From an uncultured Alphaproteobacteria bacterium (GTDB taxonomy: Bacteria; Pseudomonadota; Alphaproteobacteria; RF32; CAG-239), in contig CAKQMH010000002.1 in assembly GCA_934254915.1 (NCBI GenBank), positions 85,259-149,258 of the forward strand: DNA of 64,000 nt. The letters are read 5' to 3'. This document shows, piece after piece, positions 1 through 64,000 of the stretch. The notes below the pieces were generated by a model that had not been told where the DNA came from, did not search any database, and worked only from the letters and a program-made list of their open reading frames with translations. The translations under genes were made by a program, and so were the position numbers. Position 1 is the first letter of the stretch; each line of letters opens with the position of its first letter.

Positions 1-172
1 GCGCGGCAGCGATGACCAACTCAAAAACAAACTTGAAAAATATATTCACGATGAATACCCCTACTATTCTGAGGCTGACATTGTGGTTGAAACCAAAGAA
101 GAACAGGTCGACGTCACCGTCAATCGGGTAGTAGACGCCATTGCAAAATTTTTAGCACCGGCTAAGGCTTAA
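1..172 (+). CDS. 3' end of a gene that begins upstream of the window (tail ...ADIVVETKEEQVDVTVNRVVDAIAKFLAPAKA*); weak resemblance to shikimate kinase C-termini
   Basis: Open frame runs to the TAA at 170-172. No start lies in the window. Identity is uncertain. Confidence 0.3.
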   Translation, partial: RGSDDQLKNKLEKYIHDEYPYYSEADIVVETKEEQVDVTVNRVVDAIAKFLAPAKA

Positions 173-1563
173 GCGGCCATTGCTCCGATTAGCGATACCG
201 AAGAAATTGTATCGCCCATACCCACCAGTGTAACCGGCTTAGCAATCAAAATTGTAGGTACGGCAATTATATCAAAATCAAGATAACTGCCGATTCCCTC
301 GTCTATAAAATTATCATCGCCGATATATCCGCCGACAGCCTGCAACGCCTCTAACCCTTCAGTGCAGACATCACGACCGTTTGCCCACAATAACTTATCG
401 TGGTTATCCAAACTTCCCGTACCGGCTTTGCCGGCGGCAACCATTGCCGCCAAACACATGCCATCACGATTCTGTTGCGGTGAAAGGCGGAAATTTTTGT
501 TTTGTATCGTCAAATACATTCCGAACATATGTAACTGAATCCGTGCACATTTAACTTTTTGTTTGATTTTAAGCACTGCCTCCAACAAATTAACTGCACT
601 GGTATCAGCCTCGCAAATAGCCGCCAAATCATCTTCGCCGATAACCTGCAAAACCTCTATTGCCTCTCGTTCATTAAGCCCGATTGAATCAGCCTGTGAG
701 GCTATTTTTTCCACAATTGCCTGCCGCACAAGTTTATCTTGAGTCGATGCTACTTCCAGATGAATTAATGCCCCGTCGTTCTGCCAGCGTTTTATAACCG
801 GTGCTGATCCTTCAACCAGCGACACTCCGTCATTTTCTGCCGTCAGGGCATGATAACCCGACAACACTACGGCATTGACCGGATGCTGATTTAAATAGGC
901 GGTAAAGTTTTCATCCATAACCAAGCGGGAATTAAGCGGATCATAGGTTGCAATAAATCGATTCGCTTTTGGACAGGTTATTTTATGCTCACCCAATTCA
1001 AAACTGTCGCCGCGGTTAAATTCAATAATCCAGTGGATTAACGGCACATCGGTTGCGCGGTTTATTTTATGTGCTTTTTGCGGCATACCGTTTTCATCAA
1101 ACGACAACAGATTACCCAAATCAGCAAACAACTTAGCTTGTTGTTCCGGCAGCGAACTGCAATGATTATAAACTTTTTTAACCCCACAAACCGCCATCGC
1201 ATTAGCCACAATTCCGCCTTGCCCGCCCATTTGCAAACGATCAAAGCCTATGTTTTTTACCATCCAGTCAAAAACTTTTTTATACGCCAGCCATTCTTCG
1301 GCGATTCCTTTACTGAAACAGCGAAAAGCGCCTTTTACAAAATCTTGCGGCGTTTGCAGATAATGATGTTCGGGATTATTAAGTTCTTCCCACTCAACAC
1401 CCAAATCCGCCGCTATGCGCGCCAAAGTTTTACCGCTTATCTTTAATACCGCGTCAATATTGGTGTTAAAAGCCGTTGCCACGGATTCCACCTTTGCCAT
1501 TTGCGCTAAAACCTCAGCCGTTCCGGAGTAATGACGATTCCAGATTTTTATTTTTTCCAACAT
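169..1563 (-). CDS. ADP-dependent sugar kinase family protein (ADP-glucokinase/ADP-PFK-like, ribokinase superfamily)
   Basis: 464 aa. Carries a QMGGQGGIVANAMA motif (cf. GGNAGIMAN), an NEREA (NXXE) motif and a C-terminal VGMGDTISS (GXGD catalytic motif). Confidence 0.45.
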   Translation of the reverse strand: MLEKIKIWNRHYSGTAEVLAQMAKVESVATAFNTNIDAVLKISGKTLARIAADLGVEWEELNNPEHHYLQTPQDFVKGAFRCFSKGIAEEWLAYKKVFDWMVKNIGFDRLQMGGQGGIVANAMAVCGVKKVYNHCSSLPEQQAKLFADLGNLLSFDENGMPQKAHKINRATDVPLIHWIIEFNRGDSFELGEHKITCPKANRFIATYDPLNSRLVMDENFTAYLNQHPVNAVVLSGYHALTAENDGVSLVEGSAPVIKRWQNDGALIHLEVASTQDKLVRQAIVEKIASQADSIGLNEREAIEVLQVIGEDDLAAICEADTSAVNLLEAVLKIKQKVKCARIQLHMFGMYLTIQNKNFRLSPQQNRDGMCLAAMVAAGKAGTGSLDNHDKLLWANGRDVCTEGLEALQAVGGYIGDDNFIDEGIGSYLDFDIIAVPTILIAKPVTLVGMGDTISSVSLIGAMAA

Positions 1564-1572
1564 CTGCTTCTC

Positions 1573-2553
1573 TTATTTTTTCTGTGTGGTATTGCGAATA
1601 AAATTAACCTTCATCAACGCCATTGAGCTGGCTGAAATTTTGGTAACTGCTTGATTAAAATCCAGATAATTCTGCACTTGTTGCTGCCATTTTTGCAGAT
1701 TTTCATTTTGCATCAATTCGGCATTTGACTTGCGGTTAAGCTCCCGCAAAACCGCTTTAAAGTTTTCATCAGCGGTCAATTGTTTAATCTTTTCCAAACC
1801 GCTGTCCGCCGTAAACTGCGGCGCATCTTCCTTCACCCGTTTGATTTGCACAATTTCGCTGAGTTTCGAATTAAGACGATCCTTCCAGCTTTTTTCAAAT
1901 TCGGCTTTTTGGACTTTAAGCATCTGCGCATAAATTTTGCCAAACTCTTTTTGCAAATCAGCCGGCGCAATGATTCCTTCCGGAGCTAATTTCACAATCT
2001 GCGCAATCGGTTCTTTGAACTTAATATCCGATTGTGCAATCTGTTGCAAAACTTCAGCTTCGTACTCAAATTGCCCGCCGCGTTCCGCCGCATCTTTTAC
2101 CAACATGGTCGCTGTCAAAATCAAAGCTCCCTCGTCTGTAACTTTTGCCATTGTATCGACTTTTTCTTCCAATTTATCGGTACGCATAATCAAACCCAAA
2201 ACCGTTTTGACATCAGCCTTGGAATCAATCACATTCAAATTTGTTTTTTCAATTGCCGCCACTTTTTCCTGCATTTCGCTATAATCTTGATTATTATTCT
2301 GCATTTCGGCTACATAATTTAACCGGCTTTCCAAATCTTTGATTTTATTTTCCAACGAACTGATCTGCTGCTGATACTCATCGGTATGCCAAGATGACCA
2401 CATTTTTCTTATCTGTGCTAACACCTGCGGATTTTTCCAAACTCCGTAACCGGCAGCCGCCACCACGACAACCGCAATAAGTTTTGCCGTCAGATGACGG
2501 TTTTTCTTTTCTTGTTTTGGTGTTGTAATCTCTATTTCTTTGGTTTTAACCAT
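1573..2553 (-). CDS. Membrane-anchored coiled-coil protein (possible alpha-Mic60/HemX-like)
   Basis: 326 aa with a basic N-terminus, one TM helix (LIAVVVVAAAGYGVW) and a long heptad-rich coiled coil. Divergent to tsaD. Confidence 0.35.
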   Translation of the reverse strand: MVKTKEIEITTPKQEKKNRHLTAKLIAVVVVAAAGYGVWKNPQVLAQIRKMWSSWHTDEYQQQISSLENKIKDLESRLNYVAEMQNNNQDYSEMQEKVAAIEKTNLNVIDSKADVKTVLGLIMRTDKLEEKVDTMAKVTDEGALILTATMLVKDAAERGGQFEYEAEVLQQIAQSDIKFKEPIAQIVKLAPEGIIAPADLQKEFGKIYAQMLKVQKAEFEKSWKDRLNSKLSEIVQIKRVKEDAPQFTADSGLEKIKQLTADENFKAVLRELNRKSNAELMQNENLQKWQQQVQNYLDFNQAVTKISASSMALMKVNFIRNTTQKK

Positions 2554-2660
2554 TTTACTAATCCTTTGCAGTAAATTCTTGGCATTAAACTTTTTCTAGT
2601 GTATATAATATAAAAAAAACTGCAATAAATATATGCACTAATTAAACACAAAGGAAATCC

Positions 2661-3737
2661 ATGAGAGTTTTAGGGATAGAAAGCAGCTGTGACGAAACTG
2701 CCGCCGCCATTGTAACCGACCGCCGCGAAATACTTGGCTCATCAGTCTTAACCCAACTTGAACACAAAATCTACGGTGGTGTTGTTCCTGAGATTGCCGC
2801 CCGCGCGCACCTTGAACATATTGACGAGATTTTGGAAGACACTTTCAAACAAGCCGGCCTCACTCCTCAAGACATTGATGCTGTCGCTGCCTCTTCTGGA
2901 CCGGGATTAATCGGCGGAGTTGTCGTCGGTGCTATGGCCGGCAAAGCTTTGGCTTTTGCACTTAACAAACCTTTTATTGCCGTCAATCATCTCGAAGGAC
3001 ATGCTTTGGCTGCCCGCCTGACTAATGATGTGGCCTATCCGTTTTTGTTGTTGCTGGTTTCCGGCGGACACTGTCAAATCCTGATTGTTAAAGGCGTCGG
3101 TGAATTTGAACGTCTGGGTACAACTATTGATGACGCCGCCGGTGAAGCTTTTGACAAAGTCGCCAAAATGCTTAACCTTGGCTACCCCGGTGGGCCGATG
3201 ATTGAAAAAATGGCCGAACTCGGTGACGAAAACCGCTTTGTCCTACCACGCCCGCTGGCTAATTCCGGTGATTGCAATTTGTCTTTTTCCGGCTTAAAAA
3301 CCGCTGTTCGCAAAATCATTGAATCTTACGCGCCTGATGACAATATTGAACATGCCATTTTGCATAAACATGATGTTGCCGATATTTGTGCCGGTTTTCA
3401 ATTAGCCGTAACCGACAGTTTGGTTCACAAACTACAAAAAGCCATTGCCGTTTTCAAGTCCAAATACCCCGAAGGCAAAGATTTGGTGGTTTCCGGCGGT
3501 GTGGCGGCCAACGCTTATTTGCGTCGGCATTTGCAAGAACTGGCTGATAAAAACGGCTTAATTTTTGCCGCTCCGCCGATTAAATATTGCACCGACAACG
3601 GCGTTATGATTGCCTGGGCCGGAATGGAACGAGCCTTAAAAGGAATGTATAACAATCTCGACTTCAAACCCCGCCCGCGTTGGCCGTTAGATGAAAATGC
3701 ACCCAAAGCTGCCGGTGCCGGTGGAGTAAAAGCCTGA
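2661..3737 (+). CDS. tsaD: tRNA N6-adenosine threonylcarbamoyltransferase TsaD (Kae1/YgjD)
   Basis: 358 aa. Motifs MRVLGIESSCDETAAAI and HLEGHALAA. RBS aaaggaa upstream. Confidence 0.9.
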   Translation: MRVLGIESSCDETAAAIVTDRREILGSSVLTQLEHKIYGGVVPEIAARAHLEHIDEILEDTFKQAGLTPQDIDAVAASSGPGLIGGVVVGAMAGKALAFALNKPFIAVNHLEGHALAARLTNDVAYPFLLLLVSGGHCQILIVKGVGEFERLGTTIDDAAGEAFDKVAKMLNLGYPGGPMIEKMAELGDENRFVLPRPLANSGDCNLSFSGLKTAVRKIIESYAPDDNIEHAILHKHDVADICAGFQLAVTDSLVHKLQKAIAVFKSKYPEGKDLVVSGGVAANAYLRRHLQELADKNGLIFAAPPIKYCTDNGVMIAWAGMERALKGMYNNLDFKPRPRWPLDENAPKAAGAGGVKA

Positions 3738-4369
3738 TGCGCCCGTTTGATGAAATTTGCCGGATTCTTGATATTTTTAAACAGCTTGATCCCAACCCCG
3801 ATACGGAATTAAATTATACCAATGCTTACACCTTGTTGGTCGCTATTATTTTATCCGCACAAAGCACCGATAAAGGCGTAAACAAAGCTACGGCTCAGCT
3901 TTTCCCTCTGGCCGACACGCCGCAGAAAATGTTGGCTTTGGGTCTTGACGGCCTGAAAGAGCATATCAAAACTATCGGCTTATATAACAACAAAGCCAAA
4001 AGCATTATCGCCATGAGTCAGGATTTGGTTGCCAAATATAATGGTGAAGTTCCTCACAATCGCGAAGCTTTAGAAAAATTATCCGGTGTCGGACGCAAAA
4101 CTGCCAATGTTATCTTAAACGTCTGGTGGCACGAACCGACTGTGGCGGTTGATACCCATGTCTTGCGATTGGCTGAACGCTTGGAATTGAGCGACGGCAA
4201 AACGCCTTTAAGTGTTGAAGCTGATTTAAACCATTTGCCTGATGACTATAAACTTCATCTTAATCACTGGCTGGTCTTGTTCGGACGTTATACTTGTAAA
4301 GCTCAAAAACCGCTTTGCTCCGCTTGCCCGATAAGCGCATTTTGCCGCTCGACTGCTAAAAAACTTTAG
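3737..4369 (+). CDS. nth: Endonuclease III (DNA glycosylase/AP lyase)
   Basis: 210 aa with an HhH-GPD fold (LSGVGRKTANVIL) and a C-terminal 4Fe-4S cluster CKAQKPLCSACPISAFC. TGATG overlap with tsaD. Confidence 0.9.
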   Translation: MRPFDEICRILDIFKQLDPNPDTELNYTNAYTLLVAIILSAQSTDKGVNKATAQLFPLADTPQKMLALGLDGLKEHIKTIGLYNNKAKSIIAMSQDLVAKYNGEVPHNREALEKLSGVGRKTANVILNVWWHEPTVAVDTHVLRLAERLELSDGKTPLSVEADLNHLPDDYKLHLNHWLVLFGRYTCKAQKPLCSACPISAFCRSTAKKL

Positions 4370-4372
4370 TGC

Positions 4373-4987
4373 TTAAATAAATTTAAGCAGCAGAAAACCG
4401 CCAATCAGCAAAACTAAAAACAATACCGACAAAATACCGAGATTTTTTTCAATAAAAGATTTCATCGGTTCACCGTATTTTTTCAGCAGCCACGCCACCA
4501 GATAAAAACGCATTCCGCGCGCCACTACGGAAGCAATGGTAAAAGTCGCCAAATCCAGATTAACCACTCCGCTGGCGATTGTAATTATTTTATACGGAAA
4601 TGGTGTAATTCCCGCCCCGAAAACAATCCACGCCCCCCATTGGTGGTAATAATCTTTAAATGTATCAAACTGCTGCATATAGCCATAGAAATTCAATATC
4701 GGTTTGGCAATCGCATCAAACAAAAACATTCCGATTCCATAACCGAAATACCCGCCCAAGACACTGGCTATTGTAGCGACACCGGCGATTCGCCATGCTT
4801 TTTGCGGCATTGCCAAAACCATCGGTATCAACATAATATCAGGCGGAATAGGAAAAAACGAACTTTCAATAAACGCTACCGCCGCCAAAAACCACAAAGC
4901 ATGCGGACTTGACGCCAAATTTATCATGCCGTCATAAACCGCTTTAACCATATTATGAAACCACAAACTGCAGCTTTTCATTTTCAA
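4373..4987 (-). CDS. DedA/SNARE-associated family inner membrane protein
   Basis: 204 aa, multi-TM, with a DedA-like core (FIESSFFPIPPDIMLIPM). Confidence 0.7.
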   Translation of the reverse strand: MKMKSCSLWFHNMVKAVYDGMINLASSPHALWFLAAVAFIESSFFPIPPDIMLIPMVLAMPQKAWRIAGVATIASVLGGYFGYGIGMFLFDAIAKPILNFYGYMQQFDTFKDYYHQWGAWIVFGAGITPFPYKIITIASGVVNLDLATFTIASVVARGMRFYLVAWLLKKYGEPMKSFIEKNLGILSVLFLVLLIGGFLLLKFI

Positions 4988-4993
4988 CTCCGC

Positions 4994-5908
4994 TTAATGA
5001 TGACAGTGGCCGTTGCAATGGCAATGTCCTTTATGATACCCGCACTCGCAATGATGGTTATCTTTTTGCTGCCGATAAGCTTCCCACGTGTTTTCCAACA
5101 GCATTGCTACCGTCATCGGTCCAACCCCTTTCGGTACCGGCGTAATAAAAGCAGCTTTCTCCTTAACTTCTTCAAAGTCGACATCGCCGCACAATTTACC
5201 GTTTTCATCTCGATTTATGCCGACATCAATTACGATTGCCCCTTGCTTAACCCACTCTTTTTTCACCATCTTAGCCTTGCCGCAAGCCGCTACGATAATA
5301 TCCGCTTCGCTTGCCAAAGCTGCCAGATTTTGAGTTTTGGAATGAGCGATTGTCACGGTGCAGTTTTGCGCCAGCAACAACATTGCTACCGGTTTTCCCA
5401 CAATATTTGAACGGCCGATAACCAAAGCTTTTTTTCCGGATAATTCCACTCCGGCTTGTGCCAACAGGCGCATGATTCCTTTCGGCGTTGCCGCAATTAT
5501 CGCTGACTTATCGCCTTTGACCAAACGCCCGATATTAACTTCGCCGAAACCGTCGACGTCCTTTTCCGCCGGAATCAATTGCAGGATTTTTTCACTGTCC
5601 AAATGTTGGGGAAGCGGCAGTTGTACAATAACTCCGTTAATATGCGGATTCGCACATAGTTCTTGCAAACTTTCGCTCAGCGCATGCTCGCCTATACCTT
5701 CGGCAAATTCCACCACCTCGCAGGCCATTCCCACTTCAGCGGCTGCCTTTTGTTTGTTGCGCACATAAATTTCGCCGGCTTCATTATCACCAACCTTAAC
5801 CACCGCCAAAACCGGCATATCTTCACCATCATCATCCGCAATTTGGCGAGCTAAATCACGGCGAATTTGTTCAGCCAGACTTTTACCGTCTAAAATTTGC
5901 GCTGTCAT
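4994..5908 (-). CDS. folD: Bifunctional methylene-THF dehydrogenase/methenyl-THF cyclohydrolase FolD with a His/Cys-rich C-terminal tail
   Basis: 304 aa. FolD core (LDGKSLAEQIR...GRSNIVGKP...TPVPKGVGPMTVAMLLENT) plus the tail HHCECGYHKGHCHCNGHCHH. Confidence 0.9.
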   Translation of the reverse strand: MTAQILDGKSLAEQIRRDLARQIADDDGEDMPVLAVVKVGDNEAGEIYVRNKQKAAAEVGMACEVVEFAEGIGEHALSESLQELCANPHINGVIVQLPLPQHLDSEKILQLIPAEKDVDGFGEVNIGRLVKGDKSAIIAATPKGIMRLLAQAGVELSGKKALVIGRSNIVGKPVAMLLLAQNCTVTIAHSKTQNLAALASEADIIVAACGKAKMVKKEWVKQGAIVIDVGINRDENGKLCGDVDFEEVKEKAAFITPVPKGVGPMTVAMLLENTWEAYRQQKDNHHCECGYHKGHCHCNGHCHH

Positions 5909-5911
5909 TTT

Positions 5912-6220
5912 CTAACCCTCTAACCATTGCTGAATTTTGTTTTGCAAATCTGCCGTATCGCCTTTCACTAAAATCTTTTTATAGCGATCGGTTTCACCGC
6001 TGACAATCTCAAAACTGCTTTTGGACACATGCAGCTGTTTGCTTAAATACGCCAACAGTTCCTGATTGGCTTTGCCTTTTTCAGGAACACTGATAACGTT
6101 TATTTTCAAAAACTCGCAGCCGGAAGAATCAACAAAAACATCGCTTTTTTTACAAGAAGAAGAGTTAGGCGTTAACCTAACTCTTAATAAAATACCTTCT
6201 TGTCTGTTTTCAAAAACCAT
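5912..6220 (-). CDS. DUF167 (YggU-like) protein
   Basis: 102 aa. Start abuts the yggT stop (ATGA overlap at 6220), as in the yggT-yggU pair. Confidence 0.55.
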   Translation of the reverse strand: MVFENRQEGILLRVRLTPNSSSCKKSDVFVDSSGCEFLKINVISVPEKGKANQELLAYLSKQLHVSKSSFEIVSGETDRYKKILVKGDTADLQNKIQQWLEG

Positions 6221-6519
6221 TAGACCATCATTGCACTGAGGCGATAAACCAAACGGCAGATAAACAGCAGCGCCAACAGCAAAATAAACGGTGAAAAATC
6301 AAAACCGGCAAACGGCGGAATTTTCTCTCTGATTTTGCTGTAGACCGGTTCTGTAAGCTTATCTAAAACTTCTACGGTTTTTTGAGCATATTTGTTAGAC
6401 GCTTCCAAAACCTTAAAATGAATCAGCCAATAAACAACTATTTGCACTACTACGATTTTAAAATAAATATCAGCCAACAAACCGATAATATAAAGGAAAG
6501 GTTCAAAAATCGCACCCAT
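6220..6519 (-). CDS. YggT family membrane protein
   Basis: 99 aa with two TM segments and a YGGT-like layout. Confidence 0.65.
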   Translation of the reverse strand: MGAIFEPFLYIIGLLADIYFKIVVVQIVVYWLIHFKVLEASNKYAQKTVEVLDKLTEPVYSKIREKIPPFAGFDFSPFILLLALLFICRLVYRLSAMMV

Positions 6520-6602
6520 AAATATACTCCTTAAAATAAGTCAAACTCTATGTTTTTCTATTCCAAATGCTTTTATCTGTCAACCTTTTTAACTAACTTC
6601 TG

Positions 6603-7601
6603 CTAGTGTTGGTTTTGCATCTGCATTTGCTGCAATTGGTGAAAACGCTCAACTGTCATGCCCTGATAACGTTTGACGCGCGGACGATATGCTTCCCTTT
6701 CGTCAATCACCTGATTATCGATTATCTGATTCTCAATCAGATTTTCATCTTCAATATCCTCTATTTCGGCTCTGTTTTTGCCATAGCGATAACCCATTAT
6801 CAGCAGCCGCATAGCCGCCCGTGAGTTGCGGCGCAGATTGTTAACTTTTTGCTGAGCTTCTTCATCATTTTGCGATACCGGATGAAAGACATTAACATCA
6901 ACCAGACTGTTTTCCAATTCATCACCGACTTTGTCTTTAATATATTCGTTTCCGCGGTTGTCTTTTTGTTTTTCGGCATCGGCATGAGCTTTGGTTTGCG
7001 ACATTTTAGTACGCAGCCGCCGCAGTTCACTCAACTTGAAGGTCATAAACGCTAATTTCTTTTGCGCCTCTTCTTTGTAAAATCCCTGCCCATGCAGTGC
7101 CGCCGCGCTGTACAAATCCATAACCCGTTTCATTTCGGTTTCGCGCATATCCATAAAACTGATAAACATATTGCGGGCATCAATTTCGGCATCTGTTGTT
7201 CCGCTGGCATAAATATCCCTTTCAATTTTTTGCTCCGCCATAACCCAATCACGATATTCCGTTTCGGGATTTTCACTGGCATCAATACGCTGCAGTGTAT
7301 CCGCCACCATAAAATCCAAATCATATGTGCTGACAGCTAATTTTTCACCGAGTTTTGCCACCGCATGGTGTTGGTTTTCCAACAAATTATCTGCACTGCT
7401 TATTAATTTTTCTTTTGATACCTGACTTAAAGCCTGCTTAACCCGCTGTTCTTTTTCTCGATCCATAGCGCTGAGTTGGTGCATATTGCCGACACTGGGT
7501 TTGATTTTGTTCAAACCCTCCTGATACCCCTTTTCAAAATCGGCGTACAAAGCGGCATATTCTTGATTATAATCCGTGGCAGACATGATTCGTCTCCTCA
7601 T
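6603..7601 (-). CDS. Hypothetical charged coiled-coil protein, translationally coupled to the upstream TerB-like gene
   Basis: 332 aa, E/K/Q-rich with no recognisable motif. ATGA overlap at 7601 with the TerB-like gene. Confidence 0.4.
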   Translation of the reverse strand: MRRRIMSATDYNQEYAALYADFEKGYQEGLNKIKPSVGNMHQLSAMDREKEQRVKQALSQVSKEKLISSADNLLENQHHAVAKLGEKLAVSTYDLDFMVADTLQRIDASENPETEYRDWVMAEQKIERDIYASGTTDAEIDARNMFISFMDMRETEMKRVMDLYSAAALHGQGFYKEEAQKKLAFMTFKLSELRRLRTKMSQTKAHADAEKQKDNRGNEYIKDKVGDELENSLVDVNVFHPVSQNDEEAQQKVNNLRRNSRAAMRLLIMGYRYGKNRAEIEDIEDENLIENQIIDNQVIDEREAYRPRVKRYQGMTVERFHQLQQMQMQNQH

Positions 7602-8062
7602 TAAAATTTTTCAAATATAATTTTGCCTTCTTCCAACCAGACAATCCGATCAATTACCCATTGGCTGATTTGTTGGATTTTATCCAGCTCCAAACCCATT
7701 GCCTGTCCGACGCGGCCGATTAACATAACCTCGTCATCCGACAAATCGCCATCCGTATTCGCCAGCATGCACATTTCCTTAACCAGCTCCATGGCAATGT
7801 GCCGATCTTTAATCACTTTAACCTCTTCCAACAAAGCCTCATCGCTTTCAACGTTTAAAATCTCGTCAAAACGGCTGGCCGGAACCGCATATGCCAAGGC
7901 CACTTCACGCACAAACTCGCGTTCATTTTCATCAAAATTACCGTCTATCTTGGCCAGTCTGACCAAAGCTTTTAAAAAGACAACTCTGACGTCTTCGCTC
8001 ATATCCGCTAAATTTTGCATATCGCTCTCCATTCTAAAGCCTGACATAAAATTTCTCCTCAT
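7601..8062 (-). CDS. TerB-like (tellurite-resistance TerB domain) protein
   Basis: 153 aa with a TerB-like helical pattern (FLKALVRLAKIDGNFDENEREFV...ANTDGDLSDDEVMLI). Confidence 0.5.
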   Translation of the reverse strand: MRRNFMSGFRMESDMQNLADMSEDVRVVFLKALVRLAKIDGNFDENEREFVREVALAYAVPASRFDEILNVESDEALLEEVKVIKDRHIAMELVKEMCMLANTDGDLSDDEVMLIGRVGQAMGLELDKIQQISQWVIDRIVWLEEGKIIFEKF

Positions 8063-8154
8063 ATTAAAATTTAATCATATCATAACAGATTATGCTGAAA
8101 ATTCAAACAAAAAGCACCTTTTACCCGTTAAATCTTTTCTGCCGGCAAAAACTA

Positions 8155-8183
8155 TTGAAATTCCTTTGCGCTTAGCGTAAAAT
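8155..8183 (+). promoter_or_regulatory. Sigma70-type promoter for miaB (TTGAAA-N17-TAAAAT)
   Basis: TTGAAA at 8155-8160, a 17-nt spacer, TAAAAT at 8178-8183. Sits about 40 nt upstream of the GTG start. Confidence 0.45.
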
Positions 8184-8220
8184 ATAAGATAATGCAACTT
8201 AAACAACAACTGAGAATAAC

Positions 8221-9552
8221 GTGAAAAAATATTATATTAAGACCTTCGGCTGCCAAATGAATGTTTACGATTCGCAGCGCATTGCCTCCATTTTGGAAAC
8301 TCTCGGCTATCAGCCGACCGATCATCAAAACCAAGCGGATATTGTTATTTTTAATACTTGTCACATTCGTGAAAAGGCCGCTGAAAAAGTATTCTCCGAC
8401 TTAGGACGTGCCGAACTTATCAAACAAGAACGCGCCGCCCAAGGGCTTGATACGGTCATCGGCGTCTGCGGTTGTGTTGTTCAGGCTGAAGACGAGCAGA
8501 TTGCCAAACGCGCTCCGTTTGTTGATTTTGCTACCGGACCGCTGACTTACCATCGCTTGCCGGAGATTTTGGCGCAAGTCGGTCGTTCCCGCGGTATTCC
8601 GGTTATTGACACCGAATTTCCGGTTGAGTCCAAATTTGATTTTCTGCCCGATTACCATGCTTCCGGCGCTTGTTCTTATTTGGCCATTCAGGAAGGATGC
8701 AACAATTTCTGTACTTATTGCGTTGTTCCTTATACTCGCGGGGTTGAAACCTCGCGGCCGGTTGCCGATGTGGTTAAGGAAGCCCGCAATCTGGTTGCCG
8801 GCGGCACTCTGGAAATAAACCTGCTCGGACAAAACGTTAATTCCTACCATGGAGAAGATTCATCAGGCAAAGAACGTAATTTGGCCTATCTGCTGCGGCA
8901 GCTGAACGAAATTGACGGCCTGAAACGGATTCGCTATACCACATCCTATCCGGCTGATGTCGATGACGATTTAATTTCCTGTCATCATGATATGCCTAAA
9001 CTTATGCCTTACCTGCATTTGCCGGTTCAGTCCGGTTCGGATAAAATTCTCAAAATGATGAACCGCCGTCATACTGCCGGCCAATATTTGGAAGTAATAG
9101 CCAAACTGCGCGATGCCAATCCGGAACTCCGCTTTTCTTCCGATTTTATCGTCGGTTTTCCATCTGAAACTGATGAAGATTTTGAAGCAACACTGAAAAT
9201 CGTTAATGAAGTGAAATTTATTCAGGCTTTTTCGTTCAAATACTCGCGCCGCGCCGGAACTCCGGCCGCTTTAATGCCTAATCAGGTTGAAGAAAAAGTC
9301 AAAAAAGAGCGTCTTGACGTGTTGCAGGACTTATTATTTTCATATCAGTTAAAGTTTAATAAAGAAAGTGTTGGTAAAGTGATGCCCATCCTGTTTGATA
9401 TGAAAGGCCGCCACAAAGGGCAGCTTATCGGGCGCACCCCGTATATGCAAAACCTTCATGCCGAACTCGGCAAAGACTGCTTAAACCGCATTATTAATGT
9501 AAAAGTAACCGAAGCCTCGACCAATTCTTTGGCTGGCGTAGTGGAGGAATAA
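8221..9552 (+). CDS. miaB: tRNA-2-methylthio-N6-dimethylallyladenosine synthase MiaB (radical SAM)
   Basis: 443 aa, GTG start. UPF0004 N-terminal cysteines, a CNNFCTYCVVP radical-SAM motif and a TRAM C-terminus. Confidence 0.9.
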   Translation: MKKYYIKTFGCQMNVYDSQRIASILETLGYQPTDHQNQADIVIFNTCHIREKAAEKVFSDLGRAELIKQERAAQGLDTVIGVCGCVVQAEDEQIAKRAPFVDFATGPLTYHRLPEILAQVGRSRGIPVIDTEFPVESKFDFLPDYHASGACSYLAIQEGCNNFCTYCVVPYTRGVETSRPVADVVKEARNLVAGGTLEINLLGQNVNSYHGEDSSGKERNLAYLLRQLNEIDGLKRIRYTTSYPADVDDDLISCHHDMPKLMPYLHLPVQSGSDKILKMMNRRHTAGQYLEVIAKLRDANPELRFSSDFIVGFPSETDEDFEATLKIVNEVKFIQAFSFKYSRRAGTPAALMPNQVEEKVKKERLDVLQDLLFSYQLKFNKESVGKVMPILFDMKGRHKGQLIGRTPYMQNLHAELGKDCLNRIINVKVTEASTNSLAGVVEE

Positions 9553-9556
9553 AAAA

Positions 9557-10522
9557 ATGGCTGAACTTAATTTTGAATTATTTAACAATACGCTGGTACA
9601 ACAACTGGTCGGACCGCAAGACAGCAACCTGCGTTTGATTGAAAAAATTCTTGGCGTCGAAATCGGTTCATTCGGCAACCAGATGACTATTAAAGGATCA
9701 GCCGAAGCAATTGAGCAGGCCAAAACCGCCATTGACGTCTTATACCACAAAGTCAGCAAAGGTATTGAGATTAACGAGCAGGAAGTTAAAGCCGCTTTGC
9801 GCATGAGCGATAACAGTATCGGCGCGGCTGATGCTCAGAACTTAAGCGACATTGTCTTAAAAACGAAAAAACGCCATATTTATCCGCGTTCAGCCACCCA
9901 AGCCGCCTATATTCAGGAAATGATGAAAAATGAACTAGTCTTCGGCTTAGGCCCTGCCGGTACCGGTAAAACCTATTTGGCGGTTGCTTTAGCCGTATCA
10001 ATGATGTTGGAAGGCAAAATCGATAAAATCATTCTCTCGCGCCCTGCGGTTGAAGCCGGCGAAAATCTTGGTTTTCTTCCCGGTGATTTGAAAGAAAAAG
10101 TCGATCCTTACCTGCGCCCGTTATATGATGCTTTATATGAAATGCTGCCGGCTGAACAGGTCGACAAAAAAATTGCTCTGGGCGAAATTGAAATCGCTCC
10201 GTTAGCTTTTATGCGCGGTCGCACTTTGTCCAACGCTTTTGTAATTTTGGATGAAGCCCAAAACACTACCCCGATGCAGATGAAAATGTTTTTAACCCGT
10301 TTGGGTGAAAATTCCCGCATGGTTGTCAACGGCGACCTATCACAGGTTGACTTGCCGCGCGGCACTATTTCCGGTTTGCGTGACGCGCTTGAAACCCTCA
10401 AAGACACATCCGGCATCAGCTCCGTACGTTTCAGTGCTACCGATGTTGTCCGCCATGGTTTGGTTGCCAAAATCGTTAAAGCCTATGAAGAAAAAAGCAA
10501 AAAAGAGTATGGTGATGAATAA
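9557..10522 (+). CDS. ybeZ: PhoH-like ATPase (YbeZ)
   Basis: 321 aa. Walker A GPAGTGKTYLAVA and ILDEAQN. Conserved position between miaB and ybeY. Confidence 0.85.
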   Translation: MAELNFELFNNTLVQQLVGPQDSNLRLIEKILGVEIGSFGNQMTIKGSAEAIEQAKTAIDVLYHKVSKGIEINEQEVKAALRMSDNSIGAADAQNLSDIVLKTKKRHIYPRSATQAAYIQEMMKNELVFGLGPAGTGKTYLAVALAVSMMLEGKIDKIILSRPAVEAGENLGFLPGDLKEKVDPYLRPLYDALYEMLPAEQVDKKIALGEIEIAPLAFMRGRTLSNAFVILDEAQNTTPMQMKMFLTRLGENSRMVVNGDLSQVDLPRGTISGLRDALETLKDTSGISSVRFSATDVVRHGLVAKIVKAYEEKSKKEYGDE

Positions 10523-11036
10523 TAACGACTTGCGCATAACCTTAAATGACGAGCGTTGGCAAACCGTTCTTCCTGACTATGAAACTGTTTCCAATCAGGT
10601 TTGGACAACGGCATTGGCCTATGTCAAAGAACATGAGGATATTGATTTTCTGCAATCAAACAAACCGATTGCGGTAAATTTGGCCCTGAGCAACGATTCG
10701 GAAATTCAAAAGCTCAATGCCGAATTTCGCCACTTGGATAAACCAACCAATGTTTTATCGTTCGCCAATATTGACGATGAAGATTTTGATAATCAAGTCG
10801 CTTATGATGATGTTATTGAGCTTGGCGATATTATGATTGCACTCGAAACCATGGAACGCGAGGCCGAGGAGCAAAAAATCAGTTTTACCGATCATTACAG
10901 CCACCTTTTGGCTCATGGTATTTTGCACCTTTTAGGTTTTGACCACCAACAAGATGACGAAGCCGAGTATATGGAAGGTTTTGAAATAAATATCCTTCAG
11001 CAGCTTAATGTTGCCAACCCTTATAAGGAGCAATGA
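10509..11036 (+). CDS. ybeY: Endoribonuclease YbeY (rRNA maturation factor)
   Basis: Motif HGILHLLGFDH. Start moved to the ATG at 10509, which overlaps the ybeZ end. The tracked ORF starts too early. Confidence 0.85.
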   Translation: MVMNNNDLRITLNDERWQTVLPDYETVSNQVWTTALAYVKEHEDIDFLQSNKPIAVNLALSNDSEIQKLNAEFRHLDKPTNVLSFANIDDEDFDNQVAYDDVIELGDIMIALETMEREAEEQKISFTDHYSHLLAHGILHLLGFDHQQDDEAEYMEGFEINILQQLNVANPYKEQ

Positions 11037-12558
11037 TTTGTTAAAAAGCAAACTGCTAAACCATAAAACCGCCGCCGCTTTTTTTGCCGGTTGGTTAGCG
11101 GTTGCGGCACTGCCGCCATATCATTGGTTTGTGGTATTGTTTGTTTGCTTTCCTCTGCTCTTATGGCTTTCCGAACAAGCCGGAAATTTCAAATCATCTT
11201 TCAAATTAGGTTATGCCTTCGGCTTTGCTTATTATGCTTTTGGTTTGTCCTGGATTGGCAATGCCGTCTTGATTGATGCCGCCTCTTTCGGTTGGCTTTA
11301 TCCGCTGATTCTTCTTGGCTGCGGAGCTTTTTTCGGCTTATTTACCGCTCTTCCTTTAGCTTTGAGCAGCTTTTGTTCTAAACACTATGCCCGTTGGCTG
11401 GCGTTCGGCGCTTGGTGGACATTGTTTGAATGGATTCGCAGTTGGTTTTTAACCGGTTTTCCGTGGAATCTGCTTGGTACTGTTTTAGCTTTCAATAACG
11501 AACTTATTCAAACCGCTGCCTGGGGCGGAACATATTTCTTGTCATTGCTAGTTATTCTCACCGCCTCATCCCCTTATTTATTTTGGTCGGCAGGGCGCAA
11601 AAAACAGCTTATTTACTTAATTTCGCTTTTGAGTATTTACGGACTGCTTTACCTTTACGGCTATTACCGTTTGCATGCCGCCGAACAAACTGAATCGACA
11701 ACAACCGTGCGTATTGTTCAGCCTGCCATTCCGCAAGCACAAAAATGGGATAAAGACGCTTTAGCATCCAATTTTCAAAACTATATTAATTTGAGCCGTC
11801 TGCCCGGACAAGATGATGCCGATTTTATTATCTGGGGCGAAACCGCAACACCTTATGCCTTAGATATGGACAACTATGCGCTTGAGGAGATTAAAACCGC
11901 AATTCCCACTCACGGTTATTTGATTACCGGTTTGGTTCGCTACCGCTTTGACGGCACACGCTATATACCCTATAATTCAATGTTTGTTTTGGATAAACAG
12001 GGCAACATTCGCGGTCAATACGACAAATCACACCTTGTGCCGTTCGGCGAGTATATTCCGCTGAAAAAACATCTGCCGGCATGGATTAAACCGGTTGTCA
12101 ACGTAATCGGTGAGTTTGGTGCCGGCAACGGACCGGAAAAAATATCCCTGCCCGACCAACCTTCTTTAGGAACACTTATTTGTTATGAAGTGATTTTCCC
12201 ATCTCAAATTATTGACCCTCACAATAAACCGCAATGGATTGTCAATTTGACCAATGACGGTTGGTACGGTGATTCGTCAGGCCCGCGGCAGCATTTGGCC
12301 AGTACCAGATTACGCGCCGTCGAAGAAGGTATAACCATTGTCCGCGCCGCCAACACCGGTATCAGCGCTTTAATATCGCCCTATGGAGAAATAAAACGGC
12401 GGCTGGATTTAAATCAACGCGGCGTTGTAGACTTCAAATTACCTTTGGTTGCAGAGTTTTCCACAACCTATGGTCGGTACGGAAACTCTATAATTTTGAT
12501 TTTATGCACTTTTATTTTATGCTTGGCATACGGCGCATGCCGTCAACAACACTCTTGA
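11008..12558 (+). CDS. lnt: Apolipoprotein N-acyltransferase
   Basis: 516 aa. N-terminal multi-TM region plus a CN-hydrolase domain (GTLICYEVIFP, NDGWYG). The start may be the TTG near 11038. Confidence 0.85.
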   Translation: MLPTLIRSNDLLKSKLLNHKTAAAFFAGWLAVAALPPYHWFVVLFVCFPLLLWLSEQAGNFKSSFKLGYAFGFAYYAFGLSWIGNAVLIDAASFGWLYPLILLGCGAFFGLFTALPLALSSFCSKHYARWLAFGAWWTLFEWIRSWFLTGFPWNLLGTVLAFNNELIQTAAWGGTYFLSLLVILTASSPYLFWSAGRKKQLIYLISLLSIYGLLYLYGYYRLHAAEQTESTTTVRIVQPAIPQAQKWDKDALASNFQNYINLSRLPGQDDADFIIWGETATPYALDMDNYALEEIKTAIPTHGYLITGLVRYRFDGTRYIPYNSMFVLDKQGNIRGQYDKSHLVPFGEYIPLKKHLPAWIKPVVNVIGEFGAGNGPEKISLPDQPSLGTLICYEVIFPSQIIDPHNKPQWIVNLTNDGWYGDSSGPRQHLASTRLRAVEEGITIVRAANTGISALISPYGEIKRRLDLNQRGVVDFKLPLVAEFSTTYGRYGNSIILILCTFILCLAYGACRQQHS

Positions 12559-12694
12559 AATACGCCGCAAAAGTTCCTATCTTATCAATTAGAGTACGTT
12601 AATATAAAATATTATATAAAAAAACTTATTGACGATTTAGCTTGAAAATTTTATTTATAGTTAAAGTGAGACCAACCTTAAGGGATGATTAGAT

Positions 12695-13192
12695 ATGACA
12701 AAAGAGATTAACCGAAAATCTAGCCGCGGCCGTACACCCCTCGGTGAGCCGAACCCGATTGATGTTCACGTTGGAAACCGCATCCGTTTAAGAAGAACGT
12801 TGTTGGGATTGAGCCAAGAAAAGCTTGCTTCTTTGCTGGGTTTGACTTTTCAACAAGTTCAAAAATACGAACGTGGCATGAACCGCGTTGGTGCTAGCCG
12901 TTTGTGGGACATCAGTAAAGTTTTGGAAGTTCCTATCAGCTTTTTCTACGAAGACATGGACAGCAGCGTTGCCAAACAAAGTCCGCGTATGTTCAGCCTG
13001 CCGGAAAGTCAGGTAAGCTTTTTGCAGGAAGAAGAAGTTCCTTTTGATGCCGATCCGATGTCGCGTCAGGAAACCATTGAACTGGTAAAAGCTTACTACA
13101 AGATTCCTAACCGTAAAGCGGCCAAGCATTTGTTTGATTTGATTGTAGCCTTGTCGAAAACAACCTACAACAATGAAGAACCCGAAAAATAA
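12695..13192 (+). CDS. XRE-family helix-turn-helix transcriptional regulator
   Basis: 165 aa with an HTH (LRRTLLGLSQEKLASLLGLTFQQVQKYERG). Occupies the conserved slot between lnt and trmB. Confidence 0.6.
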   Translation: MTKEINRKSSRGRTPLGEPNPIDVHVGNRIRLRRTLLGLSQEKLASLLGLTFQQVQKYERGMNRVGASRLWDISKVLEVPISFFYEDMDSSVAKQSPRMFSLPESQVSFLQEEEVPFDADPMSRQETIELVKAYYKIPNRKAAKHLFDLIVALSKTTYNNEEPEK

Positions 13193-13213
13193 AAAGTTTT
13201 TTCGCATTTTAAT

Positions 13214-13247
13214 AAAAAAAGCTGGTATTTTGCCGGCTTTTTTTTAT
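13214..13247. terminator. Intrinsic terminator (A-tract, hairpin, T-tract)
   Basis: Hairpin agctgg-tattttg-ccggct flanked by aaaaaaa and ttttttttt. Confidence 0.5.
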
Positions 13248-13279
13248 GATATAACAAACTAATTTTTCAGGAATACAAA

Positions 13280-14026
13280 ATGCTTTTAACCGACCATCAA
13301 TCAACCGCTAATCCCAAATTTTACGGCCGTCGTCAGGGACGCCGGATTCGCAAAGCCAAAACTACCCTGCTTGACGCTTTTTTACCGCAATTGAAAATCA
13401 ACGCGCAACAGCAATTTTCTCCTCAGGAAATTTTTCCGTTTACCCCGCGGCAAATCTGGCTGGAAATCGGCTTTGGCAATGGAGAACATTTAGCCGGACA
13501 AGCCTTAAAAAATCCTGATGTCGGTTTTATCGGAGCGGAAGTTTTTAAAAACGGCGTGGCCAATTTGCTTTCACTCATCACCGGTATTAAAGAAGGCGAT
13601 AATCTTCCTGCTCAAATCAACCTCTTGCCCGAACGCCGCGACAACATCCGTATTTTTGACAATGATGTCCGCTTATTGTTTAAGAACCTTCCCGATTCGT
13701 GCTTAGACAGGGTTTTTGTGTTATTTCCCGATCCTTGGCCGAAAAAACGCCATGCTTCCCGTCGTTTCATCAACCAAAATAATTTGAATGAGATTTCGCG
13801 AATTTTGAAAAAAGGCGGAATGTTGCGCATTGCCACCGATCACCCGATATACAAAACCTGGGCTTTACGCCAGACACACGAAAACGCAGCTTTTCGCTGG
13901 ACGGCATCTTGCGGCAACGATTGGAAACACGCCCCTGTCGATTGGGTGGAAACCAAATATCAGCGCAAAGCTCTGCGTGAAGGACGACGTCCGATATTTC
14001 TTGATTTTGAAAACCTAAAAAGCTAA
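13280..14026 (+). CDS. trmB: tRNA (guanine46-N7)-methyltransferase
   Basis: 248 aa with TrmB motifs EIGFGNGEHL and FPDPWPKKRH. Confidence 0.85.
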   Translation: MLLTDHQSTANPKFYGRRQGRRIRKAKTTLLDAFLPQLKINAQQQFSPQEIFPFTPRQIWLEIGFGNGEHLAGQALKNPDVGFIGAEVFKNGVANLLSLITGIKEGDNLPAQINLLPERRDNIRIFDNDVRLLFKNLPDSCLDRVFVLFPDPWPKKRHASRRFINQNNLNEISRILKKGGMLRIATDHPIYKTWALRQTHENAAFRWTASCGNDWKHAPVDWVETKYQRKALREGRRPIFLDFENLKS

Positions 14027-14038
14027 AGGATTAATAAT

Positions 14039-14566
14039 ATGCACACTATGGACTTTTTTTCATTCTGCCCGCACTGTGGTTCTGCAAACTTTATAATTAG
14101 CGCTCCCAACGCCAAAAAATGCTCTGATTGCGGCTTTGAACTTTTCAAAAATCCGGCCATCGGCGTTGCCGCTTTTATCTTAGATACGCAAGGAAGAGTT
14201 TTAATCACGCGCCGCAACACCGAACCTTATTTCGGCGCGCTTGACCTGCCCGGAGGCTTTGTTGATTTGGGGGAATCCATTGAACAGGCTTTGGAACGTG
14301 AATTACAGGAAGAGCTTAACATTACCGCCAAAGCCGATAAATATTTGTTCAGCCTTCCTAATTCCTATCCCTACAAAGGCTATGATGTTCAGCCTTTGGA
14401 TTTCTTTTTTGAGGCTCGCATTGTTGACGATTCGCAAATGCACCGCCAAGAAAGTGAGATTGGCGAAATTACCTTTATTGCACCGCAGCAATTAAATCCT
14501 GATGACTTTGGTTCGCCGTCAATAAAAAAGGCCATTGCAACCTATATCCAAAAATTTAAAGCCTGA
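14039..14566 (+). CDS. NUDIX hydrolase with N-terminal zinc ribbon (NudC-like)
   Basis: Zinc ribbon CPHCG...CSDCG plus a Nudix box (GGFVDLGESIEQALERELQEELNI). Confidence 0.6.
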   Translation: MHTMDFFSFCPHCGSANFIISAPNAKKCSDCGFELFKNPAIGVAAFILDTQGRVLITRRNTEPYFGALDLPGGFVDLGESIEQALERELQEELNITAKADKYLFSLPNSYPYKGYDVQPLDFFFEARIVDDSQMHRQESEIGEITFIAPQQLNPDDFGSPSIKKAIATYIQKFKA

Positions 14567-14632
14567 TACCCTTTGGTTTTAGAGTATTTTTTCTTGGTGT
14601 GATTATATAATAAACAACCAAGGAGGAATACC

Positions 14633-14872
14633 ATGAACAACAAACCGCAAATCAAAGATTATAGCCAACAGCGTTATCAGGATATTGACGATAAAGATTT
14701 TATTGTCCGCACCATTACGGAAGAAAAATTAATTGATTCCGTACCCTTGCTTGATGCGGAATTTGATCGCGATATGTATAATTTCGGCGATGAAGAAGAC
14801 TTACCCGACAGTGACCGCCTGATGCAGTGTCAGGCCAAAGGTATTAATCAAGAATCATGTTTTGATATTTAA
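14633..14872 (+). CDS. Small acidic hypothetical protein
   Basis: 79 aa, D/E-rich. RBS aaggagg upstream. Confidence 0.3.
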   Translation: MNNKPQIKDYSQQRYQDIDDKDFIVRTITEEKLIDSVPLLDAEFDRDMYNFGDEEDLPDSDRLMQCQAKGINQESCFDI

Positions 14873-14883
14873 ATACATATTGA

Positions 14884-14929
14884 CTTTCATATATATTATA
14901 TTTAATATATATCATATAATATATGAAAG
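14884..14929. promoter_or_regulatory. AT-rich imperfect 18-bp inverted repeat (putative operator/promoter element)
   Basis: ctttcatatatattatat-N10-tcatataatatatgaaag. Lies 11 bp upstream of the 14940 start codon. Confidence 0.4.
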
Positions 14930-14939
14930 GAACTAAATT

Positions 14940-15308
14940 ATGCCTAAAATTTTGACCTGTCTTTTGCCGATTATTCTTCTGATTTCCGCCTGCAATTCTC
15001 AGTCCTCTAGTCAGGAAGCGCTTGACAATCATAAAATTTATTTATTTTACCATAACGAATGCCCTTATTGCATTCAGGCTATGGACTATATCAATCAAAA
15101 CTACCCTGATTTAGAGGTAACTATGGTTAACATTTACAATAACGGCGGCATGAAACTTTTGCAACAATGCGCCGCCAAATTTAACCTTGGCGAACAGATT
15201 GGCACTCCGTTGTTTTGCTTTGGCGACAAATACATAATGGGTTGGTCGCAAGAAAATATCAGCCTCTTTAATCAGTATGCCACTGACTTTATCAACGCCA
15301 AGCCTTAA
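14940..15308 (+). CDS. Glutaredoxin/thioredoxin-like lipoprotein (CPYC motif)
   Basis: 122 aa. Signal peptide with lipobox LISAC, then YHNECPYC. Confidence 0.5.
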   Translation: MPKILTCLLPIILLISACNSQSSSQEALDNHKIYLFYHNECPYCIQAMDYINQNYPDLEVTMVNIYNNGGMKLLQQCAAKFNLGEQIGTPLFCFGDKYIMGWSQENISLFNQYATDFINAKP

Positions 15309-15366
15309 ATTTGCATTGCGAAAAATTGCATATCGGCTATACTGAGCAAAACAGTTGAGGAAAAAT

Positions 15367-16011
15367 ATGAACGAACAATTACCCTTAGACATCATGAAAA
15401 AAGCGGTTAAAGGCATCTCACAAATTGCCCACCCGCTGCGTTTGCGTATTTTGGAATATCTGGATGTTTACGGCAGTTCTTCGGTTTCGGAAATAACCAA
15501 AGCTATGCGTGAGGAACAAGCCATTGTTTCACAAAGCCTCAAAAAAATGCGTGAAACCGGTCTTGTAAAAACGCAACGACGCGGAGTTTTTATTTATTAC
15601 GATATCTGTGAAGAATATCCGGCCAGCATTTTTACCTGCCTGCGTAAACTTTATGGCTATATGACCGATGATTTTCGCTATCTGCAAGACGGCTATAAAG
15701 CTGTTTTGCCGGCAGACTATATGATGATGACTGCCAACCGCATCAAGCTTTTTGCCAATTTTGATAAAATGCGTATTATTGAGTTTTTGGCTCTCCACGA
15801 CGCCTGTAATGTTACGGAAATTATCAACGGGATCGGTTTGGAGCAGTTAAAAGTTTCGCAGGCACTGAAAAAAATGCGTGATGATGGTTTTGTCACCAGC
15901 ACTCGACAGGGACGTTTTATGATATATGAATTGACCGGCGGAGCACACAAAACCTGCATTCAATGTATTCATAAGCGCTATGATTCTTTAGCTGATAAAA
16001 GTAGTTTTTAA
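15367..16011 (+). CDS. Tandem ArsR/SmtB-type winged-HTH regulator (two wHTH domains in one chain)
   Basis: Two ArsR-like repeats (HPLRLRILEYL...VSQSLKKMRETGLV and MRIIEFL...VSQALKKMRDDGFV). ATG at 15367 is preferred over the in-frame TTG at 15355. Confidence 0.6.
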   Translation: MNEQLPLDIMKKAVKGISQIAHPLRLRILEYLDVYGSSSVSEITKAMREEQAIVSQSLKKMRETGLVKTQRRGVFIYYDICEEYPASIFTCLRKLYGYMTDDFRYLQDGYKAVLPADYMMMTANRIKLFANFDKMRIIEFLALHDACNVTEIINGIGLEQLKVSQALKKMRDDGFVTSTRQGRFMIYELTGGAHKTCIQCIHKRYDSLADKSSF

Positions 16012-16024
16012 TACTAAAAAAGCC

Positions 16025-16056
16025 GCCCTATCAGGCGGCTTTTTTACAACCATTTG
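16025..16056 (+). terminator. Rho-independent terminator
   Basis: agccgcc-ctatca-ggcggct followed by ttttt. Confidence 0.6.
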
Positions 16057-16065
16057 CAAATCAAA

Positions 16066-16353
16066 TTATTTAGAAGCTTTTTTCTTAGCAATTGATTTTT
16101 TGATTTTCTTAGCTTCTTCCGACAACTTGGTATTTGAAGTAGATTCCAAATAAGAATCCAAACCACCATTGTGTTCAATTGAACGCAAAGTTTTCGAACA
16201 AACTTTAAGTTTGAAAATTTTACCCAAAGTGTCGCTTAACAAAGAAACAACTTGCAAATTCGGCAAAAAGCGACGGCGGGATCTGTTGTTAGCGTGGCTG
16301 ACATTGTTTCCGCTCATAACGCCTGTACCGGTAATATCACATTTTTTAGCCAT
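16066..16353 (-). CDS. rpmB: 50S ribosomal protein L28
   Basis: 95 aa. MAKKCDITGTGVMSGNNVSHANNRSRRRFLPNL matches the L28 signature. Confidence 0.8.
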   Translation of the reverse strand: MAKKCDITGTGVMSGNNVSHANNRSRRRFLPNLQVVSLLSDTLGKIFKLKVCSKTLRSIEHNGGLDSYLESTSNTKLSEEAKKIKKSIAKKKASK

Positions 16354-16532
16354 AATTAAATTCCTTATAAAAAAACCAGTTGCCTTTTAATACTCATAAT
16401 TTTACGATAAGTCAAGGAAAAAATGTACAAAAAACTATGTTTGCCCTGCCGGAAAAGCTAAAATCAGCTGTCATATCATAAAAAAAAGATTGTTTTTCAT
16501 CTTCAGATGATGTAATTAAAGAAAAAGTTAAT

Positions 16533-16609
16533 GTACCCGTAGCTCAGTTGGATAGAGTATCAGCCTCCGACGCTGAGGGTCGTGGGTTCGAATCCCTCCG
16601 GGTACGCCA
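16533..16609 (+). tRNA. tRNA-Arg (anticodon CCG)
   Basis: Acceptor GTACCCG/CGGGTAC with encoded CCA. D-arm TAGCTCAGTTGGATAGAGT. Anticodon loop CTCCGAC. T-loop GTTCGAATC. One T.T mismatch in the T-stem. Confidence 0.8.
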
Positions 16610-16650
16610 ACCACCAAGCCGCCATTCAGGCGGCTTTTTTTGGTGGTTGG
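16610..16650. terminator. Extended GC hairpin terminator following the tRNA (ccaaccacca...gccgcc-attca-ggcggc-ttttttt-ggtggttgg)
   Basis: Nested inverted repeat with a T7 run. Confidence 0.6.
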
Positions 16651-16699
16651 TGTACCCGTGGAATACAAAAGCACAGAAGTGGGTTCGACTACCAGCGAA
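16618..16699 (+). repeat. Direct repeat copy 1 (terminator hairpin plus tRNA-like fragment)
   Basis: 82 bp, gccgccattcaggcggctttttttggtggttgg + tgtacccgtggaatacaaaagcacagaagtgggttcgactaccagcgaa. Confidence 0.7.
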
Positions 16700-16797
16700 A
16701 GCGATACGGGGGTATCGCGGTCAGCGTCAGCTGATGAGCGCCTGTGCAACTCGAGCGTAGCGAAGAGTAATCCCTCCTCCATTGTTACACAATGGAC

Positions 16798-16878
16798 GCC
16801 GCCATTCAGGCGGCTTTTTTTGGTGGTTGGCGTACCCGTGGATACGAAAACACAGAAGTGGGTTCGACTACCAGCGAA
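16798..16878 (+). repeat. Direct repeat copy 2 (about 93% identical, 180-bp period)
   Basis: 81 bp, the same unit with a few substitutions and a 1-nt indel. Confidence 0.7.
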
Positions 16879-17327
16879 GATTTTGGCCTTATTCTCCGTG
16901 CTGCGCATCAGTCGCGGCACTAATATTGTCATGTCGAGCAACGTCGAGACATCTCGGCTATATTTTTTTACAATGTTGCAACAAAATCAATGTCGGGACT
17001 TCGCCCGACAGTACGCTAATGCCGAGATTTCTCCATTCCGCTAGCGCTCCAGTCGAAATGACATTTAAAATATTCCTGCACCAATGCACTGAGTCATAGA
17101 AGTTCGGAGAACGGTCACAGATAAAGTGATTTTGAAGGCGAGAAAAATTTTAGTGTACACACTAGTACATGAATTTTTCGAGACCGCACAAAATCGCTTT
17201 AGATGTGCCGTTATACGAACTTCACAACACCAAGATATCCCCACTATCCACAACTCCACCCCTTCATATCCTTTGTCTTTTGAAAAAATATTGATTATAA
17301 AGAAGAAAAAATTAGAGGACTCTGACA

Positions 17328-18803
17328 ATGCAAAACCCTGAAATTACGGAATTACCCCAAAATATTGAAGCCGAACAGGCTCTGCTTGGCGCTATTTTAG
17401 CCAACAACAAAGCTTTTGAAAAAGTGTCGGAGTTTTTAAAACCGCAACACTTTGCCGACCCGATTCACCAAAAAATATTTGAGGTTATCTCCAAATTGAT
17501 TACCCGCGGACATATTGCCGATGTAATCACTTTAAAAAATTACTTTGAACAGGAAGGAACGCTGAATGACGTCGGCGGCGCTAAATATCTGATAAAACTG
17601 GCTGACAGCTCAACTCCGCTGACTAATGCCGAATACTACGCTCAGTTTATTTATGATAAATACTTGCGGCGCGAGCTGATTTCTACCGGTTTTGACATCG
17701 TTAACAATGCGGCTAAAGAAGATTTGGACTCCGACGCCAATGATCAAATTGAGCAGGCGGAACGCCGTTTGTTTGAATTATCCAACCAAGGTGATGTTAA
17801 CGGCGGATTTGTTGATTTTGCCGATGCCCTGACTTCCTCTCTCGGACACATTGAGCAAGCTTATCAGAAAGACGGCAAAATATCCGGCTTACCGACGGCG
17901 CTTGACGCTTTGGATAATAAAATTGGCGGTTTAAATAATTCCGACTTGTTGATTATCGCCGGCCGTCCGGCTATGGGTAAAACGGCTCTGGCAACCAACA
18001 TTGCCTATAATGTTGCCGATTATATGCTCCACGCCAAAGATTTGGATGAAAAATCCAAAGGCGTAGCTTTTTTCTCACTGGAAATGTCCGCTGACCAATT
18101 GGCCACCCGTATACTTTCAACCGTTACTCAAACCAACGGCCACAAAATGCGTACCGGTGAACTGGACAATGCCGAATTTACGCGGATTGCCGCCGCTGTT
18201 CGCGAATTGGAAAAGATTCCTTTGTATATTGACGATACTCCGGGGTTAAATATTAATACTATCCGCACCCGCGCTCGCCGCCTCAAACGCAATAAAGGTT
18301 TGGGCTTGATTGTCATTGACTATATTCAACTGATTAACGGCACCGGCAGCAAACGCTCGGAAGGAAACCGCGTTCAAGAATTGTCCGAAATCTCCCGTGG
18401 GTTGAAAATCATGGCTAAAGAATTAAATCTTCCGGTAATTGCTTTGTCGCAGCTCAACCGCGGTGTCGAGCAACGTGACGATAAACGCCCCTTGATGTCA
18501 GACTTGCGTGAATCCGGCTCAATCGAACAAGATGCTGATATCGTAATGTTTGTATACCGTGAAAATTATTATCTCAAAAATGAAGAACCACAGCAAAAAC
18601 CTTCCGAAACTCCGGAACATCTGCAAAAACGCATGGAAGAATGGGAAGCTCGCGTCCGCGCTACCAATAATATCGGTGAAGTTATCATCGGCAAACAGCG
18701 TCACGGTCCGACCGGCACAGTTCAGTTGTTTTGGAACGGCGATTATGCTCAGTTCGGCAATCTTGCTAAAGAAGAATATCTGCCTGATCGTATAGGAGAT
18801 TAA
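17328..18803 (+). CDS. dnaB: Replicative DNA helicase DnaB
   Basis: 491 aa with AEQALLGAIL and Walker A GRPAMGKTALA. No intein. Confidence 0.95.
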   Translation: MQNPEITELPQNIEAEQALLGAILANNKAFEKVSEFLKPQHFADPIHQKIFEVISKLITRGHIADVITLKNYFEQEGTLNDVGGAKYLIKLADSSTPLTNAEYYAQFIYDKYLRRELISTGFDIVNNAAKEDLDSDANDQIEQAERRLFELSNQGDVNGGFVDFADALTSSLGHIEQAYQKDGKISGLPTALDALDNKIGGLNNSDLLIIAGRPAMGKTALATNIAYNVADYMLHAKDLDEKSKGVAFFSLEMSADQLATRILSTVTQTNGHKMRTGELDNAEFTRIAAAVRELEKIPLYIDDTPGLNINTIRTRARRLKRNKGLGLIVIDYIQLINGTGSKRSEGNRVQELSEISRGLKIMAKELNLPVIALSQLNRGVEQRDDKRPLMSDLRESGSIEQDADIVMFVYRENYYLKNEEPQQKPSETPEHLQKRMEEWEARVRATNNIGEVIIGKQRHGPTGTVQLFWNGDYAQFGNLAKEEYLPDRIGD

Positions 18804-18807
18804 AATT

Positions 18808-19023
18808 ATGCCCGCAAACTTTTTGTCTGTCTTATATTACACCTTAGCTTTCGCTTTGGGCTTAGCCCTGATTGTTACTTTAGTAGCCTTCGGTGCCACC
18901 ATTTTTGCTTTGGCCTTTATTTATATTTTTGTACCGTTGTTTTTAGTTGCAACCATACGCTGGCTGTGGTTAAAATATAAGCTCAAAAAACAAGGATACA
19001 TAATTTACAATGACAAAAAGTAA
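18808..19023 (+). CDS. Small two-TM membrane protein
   Basis: 71 aa, hydrophobic, immediately downstream of dnaB. Confidence 0.35.
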   Translation: MPANFLSVLYYTLAFALGLALIVTLVAFGATIFALAFIYIFVPLFLVATIRWLWLKYKLKKQGYIIYNDKK

Positions 19024-19447
19024 CTTTTGGCAAACCAAAAAACTAAGCGAATTTAGCCCTGACGAATGGGAAAGTATTTGCACCCGTTGCGGTAAGTGCT
19101 GCCAAATCAAACTGCAGGACGAAGATACTGACGAAATTTTTTATACCGACCTTGTCTGCCGTTATTTTGATATCGACCATTGCAACTGTACTCAATATCA
19201 GAATCGTTGCCGTTTAGTTCCGACTTGTCTGAAACTGACGCCGCAAAATTTAGCTCATATTAATTGGATTCCGTACGACTGCGCATATCATATTTTGCAA
19301 ACTACCGGTGATTTGCCGGACTGGCATCCCTTAAAAACCGGCCAGACCTTAGCCCAAGAGCATTCGGTTCAAGGTAAAGTAATCAGTGAAACCATGGTTG
19401 CCGAAGACGAATGGGAAGATCACATCATTGAGGACGAAATACGATGA
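19010..19447 (+). CDS. YcgN/UPF0260 family cysteine-cluster protein (copy 1)
   Basis: 145 aa. CTRCGKCCQIKL...DHCNCTQYQNRC, close to E. coli YcgN. Confidence 0.7.
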   Translation: MTKSNFWQTKKLSEFSPDEWESICTRCGKCCQIKLQDEDTDEIFYTDLVCRYFDIDHCNCTQYQNRCRLVPTCLKLTPQNLAHINWIPYDCAYHILQTTGDLPDWHPLKTGQTLAQEHSVQGKVISETMVAEDEWEDHIIEDEIR

Positions 19448-19941
19448 ATGATTGGCCTGACGATACCTACAATCCGCAAAGCCGTTTTGACAACTTGAAT
19501 CAGGTTGAACCGGAATTTTGGAAAAAGAAAAAACTGGAGCAGATGAGTAAACAGGAGTGGGAGCTGCTTTGCGATGGCTGTGGCAAATGTTGTTTGAACA
19601 AACTCGATATTCGCGGCAAAATCAAATTCACCTGCACCTACTGCCGTTTTTTAGACCCGCACAGTTGCTTATGCAAAATTTATGAACATCGTTTTGCTCA
19701 AGTTCCCGATTGCCGCGATATTGACCTTGCAGCGGTAAGAGAAAGACCCCGCTGGCTTCCTAAAACCTGTGCCTATTGGCTGCTGGACAATGGTTATGAC
19801 CTGCCCGACTGGCATCCCTTAAAAACCGGACAAGCGGCTTCCGTCCATCAGGCTCAAATGTCCTTGCAGGGACGCAACATTGTTTCCGAAACCGGAGTTG
19901 ATGACTATGAAAATTACCTTGTTGACTGGCCGGACCTTTAA
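19444..19941 (+). CDS. YcgN/UPF0260 family cysteine-cluster protein (copy 2, tandem paralogue)
   Basis: 165 aa with CDGCGKCCLNKL...HSCLCKIYEHRF and the same WHPLKTGQ motif as copy 1. ATGA overlap with copy 1. Confidence 0.7.
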   Translation: MNDWPDDTYNPQSRFDNLNQVEPEFWKKKKLEQMSKQEWELLCDGCGKCCLNKLDIRGKIKFTCTYCRFLDPHSCLCKIYEHRFAQVPDCRDIDLAAVRERPRWLPKTCAYWLLDNGYDLPDWHPLKTGQAASVHQAQMSLQGRNIVSETGVDDYENYLVDWPDL

Positions 19942-20617
19942 TCTTAAAGCACAATTGGGCATTGATATCGATGTTATTCGCTCCTCCACGGCTAAGCGTT
20001 TGACTTTGCGCATTGATGAAAAAAAACATCTTCCGGTGCTGACTATTCCCAACCGTTGCTCTGCACAAAAAGCTTATGATTTTGTAGACAGCCATCGCGA
20101 CTGGATAACCAATATGCTGGCTCGACTGCCGCAGACCCAAAAATTTTCTGCCGGTGAAAATCTAACCATTTTAGGGCAAACCTACCAAATTATCCACGCA
20201 CCGGAAGAGCGCGGCGGTGTTTTTTTCCGCGGTGAACAATTAGTAGTTTGCGGCGAGGTCGAATTCCTTCACCGCCGCGTCACTGATTTCCTTAGACATC
20301 TGGCTTATGAGATGTTCTTAAATGCCTCACTCCAGCAAGCTGCCAAGCTTGGTTGTAAAATCAATAATGTTTGTATCAAGGACACCAAATCGCGTTGGGG
20401 AAGCTGTTCCAACAAAAACAATATTAATTATAACTGGCGGGTGATTCTCGCCCCGTCTTATGTTTTTGAATATTTGGTATGCCATGAAGTTTCACATCTT
20501 GTCCACCCCAACCATTCAGCCGCTTTTTGGCAATGTGTCGCCTCGCTTTGTCCTGATTGGCAGGAGGGACGCCGCTGGCTAAAAATCAAAGGCAAAGAGC
20601 TTTATCGCTATGCCTGA
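19880..20617 (+). CDS. YgjP/DUF45 (M48-like HExxH) metal-dependent hydrolase
   Basis: CHEVSHLVHPNH. The real start is probably the ATG near 19901. Confidence 0.6.
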   Translation: MFPKPELMTMKITLLTGRTFNLKAQLGIDIDVIRSSTAKRLTLRIDEKKHLPVLTIPNRCSAQKAYDFVDSHRDWITNMLARLPQTQKFSAGENLTILGQTYQIIHAPEERGGVFFRGEQLVVCGEVEFLHRRVTDFLRHLAYEMFLNASLQQAAKLGCKINNVCIKDTKSRWGSCSNKNNINYNWRVILAPSYVFEYLVCHEVSHLVHPNHSAAFWQCVASLCPDWQEGRRWLKIKGKELYRYA

Positions 20618-20693
20618 GTAATAGCTATTGATTTTTCAACGCCAATTCCCTATATTTAAATTAACAACAACTATAACAAGGAGTTTTTTCTCA

Positions 20694-21425
20694 ATGGAAA
20701 ACAAAATTTACGCTCAAACCGAAACAGCCGCTGCTGCTTATGATATGGGCTTGCGCAGCTATCTTTTGCGTGTTTTTAATCTTATGTCTGCCGGTCTGTG
20801 CCTTTCGGCTTTAACCGCTTATCTGGTTCTCAACACTTCGTTGATTAATCTGTTTTACAGCGTAGCTCCCAATGGTGCGGTTACGGGCTTATCCGCCTTT
20901 GGTTGGTTAGCTTTCATTGCCCCGCTGATTATGGTTTTTGCTTTTGGCTGGGTCGTTAGCCGCGGAACGGCTCAACAAGCACAAATTATGTTTTGGAGTT
21001 ATGCTGCCATTATGGGTATCTCTTTAGCCCCCATCTTTTTGGCTTATACCAGCAGCAGCTTAACCCGCGTCTTTTTAATTACGGCAGCCACCTTTGGCGG
21101 TATGAGCATTTACGGCTACACCACCAAGCGCGACTTATCGGGACTCGGCTCATTCCTAATTATGGGCTTGTGGGGTCTTATTATTGCCTCAATCGTCAAC
21201 ATCTTTGTCGGCAGTGCCGGACTTGATTATGCATTGTCAATCTTAGGTGTTTTGATTTTCACCGGTCTGACAGCGTTTGATATTCAAAAAATCCGCAATT
21301 TATATGCTGCCGGCGACAGCCATGAAATCATTGCCAAAAAAGCGGTTTACGGCGCTTTGAATTTATACCTTGATTTCATCAACCTGTTTTTATATTTGCT
21401 GCGTTTGTTAGGTGACCGCCGCTAA
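20694..21425 (+). CDS. Bax inhibitor-1/YccA family membrane protein
   Basis: 7-TM protein with an aaggag RBS 10 nt upstream. Confidence 0.7.
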   Translation: MENKIYAQTETAAAAYDMGLRSYLLRVFNLMSAGLCLSALTAYLVLNTSLINLFYSVAPNGAVTGLSAFGWLAFIAPLIMVFAFGWVVSRGTAQQAQIMFWSYAAIMGISLAPIFLAYTSSSLTRVFLITAATFGGMSIYGYTTKRDLSGLGSFLIMGLWGLIIASIVNIFVGSAGLDYALSILGVLIFTGLTAFDIQKIRNLYAAGDSHEIIAKKAVYGALNLYLDFINLFLYLLRLLGDRR

Positions 21426-21475
21426 TAAAAAACATAAATATCACCATAAAAGGCTCTTTTGCAATAAAGAGCCTT

Positions 21476-22567
21476 TTATTTTTGACCATCAAACAACAAT
21501 AGCGAATTACCTTTGCGTTCCTGTGCCTTTTTCACGGCAAATATCGCCTGTTCTATCAACTTTTTGGCCGAATGCGCCGGATTGGGAAAAACGCTTGCCC
21601 CGATACTGAACTTCAATTGATGGGTTGTAAAATTATCGCTGACGCCGTTTTTCAAGACTTCTTTGACACGCGCCATTTCCATTTCCAAATCATGCTCATT
21701 GGCAACATCGGGCAGCAAAATCCAAAATTGATATTTTAGCCCGCGCGCCACTGTGGCATTTTTTTTCAAGTTCATAACCAGATTATAGCCGATTTTTTTC
21801 AAAACAAATTCATGCAGACTGATTTTTTTAAACTCTTCGGCATTATCAATACTGATTCCCATAACTGCGATTAAATCTTTCGGCAGCCGCACATCTTTGT
21901 AGTTTTCGTTATTAACCGCCATTTGTACCCGGTCTTCAAACAAAAAGAAGTTGGGCAAACCGGTTAATTCGTCATAGAGATTATTAAACTTGGTATCTTG
22001 TTTTGGCGGCTGATGACTGCTTAGCAAAATAAAGGAAAATCGATTAAAATCGGGTAAATAAATCGCGCTTAATTCTATTGGGATAATCCGATTGTTGGCA
22101 GCACGCAGATGAATACTCAATTGCTTATGCGAGGTAAGCATTTCACCGATATTTTCGGCCAACAACGTCCAATCACTCTTGTCAACAAACGATAAAAATG
22201 CTTGTCCCGTACCTTGATTAAAATCATCCAGAGCCAGCAAATTGCGTGCCTTCTTATTCAAATAGACAACTTTGTCATCGCTGACAATAACGACCATACG
22301 TTCGGAGCTGTCCAGAATATGAGCCGCCATTTCGCCCAAATTAACATCCATCGTTGCCCAGCTGTTATCAATATTGTTCAATGTTTCGGTCATCGGCATG
22401 ACATTATCCGCAACAGTTTCCGTTTCCGGCGGCGTTTCTAATGACTGCAAATCGACATTATACCTGGCTGCTTCACGCAAAATCCGCACATCCGGCATTT
22501 CATTTTTACGAAAAACACCGCTACCTTCTAAGGCTGATTGGTTTATGTCATCAAAGTCATCACGCAT
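21476..22567 (-). CDS. Sensor-domain protein with degenerate GGDEF domain (likely non-catalytic)
   Basis: YDELTGLPN, then RGLKYQF in place of RxGGDEF. Confidence 0.55.
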   Translation of the reverse strand: MRDDFDDINQSALEGSGVFRKNEMPDVRILREAARYNVDLQSLETPPETETVADNVMPMTETLNNIDNSWATMDVNLGEMAAHILDSSERMVVIVSDDKVVYLNKKARNLLALDDFNQGTGQAFLSFVDKSDWTLLAENIGEMLTSHKQLSIHLRAANNRIIPIELSAIYLPDFNRFSFILLSSHQPPKQDTKFNNLYDELTGLPNFFLFEDRVQMAVNNENYKDVRLPKDLIAVMGISIDNAEEFKKISLHEFVLKKIGYNLVMNLKKNATVARGLKYQFWILLPDVANEHDLEMEMARVKEVLKNGVSDNFTTHQLKFSIGASVFPNPAHSAKKLIEQAIFAVKKAQERKGNSLLLFDGQK

Positions 22568-22701
22568 TTTTGCATACCATTTTAAGCTTTTTTATAATCT
22601 TAAAACCAAAATTTATAAAAAACAATGTCTAAATCTTTGCAGTTTATTAATAAAACTGGTTTACACTTAGCTTATATATGTAAAAGCTGAAAGAAATCAA
22701 T

Positions 22702-24714
22702 ATGACTGAAAACGAAAATCTCAAACCCGAAGAATCAGCTTCTGTGGCCGAAACCGGCAGCGAATTTTTTTTGGTTAAAGAGCGCTATGAAATTAAGTTT
22801 GACGCTCCTTTGCCGCAATTTAACACTAACGGCGCGATTGCTTATAAAACACAGGATAAGACCAACCCTCAGCGCGAATTGTTTGCTCTGATTTGCGACA
22901 ACAATAATCCGCCGCGGTTATCAATTTTGCCTTATCTCAAGTCCATTGATCATCCGAATGTCTTAAAATTGGTTGATTTCGGCGTTGTTGACTATCCGGA
23001 AAAGAAAACCCGTAATATGGCGCTTATTTACAAACAACCGACCGGCCCCAAAGTCAATGATTTCAGCGAAGACTTAAATCTTAAAGGCAATGCCGAAAAA
23101 TTCAAATCTTTATTAATGTCTATGCTTTCCGCCAGCGAGAGTCTTAAAAGTTATAACATTACGCATCGCGCTTTGCGCTTGGACAATTTGTTTTATAAAG
23201 ATTCGACCCGTTCGGAAATTGTCGTCGGCGACTGTGCAGCTTCTTTCCCGTCGCTTTATCAGCCGGCCGAATATGAAACCGTTGAAAATTTGCTCTGCCT
23301 GCCGCAAGGACGCGGTAATGGCTCGGTAAGTTGCGATGTTTATGCCATTGCCGTGGTTATGATTAATCTTTTGCTTGGTAAAGAAAATAATTTTGGGCTG
23401 TCAACGCCCGAACTTCTGCACCAAAAACTAAAAAAAGGCTCTTATAATACACTCTTAGCCAACGAAAAAATTCACACCCCGTATACCGCCGTCTTAAAAG
23501 GTATGCTGTGTGACAACCCCGAAAATCGCTGGAACTACCTGCAAGTATATAATTATCTTGAAGGCAAAGCCGTTTCTTTCACCGAAGGTTCTGAACGCTC
23601 AATGCGCTCCCTCAGTCTTGGCGGTGAAAAATATTACACTCCTAAAAGTATGGCGATTGCAATGTTGGCTAATCCCGATGAGGCACTGGCAGTCATCAAA
23701 TCCGGCAAATTGCAGGAATGGATTAAAAACGGTCTTGAAAACGAAAAGCTGCTTGCCAAAATCGAAAAATTAATTACCGCCGATAAAGAAAAAAAAGAAT
23801 CTTCTACCGATTTGGTATCACAAATCTGCATTTTATTGGATAACTCATTACCGATTAAATGCGGCGATTTATATCTTTTCCCTGACGGATTACCGAAAGC
23901 TGTCTTTTATTACCTGCGCAACGGTCTGGAATTGAAAGACTTTTATGCCCTGCTTTCGACAGATTTAATCAAGCTTTGGTATCAGGAGCAGCCGTCTTTG
24001 CGCGCTCCGGCCAACAGCAATGAATTCAAAATTTATATTAACCGCAAAGATTACGGCTACGGCATTGACCGAATTATGTATGATTTTGACGATGATTTAC
24101 CTTGCACCAGTCAATTAGTAAACACCGACTTTATCAACTCGCCGTCACGCCTGCTTAAAGCTTTGGATTCCAACTACCAAGCTTTTAAGGAGCAAAAACC
24201 GTTTGATCGCAATATCATTGCTTATTTGCGCTGCAAGATGGGCAAAAAAATCGACGGTATCATCACCGACCTTAACTCTCTGCAGGAAAACATTCAAAGC
24301 AGTGCGATTATTCGTCTTTATTCCAATATTCAAAATAAGTACGGACCGGTTCAGCTGCATAACCTGACCTTATGGATTTTAAACATCACCAAGCCGATAA
24401 TTCGCTCTTATCACAACTTCAAATATCAAAAATATTTGGAACGCGAATTGGTAAAAGTCGCTAAAAGCGGTAAAATTATTGATCTTTACGATATTTTGGA
24501 AAACGAAGAAGCCAAACAAAAAGACCGCAGTGAATATTCCGAAGCCCTGAAGGAAATCCGCAGTCTGTTAAACGAAAAAAATATTCTTCAAACCGGCGGC
24601 AGCAAACTTGATGAACAATCACGCAATCTGGCTTTACGCTGCGGTTCGATTTTTGCGGTTTTAGCCATGATAACCTCTTTTATTTTCAGTCTGATTTACT
24701 GGGTGGTACAATAA
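22702..24714 (+). CDS. Tail-anchored protein-kinase-fold pseudokinase
   Basis: 670 aa with a protein-kinase-like order (HPNVLKL, HRALRLDN, GDC, SVSCDVYAIAVVMINLLLG) but the catalytic Asp and Gly-loop are missing. C-terminal TM. Confidence 0.5.
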   Translation: MTENENLKPEESASVAETGSEFFLVKERYEIKFDAPLPQFNTNGAIAYKTQDKTNPQRELFALICDNNNPPRLSILPYLKSIDHPNVLKLVDFGVVDYPEKKTRNMALIYKQPTGPKVNDFSEDLNLKGNAEKFKSLLMSMLSASESLKSYNITHRALRLDNLFYKDSTRSEIVVGDCAASFPSLYQPAEYETVENLLCLPQGRGNGSVSCDVYAIAVVMINLLLGKENNFGLSTPELLHQKLKKGSYNTLLANEKIHTPYTAVLKGMLCDNPENRWNYLQVYNYLEGKAVSFTEGSERSMRSLSLGGEKYYTPKSMAIAMLANPDEALAVIKSGKLQEWIKNGLENEKLLAKIEKLITADKEKKESSTDLVSQICILLDNSLPIKCGDLYLFPDGLPKAVFYYLRNGLELKDFYALLSTDLIKLWYQEQPSLRAPANSNEFKIYINRKDYGYGIDRIMYDFDDDLPCTSQLVNTDFINSPSRLLKALDSNYQAFKEQKPFDRNIIAYLRCKMGKKIDGIITDLNSLQENIQSSAIIRLYSNIQNKYGPVQLHNLTLWILNITKPIIRSYHNFKYQKYLERELVKVAKSGKIIDLYDILENEEAKQKDRSEYSEALKEIRSLLNEKNILQTGGSKLDEQSRNLALRCGSIFAVLAMITSFIFSLIYWVVQ

Positions 24715-25202
24715 TGATTAAAAAGAATCTCAAAAAAGCTAACTCTGCTCCCAAAGCCAAATTAACTTTATTCCAAAAATGGATTTTGGCTTTCGGCTTA
24801 TTTGTTCTGATTTTTGCTACTTTTCCGGCCGTTTTGATTATTCTTATCGGTCTGCTGCCGTCTTTAACGGTTTTGATCACCGATGCGCAAAATACACCCA
24901 AACTGACCATTGTCGGCTGTTTCAATCTTACCGGTGTTTTCGTCTGTATGAACAACATTTTGCAACAGGTAAATTCTCTTTCTGGTTTTTCTTTGGTTGA
25001 TAATGTTTTTAACCTGATTGTTATGCTTGGTTTAGCAGCCTTCGGCGTTGTTCTTTATTATGAACTGCCCAATTTTTTCATCACCATAGCTAAAATGTCG
25101 GCGCAAAAGCGACTTAATGTCATCAACCAGCGCTTGGACAAACTTGCGCTTGACTGGGGACAGGAAAGTGTTGAAAAAGCTTCCGGTAATTCCGGCAAAT
25201 AA
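24714..25202 (+). CDS. Integral membrane protein, translationally coupled to the pseudokinase
   Basis: 162 aa with 3-4 TM segments. TAATG overlap at 24714. Confidence 0.4.
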   Translation: MIKKNLKKANSAPKAKLTLFQKWILAFGLFVLIFATFPAVLIILIGLLPSLTVLITDAQNTPKLTIVGCFNLTGVFVCMNNILQQVNSLSGFSLVDNVFNLIVMLGLAAFGVVLYYELPNFFITIAKMSAQKRLNVINQRLDKLALDWGQESVEKASGNSGK

Positions 25203-25208
25203 CATTTA

Positions 25209-25237
25209 AAAGAGCCGCCCCAAGCGGCTCTTTTTCT
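25209..25237. terminator. Bidirectional intrinsic terminator
   Basis: agagccgc-cccaa-gcggctct followed by ttttt. Confidence 0.6.
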
Positions 25238-25239
25238 TC

Positions 25240-26115
25240 CTAATTAACCACCCCTATTGCTTTACGAATTTTTTTAATCGAATTTAACTCGATTTGGCGG
25301 ACGCGTTCTTTGGAAATATTATAAATTTTGCTCAAATCATCCAATGTAACCGCTTTGTCATACAGCCGGCGTTTAAACAAAATATCTTTTTCCCGTTTGT
25401 TCAGACAATTTATCGCCTGCTTAAACAACCCCCGCCGATACTGCATCACTTCACTGTAGGCCAAAGTTTCTTCCTGATTCGGTTTGTTGTCGGCAATAAA
25501 ATCCAGCCATTCCGTACCGCTTTCCGAAGAAGCATCGATTACCGTATTTAACGAGCCGTCATGCGCCTTCATCCGCATATTCATATCCGTAACATCCTGT
25601 ACGCTCACATCCAGCGATGAGGCAATATTATTTAACACTTTAGGAGACAATTCCCGATCATCGATCAAATTGAGTTTATTTTTGATTTTGCGCAAATTAA
25701 AAAACAATTTCTTTTGCGCTGCCGTTGTTCCGATTTTTACCAACGACCACGAATTTAAGATATATTTTTGGATTGAAGCCTTTATCCACCACAACGCATA
25801 AGTCGAAAAGCGAAAACCTTTAGCCGGTTCAAATTTTTCCACCGCATAAAGCAATCCGATATTTCCTTCCGAAATCATTTCAATAGTCGGCAAACCGTAA
25901 CCGCGATATTTGGATACGACTTTTACCACCAAACGTAAATGCGAGCTGACTAATTTTTGCGCAATCTGCGGATCTTTGGTTATTTGGTACTCCGATGCCA
26001 GAGCATATTCTTCATCTTGCGAAAGCAACGGATATTGTCTGATTCGTTGTAAATATCTCACCATGTTTAATTCGGGCGAGAAGTCAATTCCACTAAGTCC
26101 GAGGGCGTTTTCCAT
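25240..26115 (-). CDS. rpoH: RNA polymerase sigma-32 (heat-shock sigma factor RpoH)
   Basis: 291 aa. RpoH box AQKKLFFNLRK. Confidence 0.85.
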   Translation of the reverse strand: MENALGLSGIDFSPELNMVRYLQRIRQYPLLSQDEEYALASEYQITKDPQIAQKLVSSHLRLVVKVVSKYRGYGLPTIEMISEGNIGLLYAVEKFEPAKGFRFSTYALWWIKASIQKYILNSWSLVKIGTTAAQKKLFFNLRKIKNKLNLIDDRELSPKVLNNIASSLDVSVQDVTDMNMRMKAHDGSLNTVIDASSESGTEWLDFIADNKPNQEETLAYSEVMQYRRGLFKQAINCLNKREKDILFKRRLYDKAVTLDDLSKIYNISKERVRQIELNSIKKIRKAIGVVN

Positions 26116-26247
26116 CTTTCACTCCTGCTTTTAATTTTAACCTAAGCAGTCCGTGGTACGAGTCCCCTAATCTGTAAATCGACGAGTCAAAACTACGTCT
26201 TTTCCTTTAAACCGCAATATAGCAAAAAGTTATAGTTTTTCTAATGA

Positions 26248-27240
26248 CTAAAGATTCTCAAGAGTCGTCAGTAATTGTTTAAAATCATCGGGAAAATCCG
26301 AATCAAACTGCATAAATTCTCCTTTTCGCGGATGAACAAACCCCAATGACTTTGCATGCAGCGCCTGCCGCGGAAAATTATTAATAAAATCGACTGCTTG
26401 CGGATTAAAATTTTTGCCGCTGATCTTTTTGCTCTTAACATACAGCTGATCACCGATTAAATGATTCCCCTGTGAGCTTAAATGCACTCTGATTTGGTGA
26501 GTGCGTCCGGTTTCCAAATTACACTGCACCAGACTGGCGGCATTTTGATATATTTTCAGTGTTTTGTAATTTGTAACCGCGTTTTTACCGTTTTTCTTAA
26601 CCACTGCCATTTTTTTACGATCATACGGACTACGCCCGATTAAGGATTCGATTCGTCCGGATAACGGCTCGATTACTCCGAAAACCGCGGCCACATATGT
26701 CCGCTCAATTGAATGTTCGGCAAACTGCGTGCAAAGAGCTTTGTGGGTCTGATCGTTTTTAGCCACCACCAATAACCCTGATGTGTCTTTATCAATTCGA
26801 TGAACAATCCCCGGACGTTTAACTCCGCCGATTCCCGACAAATTTCCCTGACAATGAAACAACAACGCGTTAACCAGTGTTTTGTCAGGTGAGCCGACGG
26901 CCGGATGCACCGTCATTCCCGCCGGCTTGTTAACCACAATCAAATCATCGTCTTCATAAACCACTTCCAGCGGAATATCCTGCGGCAACGGAATGGCCTC
27001 AACCGGCTCCGGAATATGCAAAACATAAACCTCATTTTCTTTGACTTTGGCTGAACTGTCGGTTATCGGCGTTTCTCCGCGATAGACATTTCCGTCTTTC
27101 AACAAACGCTGTATTTGCGAACGCGATATCTCCGGAAAACTCATAACCAGAAATTTATCAATCCGCCAGCCGTTACAGTTTTTATTAACCATTGCTGTGT
27201 TATTATCTTCGGTATCAGTCATTTTAGCCTTTATAAACAA
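26248..27240 (-). CDS. rluD: 23S rRNA pseudouridine synthase RluD
   Basis: S4 domain plus HRIDKDTSGLLVVAK. Confidence 0.8.
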   Translation of the reverse strand: MFIKAKMTDTEDNNTAMVNKNCNGWRIDKFLVMSFPEISRSQIQRLLKDGNVYRGETPITDSSAKVKENEVYVLHIPEPVEAIPLPQDIPLEVVYEDDDLIVVNKPAGMTVHPAVGSPDKTLVNALLFHCQGNLSGIGGVKRPGIVHRIDKDTSGLLVVAKNDQTHKALCTQFAEHSIERTYVAAVFGVIEPLSGRIESLIGRSPYDRKKMAVVKKNGKNAVTNYKTLKIYQNAASLVQCNLETGRTHQIRVHLSSQGNHLIGDQLYVKSKKISGKNFNPQAVDFINNFPRQALHAKSLGFVHPRKGEFMQFDSDFPDDFKQLLTTLENL

Positions 27241-27292
27241 ACGATTTTTGTTTATAATAAAGGCAAAAAGTTAAGTTGCAAGAGAGATAAAC

Positions 27293-27583
27293 ATGGATAA
27301 ACTTAAATTAGTCAAAATTATTGTTTGTGTGCTTACTTTTTTATTGGTTTTCGGAACATTACTGCTTTTTGGCAGTATTTACCAAAAAACCCGCTCTGTC
27401 GGCAGCCAAACTGACCGCGTTTTATCCCTCGCCCAACCGCAAGGCAGTCACATTGCCGGTTATTCATACCAAGACGGCAAACTGGTCATCTTGATTAAAG
27501 ACGGCGGTTTAGCCGACCGCCTGTTATTGCTTGACACCGCCGACAATCGCGTTGACACTACCGTTTATTTGACCAAGGAGTAA
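27293..27583 (+). CDS. Small N-terminally membrane-anchored hypothetical protein (first gene of the T4CP cluster)
   Basis: 96 aa. Single TM IIVCVLTFLLVFGTLLLFGSI. Confidence 0.4.
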   Translation: MDKLKLVKIIVCVLTFLLVFGTLLLFGSIYQKTRSVGSQTDRVLSLAQPQGSHIAGYSYQDGKLVILIKDGGLADRLLLLDTADNRVDTTVYLTKE

Positions 27584-37196: not shown

Positions 37197-37778
37197 TTAC
37201 TGAAAAACCCAAATTATGGTATTAAACTTTACATTATCGCTGCTTTTGACGTTTTCACTGACACACACGGCCGCTGCCATACTTGCCGTCACTGGCAGTT
37301 TATTTTGCGTATTGGTACTTTTGATACCGTAAGGCGTACTGTTAATAGTCATTGATACTAAATCGGTAGTGCCTCTGTTAAACCAATTTATTTGCGCCAG
37401 ATTCAAACACGCACGATTGCTTAAACTGTCAAATTCAATAGTATAATAATCACCACCGTCTACACATCCGACTTTAACATTTCCACCCAAACGATTATAT
37501 ATTCCGCCGTTGGTATACATTTGTGACGGAACAAGTTTGTTTTGATTAAGCTTATCAGCCGTAATATCGCAAAGTTCACTATAATCTCCGTCAAAAGAAT
37601 AGCGATCTTTTATGCTTTTTTGAATATCACGCACTTCACTCTCAACAGCATAAACTCTAAACGAGGTAAAAAGATTACCGGCAAGCTTAAATGTCGATAT
37701 ACCCAAAGCCGTAATTACGCATAATACGCCTAGCATTTCGACCATAGTTGCTCCACTTTGATTATTTTTATTGCGCAT
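37197..37778 (-). CDS. Type IV prepilin-like protein (class III signal: G|ATMVEM..., Glu at +5)
   Basis: 193 aa. MRNKNNQSG|ATMVEMLGVLCVITALGISTF. Strong aaggag RBS. Confidence 0.55.
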   Translation of the reverse strand: MRNKNNQSGATMVEMLGVLCVITALGISTFKLAGNLFTSFRVYAVESEVRDIQKSIKDRYSFDGDYSELCDITADKLNQNKLVPSQMYTNGGIYNRLGGNVKVGCVDGGDYYTIEFDSLSNRACLNLAQINWFNRGTTDLVSMTINSTPYGIKSTNTQNKLPVTASMAAAVCVSENVKSSDNVKFNTIIWVFQ

Positions 37779-37946
37779 AATCTTTCTCCTTCATAACCAG
37801 AATATCATTAAAAGTTACACTAAACAATAATTTTGTAATATAAATTTACTTCCATTTAAAATTTTATGAGTTATAAGTAATAACTGTATAAGCTTTTGAT
37901 TATAAAAAGCTTGTTTCGAGTTTAATTAGATAAAGGAACTTTGATT

Positions 37947-38480
37947 ATGAAAAGAACTATTGCTGCCCTGATGGTTGCTACTTCTGCAATCGCTTTCTCG
38001 GCTTCAGCTAACGCTTATGATTTCAAACCTTATGCTGGTGTTGATTATACTTTCTCTGATGTTAAAGGTTTAAATCTTAACTCTGCAACCGTTAACGTTG
38101 GTACAAACTACAACAAATACTTTGGTACTGAAGTTTTCTATCAATTTTCTGACTCTGACAAATCTGCTCAGGTTAATGATGCCGAAGTTTCTTTAAGAGG
38201 CTATGGTTTGGACGCTTACGGTTATTTGCCGATGGGTTGTGAACAAAAATTCGCTTTGTTGGGTACTGCCGGTATTGCCAATCTTGATGCCAAAATCAAA
38301 GAAGATGGTTCTGAAAGAAGAAACGACAACGGTTTAGGTTACCGTTTGGGTGCCGGTGCTCAATACACCATTGACGAAAATCTGGCTGTAAGAGCTTTGG
38401 CTCGTTACACTTTCACTGACAAACTTGATAGTGTTGACCACATTATGGAATACACTGCCGGTGTTAGATACAGCTTCTAG
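37947..38480 (+). CDS. Small outer-membrane beta-barrel protein (OmpA/OmpW/Opa-like barrel)
   Basis: Signal peptide ...SASANA|YD, alternating amphipathic strands and a terminal Phe (GVRYSF). Confidence 0.55.
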   Translation: MKRTIAALMVATSAIAFSASANAYDFKPYAGVDYTFSDVKGLNLNSATVNVGTNYNKYFGTEVFYQFSDSDKSAQVNDAEVSLRGYGLDAYGYLPMGCEQKFALLGTAGIANLDAKIKEDGSERRNDNGLGYRLGAGAQYTIDENLAVRALARYTFTDKLDSVDHIMEYTAGVRYSF

Positions 38481-38504
38481 TCTTAAAGACTGCTGCTAAA
38501 ATTA

Positions 38505-38536
38505 AAAGGAAGGTTTTTTAACCTTCCTTTTTTTTA
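38505..38536 (+). terminator. Rho-independent terminator
   Basis: aaggaaggtt-tttt-aaccttcctt followed by ttttttt. Confidence 0.65.
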
Positions 38537-38627
38537 TAAAAAACACTGTATTTAAAATTTTTTATCTGGTCAAAAATCAAACTTCAGATTATATTCTCTC
38601 CAAACATAACTCTTATAGGAAAAACTG

Positions 38628-39107
38628 ATGAAAAAAGTTTATTTTTTATTGTTCGGCCTTGCTCTTATTGTTTCCGCCTGCTCGAAAAATGAAGAACAAT
38701 CAACCGAAAACTCTTCCAAACCTGAGGCTAATGTAACCTTGAATAATGAAGTTTACAGCTTTGACCAGGCAACCTTAAGTGAAGGCTGTTCTTCTGACAG
38801 TGAAATTATCTGCACTATCAATGCCAGTATCAAATGCACTATCAATCCGCAATTCAGCGAATGCGATGCTTATAAAGCTTTTATGCCTAAGTTTGTATTT
38901 ATGGAAGATGAAAGCCTGCAGCGCCCTACTTCGCAGTCTTATAAAATAACCAAAATAAAACCTTTATCTGACGGCAGCGTTGAAGTTTATACCCAAAGTA
39001 CCTGCAATGGTAACTGGTTCGGACTTTGCAACGGCAATATCATTTATGTGATGTCTCATCAGGACAATCACTGGATTGTTAAAGAAATTTATGCTATTGA
39101 AGCTTAA
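38628..39107 (+). CDS. Cys-rich lipoprotein
   Basis: 159 aa. Lipobox LIVSAC. Eight Cys in the mature part. Confidence 0.5.
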   Translation: MKKVYFLLFGLALIVSACSKNEEQSTENSSKPEANVTLNNEVYSFDQATLSEGCSSDSEIICTINASIKCTINPQFSECDAYKAFMPKFVFMEDESLQRPTSQSYKITKIKPLSDGSVEVYTQSTCNGNWFGLCNGNIIYVMSHQDNHWIVKEIYAIEA

Positions 39108-39538
39108 TTTTCCTGTAACGATTTTTCTAAAGCCTTATCAAATTTTTTTGATTTAAACTGTTGATAAGGCTTTTTATTTACCTTAAATCGCGCCGTTGAA
39201 TTCATTTGTGCCAAATCATCATTTAGATTTTGATTATTCGGCAATTGTCCGGTCTGATCTATATGAGCTAAATCATTATTATAATCATCATATTTTTGTT
39301 GATATTCCGGTTGTTCATCGGTTGTTGTTACTCTCTGCCCGTATTCAGGTTTAGCTTCTTTGATAGTTATTTCTTCACCTTCGGTATACCGCGGCATCGG
39401 CAATTTTTCCGGCTGTGATAACTCACTTTCAGGAATAAAAAATTTCGGTTTTTGTAATTTGCGCACATATGGAACATCTGCTGCCGCCACCGTACTGCTG
39501 ATTAAAAACATTGCCGCTGCTAAGCTGTATTTTAACAT
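39104..39538 (-). CDS. Secreted hypothetical protein
   Basis: 144 aa. Signal peptide MLKYSLAAAMFLISSTVAAA. Q/N/D-rich. Confidence 0.4.
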   Translation of the reverse strand: MLKYSLAAAMFLISSTVAAADVPYVRKLQKPKFFIPESELSQPEKLPMPRYTEGEEITIKEAKPEYGQRVTTTDEQPEYQQKYDDYNNDLAHIDQTGQLPNNQNLNDDLAQMNSTARFKVNKKPYQQFKSKKFDKALEKSLQEN

Positions 39539-39586
39539 TTTATCACCGTAACCATAATTTAACCAATCTCACCTATATTACTATAT

Positions 39587-40261
39587 ATGAAAAAACTTTT
39601 TTTTATCTTAACAATAAACGTTTTTAGCTTTTTACATTTTAACTTAGCTAATGCGGTTGATTGTTCCACTCTAAATTCAATTCCGACAATTGAATTAACT
39701 TCGTCTTATGGTCAACTTGAATATAATAACAGCCTGAATAATCTGCAAATAACCAATCTGGCCTCACGATACGGAATTATTGAAAAAGGATTGTTTGCCT
39801 CAGGACTTGCAACCGTAAATGTCAATTGGGAAATAAATGTTAATACCATTGCCAAAGTTCACGGCGACTATGATATTTGCGTTATTCCGACTTCACTAAA
39901 TGTCTTTATCGGTTTCAGCAAACCGACTGTTTACATTTCTCAAGACCTTGTTAAAAACAGTTGCGAATACAATGTCGTACTGCGTCATGAGCAAACTCAT
40001 CAACAAATCAATAAAGTCATACTTGATTATTTTTTACCACAGTTTCAGTCAGCTTTAGAACAAATTGCCGCTACGGTTAAACCGGAACATATAGCACTAT
40101 TAAGTGATATTGATGCCGCCACAACTAAATTAACCACCAAATATAATCAAAAACTGTCGCCCTTGATTGAAGTATTCAAGTTTGAGCTTCTGAATGAACA
40201 AAGTAAATTGGACAATCACTTAAATTATGAATATGAGCAAAACCTCTGCCGCCCTAAATAG
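39587..40261 (+). CDS. Secreted protein with HExxH motif (putative Zn-metallopeptidase-like, DUF922-like)
   Basis: 224 aa. Signal peptide plus VVLRHEQTHQQ. Confidence 0.4.
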   Translation: MKKLFFILTINVFSFLHFNLANAVDCSTLNSIPTIELTSSYGQLEYNNSLNNLQITNLASRYGIIEKGLFASGLATVNVNWEINVNTIAKVHGDYDICVIPTSLNVFIGFSKPTVYISQDLVKNSCEYNVVLRHEQTHQQINKVILDYFLPQFQSALEQIAATVKPEHIALLSDIDAATTKLTTKYNQKLSPLIEVFKFELLNEQSKLDNHLNYEYEQNLCRPK

Positions 40262-40263
40262 CT

Positions 40264-40947
40264 TTATTGCGCCGCTACCTTGTTGGCATCGGCAATAACC
40301 TCATCCAGAAAACTTTCTACGCCTTTATAGGCATAATCAATATAAGTTTTATCCTTGGCCGAATTATTTTTATAATAAATGCGTACGGTCGTCATACCGA
40401 CTTCTTTGGCAAATTCGAGATTTGAATAACTGTCATCAACGAAAATACAATCATTAGGATTGGCTTTAATCTTCTCACAAAAAGCCAAATAAACGTCTTT
40501 ACTTTCGTTTTTCTTAAACACTCCGAAATCTTCAACCGAATAAAAACGGTCTTTGAAGAAGTCATACAAACCGATATGTTTCAAAATTTTTTCTGAAGCA
40601 TAACGATCACTGGCTGTAAAAATATATTGTTCAGCCGGAACTTTTTCGATTCGTTTAATTAAATCTTTGTATGGCGTAATTTTTTCAACCGGTTTTCTTT
40701 TATGATAGGCATAAAACAAATCCGCCGGATTCACTCCGTAATCGCGATAAAAAATTTCTCCACCGTTACGATAAATTGAATAAGATTCTCTGACTTTGTC
40801 TTTAGCTTCAGCCAAATCCATCGGTACACCCAAATCTTCGACCAAAGCTTTGGCCATAGTCGCATCCAATAAATCAGCCCACTCCTGCGTACGCAAATAC
40901 AGAGTATCGTCTAAGTCCCATATCAAAAAATTCTTACCCCAAATCAC
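40264..40947 (-). CDS. HAD-superfamily hydrolase (pyrimidine 5'-nucleotidase-like)
   Basis: 227 aa. Motif I LIWDLDDTLY. Confidence 0.6.
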   Translation of the reverse strand: MIWGKNFLIWDLDDTLYLRTQEWADLLDATMAKALVEDLGVPMDLAEAKDKVRESYSIYRNGGEIFYRDYGVNPADLFYAYHKRKPVEKITPYKDLIKRIEKVPAEQYIFTASDRYASEKILKHIGLYDFFKDRFYSVEDFGVFKKNESKDVYLAFCEKIKANPNDCIFVDDSYSNLEFAKEVGMTTVRIYYKNNSAKDKTYIDYAYKGVESFLDEVIADANKVAAQ

Positions 40948-41034
40948 GGCAAACTCCTTTTATTATCAAACTTAAACAGTTTAACCTAATCTGGCGATTC
41001 GTCAACTTAAATATTATGGTGCTTATTTTGAACC

Positions 41035-41724
41035 CTAATTAGTCCAAAGCGCATTTTTAATTTTCTGTGCTAAAAACTCATTATGCTGCTTAATTTCTTC
41101 CTCACTTAGCGGAAACAATCTTGGCTCACGATAATTTTTTATCTCATTTTTTACATCAGCGGTTTGTGATTTTTTAGCCTTTTTTGCATCTAAAAGCAAA
41201 CTAGGCTCTCTTCCTCCTAACAATTCCAGATAAACTTCGGCCAACAATTGAGCATCAAGCAACGCTCCGTGCAGCGTACGGCTGGTATTGTCAATCTCAA
41301 AACGTTTGCACAACGCATCCAAATTACATCTTGCCCCCGGAAACAAAGCGCGGGCAATTTCCAATGTATCAACAACCCTGTCCCACTTAATTTCCGTTTT
41401 ACCAATCTGCTTAAGTTCATAGTTAACAAAGTTAATATCAAATGATGCATTATGCGCAACTAAGGTCGCATCGCCGATAAAATCCAGCCACTCTTCGGCA
41501 ATTTTATCAAAAGTCGGATAATCTTTCAAAAATTCATATGACAAACCATGAACTTTAAATGCGTCTTCGGGAACTTCTTTTTCAGGGTTTATGTATTGAT
41601 GATACGTTACTCCGGTCGGAACATGGTTTATCAACTCAACTGCGCCGATTTCGACCAATCTTTCACCTTTAGCATATTCAAAACCTGTTGTTTCCGTATC
41701 AAAAACAATTTCTCTAGTCATCAC
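41035..41724 (-). CDS. dnaQ: DNA polymerase III epsilon subunit (3'-5' exonuclease)
   Basis: IVFDTETTGF (Exo I) and VAHNASFDINF (Exo II). Confidence 0.85.
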   Translation of the reverse strand: MMTREIVFDTETTGFEYAKGERLVEIGAVELINHVPTGVTYHQYINPEKEVPEDAFKVHGLSYEFLKDYPTFDKIAEEWLDFIGDATLVAHNASFDINFVNYELKQIGKTEIKWDRVVDTLEIARALFPGARCNLDALCKRFEIDNTSRTLHGALLDAQLLAEVYLELLGGREPSLLLDAKKAKKSQTADVKNEIKNYREPRLFPLSEEEIKQHNEFLAQKIKNALWTN

Positions 41725-42304
41725 TCATTTCCAGTCCGCTTATAATATTGATTAATTCGCTTCTTAATAAATTTTGCGGTTTATCGGTATTTATTACCAC
41801 ATCTGCCAGTTTTACTTTTGCCTTATTATCCATTTGGACATTATTTATTTTATCAAAATCATCAGCTGATACATTATCTCTGAGCATTACTCGTTGCTTT
41901 TGAATTTCATAATCAACATCAGCCACAATTATAAAATCACAAAACATATCCCAATTCATTTCAAACAGCAACGCAACATCAATAAAAAACCAACCCTGAA
42001 CTTTAGCATATTTTCTGATGGTATATTTCATATAATCGCGCAAAAACGGATGCGTAAGACTTTCCAATAATTTGAGCTGCTCTTTATTATTAAAAACAAT
42101 ATTCCGCAACAGACGTTTATTAACCACACCATCTTTAACCGTTTGCGGAAAATGTTCGGCTATGGTTTTAATAAAGCTGCGATTAAAATACATTCTTCGA
42201 ACCCAGGCGTCGACATCAAAAACCGGATACCCCAATTGCCGAACAATTTTTGCCAATGTTGTTTTTCCACATCCGATAGAACCGGTAATAGCCGCAAGTT
42301 TCAT
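41714..42304 (-). CDS. coaE: Dephospho-CoA kinase
   Basis: 196 aa. MKLAAITGSIGCGKTT P-loop. Overlaps the dnaQ start. Confidence 0.85.
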   Translation of the reverse strand: MKLAAITGSIGCGKTTLAKIVRQLGYPVFDVDAWVRRMYFNRSFIKTIAEHFPQTVKDGVVNKRLLRNIVFNNKEQLKLLESLTHPFLRDYMKYTIRKYAKVQGWFFIDVALLFEMNWDMFCDFIIVADVDYEIQKQRVMLRDNVSADDFDKINNVQMDNKAKVKLADVVINTDKPQNLLRSELINIISGLEMSDD

Positions 42305-42533
42305 AAAATTTTCCTTGATTCAAAAGCTTAATATACTTATCAACAAACTGCCCGTTTTCTGTGTATAACTGACCATCTGCTAAAGTTTATAATATTTTAT
42401 CACCGCTTTGTAAAATTTAATCTCTACATTTACACACAGGACTAAAAATTATCCCTGCTTGTGCATATATTAAAATATCAGAAAATTACAATTTTTCTAT
42501 TTACAAATTTAGCTGTCTGATTCTTAAACAAAA

Positions 42534-42548
42534 TTAACAAATGGTTAA
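42534..42548. promoter_or_regulatory. CtrA-type box TTAA-N7-TTAA (TTAACAAATGGTTAA)
   Basis: Exact match to the CtrA half-site spacing consensus. Confidence 0.45.
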
Positions 42549-42567
42549 AATTTGATTCACGCTGTTA

Positions 42568-42582
42568 TTAACAAATTATTAA
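42568..42582. promoter_or_regulatory. CtrA-type box TTAA-N7-TTAA (TTAACAAATTATTAA)
   Basis: Second exact TTAA-N7-TTAA, 34 bp downstream of the first. Confidence 0.45.
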
Positions 42583-42609
42583 CATCTGCACAACTTTGGA
42601 TATAAAAAC

Positions 42610-42627
42610 TTATCAACATGATTCACA
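42610..42627. promoter_or_regulatory. Adjacent DnaA-box-like 9-mers TTATCAACA + TGATTCACA
   Basis: Each has one mismatch to TTATCCACA/TGATCCACA. A further TTATCAACA copy sits at 42337-42345 and a TGATTCACG at 42553-42561. Confidence 0.35.
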
Positions 42628-42806
42628 TGAATATACAATTTACTAATACATTTTAAAATATTTATATGGGCTTGGCAGGATGTGTACAACTTATGAACTG
42701 TTTACCCTGACCATTCATATAACTTTTATTTGACATATTTCAATTAACATAATATAAAAAACCCAATCCTACCTGCTTTAACTATCTATTTCATTATAGG
42801 TTTTTC

Positions 42807-44060
42807 ATGAATTTAAAAGATTTAAAACAAAAATCTCCTACTGAGTTGCTAACTCAGGCGGAAGAATTGGGTATTGAAGATGCTTCTTCAATGCGTGTTC
42901 AGGATTTAATGTTTGCTATCCTTAAAAAAGTTGCCAGTGAAGACAAAACCATTTACGGTGAAGGTACAATTGAGGTTATGCAAGACGGTTTTGGTTTTCT
43001 GCGTTCGGCGCAGTCCAATTATCTTGCCGGTCCTGATGATATTTATGTTTCTCCGGCTCAGGTTAAAAAATTCGGTCTGCGTACCGGTGATACGGTCGAA
43101 GGTGAAATCCGCGCTCCTAAGGATAATGAGCGCTACTTTGCCTTGCTTAAAGTTAATAAGATAAACTTTGAAGATCCTGAAAAATCTAAGTTGCGGGTTA
43201 ATTTTGATAACTTAACTCCGCTATACCCGACCCAAAAACTTGATTTTGATATCATTAACGGTGAAAAAGATTATACTACTCGTGTTATTGACCTTATTTC
43301 GCCGCAGGGAAAAGGACAACGCGGTTTGATTGTTGCTCCGCCGCGTACTGGTAAAACCGTAATGCTGCAAAATATCGCTCATGCGATTGCTACTAATCAT
43401 CCGGAATGTTATTTAATCGTTCTTTTGATTGATGAGCGTCCGGAGGAAGTTACTGATATGACTCGTTCCGTTAAGGGAGAAGTTATATCTTCTACCTTTG
43501 ATGAACCGGCTTCGCGCCATGTTCAGGTTGCCGAAATGGTTATCGAAAAAGCCAAACGTTTGGTTGAAACCAAAAAAGATGTGGTTATCCTGCTCGATTC
43601 CATTACTCGTTTAGGACGTGCTTACAATACGGTAATTCCATCTTCCGGTAAAGTTTTAACCGGTGGTGTTGATGCTAATGCTTTGCAGCGTCCGAAACGT
43701 TTGCTTGGTGCGGCACGTAATGTGGAAGAAGGCGGTTCTTTGACCATTATTGCCACGGCTTTGATTGATACCGGATCGCGTATGGATGAAGTTATTTTTG
43801 AAGAGTTTAAAGGTACCGGTAACTCTGAAATTATTCTTGATCGCAAACTTACGGATAAACGTTTGTTCCCGACGATTGATATTACTCGTTCCGGTACGCG
43901 TAAGGAAGAATTATTGGTTAGTAAAGAACGCTTATCTAAAATGTGGGTTCTGCGTCGTGTTCTTATGCAAATGGGTATGACTGATGGTATGGAGTTCTTG
44001 CTTGATAAGCTGCGTCTGAGTAAAGATAATGATGATTTCTTCAACAATATGAATTCATAA
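42807..44060 (+). CDS. rho: Transcription termination factor Rho
   Basis: 417 aa. N-terminal domain, RNP-like FGFLR and Walker [13 protein letters not shown]. Confidence 0.95.
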
Positions 44061-44065
44061 AAATC

Positions 44066-44095
44066 TAAAAGCTCCGTTCATCGGAGCTTTTTTTA
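44066..44095. terminator. Bidirectional intrinsic terminator
   Basis: aaaagctccg-ttca-tcggagctttt followed by ttttt. Confidence 0.65.
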
Positions 44096-44764
44096 TAAAT
44101 TCAACAAATATTGTTTTACTTCCGCCATGTTATAAAAAATCTCGCTTATACCAAGATTTTTAATCTCTTTATTGATATAGTCTTTATTATACAGCTCACT
44201 GCCTAAGAATGCTATAACCTGCATTTTTGCTCTTTTACCGGCCGTCATTCCGGCGATAGAGTCTTCGATCACAATACAGTCTTGTGGTTCATACCCCATG
44301 ACTTCAGCGGCTAATTGGTATAAATCAGGTTCGGGCTTGCCATATTCAACCATATCTGCCGTAAAGACTTTGTCCGTCGGAAAATATTTTTCAATCCCGA
44401 CACAATGGATCTTTTCAGCTGTTTTTGATGCTATACCTCCGGTTGCTATACATTGTTCAAATTGTTTTAATTTGAAAATATCTTCGATTCCGTCGGTCAA
44501 GGCAAAACCTTTTAACATTTTTTGCATATCCCTGGTCATTGCCTCATTCCAAAATTCATCAGAAGTTTTAATCCCTATTTTATCTAACACTTCTTTTTTT
44601 GTTTTATCGCTCATCCCTGCTAAAAAAGATGTTGTTGTTTTAAAATCCCAATCCAGTCCGAATTTTTCGTTTATTAAATCCATACGTGTTTGCAGCCATA
44701 ATTTTTCCGTATCGGCGATTACACCGTCAAAGTCCCAAATAATTAACTTTCGTTTGTGTTCCAT
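44093..44764 (-). CDS. HAD-superfamily hydrolase (beta-phosphoglucomutase-like subfamily IA)
   Basis: LIIWDFDGVIADTE. Confidence 0.6.
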   Translation of the reverse strand: MEHKRKLIIWDFDGVIADTEKLWLQTRMDLINEKFGLDWDFKTTTSFLAGMSDKTKKEVLDKIGIKTSDEFWNEAMTRDMQKMLKGFALTDGIEDIFKLKQFEQCIATGGIASKTAEKIHCVGIEKYFPTDKVFTADMVEYGKPEPDLYQLAAEVMGYEPQDCIVIEDSIAGMTAGKRAKMQVIAFLGSELYNKDYINKEIKNLGISEIFYNMAEVKQYLLNL

Positions 44765-44958
44765 AATAAAATCAACCTCAACTTTAAAAAATTCGAGTCT
44801 GTATAAAGCCCGTAGAAAAGAATTTTAACCATTTTATGATACACTTATTAAAATTGGGTAAAATACCTCCCCTGAGTCAAAAAATCGCGTATTTTAAACC
44901 CTTGCTCAAATTTGTGTTTTGCATTATAAGTTTACAAGGATTAATGAGGATTAAGATA

Positions 44959-46302
44959 ATGGATAATAAAACAATTTATGCTCTGTCTACGGTTTATGGC
45001 AAATCAGGAGTTGCGGTAATTCGTATTTCAGGGACAAACGCGTTAGAAGCTGTTAAGTATATGACTGATTTGTCTGTTGCTGACCTTAAGCCGCGTTATG
45101 CTTATTTTGTTTCGTTGCATCATTCTCTTACTCGCCAAACTATAGATAAATGCCTTTTATTGTATTTTAAGGCGCCTAATTCGTTTACCGGTGAAGATAT
45201 TGTTGAGTTGCAGGTTCATGGTTCTAAAGCCGTAATTAAGGCTTCTATGGACTCTTTATCGCAGCTTAAAGACTTTCGCTTGGCTGAAGCCGGAGAATTT
45301 TCCAAACGTGCCTTTTATAATCAGAAAATGGATTTAACTGAAGCGGAAGGTCTGGCCGATTTGATTGATGCCGAAACTTCCGAACAACAAAAGTATGCTA
45401 TTCGCCAAATGGAGGGCGGACTTAAAAACCTCTACAATGATTGGCGCGAAACTCTGCTTAAAATTTTAGCTCATCTTGAAGCTTATATCGATTTTCCTGA
45501 CGAAGATATACCGCATAGTGTTGTTGATACGATGATGAACGATGTATTTAAACTTCGTAATTCGATTATGGAACATCTGCAAGGTGATAATATTGGTGAG
45601 CGTCTGCGTGAGGGTTTTCGCGTTGTTATTGTCGGACCGCCCAATGCCGGTAAATCAAGCTTATTAAATGCCATAGCCAATCGCGAGGCGGTGATTGTTT
45701 CGGATATTGCCGGCACAACTCGTGATGCGATTGATATACATCTTGATCTTGGCGGCTATCCGATTATTTTTACTGATACGGCCGGTCTGCGCGAGGCCGA
45801 AGAAGAAATTGAGCAAAAAGGCATTGCGCTTGCTTATCGTAAAATTCAAGATGCTGATTTGTTAATATGTTTATTTGATGCTGAAAAAGACTCTGTTCAA
45901 CTGTTTGATAATATTAAAAAATCATTTAAAAACAGTATTTTGACGGTAGCTAATAAAGCTGATAAATTATTACCTGATAAAATTGCTGAATTATCTGCTG
46001 CCGGCTGTCTGGTTATATCAGCAAAACACAAAGACGGAGTAAAAATATTGCTGGATAATATTAAACAGCAAATTTCCGAACGTTTTACTTCCAACTCAAA
46101 TTTACTGATTACACGTCAGCGCTATCGTGATGCCCTAAAGTTATGTTTAGAAAATCTGCAGATGTTCAGTTTTGATAAAGAGATAGAATTGACGGCAGAA
46201 GATATCAGATTGGCCGCCCGTGAATTAGGTAAAATCACCGGACGGATCGAAGTTGATGAAATTCTTGATAAAATTTTCGGAAGTTTTTGTATCGGCAAAT
46301 AA
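44959..46302 (+). CDS. mnmE: tRNA modification GTPase MnmE (TrmE)
   Basis: G-domain GPPNAGKSSLLN, DTAGLRE, NKAD and a C-terminal ...CIGK. Start moved to the ATG at 44959 (RBS gagga); the tracked upstream extension is rejected. Confidence 0.9.
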   Translation: MDNKTIYALSTVYGKSGVAVIRISGTNALEAVKYMTDLSVADLKPRYAYFVSLHHSLTRQTIDKCLLLYFKAPNSFTGEDIVELQVHGSKAVIKASMDSLSQLKDFRLAEAGEFSKRAFYNQKMDLTEAEGLADLIDAETSEQQKYAIRQMEGGLKNLYNDWRETLLKILAHLEAYIDFPDEDIPHSVVDTMMNDVFKLRNSIMEHLQGDNIGERLREGFRVVIVGPPNAGKSSLLNAIANREAVIVSDIAGTTRDAIDIHLDLGGYPIIFTDTAGLREAEEEIEQKGIALAYRKIQDADLLICLFDAEKDSVQLFDNIKKSFKNSILTVANKADKLLPDKIAELSAAGCLVISAKHKDGVKILLDNIKQQISERFTSNSNLLITRQRYRDALKLCLENLQMFSFDKEIELTAEDIRLAARELGKITGRIEVDEILDKIFGSFCIGK

Positions 46303-46340
46303 TATAAATAAGACAATTTTTTATAACGGATATTAATAAG

Positions 46341-48188
46341 ATGAATAATACTGAATTTGATGTGATTGTTATTGGCGGCGGTCATGCCGGTTGTGAAGCT
46401 TGTGCAGCCGCAGCTCGTGTCGGTGCTAAGACTGCGTTGGTTACACATAAAATTTCGACCATTGGCGAGATGTCATGCAATCCGGCTATAGGTGGTCTTG
46501 GTAAAGGTCACTTGGTGCGCGAAATTGACGCGCTTGACGGTTTAATGGGGCGGGTTATTGATAAAGCCGGTATCCAATTTCGGATGCTTAATTCTTCTAA
46601 AGGCCCTGCTGTTCGTGGTCCGCGCGCTCAGGCTGACCGCGAACTTTATAAACATTATATGCTTGAAGCGTTGCGCCAACAATCCAATCTGACAATCGTT
46701 GAAGCTGCGGTTGAGGGATTAATTTTCGATAATGATAAAATTTCAGGAGTTACTTTAAGTGATGGTGTTCAGCTTCAAGCTAAAGCAGTTGTTTTAACCT
46801 CTGGAACATTTTTAAATGGTATTATGTTTATTGGTCACGAAACCTCAATTGGTGGTCGTGTCAATGATGTCAGTTGCACCGGAATAACACCGTATTTAAA
46901 GTCAAAAGGCTTAAAAGTCGGGCGTTTAAAAACCGGAACACCGGCACGCCTTGATGGTAAAACCATAAACTGGTCGATTTTAGAAACGCAGGATGGCGAT
47001 GCTGAACCGCAGCCTTTTTCCTATTTAACTGACAAAATAACTAATCCTCAAATTAAATGCTATATTACTCATACCAACGAACGTACGCACAAAATTATCC
47101 GCGATAATTTTTCTAAATGTGCGCTTTTTTCCGGTTTGATTACCGGCGTCGGACCGCGTTATTGCCCAAGTATTGAAGATAAATTAGTAAAATTTGCTGA
47201 TCGTACCAGCCACCAAATTTTTCTTGAACCGGAAGGGTTGCATACCGATGTTGTTTATCCGAATGGTATTTCAACTTCACTGCCGGCTGATATCCAGGAA
47301 CAGTTTATTCACACCATGGAAGGATTAGAAAATGTAACTATTTTGCGTCCGGCTTATGCAATTGAATATGACTTTGTCGACCCTCAGGAGCTAAACAATA
47401 GATTGGAATGTAAAAAAGTTTCAGGACTGTTTTTAGCCGGACAGATTAATGGTACAACCGGTTATGAAGAAGCTGCGGCACAAGGACTGCTTGCCGGTGC
47501 TAATGCCGGACTAAAAGCCTTAGGTAAAGACGGATTGGTTATAGACCGTTCCGAAGCTTATATAGGAGTTATGGTTGATGATTTAATCACCAAAGGTGTT
47601 GATGAACCATACCGTATGTTTACCTCACGTTCTGAATATCGTCTGTTTCTGCGTGCGGATAATGCCGATATGCGCCTGACTGCCAAAGGCTACAATTGCG
47701 GTTTGGTCAGTGATAGTCGATACACTGTATTTAAAGCTAAAAAAACTGCTATTGACGCTTTTCGCGAAATTGCTCAAAGCCAAATTATTACTTTGTCGCA
47801 GATTGATTCTTTAGGGCTTAATATCAGTCATGACGGCGGTAAAAAGACTTTATATAATCTTATGTCTTATCATGATGTTTCACGTGAAACCATTTTAAAA
47901 ATCTGTCCGGAAGTATTGCAAATTTTACCTGCGGTATATGAGCAAGTTGAAATCGAGGCGCGTTATTCCGGTTATATAAAACGCCAGCTTGCTGATATTG
48001 AAGTCTTCAAGAAAGATGAAAATCTGCACATTAAGGATGATATTGATTATAGTGAAATTGGCGGCTTGTCGCGTGAAATGGTTACCAAACTTACCAAAGT
48101 CAGACCATCAACTATCGGTGAAGCTTCGCGAATCCCCGGTGTTACTCCGGCTGCTATCACTGCTATACTTGGGCACTTGAAAAAATAG
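46341..48188 (+). CDS. mnmG: tRNA uridine 5-carboxymethylaminomethyl modification enzyme MnmG (GidA)
   Basis: 615 aa. FAD-binding [13 protein letters not shown]. Confidence 0.95.
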
Positions 48189-48212
48189 CTTCAGTCCAAA
48201 TCAAAAGCTCTT

Positions 48213-48270
48213 AAATAGATTCAAAAAACGATGTTTAACTCATTGTTTTTCGAATCTATTTATTTTTATC
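48213..48270 (+). terminator. Long imperfect hairpin terminator after mnmG
   Basis: aaatagattcaaaaaacgatg-tttaact-cattgtttttcgaatctattt followed by a T-rich tract. Confidence 0.5.
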
Positions 48271-48336
48271 TAAAATATGTGTTTATAACTTGTTTTTATA
48301 CTTTTAAAATCATCAGAAAAATAATAAAAAATAATT

Positions 48337-48963
48337 ATGAAAAATTTTATGGAAAAATATAATGTTTCACGTGAAACATTTGAGAAACTGAAAACTTATG
48401 AATGTCTGCTTAAAGAGTGGCAAACTAAGTTTAATTTGGTTAGTAACTCAACTTTGGAAAATGCTTGGGAGCGTCATTTTTTGGACTCTGTGCAGTTGTT
48501 CAAATTGATTCCGCAAACCGCTAAAACTCTTATGGATTTCGGGTCTGGTGCGGGTTTTCCTGGTATGGTTATTGCTATAATGGCAAATGCAAAAACACCG
48601 TATTTAAAAGTTTCTTTAGTTGAAAGTACGACCAAAAAGACACTGTATTTAAACGAGGTCAAAAAGCAGGTTGGCGTAGAAGTTGAAATTATCAATGAGC
48701 GGATCGAAAAAATCAAACCACACATTGTTGATGTCATAACCTCGCGAGCCATGACTTCTTTAGATGCGCTGTTACAATATGCCTTGCCGTTTTGCGGTAA
48801 AAAAACCGTATGCATCTTTCCTAAAGGCAAAAAATATGCTGAGGAGCTGCAAGAGGCACAGAAAAAGTGGTGCTTTAACTATCAAATCGTTGACAGTGAA
48901 CAAAGCGATGAAGGAAAAATTTTAGTCATAACCGATTTACGTCCAATTAAAGGAGGAAAATAA
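48337..48963 (+). CDS. rsmG: 16S rRNA (guanine527-N7)-methyltransferase RsmG (GidB)
   Basis: DFGSGAGFPG SAM motif. Conserved position after mnmG. Confidence 0.85.
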   Translation: MKNFMEKYNVSRETFEKLKTYECLLKEWQTKFNLVSNSTLENAWERHFLDSVQLFKLIPQTAKTLMDFGSGAGFPGMVIAIMANAKTPYLKVSLVESTTKKTLYLNEVKKQVGVEVEIINERIEKIKPHIVDVITSRAMTSLDALLQYALPFCGKKTVCIFPKGKKYAEELQEAQKKWCFNYQIVDSEQSDEGKILVITDLRPIKGGK

Positions 48964-49743
48964 ATGCCAAGAGTATTTGCTATTGCCAACAGGAAAGGCG
49001 GCGTAGGAAAAACCACCACCACCGTAAACGTTGCCACAGCCATGGCGGCTGCCGGTAAAAAAGTTTTGGTTGTTGATATGGATCCGCAGGGTAATGCATC
49101 AACATCAATGGGCGTAAATAAAAAAGGCCGCATGGTTTCTTCTTATGAGGTTTTGATTGGTGAAAACCGTCTAAGCGAAGCAATCGTCTGGACTGAAATC
49201 CCTAATTTCTCGCTTGTTCCTGCCTCTCCGGATTTAGCCGGAGCGGAGATAGAATTGGTTGATATGCCAAATCGCGAATTTGCCTTAAAAAATGCCTTAG
49301 CTAAAGATGCTATTAATTATGACTATATTTTGATTGACTGTCCGCCGTCATTAAGCCTCGTGACCATAAATGCTCTTGTAGCGGCTGATGCCGTAATCGT
49401 GCCGTTGCAGTGTGAATTTTTGGCACTGGAAGGAATTACTGATTTAATTCGTAACATCAATCAAATTAAAAAGAAATTTAATCCTAAACTTACTTTGCAC
49501 GGCGTAGTCTTAACTATGTACGACAAGCGCAATAATTTGACCCAAATGGTTGAAGATGACGTTCGTCAGTTTTTCGGTAAAAAAGTTTATGATACGGTTA
49601 TTCCGCGTAATGTTCGCATTTCGGAAGCTCCGTCGCATGGTAAACCGGTTTTGATTTATGATTTTAAGAGTTCCGGTGCTCAGGCTTATATCAGTCTGAC
49701 TGGTGAAGTCTTGAAGAGAGAAAAGGAATTGATAGCATGTTAG
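48964..49743 (+). CDS. parA: Chromosome partitioning ATPase ParA
   Basis: KGGVGKTTT deviant Walker A. Confidence 0.9.
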   Translation: MPRVFAIANRKGGVGKTTTTVNVATAMAAAGKKVLVVDMDPQGNASTSMGVNKKGRMVSSYEVLIGENRLSEAIVWTEIPNFSLVPASPDLAGAEIELVDMPNREFALKNALAKDAINYDYILIDCPPSLSLVTINALVAADAVIVPLQCEFLALEGITDLIRNINQIKKKFNPKLTLHGVVLTMYDKRNNLTQMVEDDVRQFFGKKVYDTVIPRNVRISEAPSHGKPVLIYDFKSSGAQAYISLTGEVLKREKELIAC

Positions 49744-50765
49744 TGGATAATGAAATTGAGGAATTGTTGAACGATAACCCGACAAGTGAAAACTCTCACC
49801 ATAATAATTCGCATAAACGCAAAAGCTTGGGCCGCGGTCTTGGTGCTCTGTTAGGGGATGATGATTTTTCTTTAGAAGACAATTTGGAAAATGTAAATCC
49901 GACAGCACCTCATAGTACGGACAGTATAAGCATTACCCAAATTCATCCCGGTAAATATCAGCCGCGTACCGAATTTGACAAAGAGGCTTTGCAATCATTA
50001 GCCAATTCAATCAAAGAAAAAGGCGTATTACAGCCTTTATTGGTCAGAAAAGTTGCTAACGGTTATGAGTTAATTGCCGGAGAGCGCCGCTGGCGTGCGT
50101 CGCAGATTGCCGGTTTAACGGAAGTTCCTGTAATAATTAAGGACTTTAACGACGAGGAAGCCTTAGAAGTTGCCCTGGTCGAAAACTTGCTGCGTGAAAA
50201 TTTATCCGCTATTGAAGAGGCTGAAGGTTTTCAGCGTTTGATTGATGAGTTCTCACATACGCAGGATGCTTTAGCCCAAATTATCGGTAAGTCACGCAGC
50301 CACATCGCCAATACCTTGCGTTTGCTGAATTTGCCGCAATCCGTTCAAGAAATGATAAAGGAAAATAAATTGACAGCCGGCCATGCCCGTGCTTTAGTCG
50401 GGTTAGCTAATGCCGAAGAACTGGCTAAACAGATTGTTGCCAAAGATTTAAGCGTGCGTCAGGTGGAAGAACTTGTTGCTAAGCAAAAAGAACCTAAAAA
50501 AGAAAAAACGCCGGCCGCTAAAGACGAAGACATTGAAGAAATCGAAAAAGATTTGATTAAGAAATTGGGTCTGCGCTTAAAAATAACCCCCAACAAACAG
50601 GGCGGCGGCAAAGTTGTGTTGCAATATGCTTCGGTTGCCGAGCTCGATATGATTATAAATATGTTGGAACAAAAACCGGAAAATAATAATGTAGTTGAGA
50701 ACACTGTATTTAAACCGGCAGAAACGCCTTCAAACGATAAATTTTCAATTAAAATTGTAGATTAA
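49737..50765 (+). CDS. parB: Chromosome partitioning protein ParB
   Basis: GERRWRA ParB box and HTH. Confidence 0.9.
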   Translation: MLVDNEIEELLNDNPTSENSHHNNSHKRKSLGRGLGALLGDDDFSLEDNLENVNPTAPHSTDSISITQIHPGKYQPRTEFDKEALQSLANSIKEKGVLQPLLVRKVANGYELIAGERRWRASQIAGLTEVPVIIKDFNDEEALEVALVENLLRENLSAIEEAEGFQRLIDEFSHTQDALAQIIGKSRSHIANTLRLLNLPQSVQEMIKENKLTAGHARALVGLANAEELAKQIVAKDLSVRQVEELVAKQKEPKKEKTPAAKDEDIEEIEKDLIKKLGLRLKITPNKQGGGKVVLQYASVAELDMIINMLEQKPENNNVVENTVFKPAETPSNDKFSIKIVD

Positions 50766-50777
50766 GGAAACCAAAAA

Positions 50778-51017
50778 ATGACTATTTTAGAACAAATGTT
50801 GGAAAGATGCTCCAAAGCAGGTTATACCACCACCAAAAACGTTGAAAAAATTGCCAATGCCAAAAAAATGATGTTTGGTGAAAGCGAATGGCAGCGTTGC
50901 CCATGTGACGGACAAAATCCCGCGCGTTATTGTATTTCTGAAACCTGCCGCGCCGATATTGAGCGCGATGGTGAATGCCATTGCCATTGCTATTGCAAAA
51001 AGCAAGCCGCTGAATAG
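50778..51017 (+). CDS. Small Cys-rich protein with CPC...CHCHC motifs (ferredoxin-thioredoxin-reductase catalytic-subunit-like)
   Basis: 79 aa. ...CPCDGQNPARYCISETCRADIERDGECHCHCYC. Confidence 0.35.
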   Translation: MTILEQMLERCSKAGYTTTKNVEKIANAKKMMFGESEWQRCPCDGQNPARYCISETCRADIERDGECHCHCYCKKQAAE

Positions 51018-51035
51018 CCGCTGATATAATTTACT

Positions 51036-51068
51036 TGAGGGCAGATTTATTTCTGCCCTTTATTTTTG
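51036..51068 (+). terminator. Rho-independent terminator
   Basis: gggcaga-tttatt-tctgccc followed by tttattttt. Confidence 0.6.
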
Positions 51069-51167
51069 CTAACGATATTTTTACCAAAAAGCGCTAGCTT
51101 AAAAACAACTTGCAAAAACTGATAACTCGGCTTAAATTTAAATAAATCCAACGTTTAGGAATCCACC

Positions 51168-52169
51168 ATGTTGTTTTTGAAGAAATTTTTATTGGCTTTC
51201 GGCGCTATGTTCCTGATTTTTGCCGGTGGTGCGGGAACACAAACCCATAGCACAATCCTGCAGGGCGGCGGCTTTTTAGGTTTAATTATCGGCTTGGTAA
51301 TTCTTTACATTTTTGCCAAAATGGCATGGCGCGCTATGGGATGTCTGCCGTCAATACTGGCAATTTTAGTGATTATTCTGTTTATTTTATATGCTATCGG
51401 CGCTTTTAGCGGTGGTATCGGCAATGTTGGTCGTAATCTGAAATCATTTATGGGGCAGGGATCGGCTAGCGGACGAATGGTTCAAGCTACTGCGCACCAA
51501 AACAGCATAAATTTATTTGATGATGAAGATCTTGACATCGGTATCGGTGAATCTTTTCCGACAGTAGAAAATCAACCGGTTGAAGAACAACAGCCGGAAA
51601 CTCCTGAACCACAGGCCGGATGGTTAGACAAATTGCTGGGTTCCGGCAAATCTGAAAAAAAAGCAGCCCCAAATTTTAATAATTTACCGGTTATTTATGG
51701 AGCGGCAGAGGTCGTAAGTGGTGATACTTTGCGTTTTGAGGGGCGCAATTTTCGTTTATTCGGTATTGATGCTCCTGAACTTAATCAGGCTTGTGCCGAC
51801 TATAACGGACGTTCATACAGTTGCGGACGTCAGGCTGCGGCATGGCTTAACAGTTGGTTGCAGGATAATCCGTTGGAATGTCGGGTTATGCAGCAGGATG
51901 CTAAAGGCAATATGATCGGCACTTGTTCTCTTGGCGCATACGATATCGGTGCCGCATTGGTGAACGCCGGTTGGGCAGTTGTTTATACCAAGCATACCGA
52001 TATTTATATTCCCTATCAGCAGCAGGCAGAGGCTAACGGCCGCGGTCTATGGCAAGGTGAGTTTTATATGCCTTGGGATTGGCGTAAAATTCAGGCGCGT
52101 AAACCTAATATTAAAATCATCAAACAAAAGCCTAAACGCCGCCGCACCATTTTGAATCCTATGGGTTAA
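51168..52169 (+). CDS. Membrane-anchored SNase-like (thermonuclease family) nuclease
   Basis: 333 aa. Three N-terminal TM helices, an acidic linker and an SNase domain (VVSGDTLRFEGRNFRLFGIDAPE...). Confidence 0.6.
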   Translation: MLFLKKFLLAFGAMFLIFAGGAGTQTHSTILQGGGFLGLIIGLVILYIFAKMAWRAMGCLPSILAILVIILFILYAIGAFSGGIGNVGRNLKSFMGQGSASGRMVQATAHQNSINLFDDEDLDIGIGESFPTVENQPVEEQQPETPEPQAGWLDKLLGSGKSEKKAAPNFNNLPVIYGAAEVVSGDTLRFEGRNFRLFGIDAPELNQACADYNGRSYSCGRQAAAWLNSWLQDNPLECRVMQQDAKGNMIGTCSLGAYDIGAALVNAGWAVVYTKHTDIYIPYQQQAEANGRGLWQGEFYMPWDWRKIQARKPNIKIIKQKPKRRRTILNPMG

Positions 52170-52174
52170 TCAGT

Positions 52175-52630
52175 ATGTTTAGTAAAGTTTTTAATCTTCC
52201 TGATGAAAAATCGACCATTGATTTGGGGCGCAAGCTTGCCCACATGGCTAAAACCCGCGACACATTTGCTTTGTATGGCACTTTAGGTATGGGTAAAAGC
52301 GTCTTATCCCGTGCGTTTATTCAGGAACTTACGGCGGTTAAAGAAGTTCCAAGCCCTACATTCACATTGGTGCAGAGTTATGATGCACCGGATTTCACAA
52401 TCTATCACTTTGATTTGTATCGTCTTAAAAATGCCGATGAGATTTTTGAAATCGGGGTGGAGGAGGCTTTGTACAGCGGCGTCAGCCTGATTGAATGGCC
52501 GGAACGAATGCAGCCTTATTTACCGCGTGACATTTTCCAAATAAACATTGAGCCTGACGGGGCAGGGCGAAAATTAACCATTACAACAACATCTTTAGAA
52601 AAACAACAACGCTTGGAGCAATTAAAATGA
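52175..52630 (+). CDS. tsaE: tRNA threonylcarbamoyladenosine biosynthesis ATPase TsaE
   Basis: LYGTLGMGKSVLSRA P-loop. Confidence 0.8.
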   Translation: MFSKVFNLPDEKSTIDLGRKLAHMAKTRDTFALYGTLGMGKSVLSRAFIQELTAVKEVPSPTFTLVQSYDAPDFTIYHFDLYRLKNADEIFEIGVEEALYSGVSLIEWPERMQPYLPRDIFQINIEPDGAGRKLTITTTSLEKQQRLEQLK

Positions 52631-53052
52631 GTACCAATATTCATGCCAGCTGTGTCAAATATTCCGATTACGGAATAATATTTGTCGGCAAATCAGGGGT
52701 TGGCAAATCAGATATGTGTTTACGTTTTATTCTTGAGCATCAGGCTCAACTGGTTTCTGATGACCGTACGAATATTCGTTATGAAAGCGGCTATTTGGTT
52801 GCTTCAGCGCCGCAAAACCTGCAGGGACTGCTTGAGGTAAGAGGGCTTGGTATCAAACGTGTTCCATCGATTGCCAAACAGAGGCTGCATTTGGTCGTTG
52901 AACTGGTTAAAAAATCATCTTTGGTCGAACGTATGCCTCAGCCCGAATTTTGGAATATAGACGGAGTTAAAGTTCCTTACATCAGATTATGTGCTTTTGA
53001 GGCTTCCGCTCCTGATAAGGTTATTGCCGCTCTTAAATGGCATACATACTAA
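52627..53052 (+). CDS. hprK: HPr kinase/phosphorylase C-terminal-domain-only homologue (short alphaproteobacterial form)
   Basis: 141 aa. GKSGVGKSDMCLRF P-loop. ATGA overlap with tsaE. Confidence 0.65.
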   Translation: MSTNIHASCVKYSDYGIIFVGKSGVGKSDMCLRFILEHQAQLVSDDRTNIRYESGYLVASAPQNLQGLLEVRGLGIKRVPSIAKQRLHLVVELVKKSSLVERMPQPEFWNIDGVKVPYIRLCAFEASAPDKVIAALKWHTY

Positions 53053-53140
53053 ACTGTGCGGATTTAGGGCAACAAGGTTGATTCTTTTATCATGAGAATA
53101 TAAAATACAACAAATTATTTATAAACTGGAGAAAATATTA

Positions 53141-53932
53141 ATGTTGTTATCCAAGATAGAAACATTTTTGCGTCGGCAAGGCAAACCGCTGGTTGCTTTT
53201 ATTTCGCGTTTGGGCGAGTTATCAATCTTTGTTGCTCAGTCTTTATACAACTGCATTACCCCGCCTTTCTACGGACGAAATTTGCTGCGTCAGGTTGTCG
53301 ATATGGGCTTTTATTCTTTGCCGGTAGTCGGATTGACCACAATCTTTGCCGGTATGGTAATTGCTTTGCAAAGTTATTCCGGATTTATGCGGTTTGGCGC
53401 TGAAGGAGCGGTTGCTTCCGTTGTTTTGATTTCCGTAACCCGCGAGCTTGCGCCGGTGTTGTCTGCCTTAATGGTTGCCGGTCGTATTGGTGCTGCTATG
53501 GCGGCTGAAATCGGAACTATGCGCGTTACCGAACAAATTGACGCTTTGACAACCTTGTCTACCAACCCGTTTAAATATCTGGTAACACCACGCATTTTAG
53601 CCGGCTTGATTGTTATGCCACTTTTAGTCTTGTTTGGTGATATAATCGGTATTTTCGGCGGTTATGTTGTCGGGGTTTACAAACTTGGTTTTAACCCTGC
53701 CAACTACATAAATTCAACTTTGCAAAATCTCCAAAGTATAGATATTACCACCGGTTTGGTTAAAGCGGCCGTTTTTGGTTTTATCATCTCGTTAATGGGC
53801 TGCTATAACGGTTACAAATCTCGCGGCGGCGCTCAAGGCGTTGGTAACGCTACCACCAATGCGGTTGTTTCGGCATCAATTTTGATTCTGATTTTCAACT
53901 ATGTCATTACCGAACTTTTCTTTTCAAAATAG
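53141..53932 (+). CDS. mlaE: MlaE-type ABC transporter permease
   Basis: 263 aa, multi-TM. Paired with the downstream ATPase. Confidence 0.8.
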   Translation: MLLSKIETFLRRQGKPLVAFISRLGELSIFVAQSLYNCITPPFYGRNLLRQVVDMGFYSLPVVGLTTIFAGMVIALQSYSGFMRFGAEGAVASVVLISVTRELAPVLSALMVAGRIGAAMAAEIGTMRVTEQIDALTTLSTNPFKYLVTPRILAGLIVMPLLVLFGDIIGIFGGYVVGVYKLGFNPANYINSTLQNLQSIDITTGLVKAAVFGFIISLMGCYNGYKSRGGAQGVGNATTNAVVSASILILIFNYVITELFFSK

Positions 53933-53950
53933 TTTAGCGGAGAATGGAAA

Positions 53951-54715
53951 ATGAGTGAAACCAAAATTAAAATAACCAATCTTCACAAAGCTTTTGGCAA
54001 GAAAGTTGTTCTGGACGGCGTTGATTTGGATATTGCCAAAGGCGAGTCTTTAGTCGTTATCGGTGGTTCGGGTACCGGTAAATCGGTGCTGATCAAATGT
54101 ATTCAGGGTTTATTGACGCCCGATGACGGTTCAATTCTGGTTGATGAAGAAGAAGTTGTCGGCCTTGATGAGCAGGAAAAAGAAGCCCTGCATTCCAAAA
54201 TGGGAATGTTATTCCAGGGCGGAGCTTTGTTTGACAGCTTAAGCGTTTGGGAAAACGTGGCTTTTGACCTGTTGGAAAATAAAAAAATGAATAAAAAGCA
54301 GGCTAAAACCGAGGCTATTAGAGTTTTGCGGCAAGTCGGACTTGCTCCCGACGTGGCCGATTTATCACCATCAGAACTTTCCGGCGGTATGCAAAAACGT
54401 GTCGGTCTGGCTCGCGCCATTGCTTCGCGTCCGGAAATAATTTTCTTTGATGAACCGACAACCGGTCTTGATCCGATTATGGCGGATGTTATTAATGATT
54501 TGATTATTGAATCGGTAAAAGGTTTGGGTGCAACCGCACTGACAATTACCCATGACATGGCTTCCGCGCGCAAAATCGCTGACCGTATAGCCATGCTCTA
54601 TCATGGTAAAATCATCTGGCAGGGTACGGTTAAAGAAATGGATAAAACCGATAATGCCTATGTTCAGCAGTTTATTAACGGTTGTTCGCAAGGTCCGATA
54701 AAAGTGGAGGTCTAA
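53951..54715 (+). CDS. mlaF: MlaF-type ABC transporter ATP-binding protein
   Basis: Walker A GGSGTGKS, signature LSGGMQKRV, Walker B IIFFDEP. Confidence 0.8.
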   Translation: MSETKIKITNLHKAFGKKVVLDGVDLDIAKGESLVVIGGSGTGKSVLIKCIQGLLTPDDGSILVDEEEVVGLDEQEKEALHSKMGMLFQGGALFDSLSVWENVAFDLLENKKMNKKQAKTEAIRVLRQVGLAPDVADLSPSELSGGMQKRVGLARAIASRPEIIFFDEPTTGLDPIMADVINDLIIESVKGLGATALTITHDMASARKIADRIAMLYHGKIIWQGTVKEMDKTDNAYVQQFINGCSQGPIKVEV

Positions 54716-54716
54716 T

Positions 54717-56087
54717 TTGGCAAAAAAAGAAAAACAATATGTGTGCCAGAACTGTGGTTCGGTTTATCCCAAATGGCAGGGAAAATGTGATGCCTGCGGT
54801 GAATGGAACACGATTGTTGAAGAAATCATCGGCGGCGAGGGGTTTTCTAACCTCAGCCCCAAACGTGCCAAAGGCCGAATGATTGACTTTGTTCCGCTCA
54901 GTGGCGCTGAACAGCACTTAAGTCGTCTTTCTACCGGCAATAAAGAGCTTGACCGCGTTTGCGGCGGCGGCTTGGTTTCCGGTTCGGTAATCCTGGTCGG
55001 CGGTGATCCCGGCATCGGCAAATCAACTTTGCTTTTGCAGGCCTGCGCTAAGGTTGCTGATTTACCTGCTCATCCTGAAGTATATTACATCTCCGGTGAA
55101 GAGGCGATAGATCAGGTACGGATTCGTGCCAAACGTCTTCAACTTGATCAGTCGCCGGTTAAACTGGCCAGCTGCACCGACATTAAAGATATTATTGCCA
55201 CGCTTGAAAAATCTAACGCCACGGTTGTGGTTATCGATTCGATTCAGACCATGTATTTGGAAGAAGTAGAATCAACTCCCGGCAGCGTTGCACAGGTTCG
55301 CGCTTGCAGTTATGAACTTATTAAGCTGGCTAAGCGCAAAGGTTTTACCTTGTTTTTGGTCGGACACGTTACCAAACAAGGGGCTATCGCCGGTCCGCGG
55401 GTTTTAGAACATATGGTTGATACCGTTTTGTATTTTGAAGGCGAGCGCGGACATCATTTCCGTATTTTACGTGCGGTTAAAAACCGCTACGGCGCTACCG
55501 ATGAAATCGGTGTTTTCGAAATGCAGGATCAAGGTTTGGTTGAGGTTGAAAACCCATCAGCTTTGTTTTTGGCTGAACGTCAGGGTAATATCTCCGGTTC
55601 ATGCGTGTTTGCCGGTATTGAAGGTTCAAGACCGGTTTTGGTCGAGATTCAGGCTTTGGTCAGTCCGACCAGCTACGCCAGCCCCAAACGCGCCGTTGTC
55701 GGCTGGGACAGCAATCGTTTATCAATGATTTTAGCCGTGCTTGAGGCTCGCTGCGGCATGAATTTAAGCTCTCAGGATGTTTATTTAAATATAGCCGGCG
55801 GCTTGCGTATTTCTGAACCGGCGGCTGATTTGGCCGTAGCCATGGCGGTTATTTCCTCAATGACTAATAAGCCTTTGCCTGCTGATATGGTGATTTTTGG
55901 TGAAATCGGTTTGTCGGGTGAAATTCGCGCCGTCAGCCAACCGAGTTTGCGCCTGAAAGAGGCTTGCAAATTAGGGTTTGCCAGTGCCATCACCCCGCCG
56001 ACGCATAATAAAGAAAAGAAAACGAACGTTAATATGAATCTTTTTGAAATTGGCAACGTTCATCGTTTAATCAATTGGTTTAATTAA
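54717..56087 (+). CDS. radA: DNA repair protein RadA (Sms)
   Basis: TTG start. Zinc ribbon CQNCGSVYPKWQGKCDACGEWNT, Walker A GDPGIGKSTLLLQ, KNRYG and a Lon-like C-terminus. Confidence 0.9.
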   Translation: MAKKEKQYVCQNCGSVYPKWQGKCDACGEWNTIVEEIIGGEGFSNLSPKRAKGRMIDFVPLSGAEQHLSRLSTGNKELDRVCGGGLVSGSVILVGGDPGIGKSTLLLQACAKVADLPAHPEVYYISGEEAIDQVRIRAKRLQLDQSPVKLASCTDIKDIIATLEKSNATVVVIDSIQTMYLEEVESTPGSVAQVRACSYELIKLAKRKGFTLFLVGHVTKQGAIAGPRVLEHMVDTVLYFEGERGHHFRILRAVKNRYGATDEIGVFEMQDQGLVEVENPSALFLAERQGNISGSCVFAGIEGSRPVLVEIQALVSPTSYASPKRAVVGWDSNRLSMILAVLEARCGMNLSSQDVYLNIAGGLRISEPAADLAVAMAVISSMTNKPLPADMVIFGEIGLSGEIRAVSQPSLRLKEACKLGFASAITPPTHNKEKKTNVNMNLFEIGNVHRLINWFN

Positions 56088-56098
56088 GGAACAGCGAT

Positions 56099-56821
56099 AT
56101 GCAGCATTTAAATAATTTTGATGTGATAATTTTAATAATTGTCGGTATTTCCGCCTTAATAGCCTTAAGCCGCGGTTTGGTCAAAGAAGTGCTGTCAATT
56201 ATCGGCTGGGTGCTAGGTACGGTAGCGATTATTTATTTACTGCCGGTTTTAACCCCGTTTGCCAAGTTATACATTGAAAGCGGCTGGCTGGCCGGTGTTG
56301 TTACTTCGCTATTTATTTTAATTCTGTTTTTGGTTTTTTGGATTTTGACTACCGGTAAAATTGTCGGCAAAATCCGCAGCAGCAAACTCAGTAACGTTGA
56401 TCGTATCCTTGGTTTGTTTTTTGGTATAGCCCGTGCCTTTTTGCTGATTATATTATTTTACATTCTGGTTAGTTGGGTTATTCCGGTTGACAAACAGTCT
56501 GATGTTTTGCGTGAGTCCAAGTATTTCCAAATTGCCGGCAGCTTTGCTCAGCCGATTGAGGATCTTATCCCCGAAAGCACTCTGCAGCTGATTCGCGAAA
56601 AAACTAAACAGGCCGGTGAAAAAGTCGATGCTGAGGAAGATAAAGAAGACGAGAGGTCGGTTGACAAGAGTGATGCCGATGAACTCTTTGAAAAACTGAC
56701 TCAGCCGCAAATTAAAAAAGCCGTAAAAAATAAAACCGATAAAATCAAAGAAAATTTTGACGGCTATAAAGCCAGCGAGCGTGACAATCTTGACCGCCTG
56801 ATTGAAAACACTCTTGAATAA
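56099..56821 (+). CDS. cvpA: CvpA family membrane protein
   Basis: 240 aa. Multi-TM N-terminal half plus an acidic tail. Conserved radA neighbour. Confidence 0.7.
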   Translation: MQHLNNFDVIILIIVGISALIALSRGLVKEVLSIIGWVLGTVAIIYLLPVLTPFAKLYIESGWLAGVVTSLFILILFLVFWILTTGKIVGKIRSSKLSNVDRILGLFFGIARAFLLIILFYILVSWVIPVDKQSDVLRESKYFQIAGSFAQPIEDLIPESTLQLIREKTKQAGEKVDAEEDKEDERSVDKSDADELFEKLTQPQIKKAVKNKTDKIKENFDGYKASERDNLDRLIENTLE

Positions 56822-56856
56822 GCCGTTTTTTTAGTCGCATTTAATAGAATAAAAAT

Positions 56857-56897
56857 AAACCCTGTTTTTTCGCCCGTACAGCGTTAAAACAGGGTTT
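56857..56897. terminator. Bidirectional intrinsic terminator (cvpA + / recR -)
   Basis: aaaccctgtttt...aaaacagggttt. Confidence 0.6.
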
Positions 56898-56950
56898 TAT
56901 TATAAACATATCAAAAAATTTTTAAAAACCTCTCCTGAGTCATCCGGCGG

Positions 56951-57544
56951 CTATAAACTTTTACGAGAATTTAACGCCAGTTGAATCGTTCCTTCATCCA
57001 TATAGTCAAGTTCTGCCCCCATAGGAATACCTTGCGCCAGAGTTGTGACCTTAAGCTCGAATGGTTTAAGTTTCGAAAGCAGGTAATGAGAGGTAATTTG
57101 CCCGTCGACCGTTGCCGGTAAAGCTAAAATAATCTCTTTAACCTTATCCTTTTCGATTCTTTGCAGCAGACTGTCAATGTTCAAATCTTCAGGTGCTACG
57201 CCTTCTAACGCTGATAACACTCCGCCGAGAACGTGATATTTGCCCTTAAAAAAAGATACACGCTCCATTGCCCACAAATCAGCCACGTCCTGCACTACGC
57301 AAATAGTCTGACTGTCGCGGTTTTCGGCTGCACAAATCGAGCAGGGTGATGTGGTGTCAAAATTACCGCAGATTTCGCAGGTTTTAATGTTTTCAGCCAC
57401 ATCATTCATTGCGGAAATCAGCGGCAGAAACAACGCTTCTTTTTTCTTAATCAGCTGCAGGACGATTCTTCGTGCCGAACGACTGCCCAGCGATGGCAGT
57501 TTACTGATCAGTTTAATCAGTTTTTCAATATCGTTTCCGTTCAT
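56951..57544 (-). CDS. recR: Recombination protein RecR
   Basis: 197 aa with a C4 zinc finger (CEICGNFDTTSPCSIC). Confidence 0.9.
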   Translation of the reverse strand: MNGNDIEKLIKLISKLPSLGSRSARRIVLQLIKKKEALFLPLISAMNDVAENIKTCEICGNFDTTSPCSICAAENRDSQTICVVQDVADLWAMERVSFFKGKYHVLGGVLSALEGVAPEDLNIDSLLQRIEKDKVKEIILALPATVDGQITSHYLLSKLKPFELKVTTLAQGIPMGAELDYMDEGTIQLALNSRKSL

Positions 57545-57555
57545 TCTCAGTCTTC

Positions 57556-57876
57556 TTAAAAAGGAAGTTTCAGCCCGCCGAGATTCAATCCGCCGGTAAC
57601 ATCGGCCATAGAACTTTGCATTTTTGCATCAGCTTTGTTTTTAGCATCATTATATGCCGCCACAATTAAATCTTCTAAAATATCAATTTCATCAGCCACG
57701 GCCAAAGACGGATCAATTTTGACAGCTTTCATTTCATATTTGCCGTTAATTGTGATTTTAACCATTCCGCCGCCGCTCAGGCCTTCAACTTCTTCCTGCG
57801 CCAACTTGGCCTGCATATCTTCCATTTTCTTTTGCATGGCCTGCGCTTGTTTCATAATTCCCTGCATATTTAACAT
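57556..57876 (-). CDS. ybaB: Nucleoid-associated protein YbaB/EbfC
   Basis: 106 aa. Conserved between dnaX and recR. Confidence 0.8.
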   Translation of the reverse strand: MLNMQGIMKQAQAMQKKMEDMQAKLAQEEVEGLSGGGMVKITINGKYEMKAVKIDPSLAVADEIDILEDLIVAAYNDAKNKADAKMQSSMADVTGGLNLGGLKLPF

Positions 57877-57879
57877 TGT

Positions 57880-59619
57880 TTACAAATCCTCGTCAAAATA
57901 AGTTTCAGTTTCATCGTAGTTACTGAGGTCTTCTTGATTTTCCTCATTGATTTTACGGGTTAAGGTTTCGATTTTTGAACCCTTAAATTCCGCCAAAATG
58001 GCTTTAACCAGCGGCAAATCCGAAACATTGCGTTTATTGGCTTCGGCGGCGGCTTTTTCTTTATCGGCGATTGTTTCTCCCAACGGGCCGGTCAGAATAT
58101 CTATTTCCCATTTTATACCGGTAGCTTCCAAGAGGAATTTTTGTAATGTCAGCATAAAATCATTATTGATTTTATCCGACACCCGCATTTTTATTTTCCC
58201 GTTGCTGAATTCGGTTATGGAAACATCGTTTTTGAACGCATACTCCAACAGCATTTTTTTATTTTGTTCTAAATATGCTGCCAATTCTTCCGGTGTATTG
58301 AAGACAACTTTTGCCGTCGTAACCGTATCTTCGTTCTCGCTCTTTGCGAAAGCGGTTTGCATTTGCTGCGGTTGTTGTTTCACGGCTGTCTGGTAAAACA
58401 CTTGTGGTGCGGGCGCAGCCGTATTTTTTTCGCTTAGTTTAGATTTTTTTTTTACGTCGTTTAGCATTTCAAACGGCGTTGGCAGTGAAGCAGAATAAGC
58501 AACCCTGATTAAAATCATCTCCAGTGCATCAATTTGCACCGGTGCAATTGCCAATTCATTAACCCCTTTAAGCATCATCTGCCAGATTTTTGACAGGATA
58601 GCAATTGAGGCATTGGGCGCCAGCTTTTTGCAAAATTCTTTTTCACTTTCCGATAGGTCATCGGTATCAATGCTGGAAGGAACAATTTTCGCCTTGGCCA
58701 ACATATGGGTAATGCTGATTAAGTCTTGCAACAAGGTTGTAGGATTAGCCCCGTTTTTATATTGTTCGTTAAGGTTGGCGACTACGGTATTGGTATTACC
58801 GCTCAGCAGATTCTCGAACAAAACAAAAGTTTGATTACGGTCGGCCAGACCAATCATATTCTTAACAATATCGGTTTTAACTTTACCCGAACCTAATGAA
58901 ATTGCCTGATCAAGCAGTGATAATCCGTCACGGCAAGAACCGTCAGCTGCTTTGGCAATAATATGCAAAGCCTCATCTTCGGCTTCCAAATTTTCTTTTT
59001 TGATAATGTTCTTAAAATGATTAACCAGAGTATCAACCGTCAACCGTTGTAAGTCAAAACGTTGGCATCTTGACAATACCGTAATCGGAACTTTGCGAAT
59101 TTCGGTAGTCGCAAAAATAAAAATAACATGCGATGGCGGCTCTTCCAAGGTTTTCAAAAGTGCATTAAAGGCGTTTTTGGACAACATATGCACTTCGTCG
59201 ATGATATAAATTTTATAGCGGGCATTGGTTGGTTTATAACGTACTCCGTCTAAAATCTCGCGAATATCATCAACCCCGGTGCGTGACGCCGCATCAAGTT
59301 CCAATACATCAATATGACGAGAAGCCGCAATAGCTTTGCAATTTTCACAAACACCGCAAGGATTAATCGTCGGCCCGCCGTTACCGTCAGGACCGGTACA
59401 ATTCAGAGCTTTAGCAATCAAGCGTGCCGTTGTAGTTTTTCCCACACCGCGGATGCCGGTCAAAATATAGGCATGGTGCAACCGATTGTTTTTTATGGCA
59501 TTAGTCAGCGTCTGAACCAACGCATCCTGCCCCAACAGTTCATCAAAACTTTGCGGACGATATTTGCGTGCCAGAACTACATATTGCTGATCTTGATTTT
59601 CTAAATTATTTTCTGCCAT
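57880..59619 (-). CDS. dnaX: DNA polymerase III subunits tau/gamma
   Basis: Walker A GIRGVGKTT and zinc module CGVCENC. Start reassigned to MAENNLENQ... at 59619, because the tracked 5' extension overlaps the SRP RNA. Confidence 0.9.
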   Translation of the reverse strand: MAENNLENQDQQYVVLARKYRPQSFDELLGQDALVQTLTNAIKNNRLHHAYILTGIRGVGKTTTARLIAKALNCTGPDGNGGPTINPCGVCENCKAIAASRHIDVLELDAASRTGVDDIREILDGVRYKPTNARYKIYIIDEVHMLSKNAFNALLKTLEEPPSHVIFIFATTEIRKVPITVLSRCQRFDLQRLTVDTLVNHFKNIIKKENLEAEDEALHIIAKAADGSCRDGLSLLDQAISLGSGKVKTDIVKNMIGLADRNQTFVLFENLLSGNTNTVVANLNEQYKNGANPTTLLQDLISITHMLAKAKIVPSSIDTDDLSESEKEFCKKLAPNASIAILSKIWQMMLKGVNELAIAPVQIDALEMILIRVAYSASLPTPFEMLNDVKKKSKLSEKNTAAPAPQVFYQTAVKQQPQQMQTAFAKSENEDTVTTAKVVFNTPEELAAYLEQNKKMLLEYAFKNDVSITEFSNGKIKMRVSDKINNDFMLTLQKFLLEATGIKWEIDILTGPLGETIADKEKAAAEANKRNVSDLPLVKAILAEFKGSKIETLTRKINEENQEDLSNYDETETYFDEDL

Positions 59620-59635
59620 AAGTTCAAACCTGTAA

Positions 59636-59730
59636 AAAAGGAGGAGAACAACGACCCTGATTACATTCGTTACGGCTGCTTTCTTCCGAACCTGACCGGA
59701 TTGGCGACAAACCAGCCCACTGTTCTCCAT
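59636..59730 (-). ncRNA. ffs: Signal recognition particle RNA (small 4.5S type)
   Basis: Domain IV-like GGUCAGGUUCGGAAGAAAGCAGCC. Closing helix GGAGAACA/UGUUCUCC. U-tract at the 3' end. Immediately upstream of dnaX. Confidence 0.7.
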
Positions 59731-59789
59731 TGCTTATACATAACAGAAAACAACCTTTTTTCAAGTATATTTTGGGCTTATGCGCTTAA

Positions 59790-61265
59790 TTATTGAATAA
59801 CGATATTCATTTGTTTAAGCTCGTTAGCCACGGCATCGCGTTGGTTGATTTCCGAGCTTGAAACACTGCCGGCCGTATCCAACACTTCACCGTAAATGCT
59901 TATTTCTGCGGTGGATTTGTCTTTGCCGTATATACGTGGAGCAATATATTCCGGCGAAATTTTTACCGCTGATAAAAGCTGGTTATCGCCGTTGTCGCTG
60001 AACCGTTTGGGTGCGGCTTCAACCACCACATCACCATTCGGGCGAATTTCCATAATATCAAGACTGTGTTGGTTTGTTCCGTCTTCAAACAATCTGAAGC
60101 CGCCGTTTATACCGGCATAGCCATCGGGATTGGTTATGGCCTGATTTAAATCGTCAAGATTTTGCTTGGCCAAACTGTTAGCCAAGGCCACCGCATCATA
60201 GGCGACCGAATACAAACTGCTGGGGCGTTCATTAAACAGGTTGTTATATTTGTTGGCAAAATAGCTGCTGTATGTCCGTGACAATGCCGGATACCAGCTT
60301 TTTACAATCATCGATTCTTTGTTATAATATCCGTTTTCCCAAATTGATGTTCCCAAAAACTGAACTTGCGGATAAGCAACATCATAATAAGCAAACATCG
60401 AAATCGCCGATGTCAATTTTGCTCCGGATTCGGGAATAATTATAGCATCAAACCCGACATCGCCCAGTCCTTCTTTGGTTTTAAGCCGCTGTAAAGCTTT
60501 AGCCGCCGCCGTATCACCGTTATTGGCTTTTTGCTGCAAGTTGTTTTTCAAGGCATTAAGCTGTCCTTTACGTGTGTTATAATTGGTCATTTGCTTGATT
60601 ATTTCCGAAAAATCGGATGTCGCCGGCGGATAATAACCGATAACGCTGACCCTTACCCCGTTTTTCTGTGCTGACTTAACCGCGGCTTTAGCCACAGCAT
60701 TACCGGTTGAGTTGTCGGGAATCAGCAGAGCAAAACGTGAACGTCCTTTTTGTGCGGCATAAGTCATGATACGGTTAACCTGTTCCTCAACCAACAAACC
60801 TAAAGTGTAAACTGTCGGCTGCAAAACTTCCTGCGAAGTTGAAAAAGCGATAACCGGCACGCCTTTATAAATGGTTTCATTGGCAATGGCTTGAACTTCG
60901 GTACTCATCAACGGGCCGATAATCAAATTCGCATGTTGGCGTATGGCATTTTCTGCAGCGATTCGCGCCCCGCTGGCAGTGCTTTGTGTGTCATAATATT
61001 GCAAAATTAAATTAGGATTTTTCACATCATCTAGTGCTAACATGGTGGCATTGCGCAAACCTTGTCCTTGTTTGGCGGCCTGACCGCTGAGCGGTAACAA
61101 AACCCCCACGCGGAAACTGGAGCTGCCGGAGATGTTTATTTCGCTTATTTCGGTGTTGATTACATCTGCTCCGCCGTTTGCTGCCACCTTTGGTTTTTCG
61201 GTGGTGGAACAAGCTGCCAAAGCTATGCAGAAAAATAAAAAACTAAATTTTTTTAACACTTGCAT
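59790..61265 (-). CDS. LppC/LpoA-like periplasmic-binding-fold lipoprotein (penicillin-binding protein activator-like)
   Basis: 491 aa. Lipobox IALAAC and a type I PBP-like fold. Sits in the rsmI(yraL)-yraM-yraN arrangement. Confidence 0.55.
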   Translation of the reverse strand: MQVLKKFSFLFFCIALAACSTTEKPKVAANGGADVINTEISEINISGSSSFRVGVLLPLSGQAAKQGQGLRNATMLALDDVKNPNLILQYYDTQSTASGARIAAENAIRQHANLIIGPLMSTEVQAIANETIYKGVPVIAFSTSQEVLQPTVYTLGLLVEEQVNRIMTYAAQKGRSRFALLIPDNSTGNAVAKAAVKSAQKNGVRVSVIGYYPPATSDFSEIIKQMTNYNTRKGQLNALKNNLQQKANNGDTAAAKALQRLKTKEGLGDVGFDAIIIPESGAKLTSAISMFAYYDVAYPQVQFLGTSIWENGYYNKESMIVKSWYPALSRTYSSYFANKYNNLFNERPSSLYSVAYDAVALANSLAKQNLDDLNQAITNPDGYAGINGGFRLFEDGTNQHSLDIMEIRPNGDVVVEAAPKRFSDNGDNQLLSAVKISPEYIAPRIYGKDKSTAEISIYGEVLDTAGSVSSSEINQRDAVANELKQMNIVIQ

Positions 61266-61337
61266 TTTATCCTAAAATATAAAACAATCTTGATTAAAAT
61301 TTTAGTTTAATTTTTTCGTCTTGTAAAGAGAGGTTTC

Positions 61338-62174
61338 TTGAAAAGCGGTATTTATGTGGTCGCCACTCCGATTGGCAATTTGGGTGATATTTCCGCCCGC
61401 GCCTTGGAGGTGTTGCAAGCGGCGGATGTTATTGCCTGTGAAGATACCAGAGTGACTAAAAAACTGTTTTCACTCTTGGGGCTGAACTTAAATAAAAAGT
61501 TCATCACTTTTCAGGATCATAATGAGGAAGAACAGGCGCAAAAACTGATTGATATGGTTAATCAGGGTTTGGCAATTGCGCAGGTCAGCGATGCCGGCAG
61601 CCCGCTTATTTCCGATCCCGGTTATCATCTGATTAAACATTGCCGCGAGCAAGGAGTTAAAGTTTATGCCGTTCCCGGAGCCTGCGCCTTAATTTGTGCG
61701 CTTCAGCTCTCCGGCTTGCCGACCAACAGCTTTATGTTTGCCGGTTTTATTCCGAATAAAGACAAAGCACGCTACGATTTATTTAATAAACTTAAAGCTT
61801 TGGACACCACTCTGGTCTTTTATGAAACGGCTAATCGGATTCTTAAAACTCTGGGTGTTATGCGGGAGCTTTTTCCGCAGCGGGAAATAGCCGTTGCCCG
61901 CGAAATAACCAAAGTTTATGAAGAATGTCAAAACGGTACAGCTAATGAATTGATAACACATTTTACGGCTAACGAACCGAAAGGCGAAATGGTGGTTATG
62001 GTTGCCCCGCCGACTGTGGCTGATTTACCATCGGTTGATGTCGATTCTTTGCTGCGGGCTGCAATGGTTGATTGCAGCCTTAAAGACGCCGTCAAACAAA
62101 TAACCGCCGCATATAATCTTAATAAGAATGAGGTTTACGCTCAGGCGCTGAAAATCAAAAATGAACAATTATAA
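61338..62174 (+). CDS. rsmI: 16S rRNA 2'-O-ribose C1402 methyltransferase RsmI
   Basis: IYVVATPIGNLGDIS, CEDTR. Confidence 0.85.
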   Translation: MKSGIYVVATPIGNLGDISARALEVLQAADVIACEDTRVTKKLFSLLGLNLNKKFITFQDHNEEEQAQKLIDMVNQGLAIAQVSDAGSPLISDPGYHLIKHCREQGVKVYAVPGACALICALQLSGLPTNSFMFAGFIPNKDKARYDLFNKLKALDTTLVFYETANRILKTLGVMRELFPQREIAVAREITKVYEECQNGTANELITHFTANEPKGEMVVMVAPPTVADLPSVDVDSLLRAAMVDCSLKDAVKQITAAYNLNKNEVYAQALKIKNEQL

Positions 62175-62511
62175 AAGCGGACATTGGGCGGAATTGATAG
62201 CCCTTAATTATCTTCGCTGCTGCGGCTACAGTCTGGTTTGCCGCAATTATCAGGCTTTGCGCGGAACAATGGCCGGTGAGATTGATCTTATTATGCGCAA
62301 AGGTCGAACCATTGTCTTTGTCGAGGTTAAAAAACGTTCAACTCTCGATAATGCGGCGTATGCCATTCAGCCCCGACAACAAGAGCGGATTCGTTATGCT
62401 GCTGAAGCTTTTCTGGCTTCACATCCGCAATTTGCCGAATTTGATATTCGGTTTGACGCGGTTTTAATTGCTTTTCCGTTTAAGCTGAAACATTTGCCCG
62501 ACGCTTTTTAA
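62161..62511 (+). CDS. yraN: YraN/UPF0102 family endonuclease-like protein
   Basis: 116 aa. GEIDLIM...VFVEVK. Confidence 0.7.
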   Translation: MNNYKSGHWAELIALNYLRCCGYSLVCRNYQALRGTMAGEIDLIMRKGRTIVFVEVKKRSTLDNAAYAIQPRQQERIRYAAEAFLASHPQFAEFDIRFDAVLIAFPFKLKHLPDAF

Positions 62512-62570
62512 TTCATAACAAGAAACCCTGCTCTTGAGCAGGGTTTCTGTTAAATCTAAGCTTATAGAGC

Positions 62571-63497
62571 TTATTTTTTGAGCTGTGAAGCAACTTCTGC
62601 GGCGAAGTCTTCTTCTTTTTTCTGCAGACCTTCACCGAGTTTGAAGCAAGCATAGTCAACAATCTTGATGTCTGCGCCCATTTCTTTAGCGGCATCGGCA
62701 ACAACTTGTTTAACCTTCTTATCCGGATCCATGATATAAGCTTGTTCTTCCAAAACAACTTCGTCATAGAATTTACGAACACGGCCTTCAACCATTTTTT
62801 CAATGATGTTAGCCGGTTTGCCGGAAGCTTTTGCCTGTTCGGAATAAATAGCTTTTTCATGCTCAACTGCCGCCGGATCAACACCGGCAATAGTCAAAGC
62901 TACCGGATTGGTAGCAGCAATGTGCATGGCAATGTGTTTGCCAAGTTCGGCCAATTTAGCCTTATCGCCGGTTGATTCCAGCGCAACCAAAACGCCGATT
63001 TTACCGGTATTTGCACTGCTGGCATTATGAATATACGAAGCAACAACGCCATTGTTTACTTCTACGACTTTTGCCCGACGCAGGTTCATATTTTCACCGA
63101 TTTTGGCAATCATGTCAGTCAGACGTTCTTCAAAAGTTTTACCGCATTTCGGGCAATTGAAGTTTTTCATCTCGCAAACATCGCCATGGCATTTCAAAGC
63201 GACAATGGCGGCATCGGCAACATATTCTTGGAAAATGTCGTTTTTAGCCACAAAGTCGGTTTCAGAGTTAACTTCGACAACCGCACCTTTATTACCTTCA
63301 ACATAAACCGAAACCAAACCTTCGGCAGCGATACGGCTGGCTTTTTTTGCCGCGGAAGCCAAACCTTTTTTGCGCAGCCAGTCAACAGCTTCATCCATAT
63401 TGCCGTTGCATTCAACCAAAGCTTTTTTGCAGTCAAGCATTCCGGCGCTGGTTGCTTCTCTGAGTTCTTTAACCATAGCGGCTGTAATATCTGTCAT
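62571..63497 (-). CDS. tsf: Elongation factor Ts
   Basis: 308 aa. MTDITAAMVKELREATSAGMLDCKKAL. Confidence 0.9.
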   Translation of the reverse strand: MTDITAAMVKELREATSAGMLDCKKALVECNGNMDEAVDWLRKKGLASAAKKASRIAAEGLVSVYVEGNKGAVVEVNSETDFVAKNDIFQEYVADAAIVALKCHGDVCEMKNFNCPKCGKTFEERLTDMIAKIGENMNLRRAKVVEVNNGVVASYIHNASSANTGKIGVLVALESTGDKAKLAELGKHIAMHIAATNPVALTIAGVDPAAVEHEKAIYSEQAKASGKPANIIEKMVEGRVRKFYDEVVLEEQAYIMDPDKKVKQVVADAAKEMGADIKIVDYACFKLGEGLQKKEEDFAAEVASQLKK

Positions 63498-63601
63498 TTC
63501 AAAATCCTTCTTTTCTGATTAATTAACGGCGATATTCGATAATATGATTTAAAGAATACCGCCGCTTATTTTTTTTGATATATTTCTAAAATGATTTAGA
63601 A

Positions 63602-64000
63602 CTATTCGGCAGCAGCCTCAGCGGTTGCTTTTTTCGAAGCTCTTTTTTTAGCCGGTTTGGCAGCTTCTTCAACGTTCTCAACCATTTCGTCAACTTTAAC
63701 GCCTTGAGCAGCGATTTGTGCCTGCATACCATCCAAAACAGCAGCTGAAACTAATTCGCAGTAGAATTGGATAGCGCGGATAGCGTCATCGTTACCCGGA
63801 ACCGGTAAATCAACTTCTTCAGGGTTAGCGTTGGTATCAACAATACCGATAACCGGAATGCCGAGTTTCTTAGCTTCTTTGATTGCCAAAGATTCTTTAC
63901 CTGTATCAATTACAAACAACAAATCCGGTTGGCCGCCCATATTCATGATACCGCCCAATTCCTGATTGAGTTTGCCTTGTTCTTTTTTCAGGTTCAGCAT
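63602..64000 (-). CDS. rpsB: 30S ribosomal protein S2 (partial; N-terminus beyond window end)
   Basis: C-terminal S2 sequence ([15 protein letters not shown]...[10 protein letters not shown]). The apparent Met at the window edge is internal. Confidence 0.85.

Follow-up and report, generated by a model that had tools for sequence, protein, structure and literature searches.

Introduction

Judged from sequence, the closest known layout to the locus described here is that of the Escherichia coli tyrT repeats and RtT RNA (RF00391). The 178-bp repeats of tyrT-tyrV and the RtT RNA (rttR) were reportedly described by Egan and Landy in 1978, Rossi et al. in 1981, and Bösl and Kersten in 1991, the last of these being cited in PMC3318445. 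RtT is a stable processed RNA; to our knowledge, neither the repeats nor the RNA has gained an accepted origin or function since first described. In the Rfam consensus structure of RtT, an inverted copy of the tRNA 3' end pairs with the 3' block of the unit (helix P1).

tRNA 3' ends are also targets of integrative elements. The signature of such integration is an intact tRNA gene accompanied by a displaced 3' tRNA fragment, with crossing over inside the T-loop or at the T/acceptor boundary, as in the islands treated by Islander (PMC4383910) and in Ms6, whose attP core lies in the T-loop of tRNA-Ala (PMC1762012). For integrases that target tRNA genes, the classic identity block is the stretch between the T-loop and CCA (PMC4383910, PMC1762012), and a typical attP measures ~250 bp (PMC4383910). 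A related case is that of CIME-type elements, in which no integrase is present (PMC5704250).

A 180-bp unit downstream of tRNA-Arg(CCG)

In the window (the whole 64-kb stretch of DNA analyzed here), two direct repeats lie 3' of tRNA-Arg(CCG), at 16618-16699 and 16798-16878, with a period of 180. The first-pass annotation had reported both; its figure of about 93% identity is slightly low, as 4 of 82 nt differ (~95%). The repeat comprises a 45-nt first part (16618-16662 and 16798-16842; 98% identity) and a 37-nt second part (16663-16699 and 16842-16878; 95% identity), and a 1-nt indel between the copies gives spacings of 180 and 179. The parts of the locus are listed in Table 1.

Table 1. Parts of the tRNA-Arg(CCG) locus and of the two repeat units, in window coordinates
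Feature	Position	Strand	Evidence and remarks
tRNA-Arg(CCG) gene	16533-16609	+	ARAGORN; Rfam tRNA, 64.4 bits
Trailer ACCACCAA and intrinsic terminator 1	16610-16640	+	Terminator scan; hairpin 16616-16636, T-run to 16640; opens unit 1
Inverted copy 1 (invS) of tRNA 3' end, CCA, and trailer, TTGGTGGTTGGTGTACCCG	16640-16658	+	19 nt, 95% complementary to 16599-16617
Direct copy 1 of T-arm 5' half, GTGGGTTCGA (tRNA positions 49-58)	16679-16688	+	Repeat family, pattern search, alignment with relatives; left junction of insert
Type A insert, ends AGAGT	16689-16768	+	Alignment with 11 relatives
Insert hairpin h1, GCGATAC/GGGG/GTATCGC	16701-16718	+	Within type A insert
Insert hairpin h2, TCAGC/GTCA/GCTGA	16721-16734	+	Within type A insert
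3' block remnant AATCCCTCC (tRNA positions 58-66)	16769-16777	+	Alignments; relatives continue with GGGTACGCCA
20-nt hairpin TCCATTGTTACACAATGGAC, in place of the expected GGGTACGCCA and trailer (18 nt)	16778-16797	+	Comparison with relatives; end of unit 1
Intrinsic terminator 2, hairpin 16798-16814 and T-run	16798-16821	+	Terminator scan, repeat family; opens partial unit 2
Inverted copy 2 of tRNA 3' end, CCA, and trailer, TTGGTGGTTGGCGTACCCG	16820-16838	+	19 nt, 100% complementary to 16599-16617
Direct copy 2 of T-arm 5' half (16858-16867) and first 11 nt of insert	16858-16878	+	Repeat family; unit 2 breaks off here

Of 10 metagenome contigs that carry the same L28 protein, 8 stop within the repeat region, indicating that assemblers have trouble there. 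This could favor chance similarity or an assembly artifact, a reading to which we assign next to no probability. The count expected by chance for the 47-nt repeat half was 0.00 (100 shuffles), and homologous units were found in >12 species. The two-copy architecture also recurs in L002, a metagenome assembly made independently (98.6% identical), and thus is not an assembly artifact, a concern that the first-pass annotation had raised. It had also named a lack of tRNA similarity under alignment as grounds for doubt; the similarity stands when aligned, so this objection does not apply.

The tRNA pieces in the window units come only from the 3' half of the tRNA (positions 49-76), once inverted and once direct. 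At 16640-16658 and 16820-16838, the sequence TTGGTGGTTGG(T/C)GTACCCG repeats the tRNA 3' end, CCA, and trailer (16599-16617) in reverse complement, matching at 18 of 19 nt (95%) and 19 of 19 nt (100%), respectively, and extending far past the 7-nt acceptor stem. The element gtacccgt, previously taken for a mimic of the 5' acceptor end, belongs to this inverted copy and had been assigned the wrong orientation, while the T-arm piece (gtgggttcga) is indeed a direct copy of positions 49-58. Inverted copy 1 and the tRNA end form a long palindrome around terminator 1, and these segments are paired in the MFE fold. A third tRNA-derived piece, AATCCCTCC, lies in what had been called the spacer. Together with the corrected inverted copy, this piece establishes a true unit of 180 bp in place of the 82-bp unit and unrelated spacer first proposed. 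The hairpins of the first-pass annotation are all present: a terminator hairpin opens both units, and the supposed spacer contains h1 as well as CCATTGT-TAC-ACAATGG (16779-16795).

Another option was that the entire tRNA gene had been duplicated in tandem and the copies had decayed with internal deletion. The pieces are clearly tRNA derived, as this option requires, and on the plus strand an acceptor-like piece precedes a T-arm-like one. However, the acceptor-like piece complements the 3' end, CCA, and trailer (19/19) rather than matching the 5' end and leader, and by its extent the inverted repeat already contradicts such a duplication. Only the 3' half of the tRNA is present, with no remnant of a D-arm, an anticodon arm, or a cloverleaf; ARAGORN predicts a single tRNA, the Rfam tRNA model gives no second match at E ≤ 10, and relatives possess a conserved non-tRNA insert instead. 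Tandem duplication of the gene is therefore very improbable.

Based on alignment, the window repeats are 1.45 units of a 180-bp type A cassette, the first at the full period and the second truncated. Unit 1 lacks GGGTACGCCA and the adjoining long hairpin. Unit 2 ends after 81 nt, with homology stopping at 16878.

Cassette arrays in related genomes

Comparison of tRNA-Arg loci in sister genomes, a check proposed in the first-pass annotation, revealed arrays of related cassettes. Downstream of tRNA-Arg(CCG), uncultured gut relatives similar to CAG:495 carry arrays built from four cassette types (A to D). The unit anatomy was derived from alignments of 12 sequences (the window plus 11 relatives). 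A unit opens with a trailer and a bidirectional-looking terminator hairpin, followed by an inverted copy of tRNA positions ~49-76, a short purine-rich spacer, a direct copy of the T-arm 5' half (positions 49-58), a 72- to 82-nt insert carrying two hairpins, and the final ~19 nt of the tRNA, from T-loop to CCA. This last element, which closes every intact cassette in relatives, corresponds to the last 19 nt of the window tRNA-Arg (16591-16609, AATCCCTCCGGGTACGCCA) and is identical or nearly so in relatives; window unit 1 retains 9 of the 19 nt, and unit 2 stops before it. Type A cassettes measure 177 to 188 bp in relatives, in agreement with the window period of 180, and cassette size overall is 177 to 235 bp.

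A covariance model (R1) built from relatives alone, with the window left out, matched the window at 16647-16781 with 53.5 bits (E = 3e-13). At window unit 2, R1 scored only 15.3 bits, over 16827-17018. Compared with intact units, the window copy shows partial decay: other sequence stands in place of its 3' block, copy 2 breaks off early, and the region is missing from some strains. Because the 3' block is missing and some strains lack the region, the window copy may be nonfunctional.

Cassette order differs among loci (A-D in L029, D-A-D in L030, A-C in L023, C-D in L050, and A-B in L014), with all comparative data drawn from metagenome assemblies, which are prone to mis-joining repeats. Within one species, loci with identical flanks carry no cassette, A, C, A-C, C-A-C', or C-C'; these variants include hybrid terminators and an array that ends at an 8-nt microhomology. 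In the window's own species, unit numbers of 1.45, about 1, and 0 occur, and looking up the DnaB protein of the window yielded no further structural variants. As a background control, ~12 unrelated tRNAs were inspected, and none had such copies.

We regard it as probable, with some reservation and as a joint claim, that the window repeats are 1.45 units of a tRNA-linked type A cassette; that the family is confined to one genus-level clade, made up of uncultured gut Alphaproteobacteria close to "Proteobacteria bacterium CAG:495"; and that its features are an RtT-like layout, array recombination, and predicted read-through RNAs.

Likeness to the E. coli tyrT repeats

The E. coli features were checked on NC_000913.3. 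In both systems, the units are arranged in tandem just 3' of a tRNA gene, and the periods are 178 (E. coli) and 180 (window). The E. coli unit ends in the last 19 nt of tRNA-Tyr, from the T-loop AA to CCA, and units in relatives of the window end in the corresponding block of tRNA-Arg. The T-arm 5' half is copied directly and followed by CT in both cases (AAGGTTCGA then CTCGAG in E. coli; GTGGGTTCGA then CTACC in the window). The insert that follows is 66 to 82 nt, rich in GC and purines, contains hairpins, and ends in GAGT before AATCC (AGAGT before AATCC in the window). Upstream, part of the tRNA 3' end is present in inverted orientation (E. coli, 22 nt at 86%; window, 19 nt at 95 to 100%), and each system has an ORF that spans the unit (tpr in E. 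coli; 134 aa in the window).

The two systems also differ. The E. coli repeats follow tRNA-Tyr in a gammaproteobacterium, whereas the clade cassettes follow tRNA-Arg-CCG in Alphaproteobacteria. An intrinsic terminator opens every clade unit but no E. coli unit, and clade arrays mix four body types, compared with a single type in E. coli. Only in E. coli has an RNA product been demonstrated.

Model searches showed no link between the two families. RF00391 (gathering score, 45 bits) gave no match at E ≤ 10 on the window, L229, L124, or L016 and none at E ≤ 0.1 on seven arrays; as a positive control, E. coli units scored 133 to 138 bits. In the opposite direction, R1 gave no match to the E. coli units, also when all filters were switched off. 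When the window and seven arrays were searched against Rfam, only the tRNA was retrieved. Homology between the type A insert and the E. coli RtT insert was considered and rejected: anchored global alignments reached z scores of 6 to 8, but the tRNA-derived ends drove the score, insert-only local alignments scored no higher than dinucleotide-preserving shuffles, and cross-searches were negative. With neither covariance-model nor insert-only homology, a homologous relationship was dropped and analogy was kept. By its layout, the window cassette is thus an analogue of RtT and not a member of RF00391.

Conservation and predicted folding

Conservation of the cassette bodies exceeds that of the rpmB-tRNA spacer and equals or exceeds that of dnaB. 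Type C bodies of L020 and L023 are 96% identical (81% for dnaB), and type A bodies of L023 and L030 are 92 to 94% identical (78% for dnaB), while the terminator parts of cassettes reach just 55 to 67%. In the proposed helices, 87.7% of alignment cells pair, compared with 29 to 45% with slid partners; for P1 of type A cassettes, the value is 86%. These helices contain many G-U pairs on the tRNA-sense strand and a few compensatory changes. The type B consensus fold includes 7 compensatory pairs, and covariation for type A is thin (2 pairs, 6 cells). Alignments with relatives also show compensatory changes in the arms of h1 and h2. MFE z scores revealed no strand preference, type A folding slightly better in sense and types B, C, and D slightly better in antisense.

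Of the three explanations offered in the first-pass annotation, a small structured RNA comes nearest. The conserved, hairpin-rich cassette family with an RtT skeleton agrees with it; the RNA itself is predicted by analogy.

Possible integration or mobility, and proposed array recombination

The main alternative, which we judge unlikely, is that the cassettes are scars or miniature remnants of islands or prophages integrated in the T-loop or 3' end of tRNA-Arg. Under this scenario, attP-derived arms and a displaced tRNA 3' fragment would have been retained, with the rest deleted, and the arrays would reflect serial integrations. As at islands, an intact gene is followed by sequence from the tRNA 3' end in direct orientation, junctions of the tRNA-derived pieces fall in the T-loop, and the block runs from the T-loop to CCA. 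Cassette size is near that of a typical attP, and the trailer and terminator travel with the body downstream, like an element-supplied P' arm. The tRNA-Arg gene is, moreover, an integration site in the clade. A large serine recombinase prophage adjoins it in L092-L094, and in L026 and L120 a 1.55-kb islet (an integrase N-terminal fragment and an MFS gene) lies between the tRNA and the A module; conspecific L124 and L143 are missing this islet.

Other features differ from those of islands. No integrase or cargo occurs in the window interval, as noted in the first-pass annotation, or in any array; the only integrase between tRNA and fragment is a 51-aa DUF6538 fragment, found in L026 and L120 only. 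Cassettes are also far under the 2-kb size of recognized islands. A displaced att fragment is expected to be a single contiguous end piece in direct orientation, whereas each unit has an additional inverted tRNA fragment and its direct fragment is split. In relatives, the T-arm 5' half and the 3' block of the direct copy are separated by the insert, and the window keeps 9 nt of that block. Bodies are structured and conserved between species well above the neutral spacer, with hairpins retained. All within-species variants are derivable by deletions between blocks, with variable crossovers, hybrid terminators, and one microhomology end. Finally, E. coli RtT shares the skeleton, yet it is a stable processed RNA. 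The integration/excision scars first proposed are thus in keeping with clade integrations at this tRNA and with the T-loop junctions, but the inverted and split fragments, conserved bodies, and array dynamics are unlike those of simple att scars. The presence of tRNA fragments beside a tRNA gene is not, by itself, evidence of an island.

Viral sequences were in line with these differences, as cassette bodies A and B/C were not found in IMG/VR. There, a tRNA 3' end pattern retrieved prophage-flanked tRNA-Arg genes without cassettes, the B/C pattern retrieved nothing, and the A pattern retrieved one chance match, inside a coding region of a high-GC contig. In the metagenome scan, a gapped A pattern was too permissive, with ~117 chance matches to high-GC contigs among the matches listed; the useful loci among those listed were L120, L124, and L143. 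When full-length relatives of the integrase fragment in L026 were sought, only the fragment itself came up. Integration of the L026 islet at the head-to-head T-arm palindrome was considered separately and ruled out, as divergence reaches ~25 nt past the palindrome spacer.

That palindrome (TTGAACCCAC-GARGAA-GTGGGTTCGA; 10-nt arms and a 6-nt spacer) has the geometry of a tyrosine-recombinase core. The cassettes could be nonautonomous mobile units, similar to MITEs or integron cassettes, moved in trans by a recombinase that is encoded elsewhere and recognizes either the palindrome or the tRNA-derived inverted ends. Every unit is bounded by inverted tRNA-derived sequences, and the order of types is shuffled among strains and species. 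The L030 A cassette is also nearer to that of distant L023 (92 to 94%) than to that of sister species L029 (86 to 87%), which fits exchange between lineages, although differential loss of old paralogues also explains this pattern. Array ends are ragged, crossover points vary, target-site duplications are lacking, and the arrays have no linked candidate recombinase. Neither the 64-kb window nor the related loci compared contain a copy anywhere but beside tRNA-Arg: searches allowing ≤3 mismatches and R1 retrieved only this locus from the window, and BLAST, a check suggested in the first-pass annotation, retrieved copies only beside tRNA-Arg in the related loci. Mobile units of this kind are quite improbable, more so than integration scars. 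A similar comparison holds for REP/BIME, ERIC, and Correia-type repeats, which resemble the cassettes as small, hairpin-rich units with inverted boundaries and terminator-like hairpins located after a gene 3' end. In contrast to those repeats, the cassettes are not dispersed but all lie beside tRNA-Arg(CCG), take their ends from the adjacent tRNA, and form tandem arrays of defined types.

Proposed function and implications

Under the favored reading of a clade-specific, RtT-like cassette family, whole units would be gained and lost by recombination between the repeated 19-nt blocks and similar terminators, and distal array ends would be trimmed through microhomology deletions. By analogy, the most likely function of the cassettes is that of an RtT-like read-through RNA. 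Intact units would be transcribed by read-through from the tRNA promoter; the inverted copy is predicted to pair with the 3' block in a closing stem that resembles a minihelix and corresponds to P1 of Rfam RtT, and the units would be released as small RNAs. A strong terminator ahead of every unit counts against efficient cotranscription, making read-through a requirement of this model.

The tRNA-Arg locus represents a second, independent case of the RtT skeleton, at another tRNA and in another bacterial class. Such a second case suggests either that some process acts repeatedly at tRNA 3' ends or that the skeleton is a functional RNA architecture. The locus offers four cassette types, natural strain variation in unit number and order, and bodies conserved beyond the neighboring spacer; the question of RtT-type repeats thus becomes testable by comparison and metatranscriptomics. 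More speculatively, RtT-type units might form a general class across phyla, with the 3' half of the host tRNA as scaffold, exchangeable inserts, array shuffling, and possible movement between species. In such a class, the inverted copy and the T-loop-to-CCA block may form a minihelix resembling the acceptor and T stems and ending in CCA. We hold a general class to be unlikely; if it exists, the alphaproteobacterial arrays would be the first comparative system for the function and origin of RtT-like RNAs.

At a practical level, cassette arrays explain the breaks of metagenome contigs at this locus. They also flag a 133-aa gene call as spurious.

The repeats behind tRNA-Arg(CCG)

The direct repeats behind tRNA-Arg(CCG) comprise 1.45 units of a type A tRNA-Arg-linked cassette, which belongs to a clade-wide family, is made from the 3' half of the tRNA, and is polymorphic within the species. 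In the window, the copy has undergone partial decay; a 20-nt hairpin (16778-16797) stands in place of the trailer and the 3' block (the terminal tRNA segment, from T-loop to CCA, that closes intact cassettes in relatives), the head-to-head hairpin is degenerate, and unit 2 is truncated. These cassettes represent a variant, not seen before, of an element type that is known but still poorly understood.

The first-pass annotation had reported the repeats, and a repeat finder recovered them as two halves offset by one indel (spacing, 180/179). Because 0.00 such matches are expected in shuffles and the same two-copy architecture is present in an independent metagenome assembly of the locus (L002, 98.6% identical), the repeats are real and not an artefact. 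A terminator-like hairpin opens both window units.

Features of the cassette locus and of comparison loci (window positions unless a locus is named)
Feature	Position	Strand	Remark
rpmB (L28)	16066-16353	-	Flank of tRNA-Arg(CCG)
tRNA-Arg(CCG)	16533-16609	+	Sole tRNA gene of the window; Rfam 64.4 bits
dnaB	17328-18803	+	Flank of tRNA-Arg(CCG), opposite side from rpmB
Direct repeat, first half	16618-16662 / 16798-16842		45 nt, 98% identical
Direct repeat, second half	16663-16699 / 16842-16878		37 nt, 95% identical
Unit 1	about 16610 to 16789	+	
Unit 2	ends at 16878	+	Cut off
Inverted copies	16640-16658 / 16820-16838		TTGGTGGTTGG[T/C]GTACCCG
Direct copies	16679-16688 / 16858-16867		GTGGGTTCGA; tRNA positions 49-58
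Third tRNA-derived piece	16769-16777		AATCCCTCC; tRNA positions 58-66
Large serine recombinase, prophage-type	L093 1196-2740	-	ORF into tRNA-Arg(CCG) 3' end; also L092, L094
Islet	L026 2062-3612		Also L120; 51-aa DUF6538 integrase N-terminal fragment and MFS transporter

Part of each repeat had initially been read as a mimic of the 5' acceptor end. These 19-nt segments are the reverse complement of 16599-16617 (95% and 100% complementarity for the two copies), a stretch consisting of the acceptor 3' strand, discriminator, CCA, and 8 nt of trailer; they are thus inverted copies of the tRNA 3' end. The inverted copy forms a long palindrome with the terminator, and its segments are paired in the MFE fold. 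What had been taken for a spacer between the copies does hold a hairpin (h1), but it is not free of tRNA sequence, as it carries the third tRNA-derived piece.

Eight of the 10 metagenome contigs coding for an identical L28 protein break off inside the cassette region (L003-L010, ending at window positions of about 16630-16770); assemblies break systematically at this locus. A 134-aa ORF (16640-17044, + strand) covers both units, and public annotation calls a gene there (3310-3711 of contig L001). This ORF matches no Pfam family above threshold and reads across tRNA-derived, repeated DNA; thus, it is probably spurious. It is comparable to the tpr ORF inside the Escherichia coli RtT unit.

Cassettes in related species

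A DnaB-based scan with one genome per species identifies the source organism as an uncultured gut alphaproteobacterium; its DnaB is 91-92% identical to that of "Proteobacteria bacterium CAG:495" and related MAGs. In about 20 related species, tRNA-Arg(CCG) adjoins rpmB, and many of these species carry tandem cassettes 3' of the tRNA on its sense strand. Each unit consists, in order, of the trailer with a long terminator hairpin, an inverted copy of tRNA positions ~49-76, a spacer of 0 to 6 nt (GARGAA in type A), a direct T-arm 5' half, an insert, and the terminal 13-19 nt of the tRNA (…CCCTCCGGGTACGCCA). Four body types occur. Units of type B measure 230-235 bp, of type C 187-203 bp, and of type D 211-217 bp, and the bodies of these three types are related to one another. 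Given that type A units, the window's type, measure 177-188 bp in relatives, the window period of 180 corresponds to exactly one unit.

A covariance model trained on 11 type A cassettes from relatives, and not on the window itself, matched window positions 16647-16781 (53.5 bits, E 3e-13). It scored only 15.3 bits on the cut-off copy and found no further match anywhere in the 64-kb window.

The usual order in relatives (comparison of L011-L060) is array<-tRNA(-) rpmB(+) dnaB(+). Relative to dnaB, the rpmB-tRNA-Arg-cassette array segment has the opposite orientation in the window (16066-16880), L025, L026/L120/L124/L143, L038, and L040.

Conservation and structure of the bodies

Cassette bodies are 80-96% identical across species, versus 78-82% for dnaB at the nucleotide level. 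In the same species, rpmB-tRNA spacers are 55-65% identical overall (73-80% in aligned columns); for the terminator portions of the units themselves, identity is only 55-67%. The bodies are not neutral. The A body of L030 is 92-94% identical to that of the distant L023 versus 86-87% to that of its sister L029, a pattern that reflects either the differential loss of old paralogues or an exchange of cassettes among lineages.

In the type A alignment, 87.7% of cells in all proposed helices are paired (inverted copy with 3' block, 86%; head-to-head T-arm hairpin, 95%; h1, 79%), compared with 29-45% when partners are slid. G-U accounts for about 12% of paired cells on the tRNA-sense strand, and there are only a few compensatory changes (2 pairs, 6 cells). 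Both window insert hairpins are perfect stems with paired changes versus relatives: GCGATAC/GTATCGC versus GGCATAC/GTATGCC in h1, and TCAGC/GCTGA versus TACGC/GCGTA or TCGGC/GCCGA in h2. For type B, the consensus fold is long-range and includes 7 compensatory pairs. Folding energies give no decision between strands.

Array dynamics

Arrays differ among species: A-D in L029, D-A-D in its sister species L030, A-C in L023, C-D in L050, A-B in L014, and B-B-B in L060. Nine contigs of the L023 species, from different samples and with identical flanks, hold no array, C, A, A-C, C-A-C', or C-C'. Terminators behind their blocks are hybrids, and one array end formed at an 8-nt microhomology (CGGCGGAT). 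Recombination between repeated blocks and similar terminators, together with illegitimate deletions, is enough to convert all of these variants into each other, with no need for a site-specific step. Within the window's species, L003 lacks 16731-16975, and L005 and L006 lack about 16660-17050, keeping only the terminator and inverted copy. Variant positions are swapped between copies 1 and 2 in L002, which indicates exchange between them. Copy number would shift through recombination between blocks.

Comparison with RtT

The 178-bp tyrT-distal repeats of E. coli were checked on MG1655, which has three tandem units behind tyrV (178-bp period) and one more between tyrT and tyrV. Like the intact cassettes of relatives, the E. 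coli unit ends in the terminal 19 nt of its tRNA, tRNA-Tyr (AATCCTTCCCCCACCACCA). It shares the cassette skeleton, with a T-arm 5' half (AAGGTTCGA, then CT…) followed by a ~66-nt insert ending in …GAGT before AATCC. It also contains 22 nt that copy the 3' part of the tRNA in inverted orientation (86%), a stretch that the Rfam RtT consensus structure pairs with the 3' block. These E. coli units correspond to RtT RNA (rttR), which a passage in PMC3318445 (citing Bösl & Kersten 1991) describes as a product of one repeated unit of the tyrT operon; how this RNA acts is still given as unknown in bioRxiv 10.1101/2024.07.17.603846.

The RtT model RF00391 scores 133-138 bits on the E. coli units and matched none of the alphaproteobacterial cassettes searched. 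In reverse, the type A model had no match in E. coli, including with filters off, and insert-only alignments of type A with RtT did not rise above dinucleotide shuffles. Given these negatives, the cassettes show no detectable RtT family membership at the model or insert level and are an architectural analogue of RtT. By analogy, they may work like RtT or arise like it; intact units would be read-through transcripts, folded and processed as RtT is.

The first-pass annotation had proposed scars of integration and excision at the tRNA, a reading that we do not dismiss, given that tRNA-Arg(CCG) is an integration hotspot in the clade and the cassettes have att-like geometry. L092-L094 carry a large serine recombinase of 514 aa (Resolvase and Recombinase domains) whose ORF extends into the 3' end of the tRNA; according to the Islander paper (PMC4383910), only tyrosine integrases were known to target tRNA genes. 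In L026 and L120, a 1.55-kb islet separates the tRNA from an A module ending in the block; the conspecific L124 and L143 have tRNA-A without it. Junctions in the T-loop and a block from T-loop to CCA also fit the att geometry established for integrases that target tDNA, whose attP is ~250 bp (PMC4383910, PMC1762012). However, the unit contains an inverted tRNA fragment and a split direct one, its bodies are conserved and structured, bodies of types A and B/C were not found in IMG/VR, and crossover points vary. An RtT-like element fits these features better than plain att scars. The islet of L026/L120 carries its own diverged left part of an A module.

Neighbouring features

Downstream of the truncated unit, 16879-17063 contains an imperfect inverted repeat, GTCATGTCGAG…GAGACATCTCGGC (16930-16958) versus GCCGAGATTTCTC…GTCGAAATGAC (about 17022-17063), with two terminator-like hairpins, one on each strand, between its arms. 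This region overlaps the stretches that strains L003 and L005/L006 lack. A bidirectional terminator (16015-16046) between an ArsR-type double-HTH gene and rpmB has TCAGGCGGCTTTTTT in common with both cassette terminators; this could be coincidence or mark a recombination partner. In the tRNA-Arg T-stem (16582-16597), cmscan flags a mismatch, U50-U64; as relatives have U-C or other combinations at this pair, its irregularity is a feature of the clade. About 80 nt upstream of dnaB, a DnaA-box-like motif (CTATCCACA, 17244-17252) lies in a C-rich stretch, and similar TTATCCACA or ATCCACA motifs occupy the same position in the related loci L011, L035, and L124.

What the first reader, a model, noticed from the sequence alone, without database searches (positions are those of the whole stretch)
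22702..25202. Tail-anchored bacterial pseudokinase (protein-kinase fold, catalytic Asp and Gly-loop lost) coupled to a small membrane protein
The N-terminal about 300 aa follow eukaryotic-like protein-kinase subdomain order:
- HPNVLKL (cf. HPNIVKL)
- HRALRLDN in the catalytic-loop position (HRD to HRA)
- GDC in place of DFG
- SVSCDVYAIAVVMINLLLG (cf. DxWSxG)

The Gly-rich loop is degenerate, so this is predicted to be catalytically dead.

A 350-aa helical C-terminal region and a C-terminal TM anchor follow. The next gene, a 3-4 TM protein, overlaps by TAATG, which indicates co-translation.

A pseudokinase-membrane protein pair is not a standard alphaproteobacterial module.
Basis: partly seen in the sequence, partly recalled or inferred. 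Interest (0 to 1): 0.7.

Follow-up and report, generated by a model that had tools for sequence, protein, structure and literature searches.

The report
Conserved membrane-anchored pseudokinase gene pair
This is a real two-gene operon encoding a membrane-tethered, catalytically crippled protein-kinase look-alike and a small membrane partner; the pair is not an oddity of this genome but an uncharacterised module conserved in hundreds of Rhodospirillales-type bacteria.

Summary

ORF A is a pseudokinase. The HRD Asp, the beta3 Lys, the alphaC Glu and the Gly-loop are all missing, in essentially all of 148 divergent relatives.

The claim that the pair is non-standard fails. A scan of species genomes found relatives in 462, including Magnetospirillum and Azospirillum. 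An ORF B homologue lies directly downstream in 82/87 loci. The ancestral order is purA > pseudokinase > B < rpoH < rluD.

The 330-aa C-terminal helical domain and ORF B match no Pfam, NCBIfam or PDB entry. The motif set matches none of the seven published bacterial pseudokinase families.

Best reading: a membrane-bound, non-phosphorylating scaffold or sensor complex whose conserved pseudo-active site binds a ligand or partner. Its function is untested. It is a new family of a known kind, of moderate interest.

The parts
22569..22598 (+). Promoter-like site (TTTGCA-18-TATAAT), about 100 nt upstream of the pseudokinase start codon
   Evidence: Consensus scan, 10/12 matches. The number of such sites in the region does not exceed the shuffled expectation, so this is weak evidence.
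22702..24714 (+). ORF A: 670-aa tail-anchored pseudokinase (whole gene)
   Evidence: ORF list. An identical protein is called on 8 metagenome contigs. 282 or more close and 973 or more distant full-length homologues exist.
22765..23571 (+). Kinase-like domain, aa about 22-290 (N-lobe strands 22-111, alphaC 73-81, C-lobe 113-290)
23164..23187 (+). Catalytic-loop remnant H155-R-A-L-R-L-D-N162. The HRD Asp is replaced by Ala. Asn162 is retained. Arg159 replaces the loop Lys.
   Evidence: Aligned to HRDLKPEN. In 148 representatives position 157 is A79/S20/G20/N17 with D in one sequence only, and N162 is present in 145/148.
23227..23235 (+). G176-D177-C178, the DFG equivalent. The acidic metal-ligand position is retained.
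   Evidence: Aligned to (V)DFG. G176 is present in 146/148. Position 177 is D77/E66. Position 178 is C in 114/148.
23602..24591 (+). C-terminal all-helical domain, aa about 301-630, with family-invariant motifs G452-x-G454-x-D/E-R457..Y460..C468-x-S470 and D502
24649..24705 (+). Tail-anchor transmembrane helix, aa 650-668, with two residues after it. It is preceded by stalk helices 602-631 and 633-649.
   Evidence: Hydropathy 2.28. AF2 helix 633-669. 146/148 representatives have a hydrophobic 19-mer in the last 45 aa with 0-12 residues after it.
24714..25202 (+). ORF B: 162-aa polytopic membrane protein. It has a basic N-terminus, about 4 hydrophobic segments and a C-terminal amphipathic helix with a conserved W148-G149. 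Its start overlaps the ORF A stop (TAATG).
   Evidence: A homologue lies directly downstream of the pseudokinase gene in 82/87 loci, with no off-target hits among 5239 six-frame ORFs. Family invariants are P49, N71, G111, P119, W148 and G149. No Pfam, NCBIfam or PDB match.
25208..25234 (.). GC-rich hairpin (AAAAGAGCCGC-TTG-GGGCGGCTCTTTT) flanked by A and T runs. It is a likely bidirectional terminator between ORF B and the convergent rpoH.
   Evidence: Terminator scan, 12-pair stem. It lies in the 37-nt gap between the two stop codons.
25240..27240 (-). Conserved neighbours: sigma-32-type sigma factor (rpoH, 25240-26115) and rluD-type pseudouridine synthase (26248-27240). Both are convergent to the pair. 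This is context, not shown to be functionally linked.
   Evidence: Pfam labels. RpoH lies within 3-230 nt of ORF B in 47 of 55 loci, with RluD behind it.

Best explanation
ORF A and ORF B form a two-gene operon that is a vertically inherited core module of Rhodospirillales-type Alphaproteobacteria.

ORF A is a tail-anchored inner-membrane protein whose whole mass faces the cytoplasm. It consists of a Hanks-fold pseudokinase domain, a 330-aa helical domain with no known relative, a helical stalk and one C-terminal TM helix.

The pseudokinase cannot carry out canonical phosphotransfer, because it has no Gly-loop, beta3 Lys, alphaC Glu or HRD Asp. It nevertheless keeps a strongly conserved cleft:
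- Asn162 and Asp/Glu177, which are the two metal ligands;
- His155, Arg159 and Arg72;
- Gln187 and Glu192 of the activation segment;
- the family-specific R204-G-x-G207 loop.

Inferred: this cleft serves as a binding site for a ligand (possibly a nucleotide or metal) or for a partner peptide.

Inferred: the co-translated four-TM protein ORF B assembles with the tail anchor in the membrane. ORF B's cytoplasmic C-terminal helix would contact ORF A, giving a membrane-bound scaffold or sensor complex rather than a kinase.

Shown: the fold, the residue losses and retentions, the topology signals, operon coupling, family size and synteny. Inferred: the A-B complex, ligand binding and the signalling role. 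The cellular process served is unknown.
For: Fold.

Selective degradation of catalytic residues, constant over 148 representatives that are <=50% identical to each other:
- Asp at the HRD position in 1/148.
- Lys or Arg at the beta3 position in 1/148.
- Asn162 in 145/148.
- An acidic residue at 177 in 143/148.
- Arg72 in 142/148.

The kinase C-lobe is the most conserved part of the protein, with 18 columns at >=90%. This argues for a functional surface at the cleft or activation segment.

Tail anchor in 146/148 representatives.

Operon coupling: TAATG overlap here, and gaps mostly between -10 and +33 nt elsewhere. An ORF B homologue is downstream in 82/87 loci. Both copies of a tandem duplication keep the pair arrangement and the pseudokinase motifs.

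A membrane pseudokinase acting as a scaffold has precedent in EssB/YukC and MviN (review PMC12599244).
Against: There is no experimental or genetic data for any member; literature searches found nothing.

The A-B physical interaction was not modelled, because no multimer tool was available.

Retention of both metal ligands and of the small spine residues Ala47 and Ala62 is equally compatible with a non-canonical enzymatic activity.

Genomic context gives no functional pointer: purA, rpoH and rluD are housekeeping genes, and the adjacency may be historical only.
Confidence: 0.55

Rival explanations
1. The kinase-like domain is an enzyme with non-canonical chemistry, as in SelO (AMPylation) or SidJ (glutamylation via adenylation). 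It would use the retained Asn162 and Asp/Glu177 metal ligands and the conserved arginines, and would act on ORF B or another membrane-proximal substrate.
For: Asn162 (145/148) and D/E177 (143/148) are conserved while the phosphotransfer-specific residues are gone. Ala47 and Ala62, at the adenine-sandwiching spine positions, are nearly invariant. Arg72, Arg159 and Arg204 are conserved. SelO and SidJ are documented precedents.
Against: No sequence similarity to SelO or SidJ: Pfam returns only Pkinase and PK_Tyr_Ser-Thr. There is no Gly-rich loop and no basic residue conserved at the beta2 or beta3 positions to hold phosphates. D-to-E exchange at the DFG position in half of the family is unusual for a precise catalytic metal site.
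Confidence: 0.2
2. It is still a protein kinase that compensates for the missing residues, as WNK kinases do for the beta3 Lys.
Against: The catalytic base (HRD Asp) is absent in 147/148 representatives. The WNK-type compensating Lys in beta2 is not there: position 45 is Ala, and position 46 is K or R in only 65/148. The alphaC Glu position is hydrophobic in most members, and there is no Gly-rich loop.
Confidence: 0.07
3. It is an accessory or scaffold subunit of the neighbouring type IV secretion coupling-protein block, analogous to the pseudokinase EssB/YukC in type VII secretion.
For: A VirD4/TraG-type coupling protein with four unannotated genes lies 2-9 kb downstream (27293-34223). This arrangement is conserved in clade relatives. 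EssB/YukC is a membrane pseudokinase that scaffolds a secretion machine.
Against: The coupling-protein block is found only in the window's own clade, in 2 of about 80 distant loci. The pseudokinase-ORF B pair is conserved across all of them without it. rpoH and rluD separate the two blocks on the opposite strand.
Confidence: 0.05
4. The pair controls the adjacent heat-shock sigma factor RpoH, for example by membrane tethering or sequestration of sigma-32.
For: rpoH lies convergent and within 3-230 nt of ORF B in 47 of 55 loci across very divergent genera.
Against: The evidence is adjacency only. The orientation is convergent, with a terminator hairpin between the genes. rpoH is missing from this position in some lineages that keep the pair (L006, L007). 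No sigma-32-type promoter was found upstream of the pair in 47 loci. The purA...rpoH-rluD neighbourhood may simply be ancestral synteny.
Confidence: 0.08
5. It is an anti-phage defence kinase, as hinted by the MAD6-like hit.
For: NCBIfam MAD6 protein kinase E=9e-5.
Against: The score is 21 bits against a cut-off of 460, and the hit covers only the generic kinase C-lobe. The pair is single-copy, syntenic and core-chromosomal over hundreds of species, which is the opposite of a defence-island pattern.
Confidence: 0.01

Closest known systems
Hanks-type (eukaryotic-like) Ser/Thr protein kinases, Pfam PF00069; structurally closest are WNK1, ASK1, PknB and CaMK/CDPK
   Different: No GxGxxG loop, no beta3 Lys, no alphaC Glu, no HRD Asp. 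The beta3-alphaC loop is short. There is a family-specific R-G-x-G loop after the APE position. The domain is fused to an unrelated 330-aa helical domain and a tail anchor.
EssB/YukC, the membrane pseudokinase of Firmicute type VII secretion
   Same: A bacterial pseudokinase domain in the cytoplasm, tethered by a single TM helix. It acts, or here is proposed to act, as a non-catalytic scaffold in a membrane complex.
   Different: EssB has a sizeable extracellular C-terminal domain, has all three catalytic motifs degraded, and sits in ess/yuk secretion operons. This protein has essentially no extracytoplasmic part, keeps the Asn and DFG acid, has a different cytoplasmic helical domain, and has no conserved secretion-system context.
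GLW pseudokinase family (bacterial STK atlas, bioRxiv 10.1101/2025.01.12.632604; review PMC12599244)
   Same: Proteobacterial. Lacks the beta3 Lys and the HRD Asp. [quoted passage not shown]
   Different: GLW members carry G-L-W instead of H-R-D, a poly-Leu/Trp beta3, and all lack the DFG Asp. This family has H-R-[ASGN], A-L-[IV]-C and G-[DE]-C. The comparison rests on published motif descriptions only; no GLW sequence was available to align.
MviN/MurJ-linked pseudokinase (ActPs3) of Mycobacterium
   Same: A membrane-attached bacterial pseudokinase used as a regulatory scaffold.
   Different: ActPs3 is fused to a polytopic flippase, has its activation loop deleted and all its motifs degraded, and is actinobacterial. 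Here the polytopic partner is a separate small protein and the activation segment is the most conserved region.
SelO / SidJ (kinase-fold enzymes with other chemistry)
   Same: A kinase fold lacking canonical phosphotransfer residues but keeping metal ligands. This is a possible functional analogy.
   Different: No detectable sequence relationship, different motif sets and different domain context.

Membership tests
Protein-kinase-like (Hanks/ePK) fold superfamily | Bilobal kinase fold recognisable by sequence profile and by structure | tested here: met
Catalytically competent Hanks-type kinase | Gly-rich loop GxGxxG | tested here: not met
   The region is FNTNGAIAY (family consensus LD-S-P-x-A-x-A-Y), with no GxGxxG.
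Catalytically competent Hanks-type kinase | beta3 (VAIK) Lys and its alphaC Glu partner | tested here: not met
   beta3 is L-F-A62-L-I64-C65. K or R occurs at position 64 in 1/148 and at position 65 in 0/148. The alphaC position 75 is mostly A/I/V/L. The register comes from the AF2 strand at 60-64 and from spacing; no residue-level structural alignment was available.
Catalytically competent Hanks-type kinase | HRD catalytic Asp | tested here: not met
   HRALRLDN aligns on HRDLKPEN. Asp occurs at position 157 in 1/148 representatives.
Catalytically competent Hanks-type kinase | Catalytic-loop Asn and DFG Asp (metal ligands) | tested here: met
   N162 in 145/148. Position 177 is D77/E66 of 148.
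WNK-type 'no lysine' active kinases | Compensating catalytic Lys in beta2 plus an intact HRD Asp | tested here: not met
   Position 45 is Ala in 99/148. Position 46 is K or R in only 65/148. The HRD Asp is absent.
GLW bacterial pseudokinases | GLW motif in place of HRD, poly-Leu/Trp beta3, and DFG Asp absent in all members | tested here: not met
   The family has HR[ASGN], AL[IV]C and G[DE]C. No sequence-level comparison with a GLW member was possible.
EssB/YukC type VII secretion pseudokinase | Extracellular C-terminal domain after the TM helix, and an ess/yuk secretion gene context | tested here: not met
   Only 0-12 residues follow the TM helix. The conserved context is purA / rpoH-rluD.
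SelO (PF02696) pseudokinase AMPylases | Sequence membership in the SelO family | tested here: not met
   A Pfam scan at E<=1 returns only Pkinase and PK_Tyr_Ser-Thr.
MAD6 defence-system kinase (NCBIfam NF047741) | Score above the curated cut-off (460 bits) | tested here: not met
   21.2 bits, covering the kinase C-lobe only.
Tail-anchored membrane proteins | A single TM helix at the extreme C-terminus and no other TM segment or signal peptide | tested here: met
   TM at aa 650-668 of 670. The only other hydrophobic 19-mer is the buried kinase alphaF helix at 207-225. The feature is conserved in 146/148. Actual membrane insertion was not tested.
Two-gene module: pseudokinase plus ORF B | An ORF B homologue immediately downstream on the same strand | tested here: met
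   82/87 loci, with gaps mostly between -10 and +33 nt.

The most novel reading that the evidence does not exclude
The pair is an ancient, lineage-defining membrane machine of Rhodospirillales-type bacteria. In it the 'dead' kinase domain still binds a nucleotide and metal through the retained Asn and Asp/Glu. It either performs non-phosphoryl-transfer chemistry (SelO- or SidJ-like) or acts as a nucleotide-gated switch on its four-TM partner. It might feed into the adjacent sigma-32 stress pathway. The 330-aa helical domain would be a new fold family.
Probability: 0.15. Interest if true: 0.75.

Novelty: new variant of a known kind. Interest (0 to 1): 0.45.

Why it matters
Bacterial pseudokinases are barely studied; a recent atlas and review list only seven families. 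This would add an eighth, with several favourable properties:
- It is large: about a thousand clusters at 50% identity.
- It is restricted to one major alphaproteobacterial radiation.
- It has an unusually clean signature: phosphotransfer residues lost, metal ligands kept.
- It has an obligate small membrane partner and a C-terminal domain without any known relative.

Orthologues exist in genetically tractable bacteria (Azospirillum brasilense, Magnetospirillum), so the function is directly testable. The practical result for annotation is that these genes should not be labelled 'serine/threonine protein kinase'.

Tried and rejected
- Type IV secretion link. The VirD4-like block downstream is conserved only in the window's clade and is absent from distant loci. 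Rejected as a general explanation.
- Defence-system kinase (MAD6). Score 21 against a cut-off of 460. Rejected.
- Internal duplication of a 'beta-hairpin + 3 helices' unit in the C-terminal domain. hhalign probability 1.7%. Not supported.
- Known regulatory boxes (CtrA, sigma-32, EcfG, sigma-54, GANTC) upstream of the gene in 47 loci. None was enriched.
- A partner active kinase or PP2C phosphatase in the window. None found. One such trio lies 3-5 kb upstream in relative L004 only.
- Apparent occurrences in 'Actinomycetota' and 'Bacteroidota' MAGs. Those proteins are 71-86% identical to Magnetospirillum or Phaeospirillum orthologues, so the contigs are mis-binned.
- Broad alignments A2 and A3 were too divergent to seed the genome scan. 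A 6-sequence alignment worked.
- Literature searches for a described alphaproteobacterial pseudokinase of this kind found only DivL-type histidine pseudokinases and the general atlas and review.
- A word-based search with ORF B found only 11 close relatives, with no names or Pfam domains. Its wider family was recovered only by synteny plus jackhmmer.
Full report
OBSERVATION

ORF A is 22702..24714 (+), 670 aa. ORF B is 24714..25202 (+), 162 aa. The stop codon of A and the start codon of B share one base (TAATG). An identical ORF A product is called on eight independent metagenome contigs, so this is a real gene and not an assembly artefact.

A sigma-70-like hexamer pair lies about 100 nt upstream, at 22569-22598. 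A 12-bp GC-rich hairpin flanked by A and T runs (25208-25234) fills the 37-nt gap to the convergent rpoH, and probably acts as a bidirectional terminator.

KINASE FOLD

- Pfam Pkinase matches aa 78-283 (E 7e-8, 32.6 bits, only just above the gathering score of 31.7).
- phmmer against PDB sequences finds CDPK, CDK and PknB kinases.
- A profile of 58 family members finds 407 PDB kinases, the best at 9e-14.
- AlphaFold2 with a 40-sequence alignment gives pLDDT 87.3 and pTM 0.82. It shows a textbook N-lobe (strands 22-25, 29-36, 45-52, 60-64; alphaC 73-81) and C-lobe.
- Foldseek against the PDB returns about 2000 kinase chains, with TM about 0.7 to PknB and ULK1.

CATALYTIC RESIDUES

The HMMER alignments put HRALRLDN on HRDLKPEN and V-G-D-C-A on V-D-F-G-L. 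Three consequences follow:
- The HRD Asp is Ala157.
- The catalytic-loop Asn (N162) is present.

beta3 is L60-F-A62-L-I64, followed by C65. With A62 as the VAIK Ala, the Lys position is I64; if the register is off by one it is C65. Either way there is no Lys. The alphaC Glu position, counted back from HPN, is I75. The Gly-loop region reads FNTNGAIAY.

I tested whether this state is a peculiarity or a family trait. The sample was 148 representatives that are at most 50% identical to one another:
- Position 157 is A79/S20/G20/N17, with Asp once.
- Position 64 is V/I/L/A, with Lys or Arg once.
- Position 65 is never basic.
- N162 is present in 145/148.
- G176 is present in 146/148.
- Position 177 is D77/E66.
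- Other near-invariant positions are R72 (142), R159 (130), Q187 (143), E192 (140), R204-G205-x-G207 (about 141), D212 (147), D271 (148) and R276-W277 (about 145).

The kinase C-lobe is the most conserved region of the whole protein.

This is therefore an ancient, stable pseudokinase state. The phosphotransfer-specific residues are gone, but the two metal ligands and the activation-segment surface remain under strong constraint.

REST OF ORF A

The domain carries family-invariant positions: P384, G452, G454, Y460, C468, S470, D502, Q544 and D608. A suspected internal repeat is not statistically supported.

Two long helices (602-631, 633-669) end in a hydrophobic stretch at 650-668, two residues before the C-terminus. 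146 of 148 representatives have such a tail, with 0-12 residues after it. Tail-anchored, cytoplasm-facing topology is therefore a family property. This is inferred from sequence and was not tested.

ORF B

It has a basic N-terminus, hydrophobic segments at 15-59 (long enough for a helical hairpin), 64-83 and 89-125, and an amphipathic C-terminal helix. With four TM helices and positive-inside bias, both ends would be cytoplasmic (inference). There is no Pfam, NCBIfam or PDB match for it or for its Azospirillum, Magnetospirillum and Caenispirillum orthologues.

DISTRIBUTION AND SYNTENY

Close homologues (51-100% identity, all 660-716 aa) come from uncultured 'Alphaproteobacteria bacterium' MAGs.

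An exhaustive profile search finds 973 clusters at 50% identity with E<1e-30. The 150 listed are almost all full length, at 600-790 aa, apart from a handful of fragments.

A scan of one genome per species found relatives in 462 genomes. The best 80 include Magnetospirillum, Paramagnetospirillum, Phaeospirillum, Azospirillum (several species, including A. brasilense), Aliidongia, Stellaceae, Terasakiella, Caenispirillum, Telmatospirillum, Inquilinus, Elstera, Pelagibius, Thalassospiraceae and Kiloniellaceae. Hits labelled Actinomycetota or Bacteroidota are 71-86% identical to Magnetospirillum-group proteins and are mis-binned.

A jackhmmer search seeded with ORF B, run against all 5239 six-frame ORFs of the 87 fetched loci, hits one ORF immediately downstream of the pseudokinase gene in 82 loci and nothing elsewhere. 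The only extra hits are the second copies in two loci that carry a tandem duplication of the whole pair.

The prevailing order is purA(+) > pseudokinase(+) > B(+) < rpoH(-) < rluD(-):
- PurA ends just upstream in 68 of 75 loci.
- RpoH lies 3-230 nt beyond ORF B in 47 of 55 loci.
- RluD follows RpoH.

In the window's clade a PAS-GGDEF gene replaces purA.

The statement that this is 'not a standard alphaproteobacterial module' is therefore wrong. It is a core, vertically inherited module of one large alphaproteobacterial radiation. Sources annotate it only as hypothetical or as 'serine/threonine protein kinase'.

CONTEXT THAT DOES NOT EXPLAIN IT

The VirD4/TraG-type coupling protein and four unannotated genes at 27293-34223 are conserved with the pair only inside the window's clade. 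They are absent from distant loci.

No second kinase or PP2C phosphatase is in the window. No CtrA, sigma-32, EcfG or sigma-54 box is enriched upstream.

The window itself is origin-proximal core chromosome: rho, mnmE, mnmG, parB, dnaX, dnaB and lnt are present, and the cumulative GC skew has its minimum near 44-45 kb.

MECHANISM

Shown: the fold, the pattern of lost and kept residues, the tail-anchor signal, translational coupling, and strict co-occurrence and co-orientation with ORF B.

Inferred: ORF A is inserted by its tail with everything else in the cytoplasm. ORF B's TM bundle packs against the tail helix, and its cytoplasmic C-terminal helix (conserved R133, L137, L144, W148, G149) contacts ORF A. 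The pseudokinase cleft, which cannot phosphorylate, is kept as a binding site.

I favour a non-catalytic scaffold or sensor (0.55). A non-canonical enzyme is the main rival (0.2), because both metal ligands and the small spine residues Ala47 and Ala62 are conserved.

A WNK-like active kinase is unlikely (0.07). The catalytic base is absent, and there is no compensating beta2 Lys, even though WNK1 is the nearest structure.

Links to sigma-32 (0.08) or to type IV secretion (0.05) rest on adjacency alone.

COMPARISON WITH WHAT IS KNOWN

The 2025 atlas of bacterial Ser/Thr kinases and the accompanying review describe seven pseudokinase families: ActPs1-3, GLW, CP1, DYD and DLHK. They also cover the individual cases EssB/YukC, MviN, SidJ and SelO.

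None has this motif combination. The proteobacterial, C-terminally membrane-anchored GLW family replaces HRD by GLW and always lacks the DFG Asp. EssB has an extracellular domain and a secretion context.

About half of the close homologues fall below Pfam's Pkinase threshold (the '-' entries; 28.8-35 bits). This may explain why a Pfam-seeded atlas did not single the family out. This comparison uses published motif descriptions, not an alignment with atlas sequences.

VERDICT

It is wrong about the DFG Asp and about rarity. This is an undescribed family of a known kind (membrane-anchored bacterial pseudokinases), with a novel C-terminal domain and an obligate small membrane partner. It is widely conserved and experimentally accessible, and its function is unknown. 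Interest is moderate (0.45).

Noticed in passing
window 27293-34223 (+): A chromosomal VirD4/TraG-type type IV coupling protein (737 aa, 32010-34223; PF02534 2e-54). It is preceded by a DUF6476-like 96-aa protein and by four proteins (318, 520, 161 and 414 aa) with no Pfam or NCBIfam match. The block sits between rluD/rpoH and yacG, RNase G, maf and dksA, with no relaxase or VirB4 nearby. It is conserved in clade relatives L004 and L005 but not in distant Rhodospirillales loci.
   Followed up: partly
window 21476-22567 (-): A PAS + GGDEF-domain protein transcribed divergently from the pseudokinase gene and conserved at this position in the clade. Its GGDEF signature looks degenerate (…MGISIDNAEEF…), so it may be a non-catalytic c-di-GMP-related protein.
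   Followed up: no
window 19010-19447 and 19444-19941 (+): Two tandem, overlapping paralogues of the YcgN-family cysteine-cluster protein (NCBIfam E about 1e-50 each).
   Followed up: no
window about 42800-50800; GC-skew minimum about 44000-45000: rho, mnmE, mnmG and parB cluster here, and the cumulative GC skew reaches its minimum at about 44-45 kb. The window probably spans the chromosomal replication origin region.
   Followed up: no
window 37197-37778 (-): A PilS-type (type IVb) pilin-like protein (193 aa, PF08805 2e-11) lies next to the flagellar regulator fliX (36762-37184).
   Followed up: no
window 169-1563 (-): An ADP-dependent phosphofructokinase/glucokinase family protein (PF04587, 9e-70). 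To my knowledge this family is more typical of archaea and eukaryotes than of Alphaproteobacteria.
   Followed up: no
L010 5887-11250 and L013 5914-11239: Two Rhodospirillales/Aliidongia MAGs carry a tandem duplication of the whole pseudokinase + small membrane protein pair. Both copies have pseudokinase-type motifs (HRSIRPSN/HRGIRPGN, LGDC).
   Followed up: partly
L004 5173-8047 (-): In one clade relative, a separate kinase (484 aa) + PP2C phosphatase + VWA-like trio lies 3-5 kb upstream of the pseudokinase pair. It is absent from the window.
   Followed up: partly
L023, L028 (genome contigs): Contigs assigned to 'Actinomycetota' and 'Bacteroidota' MAGs encode pseudokinases 71-86% identical to Magnetospirillum-group orthologues. 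They are likely binning errors in the public records.
   Followed up: yes

Follow-up and report, generated by a model that had tools for sequence, protein, structure and literature searches.

In Caulobacter crescentus, the experimentally mapped chromosome origin (Cori) combines DnaA boxes, five CtrA sites, GANTC sites and an AT-rich region (PMC6393856), and it is the strongest CtrA target of that organism (PMC4468827). Caulobacter DnaA boxes of moderate affinity, the G-boxes, are defined by a T-to-G change, and removing all five CtrA sites from the origin perturbed replication timing only mildly in the laboratory (PMC4468827). Origins in Rickettsiales were called using the consensus sequences TTAA-N7-TTAA and TTATNCACA (PMC1914354), and a 2015 review limits the CtrA sites seen in origins to Caulobacter and possibly Rickettsia (PMC4468827). 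Brilli 2010 (PMC2877005) found an ortholog of ctrA itself in every sampled alphaproteobacterium but two, a near-universality that makes its presence the default expectation for the lineage described below.

Here, we analyse a 64-kb stretch of DNA (the window) from an uncultured alphaproteobacterium and focus on the 502-bp gap between coaE and rho, at positions 42305-42806, which is very probably the chromosome replication origin of this organism. Taken as a whole, the locus is best explained, and we believe with good confidence, by a compact origin of the Caulobacter/Rickettsia type that would be opened by DnaA and whose central boxes would be bound by CtrA; that CtrA acts on replication through the TTAA-N7-TTAA boxes as functional sites is a separate claim, for which the balance of evidence is moderately favourable. 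The gap is thus a compact member of the known alphaproteobacterial origins with CtrA-type boxes and not a new kind of element. A first-pass annotation had proposed it as a candidate origin, and this proposal is now supported by a cluster of DnaA boxes, a switch in third-codon-position (GC3) skew at 42-43 kb, an AT-rich stretch, parS sites, the gene neighbourhood and conservation in six further species.

The gap is without a credible open reading frame, has a GC content of 26.3% compared to 41.7% in the window, and is the lowest-GC 500-bp stretch in the 64 kb; the coordinates first given for this non-coding, AT-rich and divergent region are exact. Flanking genes were identified with NCBIfam and Pfam, the Pfam calls spanning the whole window, and they bear out the identities first given to them: coaE-dnaQ on the minus strand to the left, with maf beyond, and rho to the right, followed by a minus-strand HAD hydrolase gene and then by mnmE, mnmG, rsmG, parA and parB (Table 1). 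The suspected absence of hemE extends to the whole window, where the Pfam calls include no hemE (URO-D), hemH, COG1806/DUF299, CBS/CorC family (COG1253) or dnaA, and an Rfam search at gathering thresholds returned only tRNA and SRP RNA in the window and no RNA family in the gap. The neighbourhood, in which the gap separates dnaQ-coaE from rho-mnmE-mnmG-rsmG-parAB, is that of Cori. Unlike in Cori, the gap is directly abutted by coaE and rho, the boundary genes hemE and COG1806/DUF299 are missing, and dnaA is not found in the 42 kb leftward of the gap or in ~31 kb rightward of it, a span that includes ~10 kb beyond the window covered by locus L089.

Table 1 Features in and around the coaE-rho gap (positions in the window; species codes as in the text)
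Feature	Position	Strand	Evidence and conservation
maf	35620-36204	-	6 kb further left, beyond fliX and dksA
dnaQ (DNA polymerase III epsilon), left flank	41035-41724	-	NCBIfam NF004316 and TIGR01406, E ~1e-83
coaE (dephospho-CoA kinase), left boundary gene	41714-42304	-	TIGR00152, E 5e-42; adjoins the gap in 7/7 species
Whole non-coding gap	42305-42806		26% GC; densest DnaA-box cluster; conserved blocks in MAFFT alignment A2
DnaA box TTATCAACA, left pair, member 1	42337-42345	+	Aligned TTATMAACA or TTATACACA in 7/7 species
DnaA box TTATACACA (perfect TTATNCACA), left pair, member 2	42360-42368	-	TGTGYATAA (TTATRCACA on the minus strand) in 7/7 species
Possible coaE-dnaQ promoter, TTTACA (42414-42409), 17 nt, TATAAA (42391-42386)	42386-42414	-	By eye
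DnaA-box-like TTACACACA	42430-42438	+	Window, L090, L093 and L096 share TTACRCACA here
DnaA box ATATGCACA	42460-42468	-	Aligned TTATGCACA, TTATTCACA or TTATCCACA (all perfect) in L090, L093 and L096
CtrA-type box A, TTAACAAATGGTTAA	42534-42548		Exact TTAA-N7-TTAA; matching offset in L007, L090, L095 and L096
G-box-like TGATTCACG, T to G at position 2, contains GANTC	42553-42561	+	Between the CtrA-type boxes; not conserved in relatives
CtrA-type box B, TTAACAAATTATTAAC	42568-42583		Exact TTAA-N7-TTAA; aligned TTATTAACAA...TTAAC perfect in 5/7 species
Tandem DnaA boxes TTATCAACA (42610) and TGATTCACA (42619)	42610-42627	+	TWATCCACA, then an nnnTTCACA block, in 7/7 species
Candidate DNA-unwinding element	42627-42668		Nearest-neighbour stability minimum; overlaps conserved AT-rich block ACATTTTAAA
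DnaA box TTGTACACA	42681-42689	-	Aligned TTATGCACA, TTATTCACA or TTATGAACA in relatives
rho promoter, TTGACA-17 nt-TATAAA	42730-42758	+	TTGAC and TATA core identical in 7/7 species
rho, right boundary gene	42807-44060	+	TIGR00767, E 2e-207
parS-like TGTTTCACGTGAAACC, 1 mismatch	47876-47891		Motif scan
parS TGTTTCACGTGAAACA, perfect	48363-48378		0.49 matches with <=3 mismatches expected in the window
parA-parB partition genes	48964-50765	+	NCBIfam and Pfam

Plain GC skew is negative to the left of the gap, positive from ~43 to 56 kb and negative again after 57 kb, where genes lie on the minus strand, and within the 64 kb its cumulative minimum is a flat floor at 42-46 kb. As plain skew follows the gene strand and over 20 kb is confounded by it (the minus-strand HAD gene at 44.1-44.8 kb, for example, reverses it), we used GC3 skew instead, expressed relative to the plus strand and regressed on chromosome arm and gene strand. 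On the left arm, it averages -0.225 in plus-strand and -0.218 in minus-strand genes, and on the right arm +0.033 and +0.011, respectively. This corresponds to a step from -0.22 to +0.02 with a gene-strand coefficient of 0.001 and an arm coefficient of 0.124, which is asymmetric as the right-arm skew is only ~+0.02. When all 1-kb switch points in the window are compared, the best is at 43 kb, followed by 42 kb. The step is a replication-type signal with the polarity of an origin, seen across 64 kb, and five of the six loci from related species likewise have a left arm with negative and a right arm with positive skew. Genes at 8-34 kb count against an origin at this place, as most are on the plus strand and would meet a fork that started at 42.5 kb head-on. 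Both parS sites lie 5-6 kb to the right of the gap, beside parAB.

The gap holds nine matches to TTATNCACA at no more than one mismatch compared to 1.37 expected, and none of 2,000 shuffles reaches nine, even though these preserve the dinucleotide content of the gap itself and so control for its AT-richness. Such boxes number 9-10 per 500 bp in the gap; elsewhere in the window they average 0.61 and never exceed 3. They spread over 350 bp on both strands, and two of the nine (42565 and 42576) are merely parts of CtrA-type box B. The most conserved element of the gap is the box at 42360-42368, the only perfect TTATNCACA there and one of two in the 64 kb; it was overlooked at first, as were the boxes at 42460-42468 and 42681-42689, all three on the minus strand. 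The six motif coordinates that the first-pass annotation did give, including TGATTCAC at 42553, are all exact, and its statement that the near-boxes lie one mismatch from the consensus holds for TGATTCACA when compared with TTATNCACA (one mismatch) and fails when compared with TTATCCACA (two). TGATTCACA carries the T-to-G change of the Caulobacter G-boxes. An AT-rich gap with mostly imperfect DnaA boxes, a G-box-like one among them, is also what Cori presents, a difference being the one perfect TTATNCACA here and up to four in the relatives.

Directly 3' of the tandem boxes start the least stable 40-mers of the region (starts at 42627-42629, ~-37.4 kcal/mol per 40-mer). The outer parts of the gap carry promoters, that of rho and probably that of coaE-dnaQ. 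We take the conserved TTGACA-17-TATAAA as the rho promoter; it lies 71-103 nt upstream of the rho ATG, and its second hexamer is TATAAA but TATATA in one relative (L007). The candidate for coaE-dnaQ overlaps the conserved blocks TTATAA and GTAAAATTTAAT. A sigma-70 scanner found no more sites than in shuffles, and missed both candidates because it demanded a T at position 6 of the second hexamer. The origin proper is ~42330-42700, and the right end of the gap is the rho promoter and leader. On the other side, the left pair of DnaA boxes may sit in the coaE-dnaQ leader, where the putative promoter places it, and could serve transcription control, so that DnaA could also regulate dnaQ. Promoters within the origin region are a further likeness to Cori (PMC6393856, PMC4468827), and the lack of an IHF consensus site is a difference: WATCAANNNNTTR does not occur in the gap of the window, and four of the six relatives have single matches that do not align.

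These promoters raise the alternative that the gap is not an origin at all but a stretch of divergent promoters and regulatory sites serving coaE-dnaQ and rho, in which the DnaA boxes control dnaQ transcription. DnaA doubles as a transcription factor, and its boxes are found at many promoters (PMC4468827); the skew evidence, moreover, spans 64 kb. Against this alternative, nine DnaA-type boxes on both strands adjoin the least stable AT-rich stretch, a strand-independent GC3-skew step falls exactly at the gap, and parS and parAB lie alongside. The gap also occupies the known or predicted origin interval of other alphaproteobacteria, which likewise have perfect boxes between coaE and rho, and among relatives the block outlasts inversion as one unit (see below). 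We therefore regard a purely regulatory role as very unlikely and an origin as by far the better reading of the gap.

A scan of species-representative genomes with Rho yielded 80 alphaproteobacterial rho loci. Most have the order dnaQ-coaE-(maf)...rho-mnmE-mnmG-rsmG-parAB, with 2.5-7.5 kb from coaE to rho, and perfect DnaA boxes of other alphaproteobacteria tend to fall within this interval. Among these 80 loci, coaE is directly beside rho only in L007, an unclassified alphaproteobacterial metagenome-assembled genome whose Rho is 91% identical; identity of Rho to named taxa is at most 80%. CoaE homologues with 66-72% identity added five more species from metagenome contigs (L090, which is the same species as L091 and L092, and L093, L094, L095 and L096). 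All six related species, each represented by a 20-kb locus, keep the arrangement of divergent coaE and rho around 475-494 bp. Their flanks are rearranged: in L007 and L095, mnmE-mnmG are on the coaE/dnaQ side and the dnaQ-coaE-gap-rho block is inverted with respect to the DNA around it, so that the gap and its two boundary genes behave as one unit.

In BLASTN searches against all loci, the gap matched only same-species copies (>=99.6% identical), apart from matches to L007 and L074 that were confined to the start of rho. Conservation was therefore taken from a MAFFT alignment of the seven gaps (A2) and from motif positions. In this alignment, the DnaA boxes, two TTAAC-N6-TTAA boxes, the AT-rich block and the rho promoter are collinear. 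Perfect TTATNCACA sites are almost all in the gaps, with one of two in the window, all four in L007, two of three in L090, all three in L093, the single one in both L094 and L095, and both in L096. Pooled, the seven gaps hold 14 such sites compared to a shuffle mean of 0.4 (maximum 4), which corresponds to 4.1 per kb and 0.011 per kb in 185 kb of flanks (~370-fold), numbers that overstate independence as the seven species share ancestry.

The same holds for perfect TTAA-N7-TTAA sites, which total 13 in the pooled gaps compared to a shuffle mean of 1.5 (maximum 7), or 3.8 per kb and 0.038 per kb in the flanks (~100-fold). They are found in the gaps of five of the seven species (2-4 each) and not in those of L093 and L094; counted against all sites in the DNA of each species, two of three are in the gap in the window, four of six in L007, three of three in L090, none of two in L093, none of one in L094, two of three in L095 and two of two in L096. 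All 13 boxes have invariant half-sites; 12 of them have a C at position 5, and variation is seen at spacer positions 8-11. Box A, read on the minus strand, starts TTAACCAT, and TTAACAAATTATTAA is the TTAA-N7-TTAA core of box B (42568-42582). Both boxes lie in the middle of the gap, and the two sites there compare to 0.17 expected from dinucleotide-preserving shuffles of the gap (P ~0.01). GANTC occurs four times in the gap compared to 0.61 expected (P 0.003 in shuffles), but only one to six times in the gaps of relatives, and is under-represented in the window overall (149 compared to 236 expected).

Short AT-rich motifs are commoner at 26% GC, and TTAA-N7-TTAA is not over-represented in the window as a whole (three found compared to 5.5 expected), so that one may ask whether the motifs in the gap are functionless chance matches. 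Shuffles with the dinucleotide content of the gap nonetheless give P ~0.01 for the CtrA-type and <0.0005 for the DnaA boxes, and diverged species whose gaps BLAST cannot align have the same boxes in corresponding places. Between the shuffles, alignment A2 and the pooled densities, a chance origin is effectively refuted, and we give it almost no credence.

What the TTAA-N7-TTAA boxes do is a different matter. They resemble the Cori sites in lying near DnaA boxes and in the form TTAA-N7-TTAA(C), with several GANTC sites in the gap a possible further likeness (PMC6393856, PMC4468827), and differ from them in number, with two here and five in Cori. The first-pass annotation took them to imply CtrA-gated initiation, which is plausible but says more than the evidence does. 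Gating is a weaker claim than the origin because the boxes are missing in two of the seven species and no ctrA appears in the DNA examined, and it is further weakened by the lack of an IHF consensus, by the lack of a CtrA-type box at the pilin-like/fliX operon and by the mild effect of site loss in Caulobacter (PMC4468827). With an approximate Caulobacter CtrA query, tblastn found no CtrA-like gene in the window or any locus of the lineage, and returned from the window and 96 loci two weak response-regulator matches in unrelated genomes; in the window and the loci examined, we saw no ctrA, cckA, chpT or ccrM. Upstream of the pilin-like/fliX operon, four species have no TTAA-N7-TTAA, though a conserved block is present there. 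The remaining sites (7427 in the window and those checked in L007) lie inside open reading frames and are uninformative on a regulon.

The origin may be real and its boxes not gate replication, being instead CtrA operators for the transcription of rho or coaE-dnaQ, the sites of another protein or dispensable remnants. L093 and L094 retain DnaA boxes without perfect TTAA-N7-TTAA boxes, and part of the spacer is conserved (CAAAT...), so that the motif being recognised may exceed that of CtrA in length; the lack of a ctrA match in the loci examined, the laboratory phenotype of Caulobacter and the review that confines origin CtrA sites to Caulobacter and possibly Rickettsia (PMC4468827) would all sit well with such roles. 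But the rho -35 element lies ~150-200 bp downstream of the boxes and the putative coaE promoter ~120-170 bp away, long distances for a promoter-proximal operator, and the boxes are 27 bp away from the tandem DnaA boxes and the unwinding element. The origin gap holds nearly all TTAA-N7-TTAA sites of most loci, L093 and L094 being the exceptions, and in Caulobacter, too, the origin is where CtrA binds most strongly. On balance, boxes without a gating role are an unlikely, if serious, alternative, and binding by CtrA with an effect on replication is the reading we prefer.

From the sequence, we infer the following course of initiation. DnaA would bind the mostly imperfect boxes, that is, the inverted pair at 42337/42360, the singles at 42430, 42460 and 42681, and the tandem at 42610-42627, and would open the adjoining least-stable AT-rich stretch at ~42627-42668, from which forks would depart bidirectionally. 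Phosphorylated CtrA would most likely occupy the TTAAC-N6-TTAA boxes at 42534-42548 and 42568-42583, competing with DnaA and hindering its assembly, as in Cori (PMC6393856, PMC4468827).

Compared with the predicted origins of Rickettsia prowazekii, Wolbachia, Ehrlichia and Anaplasma (Ioannidis 2007, PMC1914354; Brassinga 2002 via PMC4468827), the gap is similar in length (theirs are ~380-620 bp long) and similarly AT-richer than its genome, and the number of CtrA boxes similarly varies among close relatives (0-7 there, 0-4 here). In contrast, those origins are bounded by hemE and COG1806 or COG1253 and the gap by coaE and rho in all seven species, and by Rho similarity the lineage is not close to the sampled orders. 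Of the features that Ioannidis et al. (PMC1914354) used, DnaA boxes, CtrA boxes, AT-richness and neighbourhood are present here, and the hemE/COG1806 boundary and IHF sites are absent. A generic oriC, as in Escherichia coli or Bacillus subtilis, shares with the gap 9-mer boxes on both strands, an AT-rich unwinding stretch, a composition switch and parS nearby, but the gap is not beside dnaA-dnaN or gidA-mioC and has response-regulator-type boxes.

These comparisons leave the known mechanism unchanged. At a little less than an even chance, a widespread uncultured clade with small genomes, which does not belong to Caulobacterales or, judged by the similarity of Rho, to Rickettsiales, would have a stripped-down origin (coaE and rho abutting; no hemE, COG1806 or IHF) that retains conserved CtrA boxes, at 0-4 per species. 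The gap adds a third lineage with CtrA-type boxes inside the origin, and this reading, if true, would contradict the confinement of origin CtrA control to Caulobacter and perhaps Rickettsia; such control would then be ancestral to Alphaproteobacteria or have been repeatedly gained and lost. Sister species with 0, 2, 3 or 4 boxes on a conserved scaffold offer a comparative handle on the gain and loss of response-regulator control of an origin.

The origin call is also of practical use, both for rotating and closing the genomes of this lineage and for estimating growth rates in metagenomes from peak-to-trough coverage. CoaE relatives abound in public metagenomes, where a single CoaE cluster is seen on at least 1,000 contigs, and from the sample names, our guess is that the lineage is associated with animal guts.

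In two of the six related species that keep the gap between coaE and rho, the mnmE–mnmG(–rsmG–parA) block is on the same side of this gap as coaE and dnaQ (L007, 287-11254; L095, 8253-20585), so that the dnaQ–coaE–gap–rho unit is inverted relative to its flanks, an inversion that is symmetric about the putative origin. GANTC is rarer than expected across the whole window (149 observed compared to 236 from base composition) and enriched in the origin gap (4 observed compared to 0.6 expected), which resembles the pattern described for organisms having CcrM. Two parS sites, one perfect and one with a single mismatch, are found just upstream of parAB.

The TTTACA-17-TATAAA element upstream of coaE could serve as the coaE–dnaQ promoter. 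If so, the left DnaA boxes (42337 and 42360) would fall within the leader of this operon, suggesting that dnaQ expression may be controlled by DnaA.

Features in the window discussed in this section, with coordinates and strand.
Feature	Position	Strand	Remark
ADP-dependent phosphofructokinase/glucokinase	169-1563	-	PF04587, E 9e-70
Protein of 670 aa with eukaryotic-type protein kinase domain	22702-24714	+	PF00069, E 7e-8 (weak)
Four successive ORFs (318, 520, 161, 414 aa), then VirD4/TraG-type protein	27587-34223	+	
ORF, 159 aa	38628-39107	+	
ORF, 144 aa	39104-39538	-	
ORF, 224 aa	39587-40261	+	
Candidate coaE–dnaQ promoter	42386-42414	-	TTTACA-17-TATAAA
mnmE	44836-46302 (longest ORF)		
parS-like copy	47876-47891		One mismatch; at mnmG end
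parS, perfect	48363-48378		TGTTTCACGTGAAACA; within start of rsmG
dnaX ORF	57880-59730	-	
SRP RNA gene	59637-59731	-	

Left of the gap, four successive ORFs without Pfam matches are followed by a 737-aa VirD4/TraG-type coupling protein of type IV secretion, which is kept beside yacG in relatives. All five genes are oriented head-on to a fork moving from the putative origin at 42.5 kb. At 28-30 kb, the AT skew reaches unusually high values (+0.27 and +0.18). Closer to the gap, three small ORFs with no Pfam family sit between the HAD hydrolase and outer-membrane beta-barrel genes, in an order that is kept in three relatives (L090, L093 and L096).

For mnmE, the longest ORF (488 aa) begins 41 codons before the start that public gene calls use (447 aa). 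As the MnmE profile alignment begins at residue 44, the 447-aa form is more likely. Further to the right, the SRP RNA gene and the start of the dnaX ORF abut by one base, with dnaX–ybaB–recR following on the same strand.

The ADP-dependent phosphofructokinase/glucokinase belongs to a family best known from archaea, and directly adjoins dnaQ in two relatives (L094, 11288-12688; L095, 11286-12683). The protein with the weakly matching eukaryotic-type kinase domain is followed by a 162-aa ORF without a family, and a gene for a GGDEF protein lies just upstream on the opposite strand.
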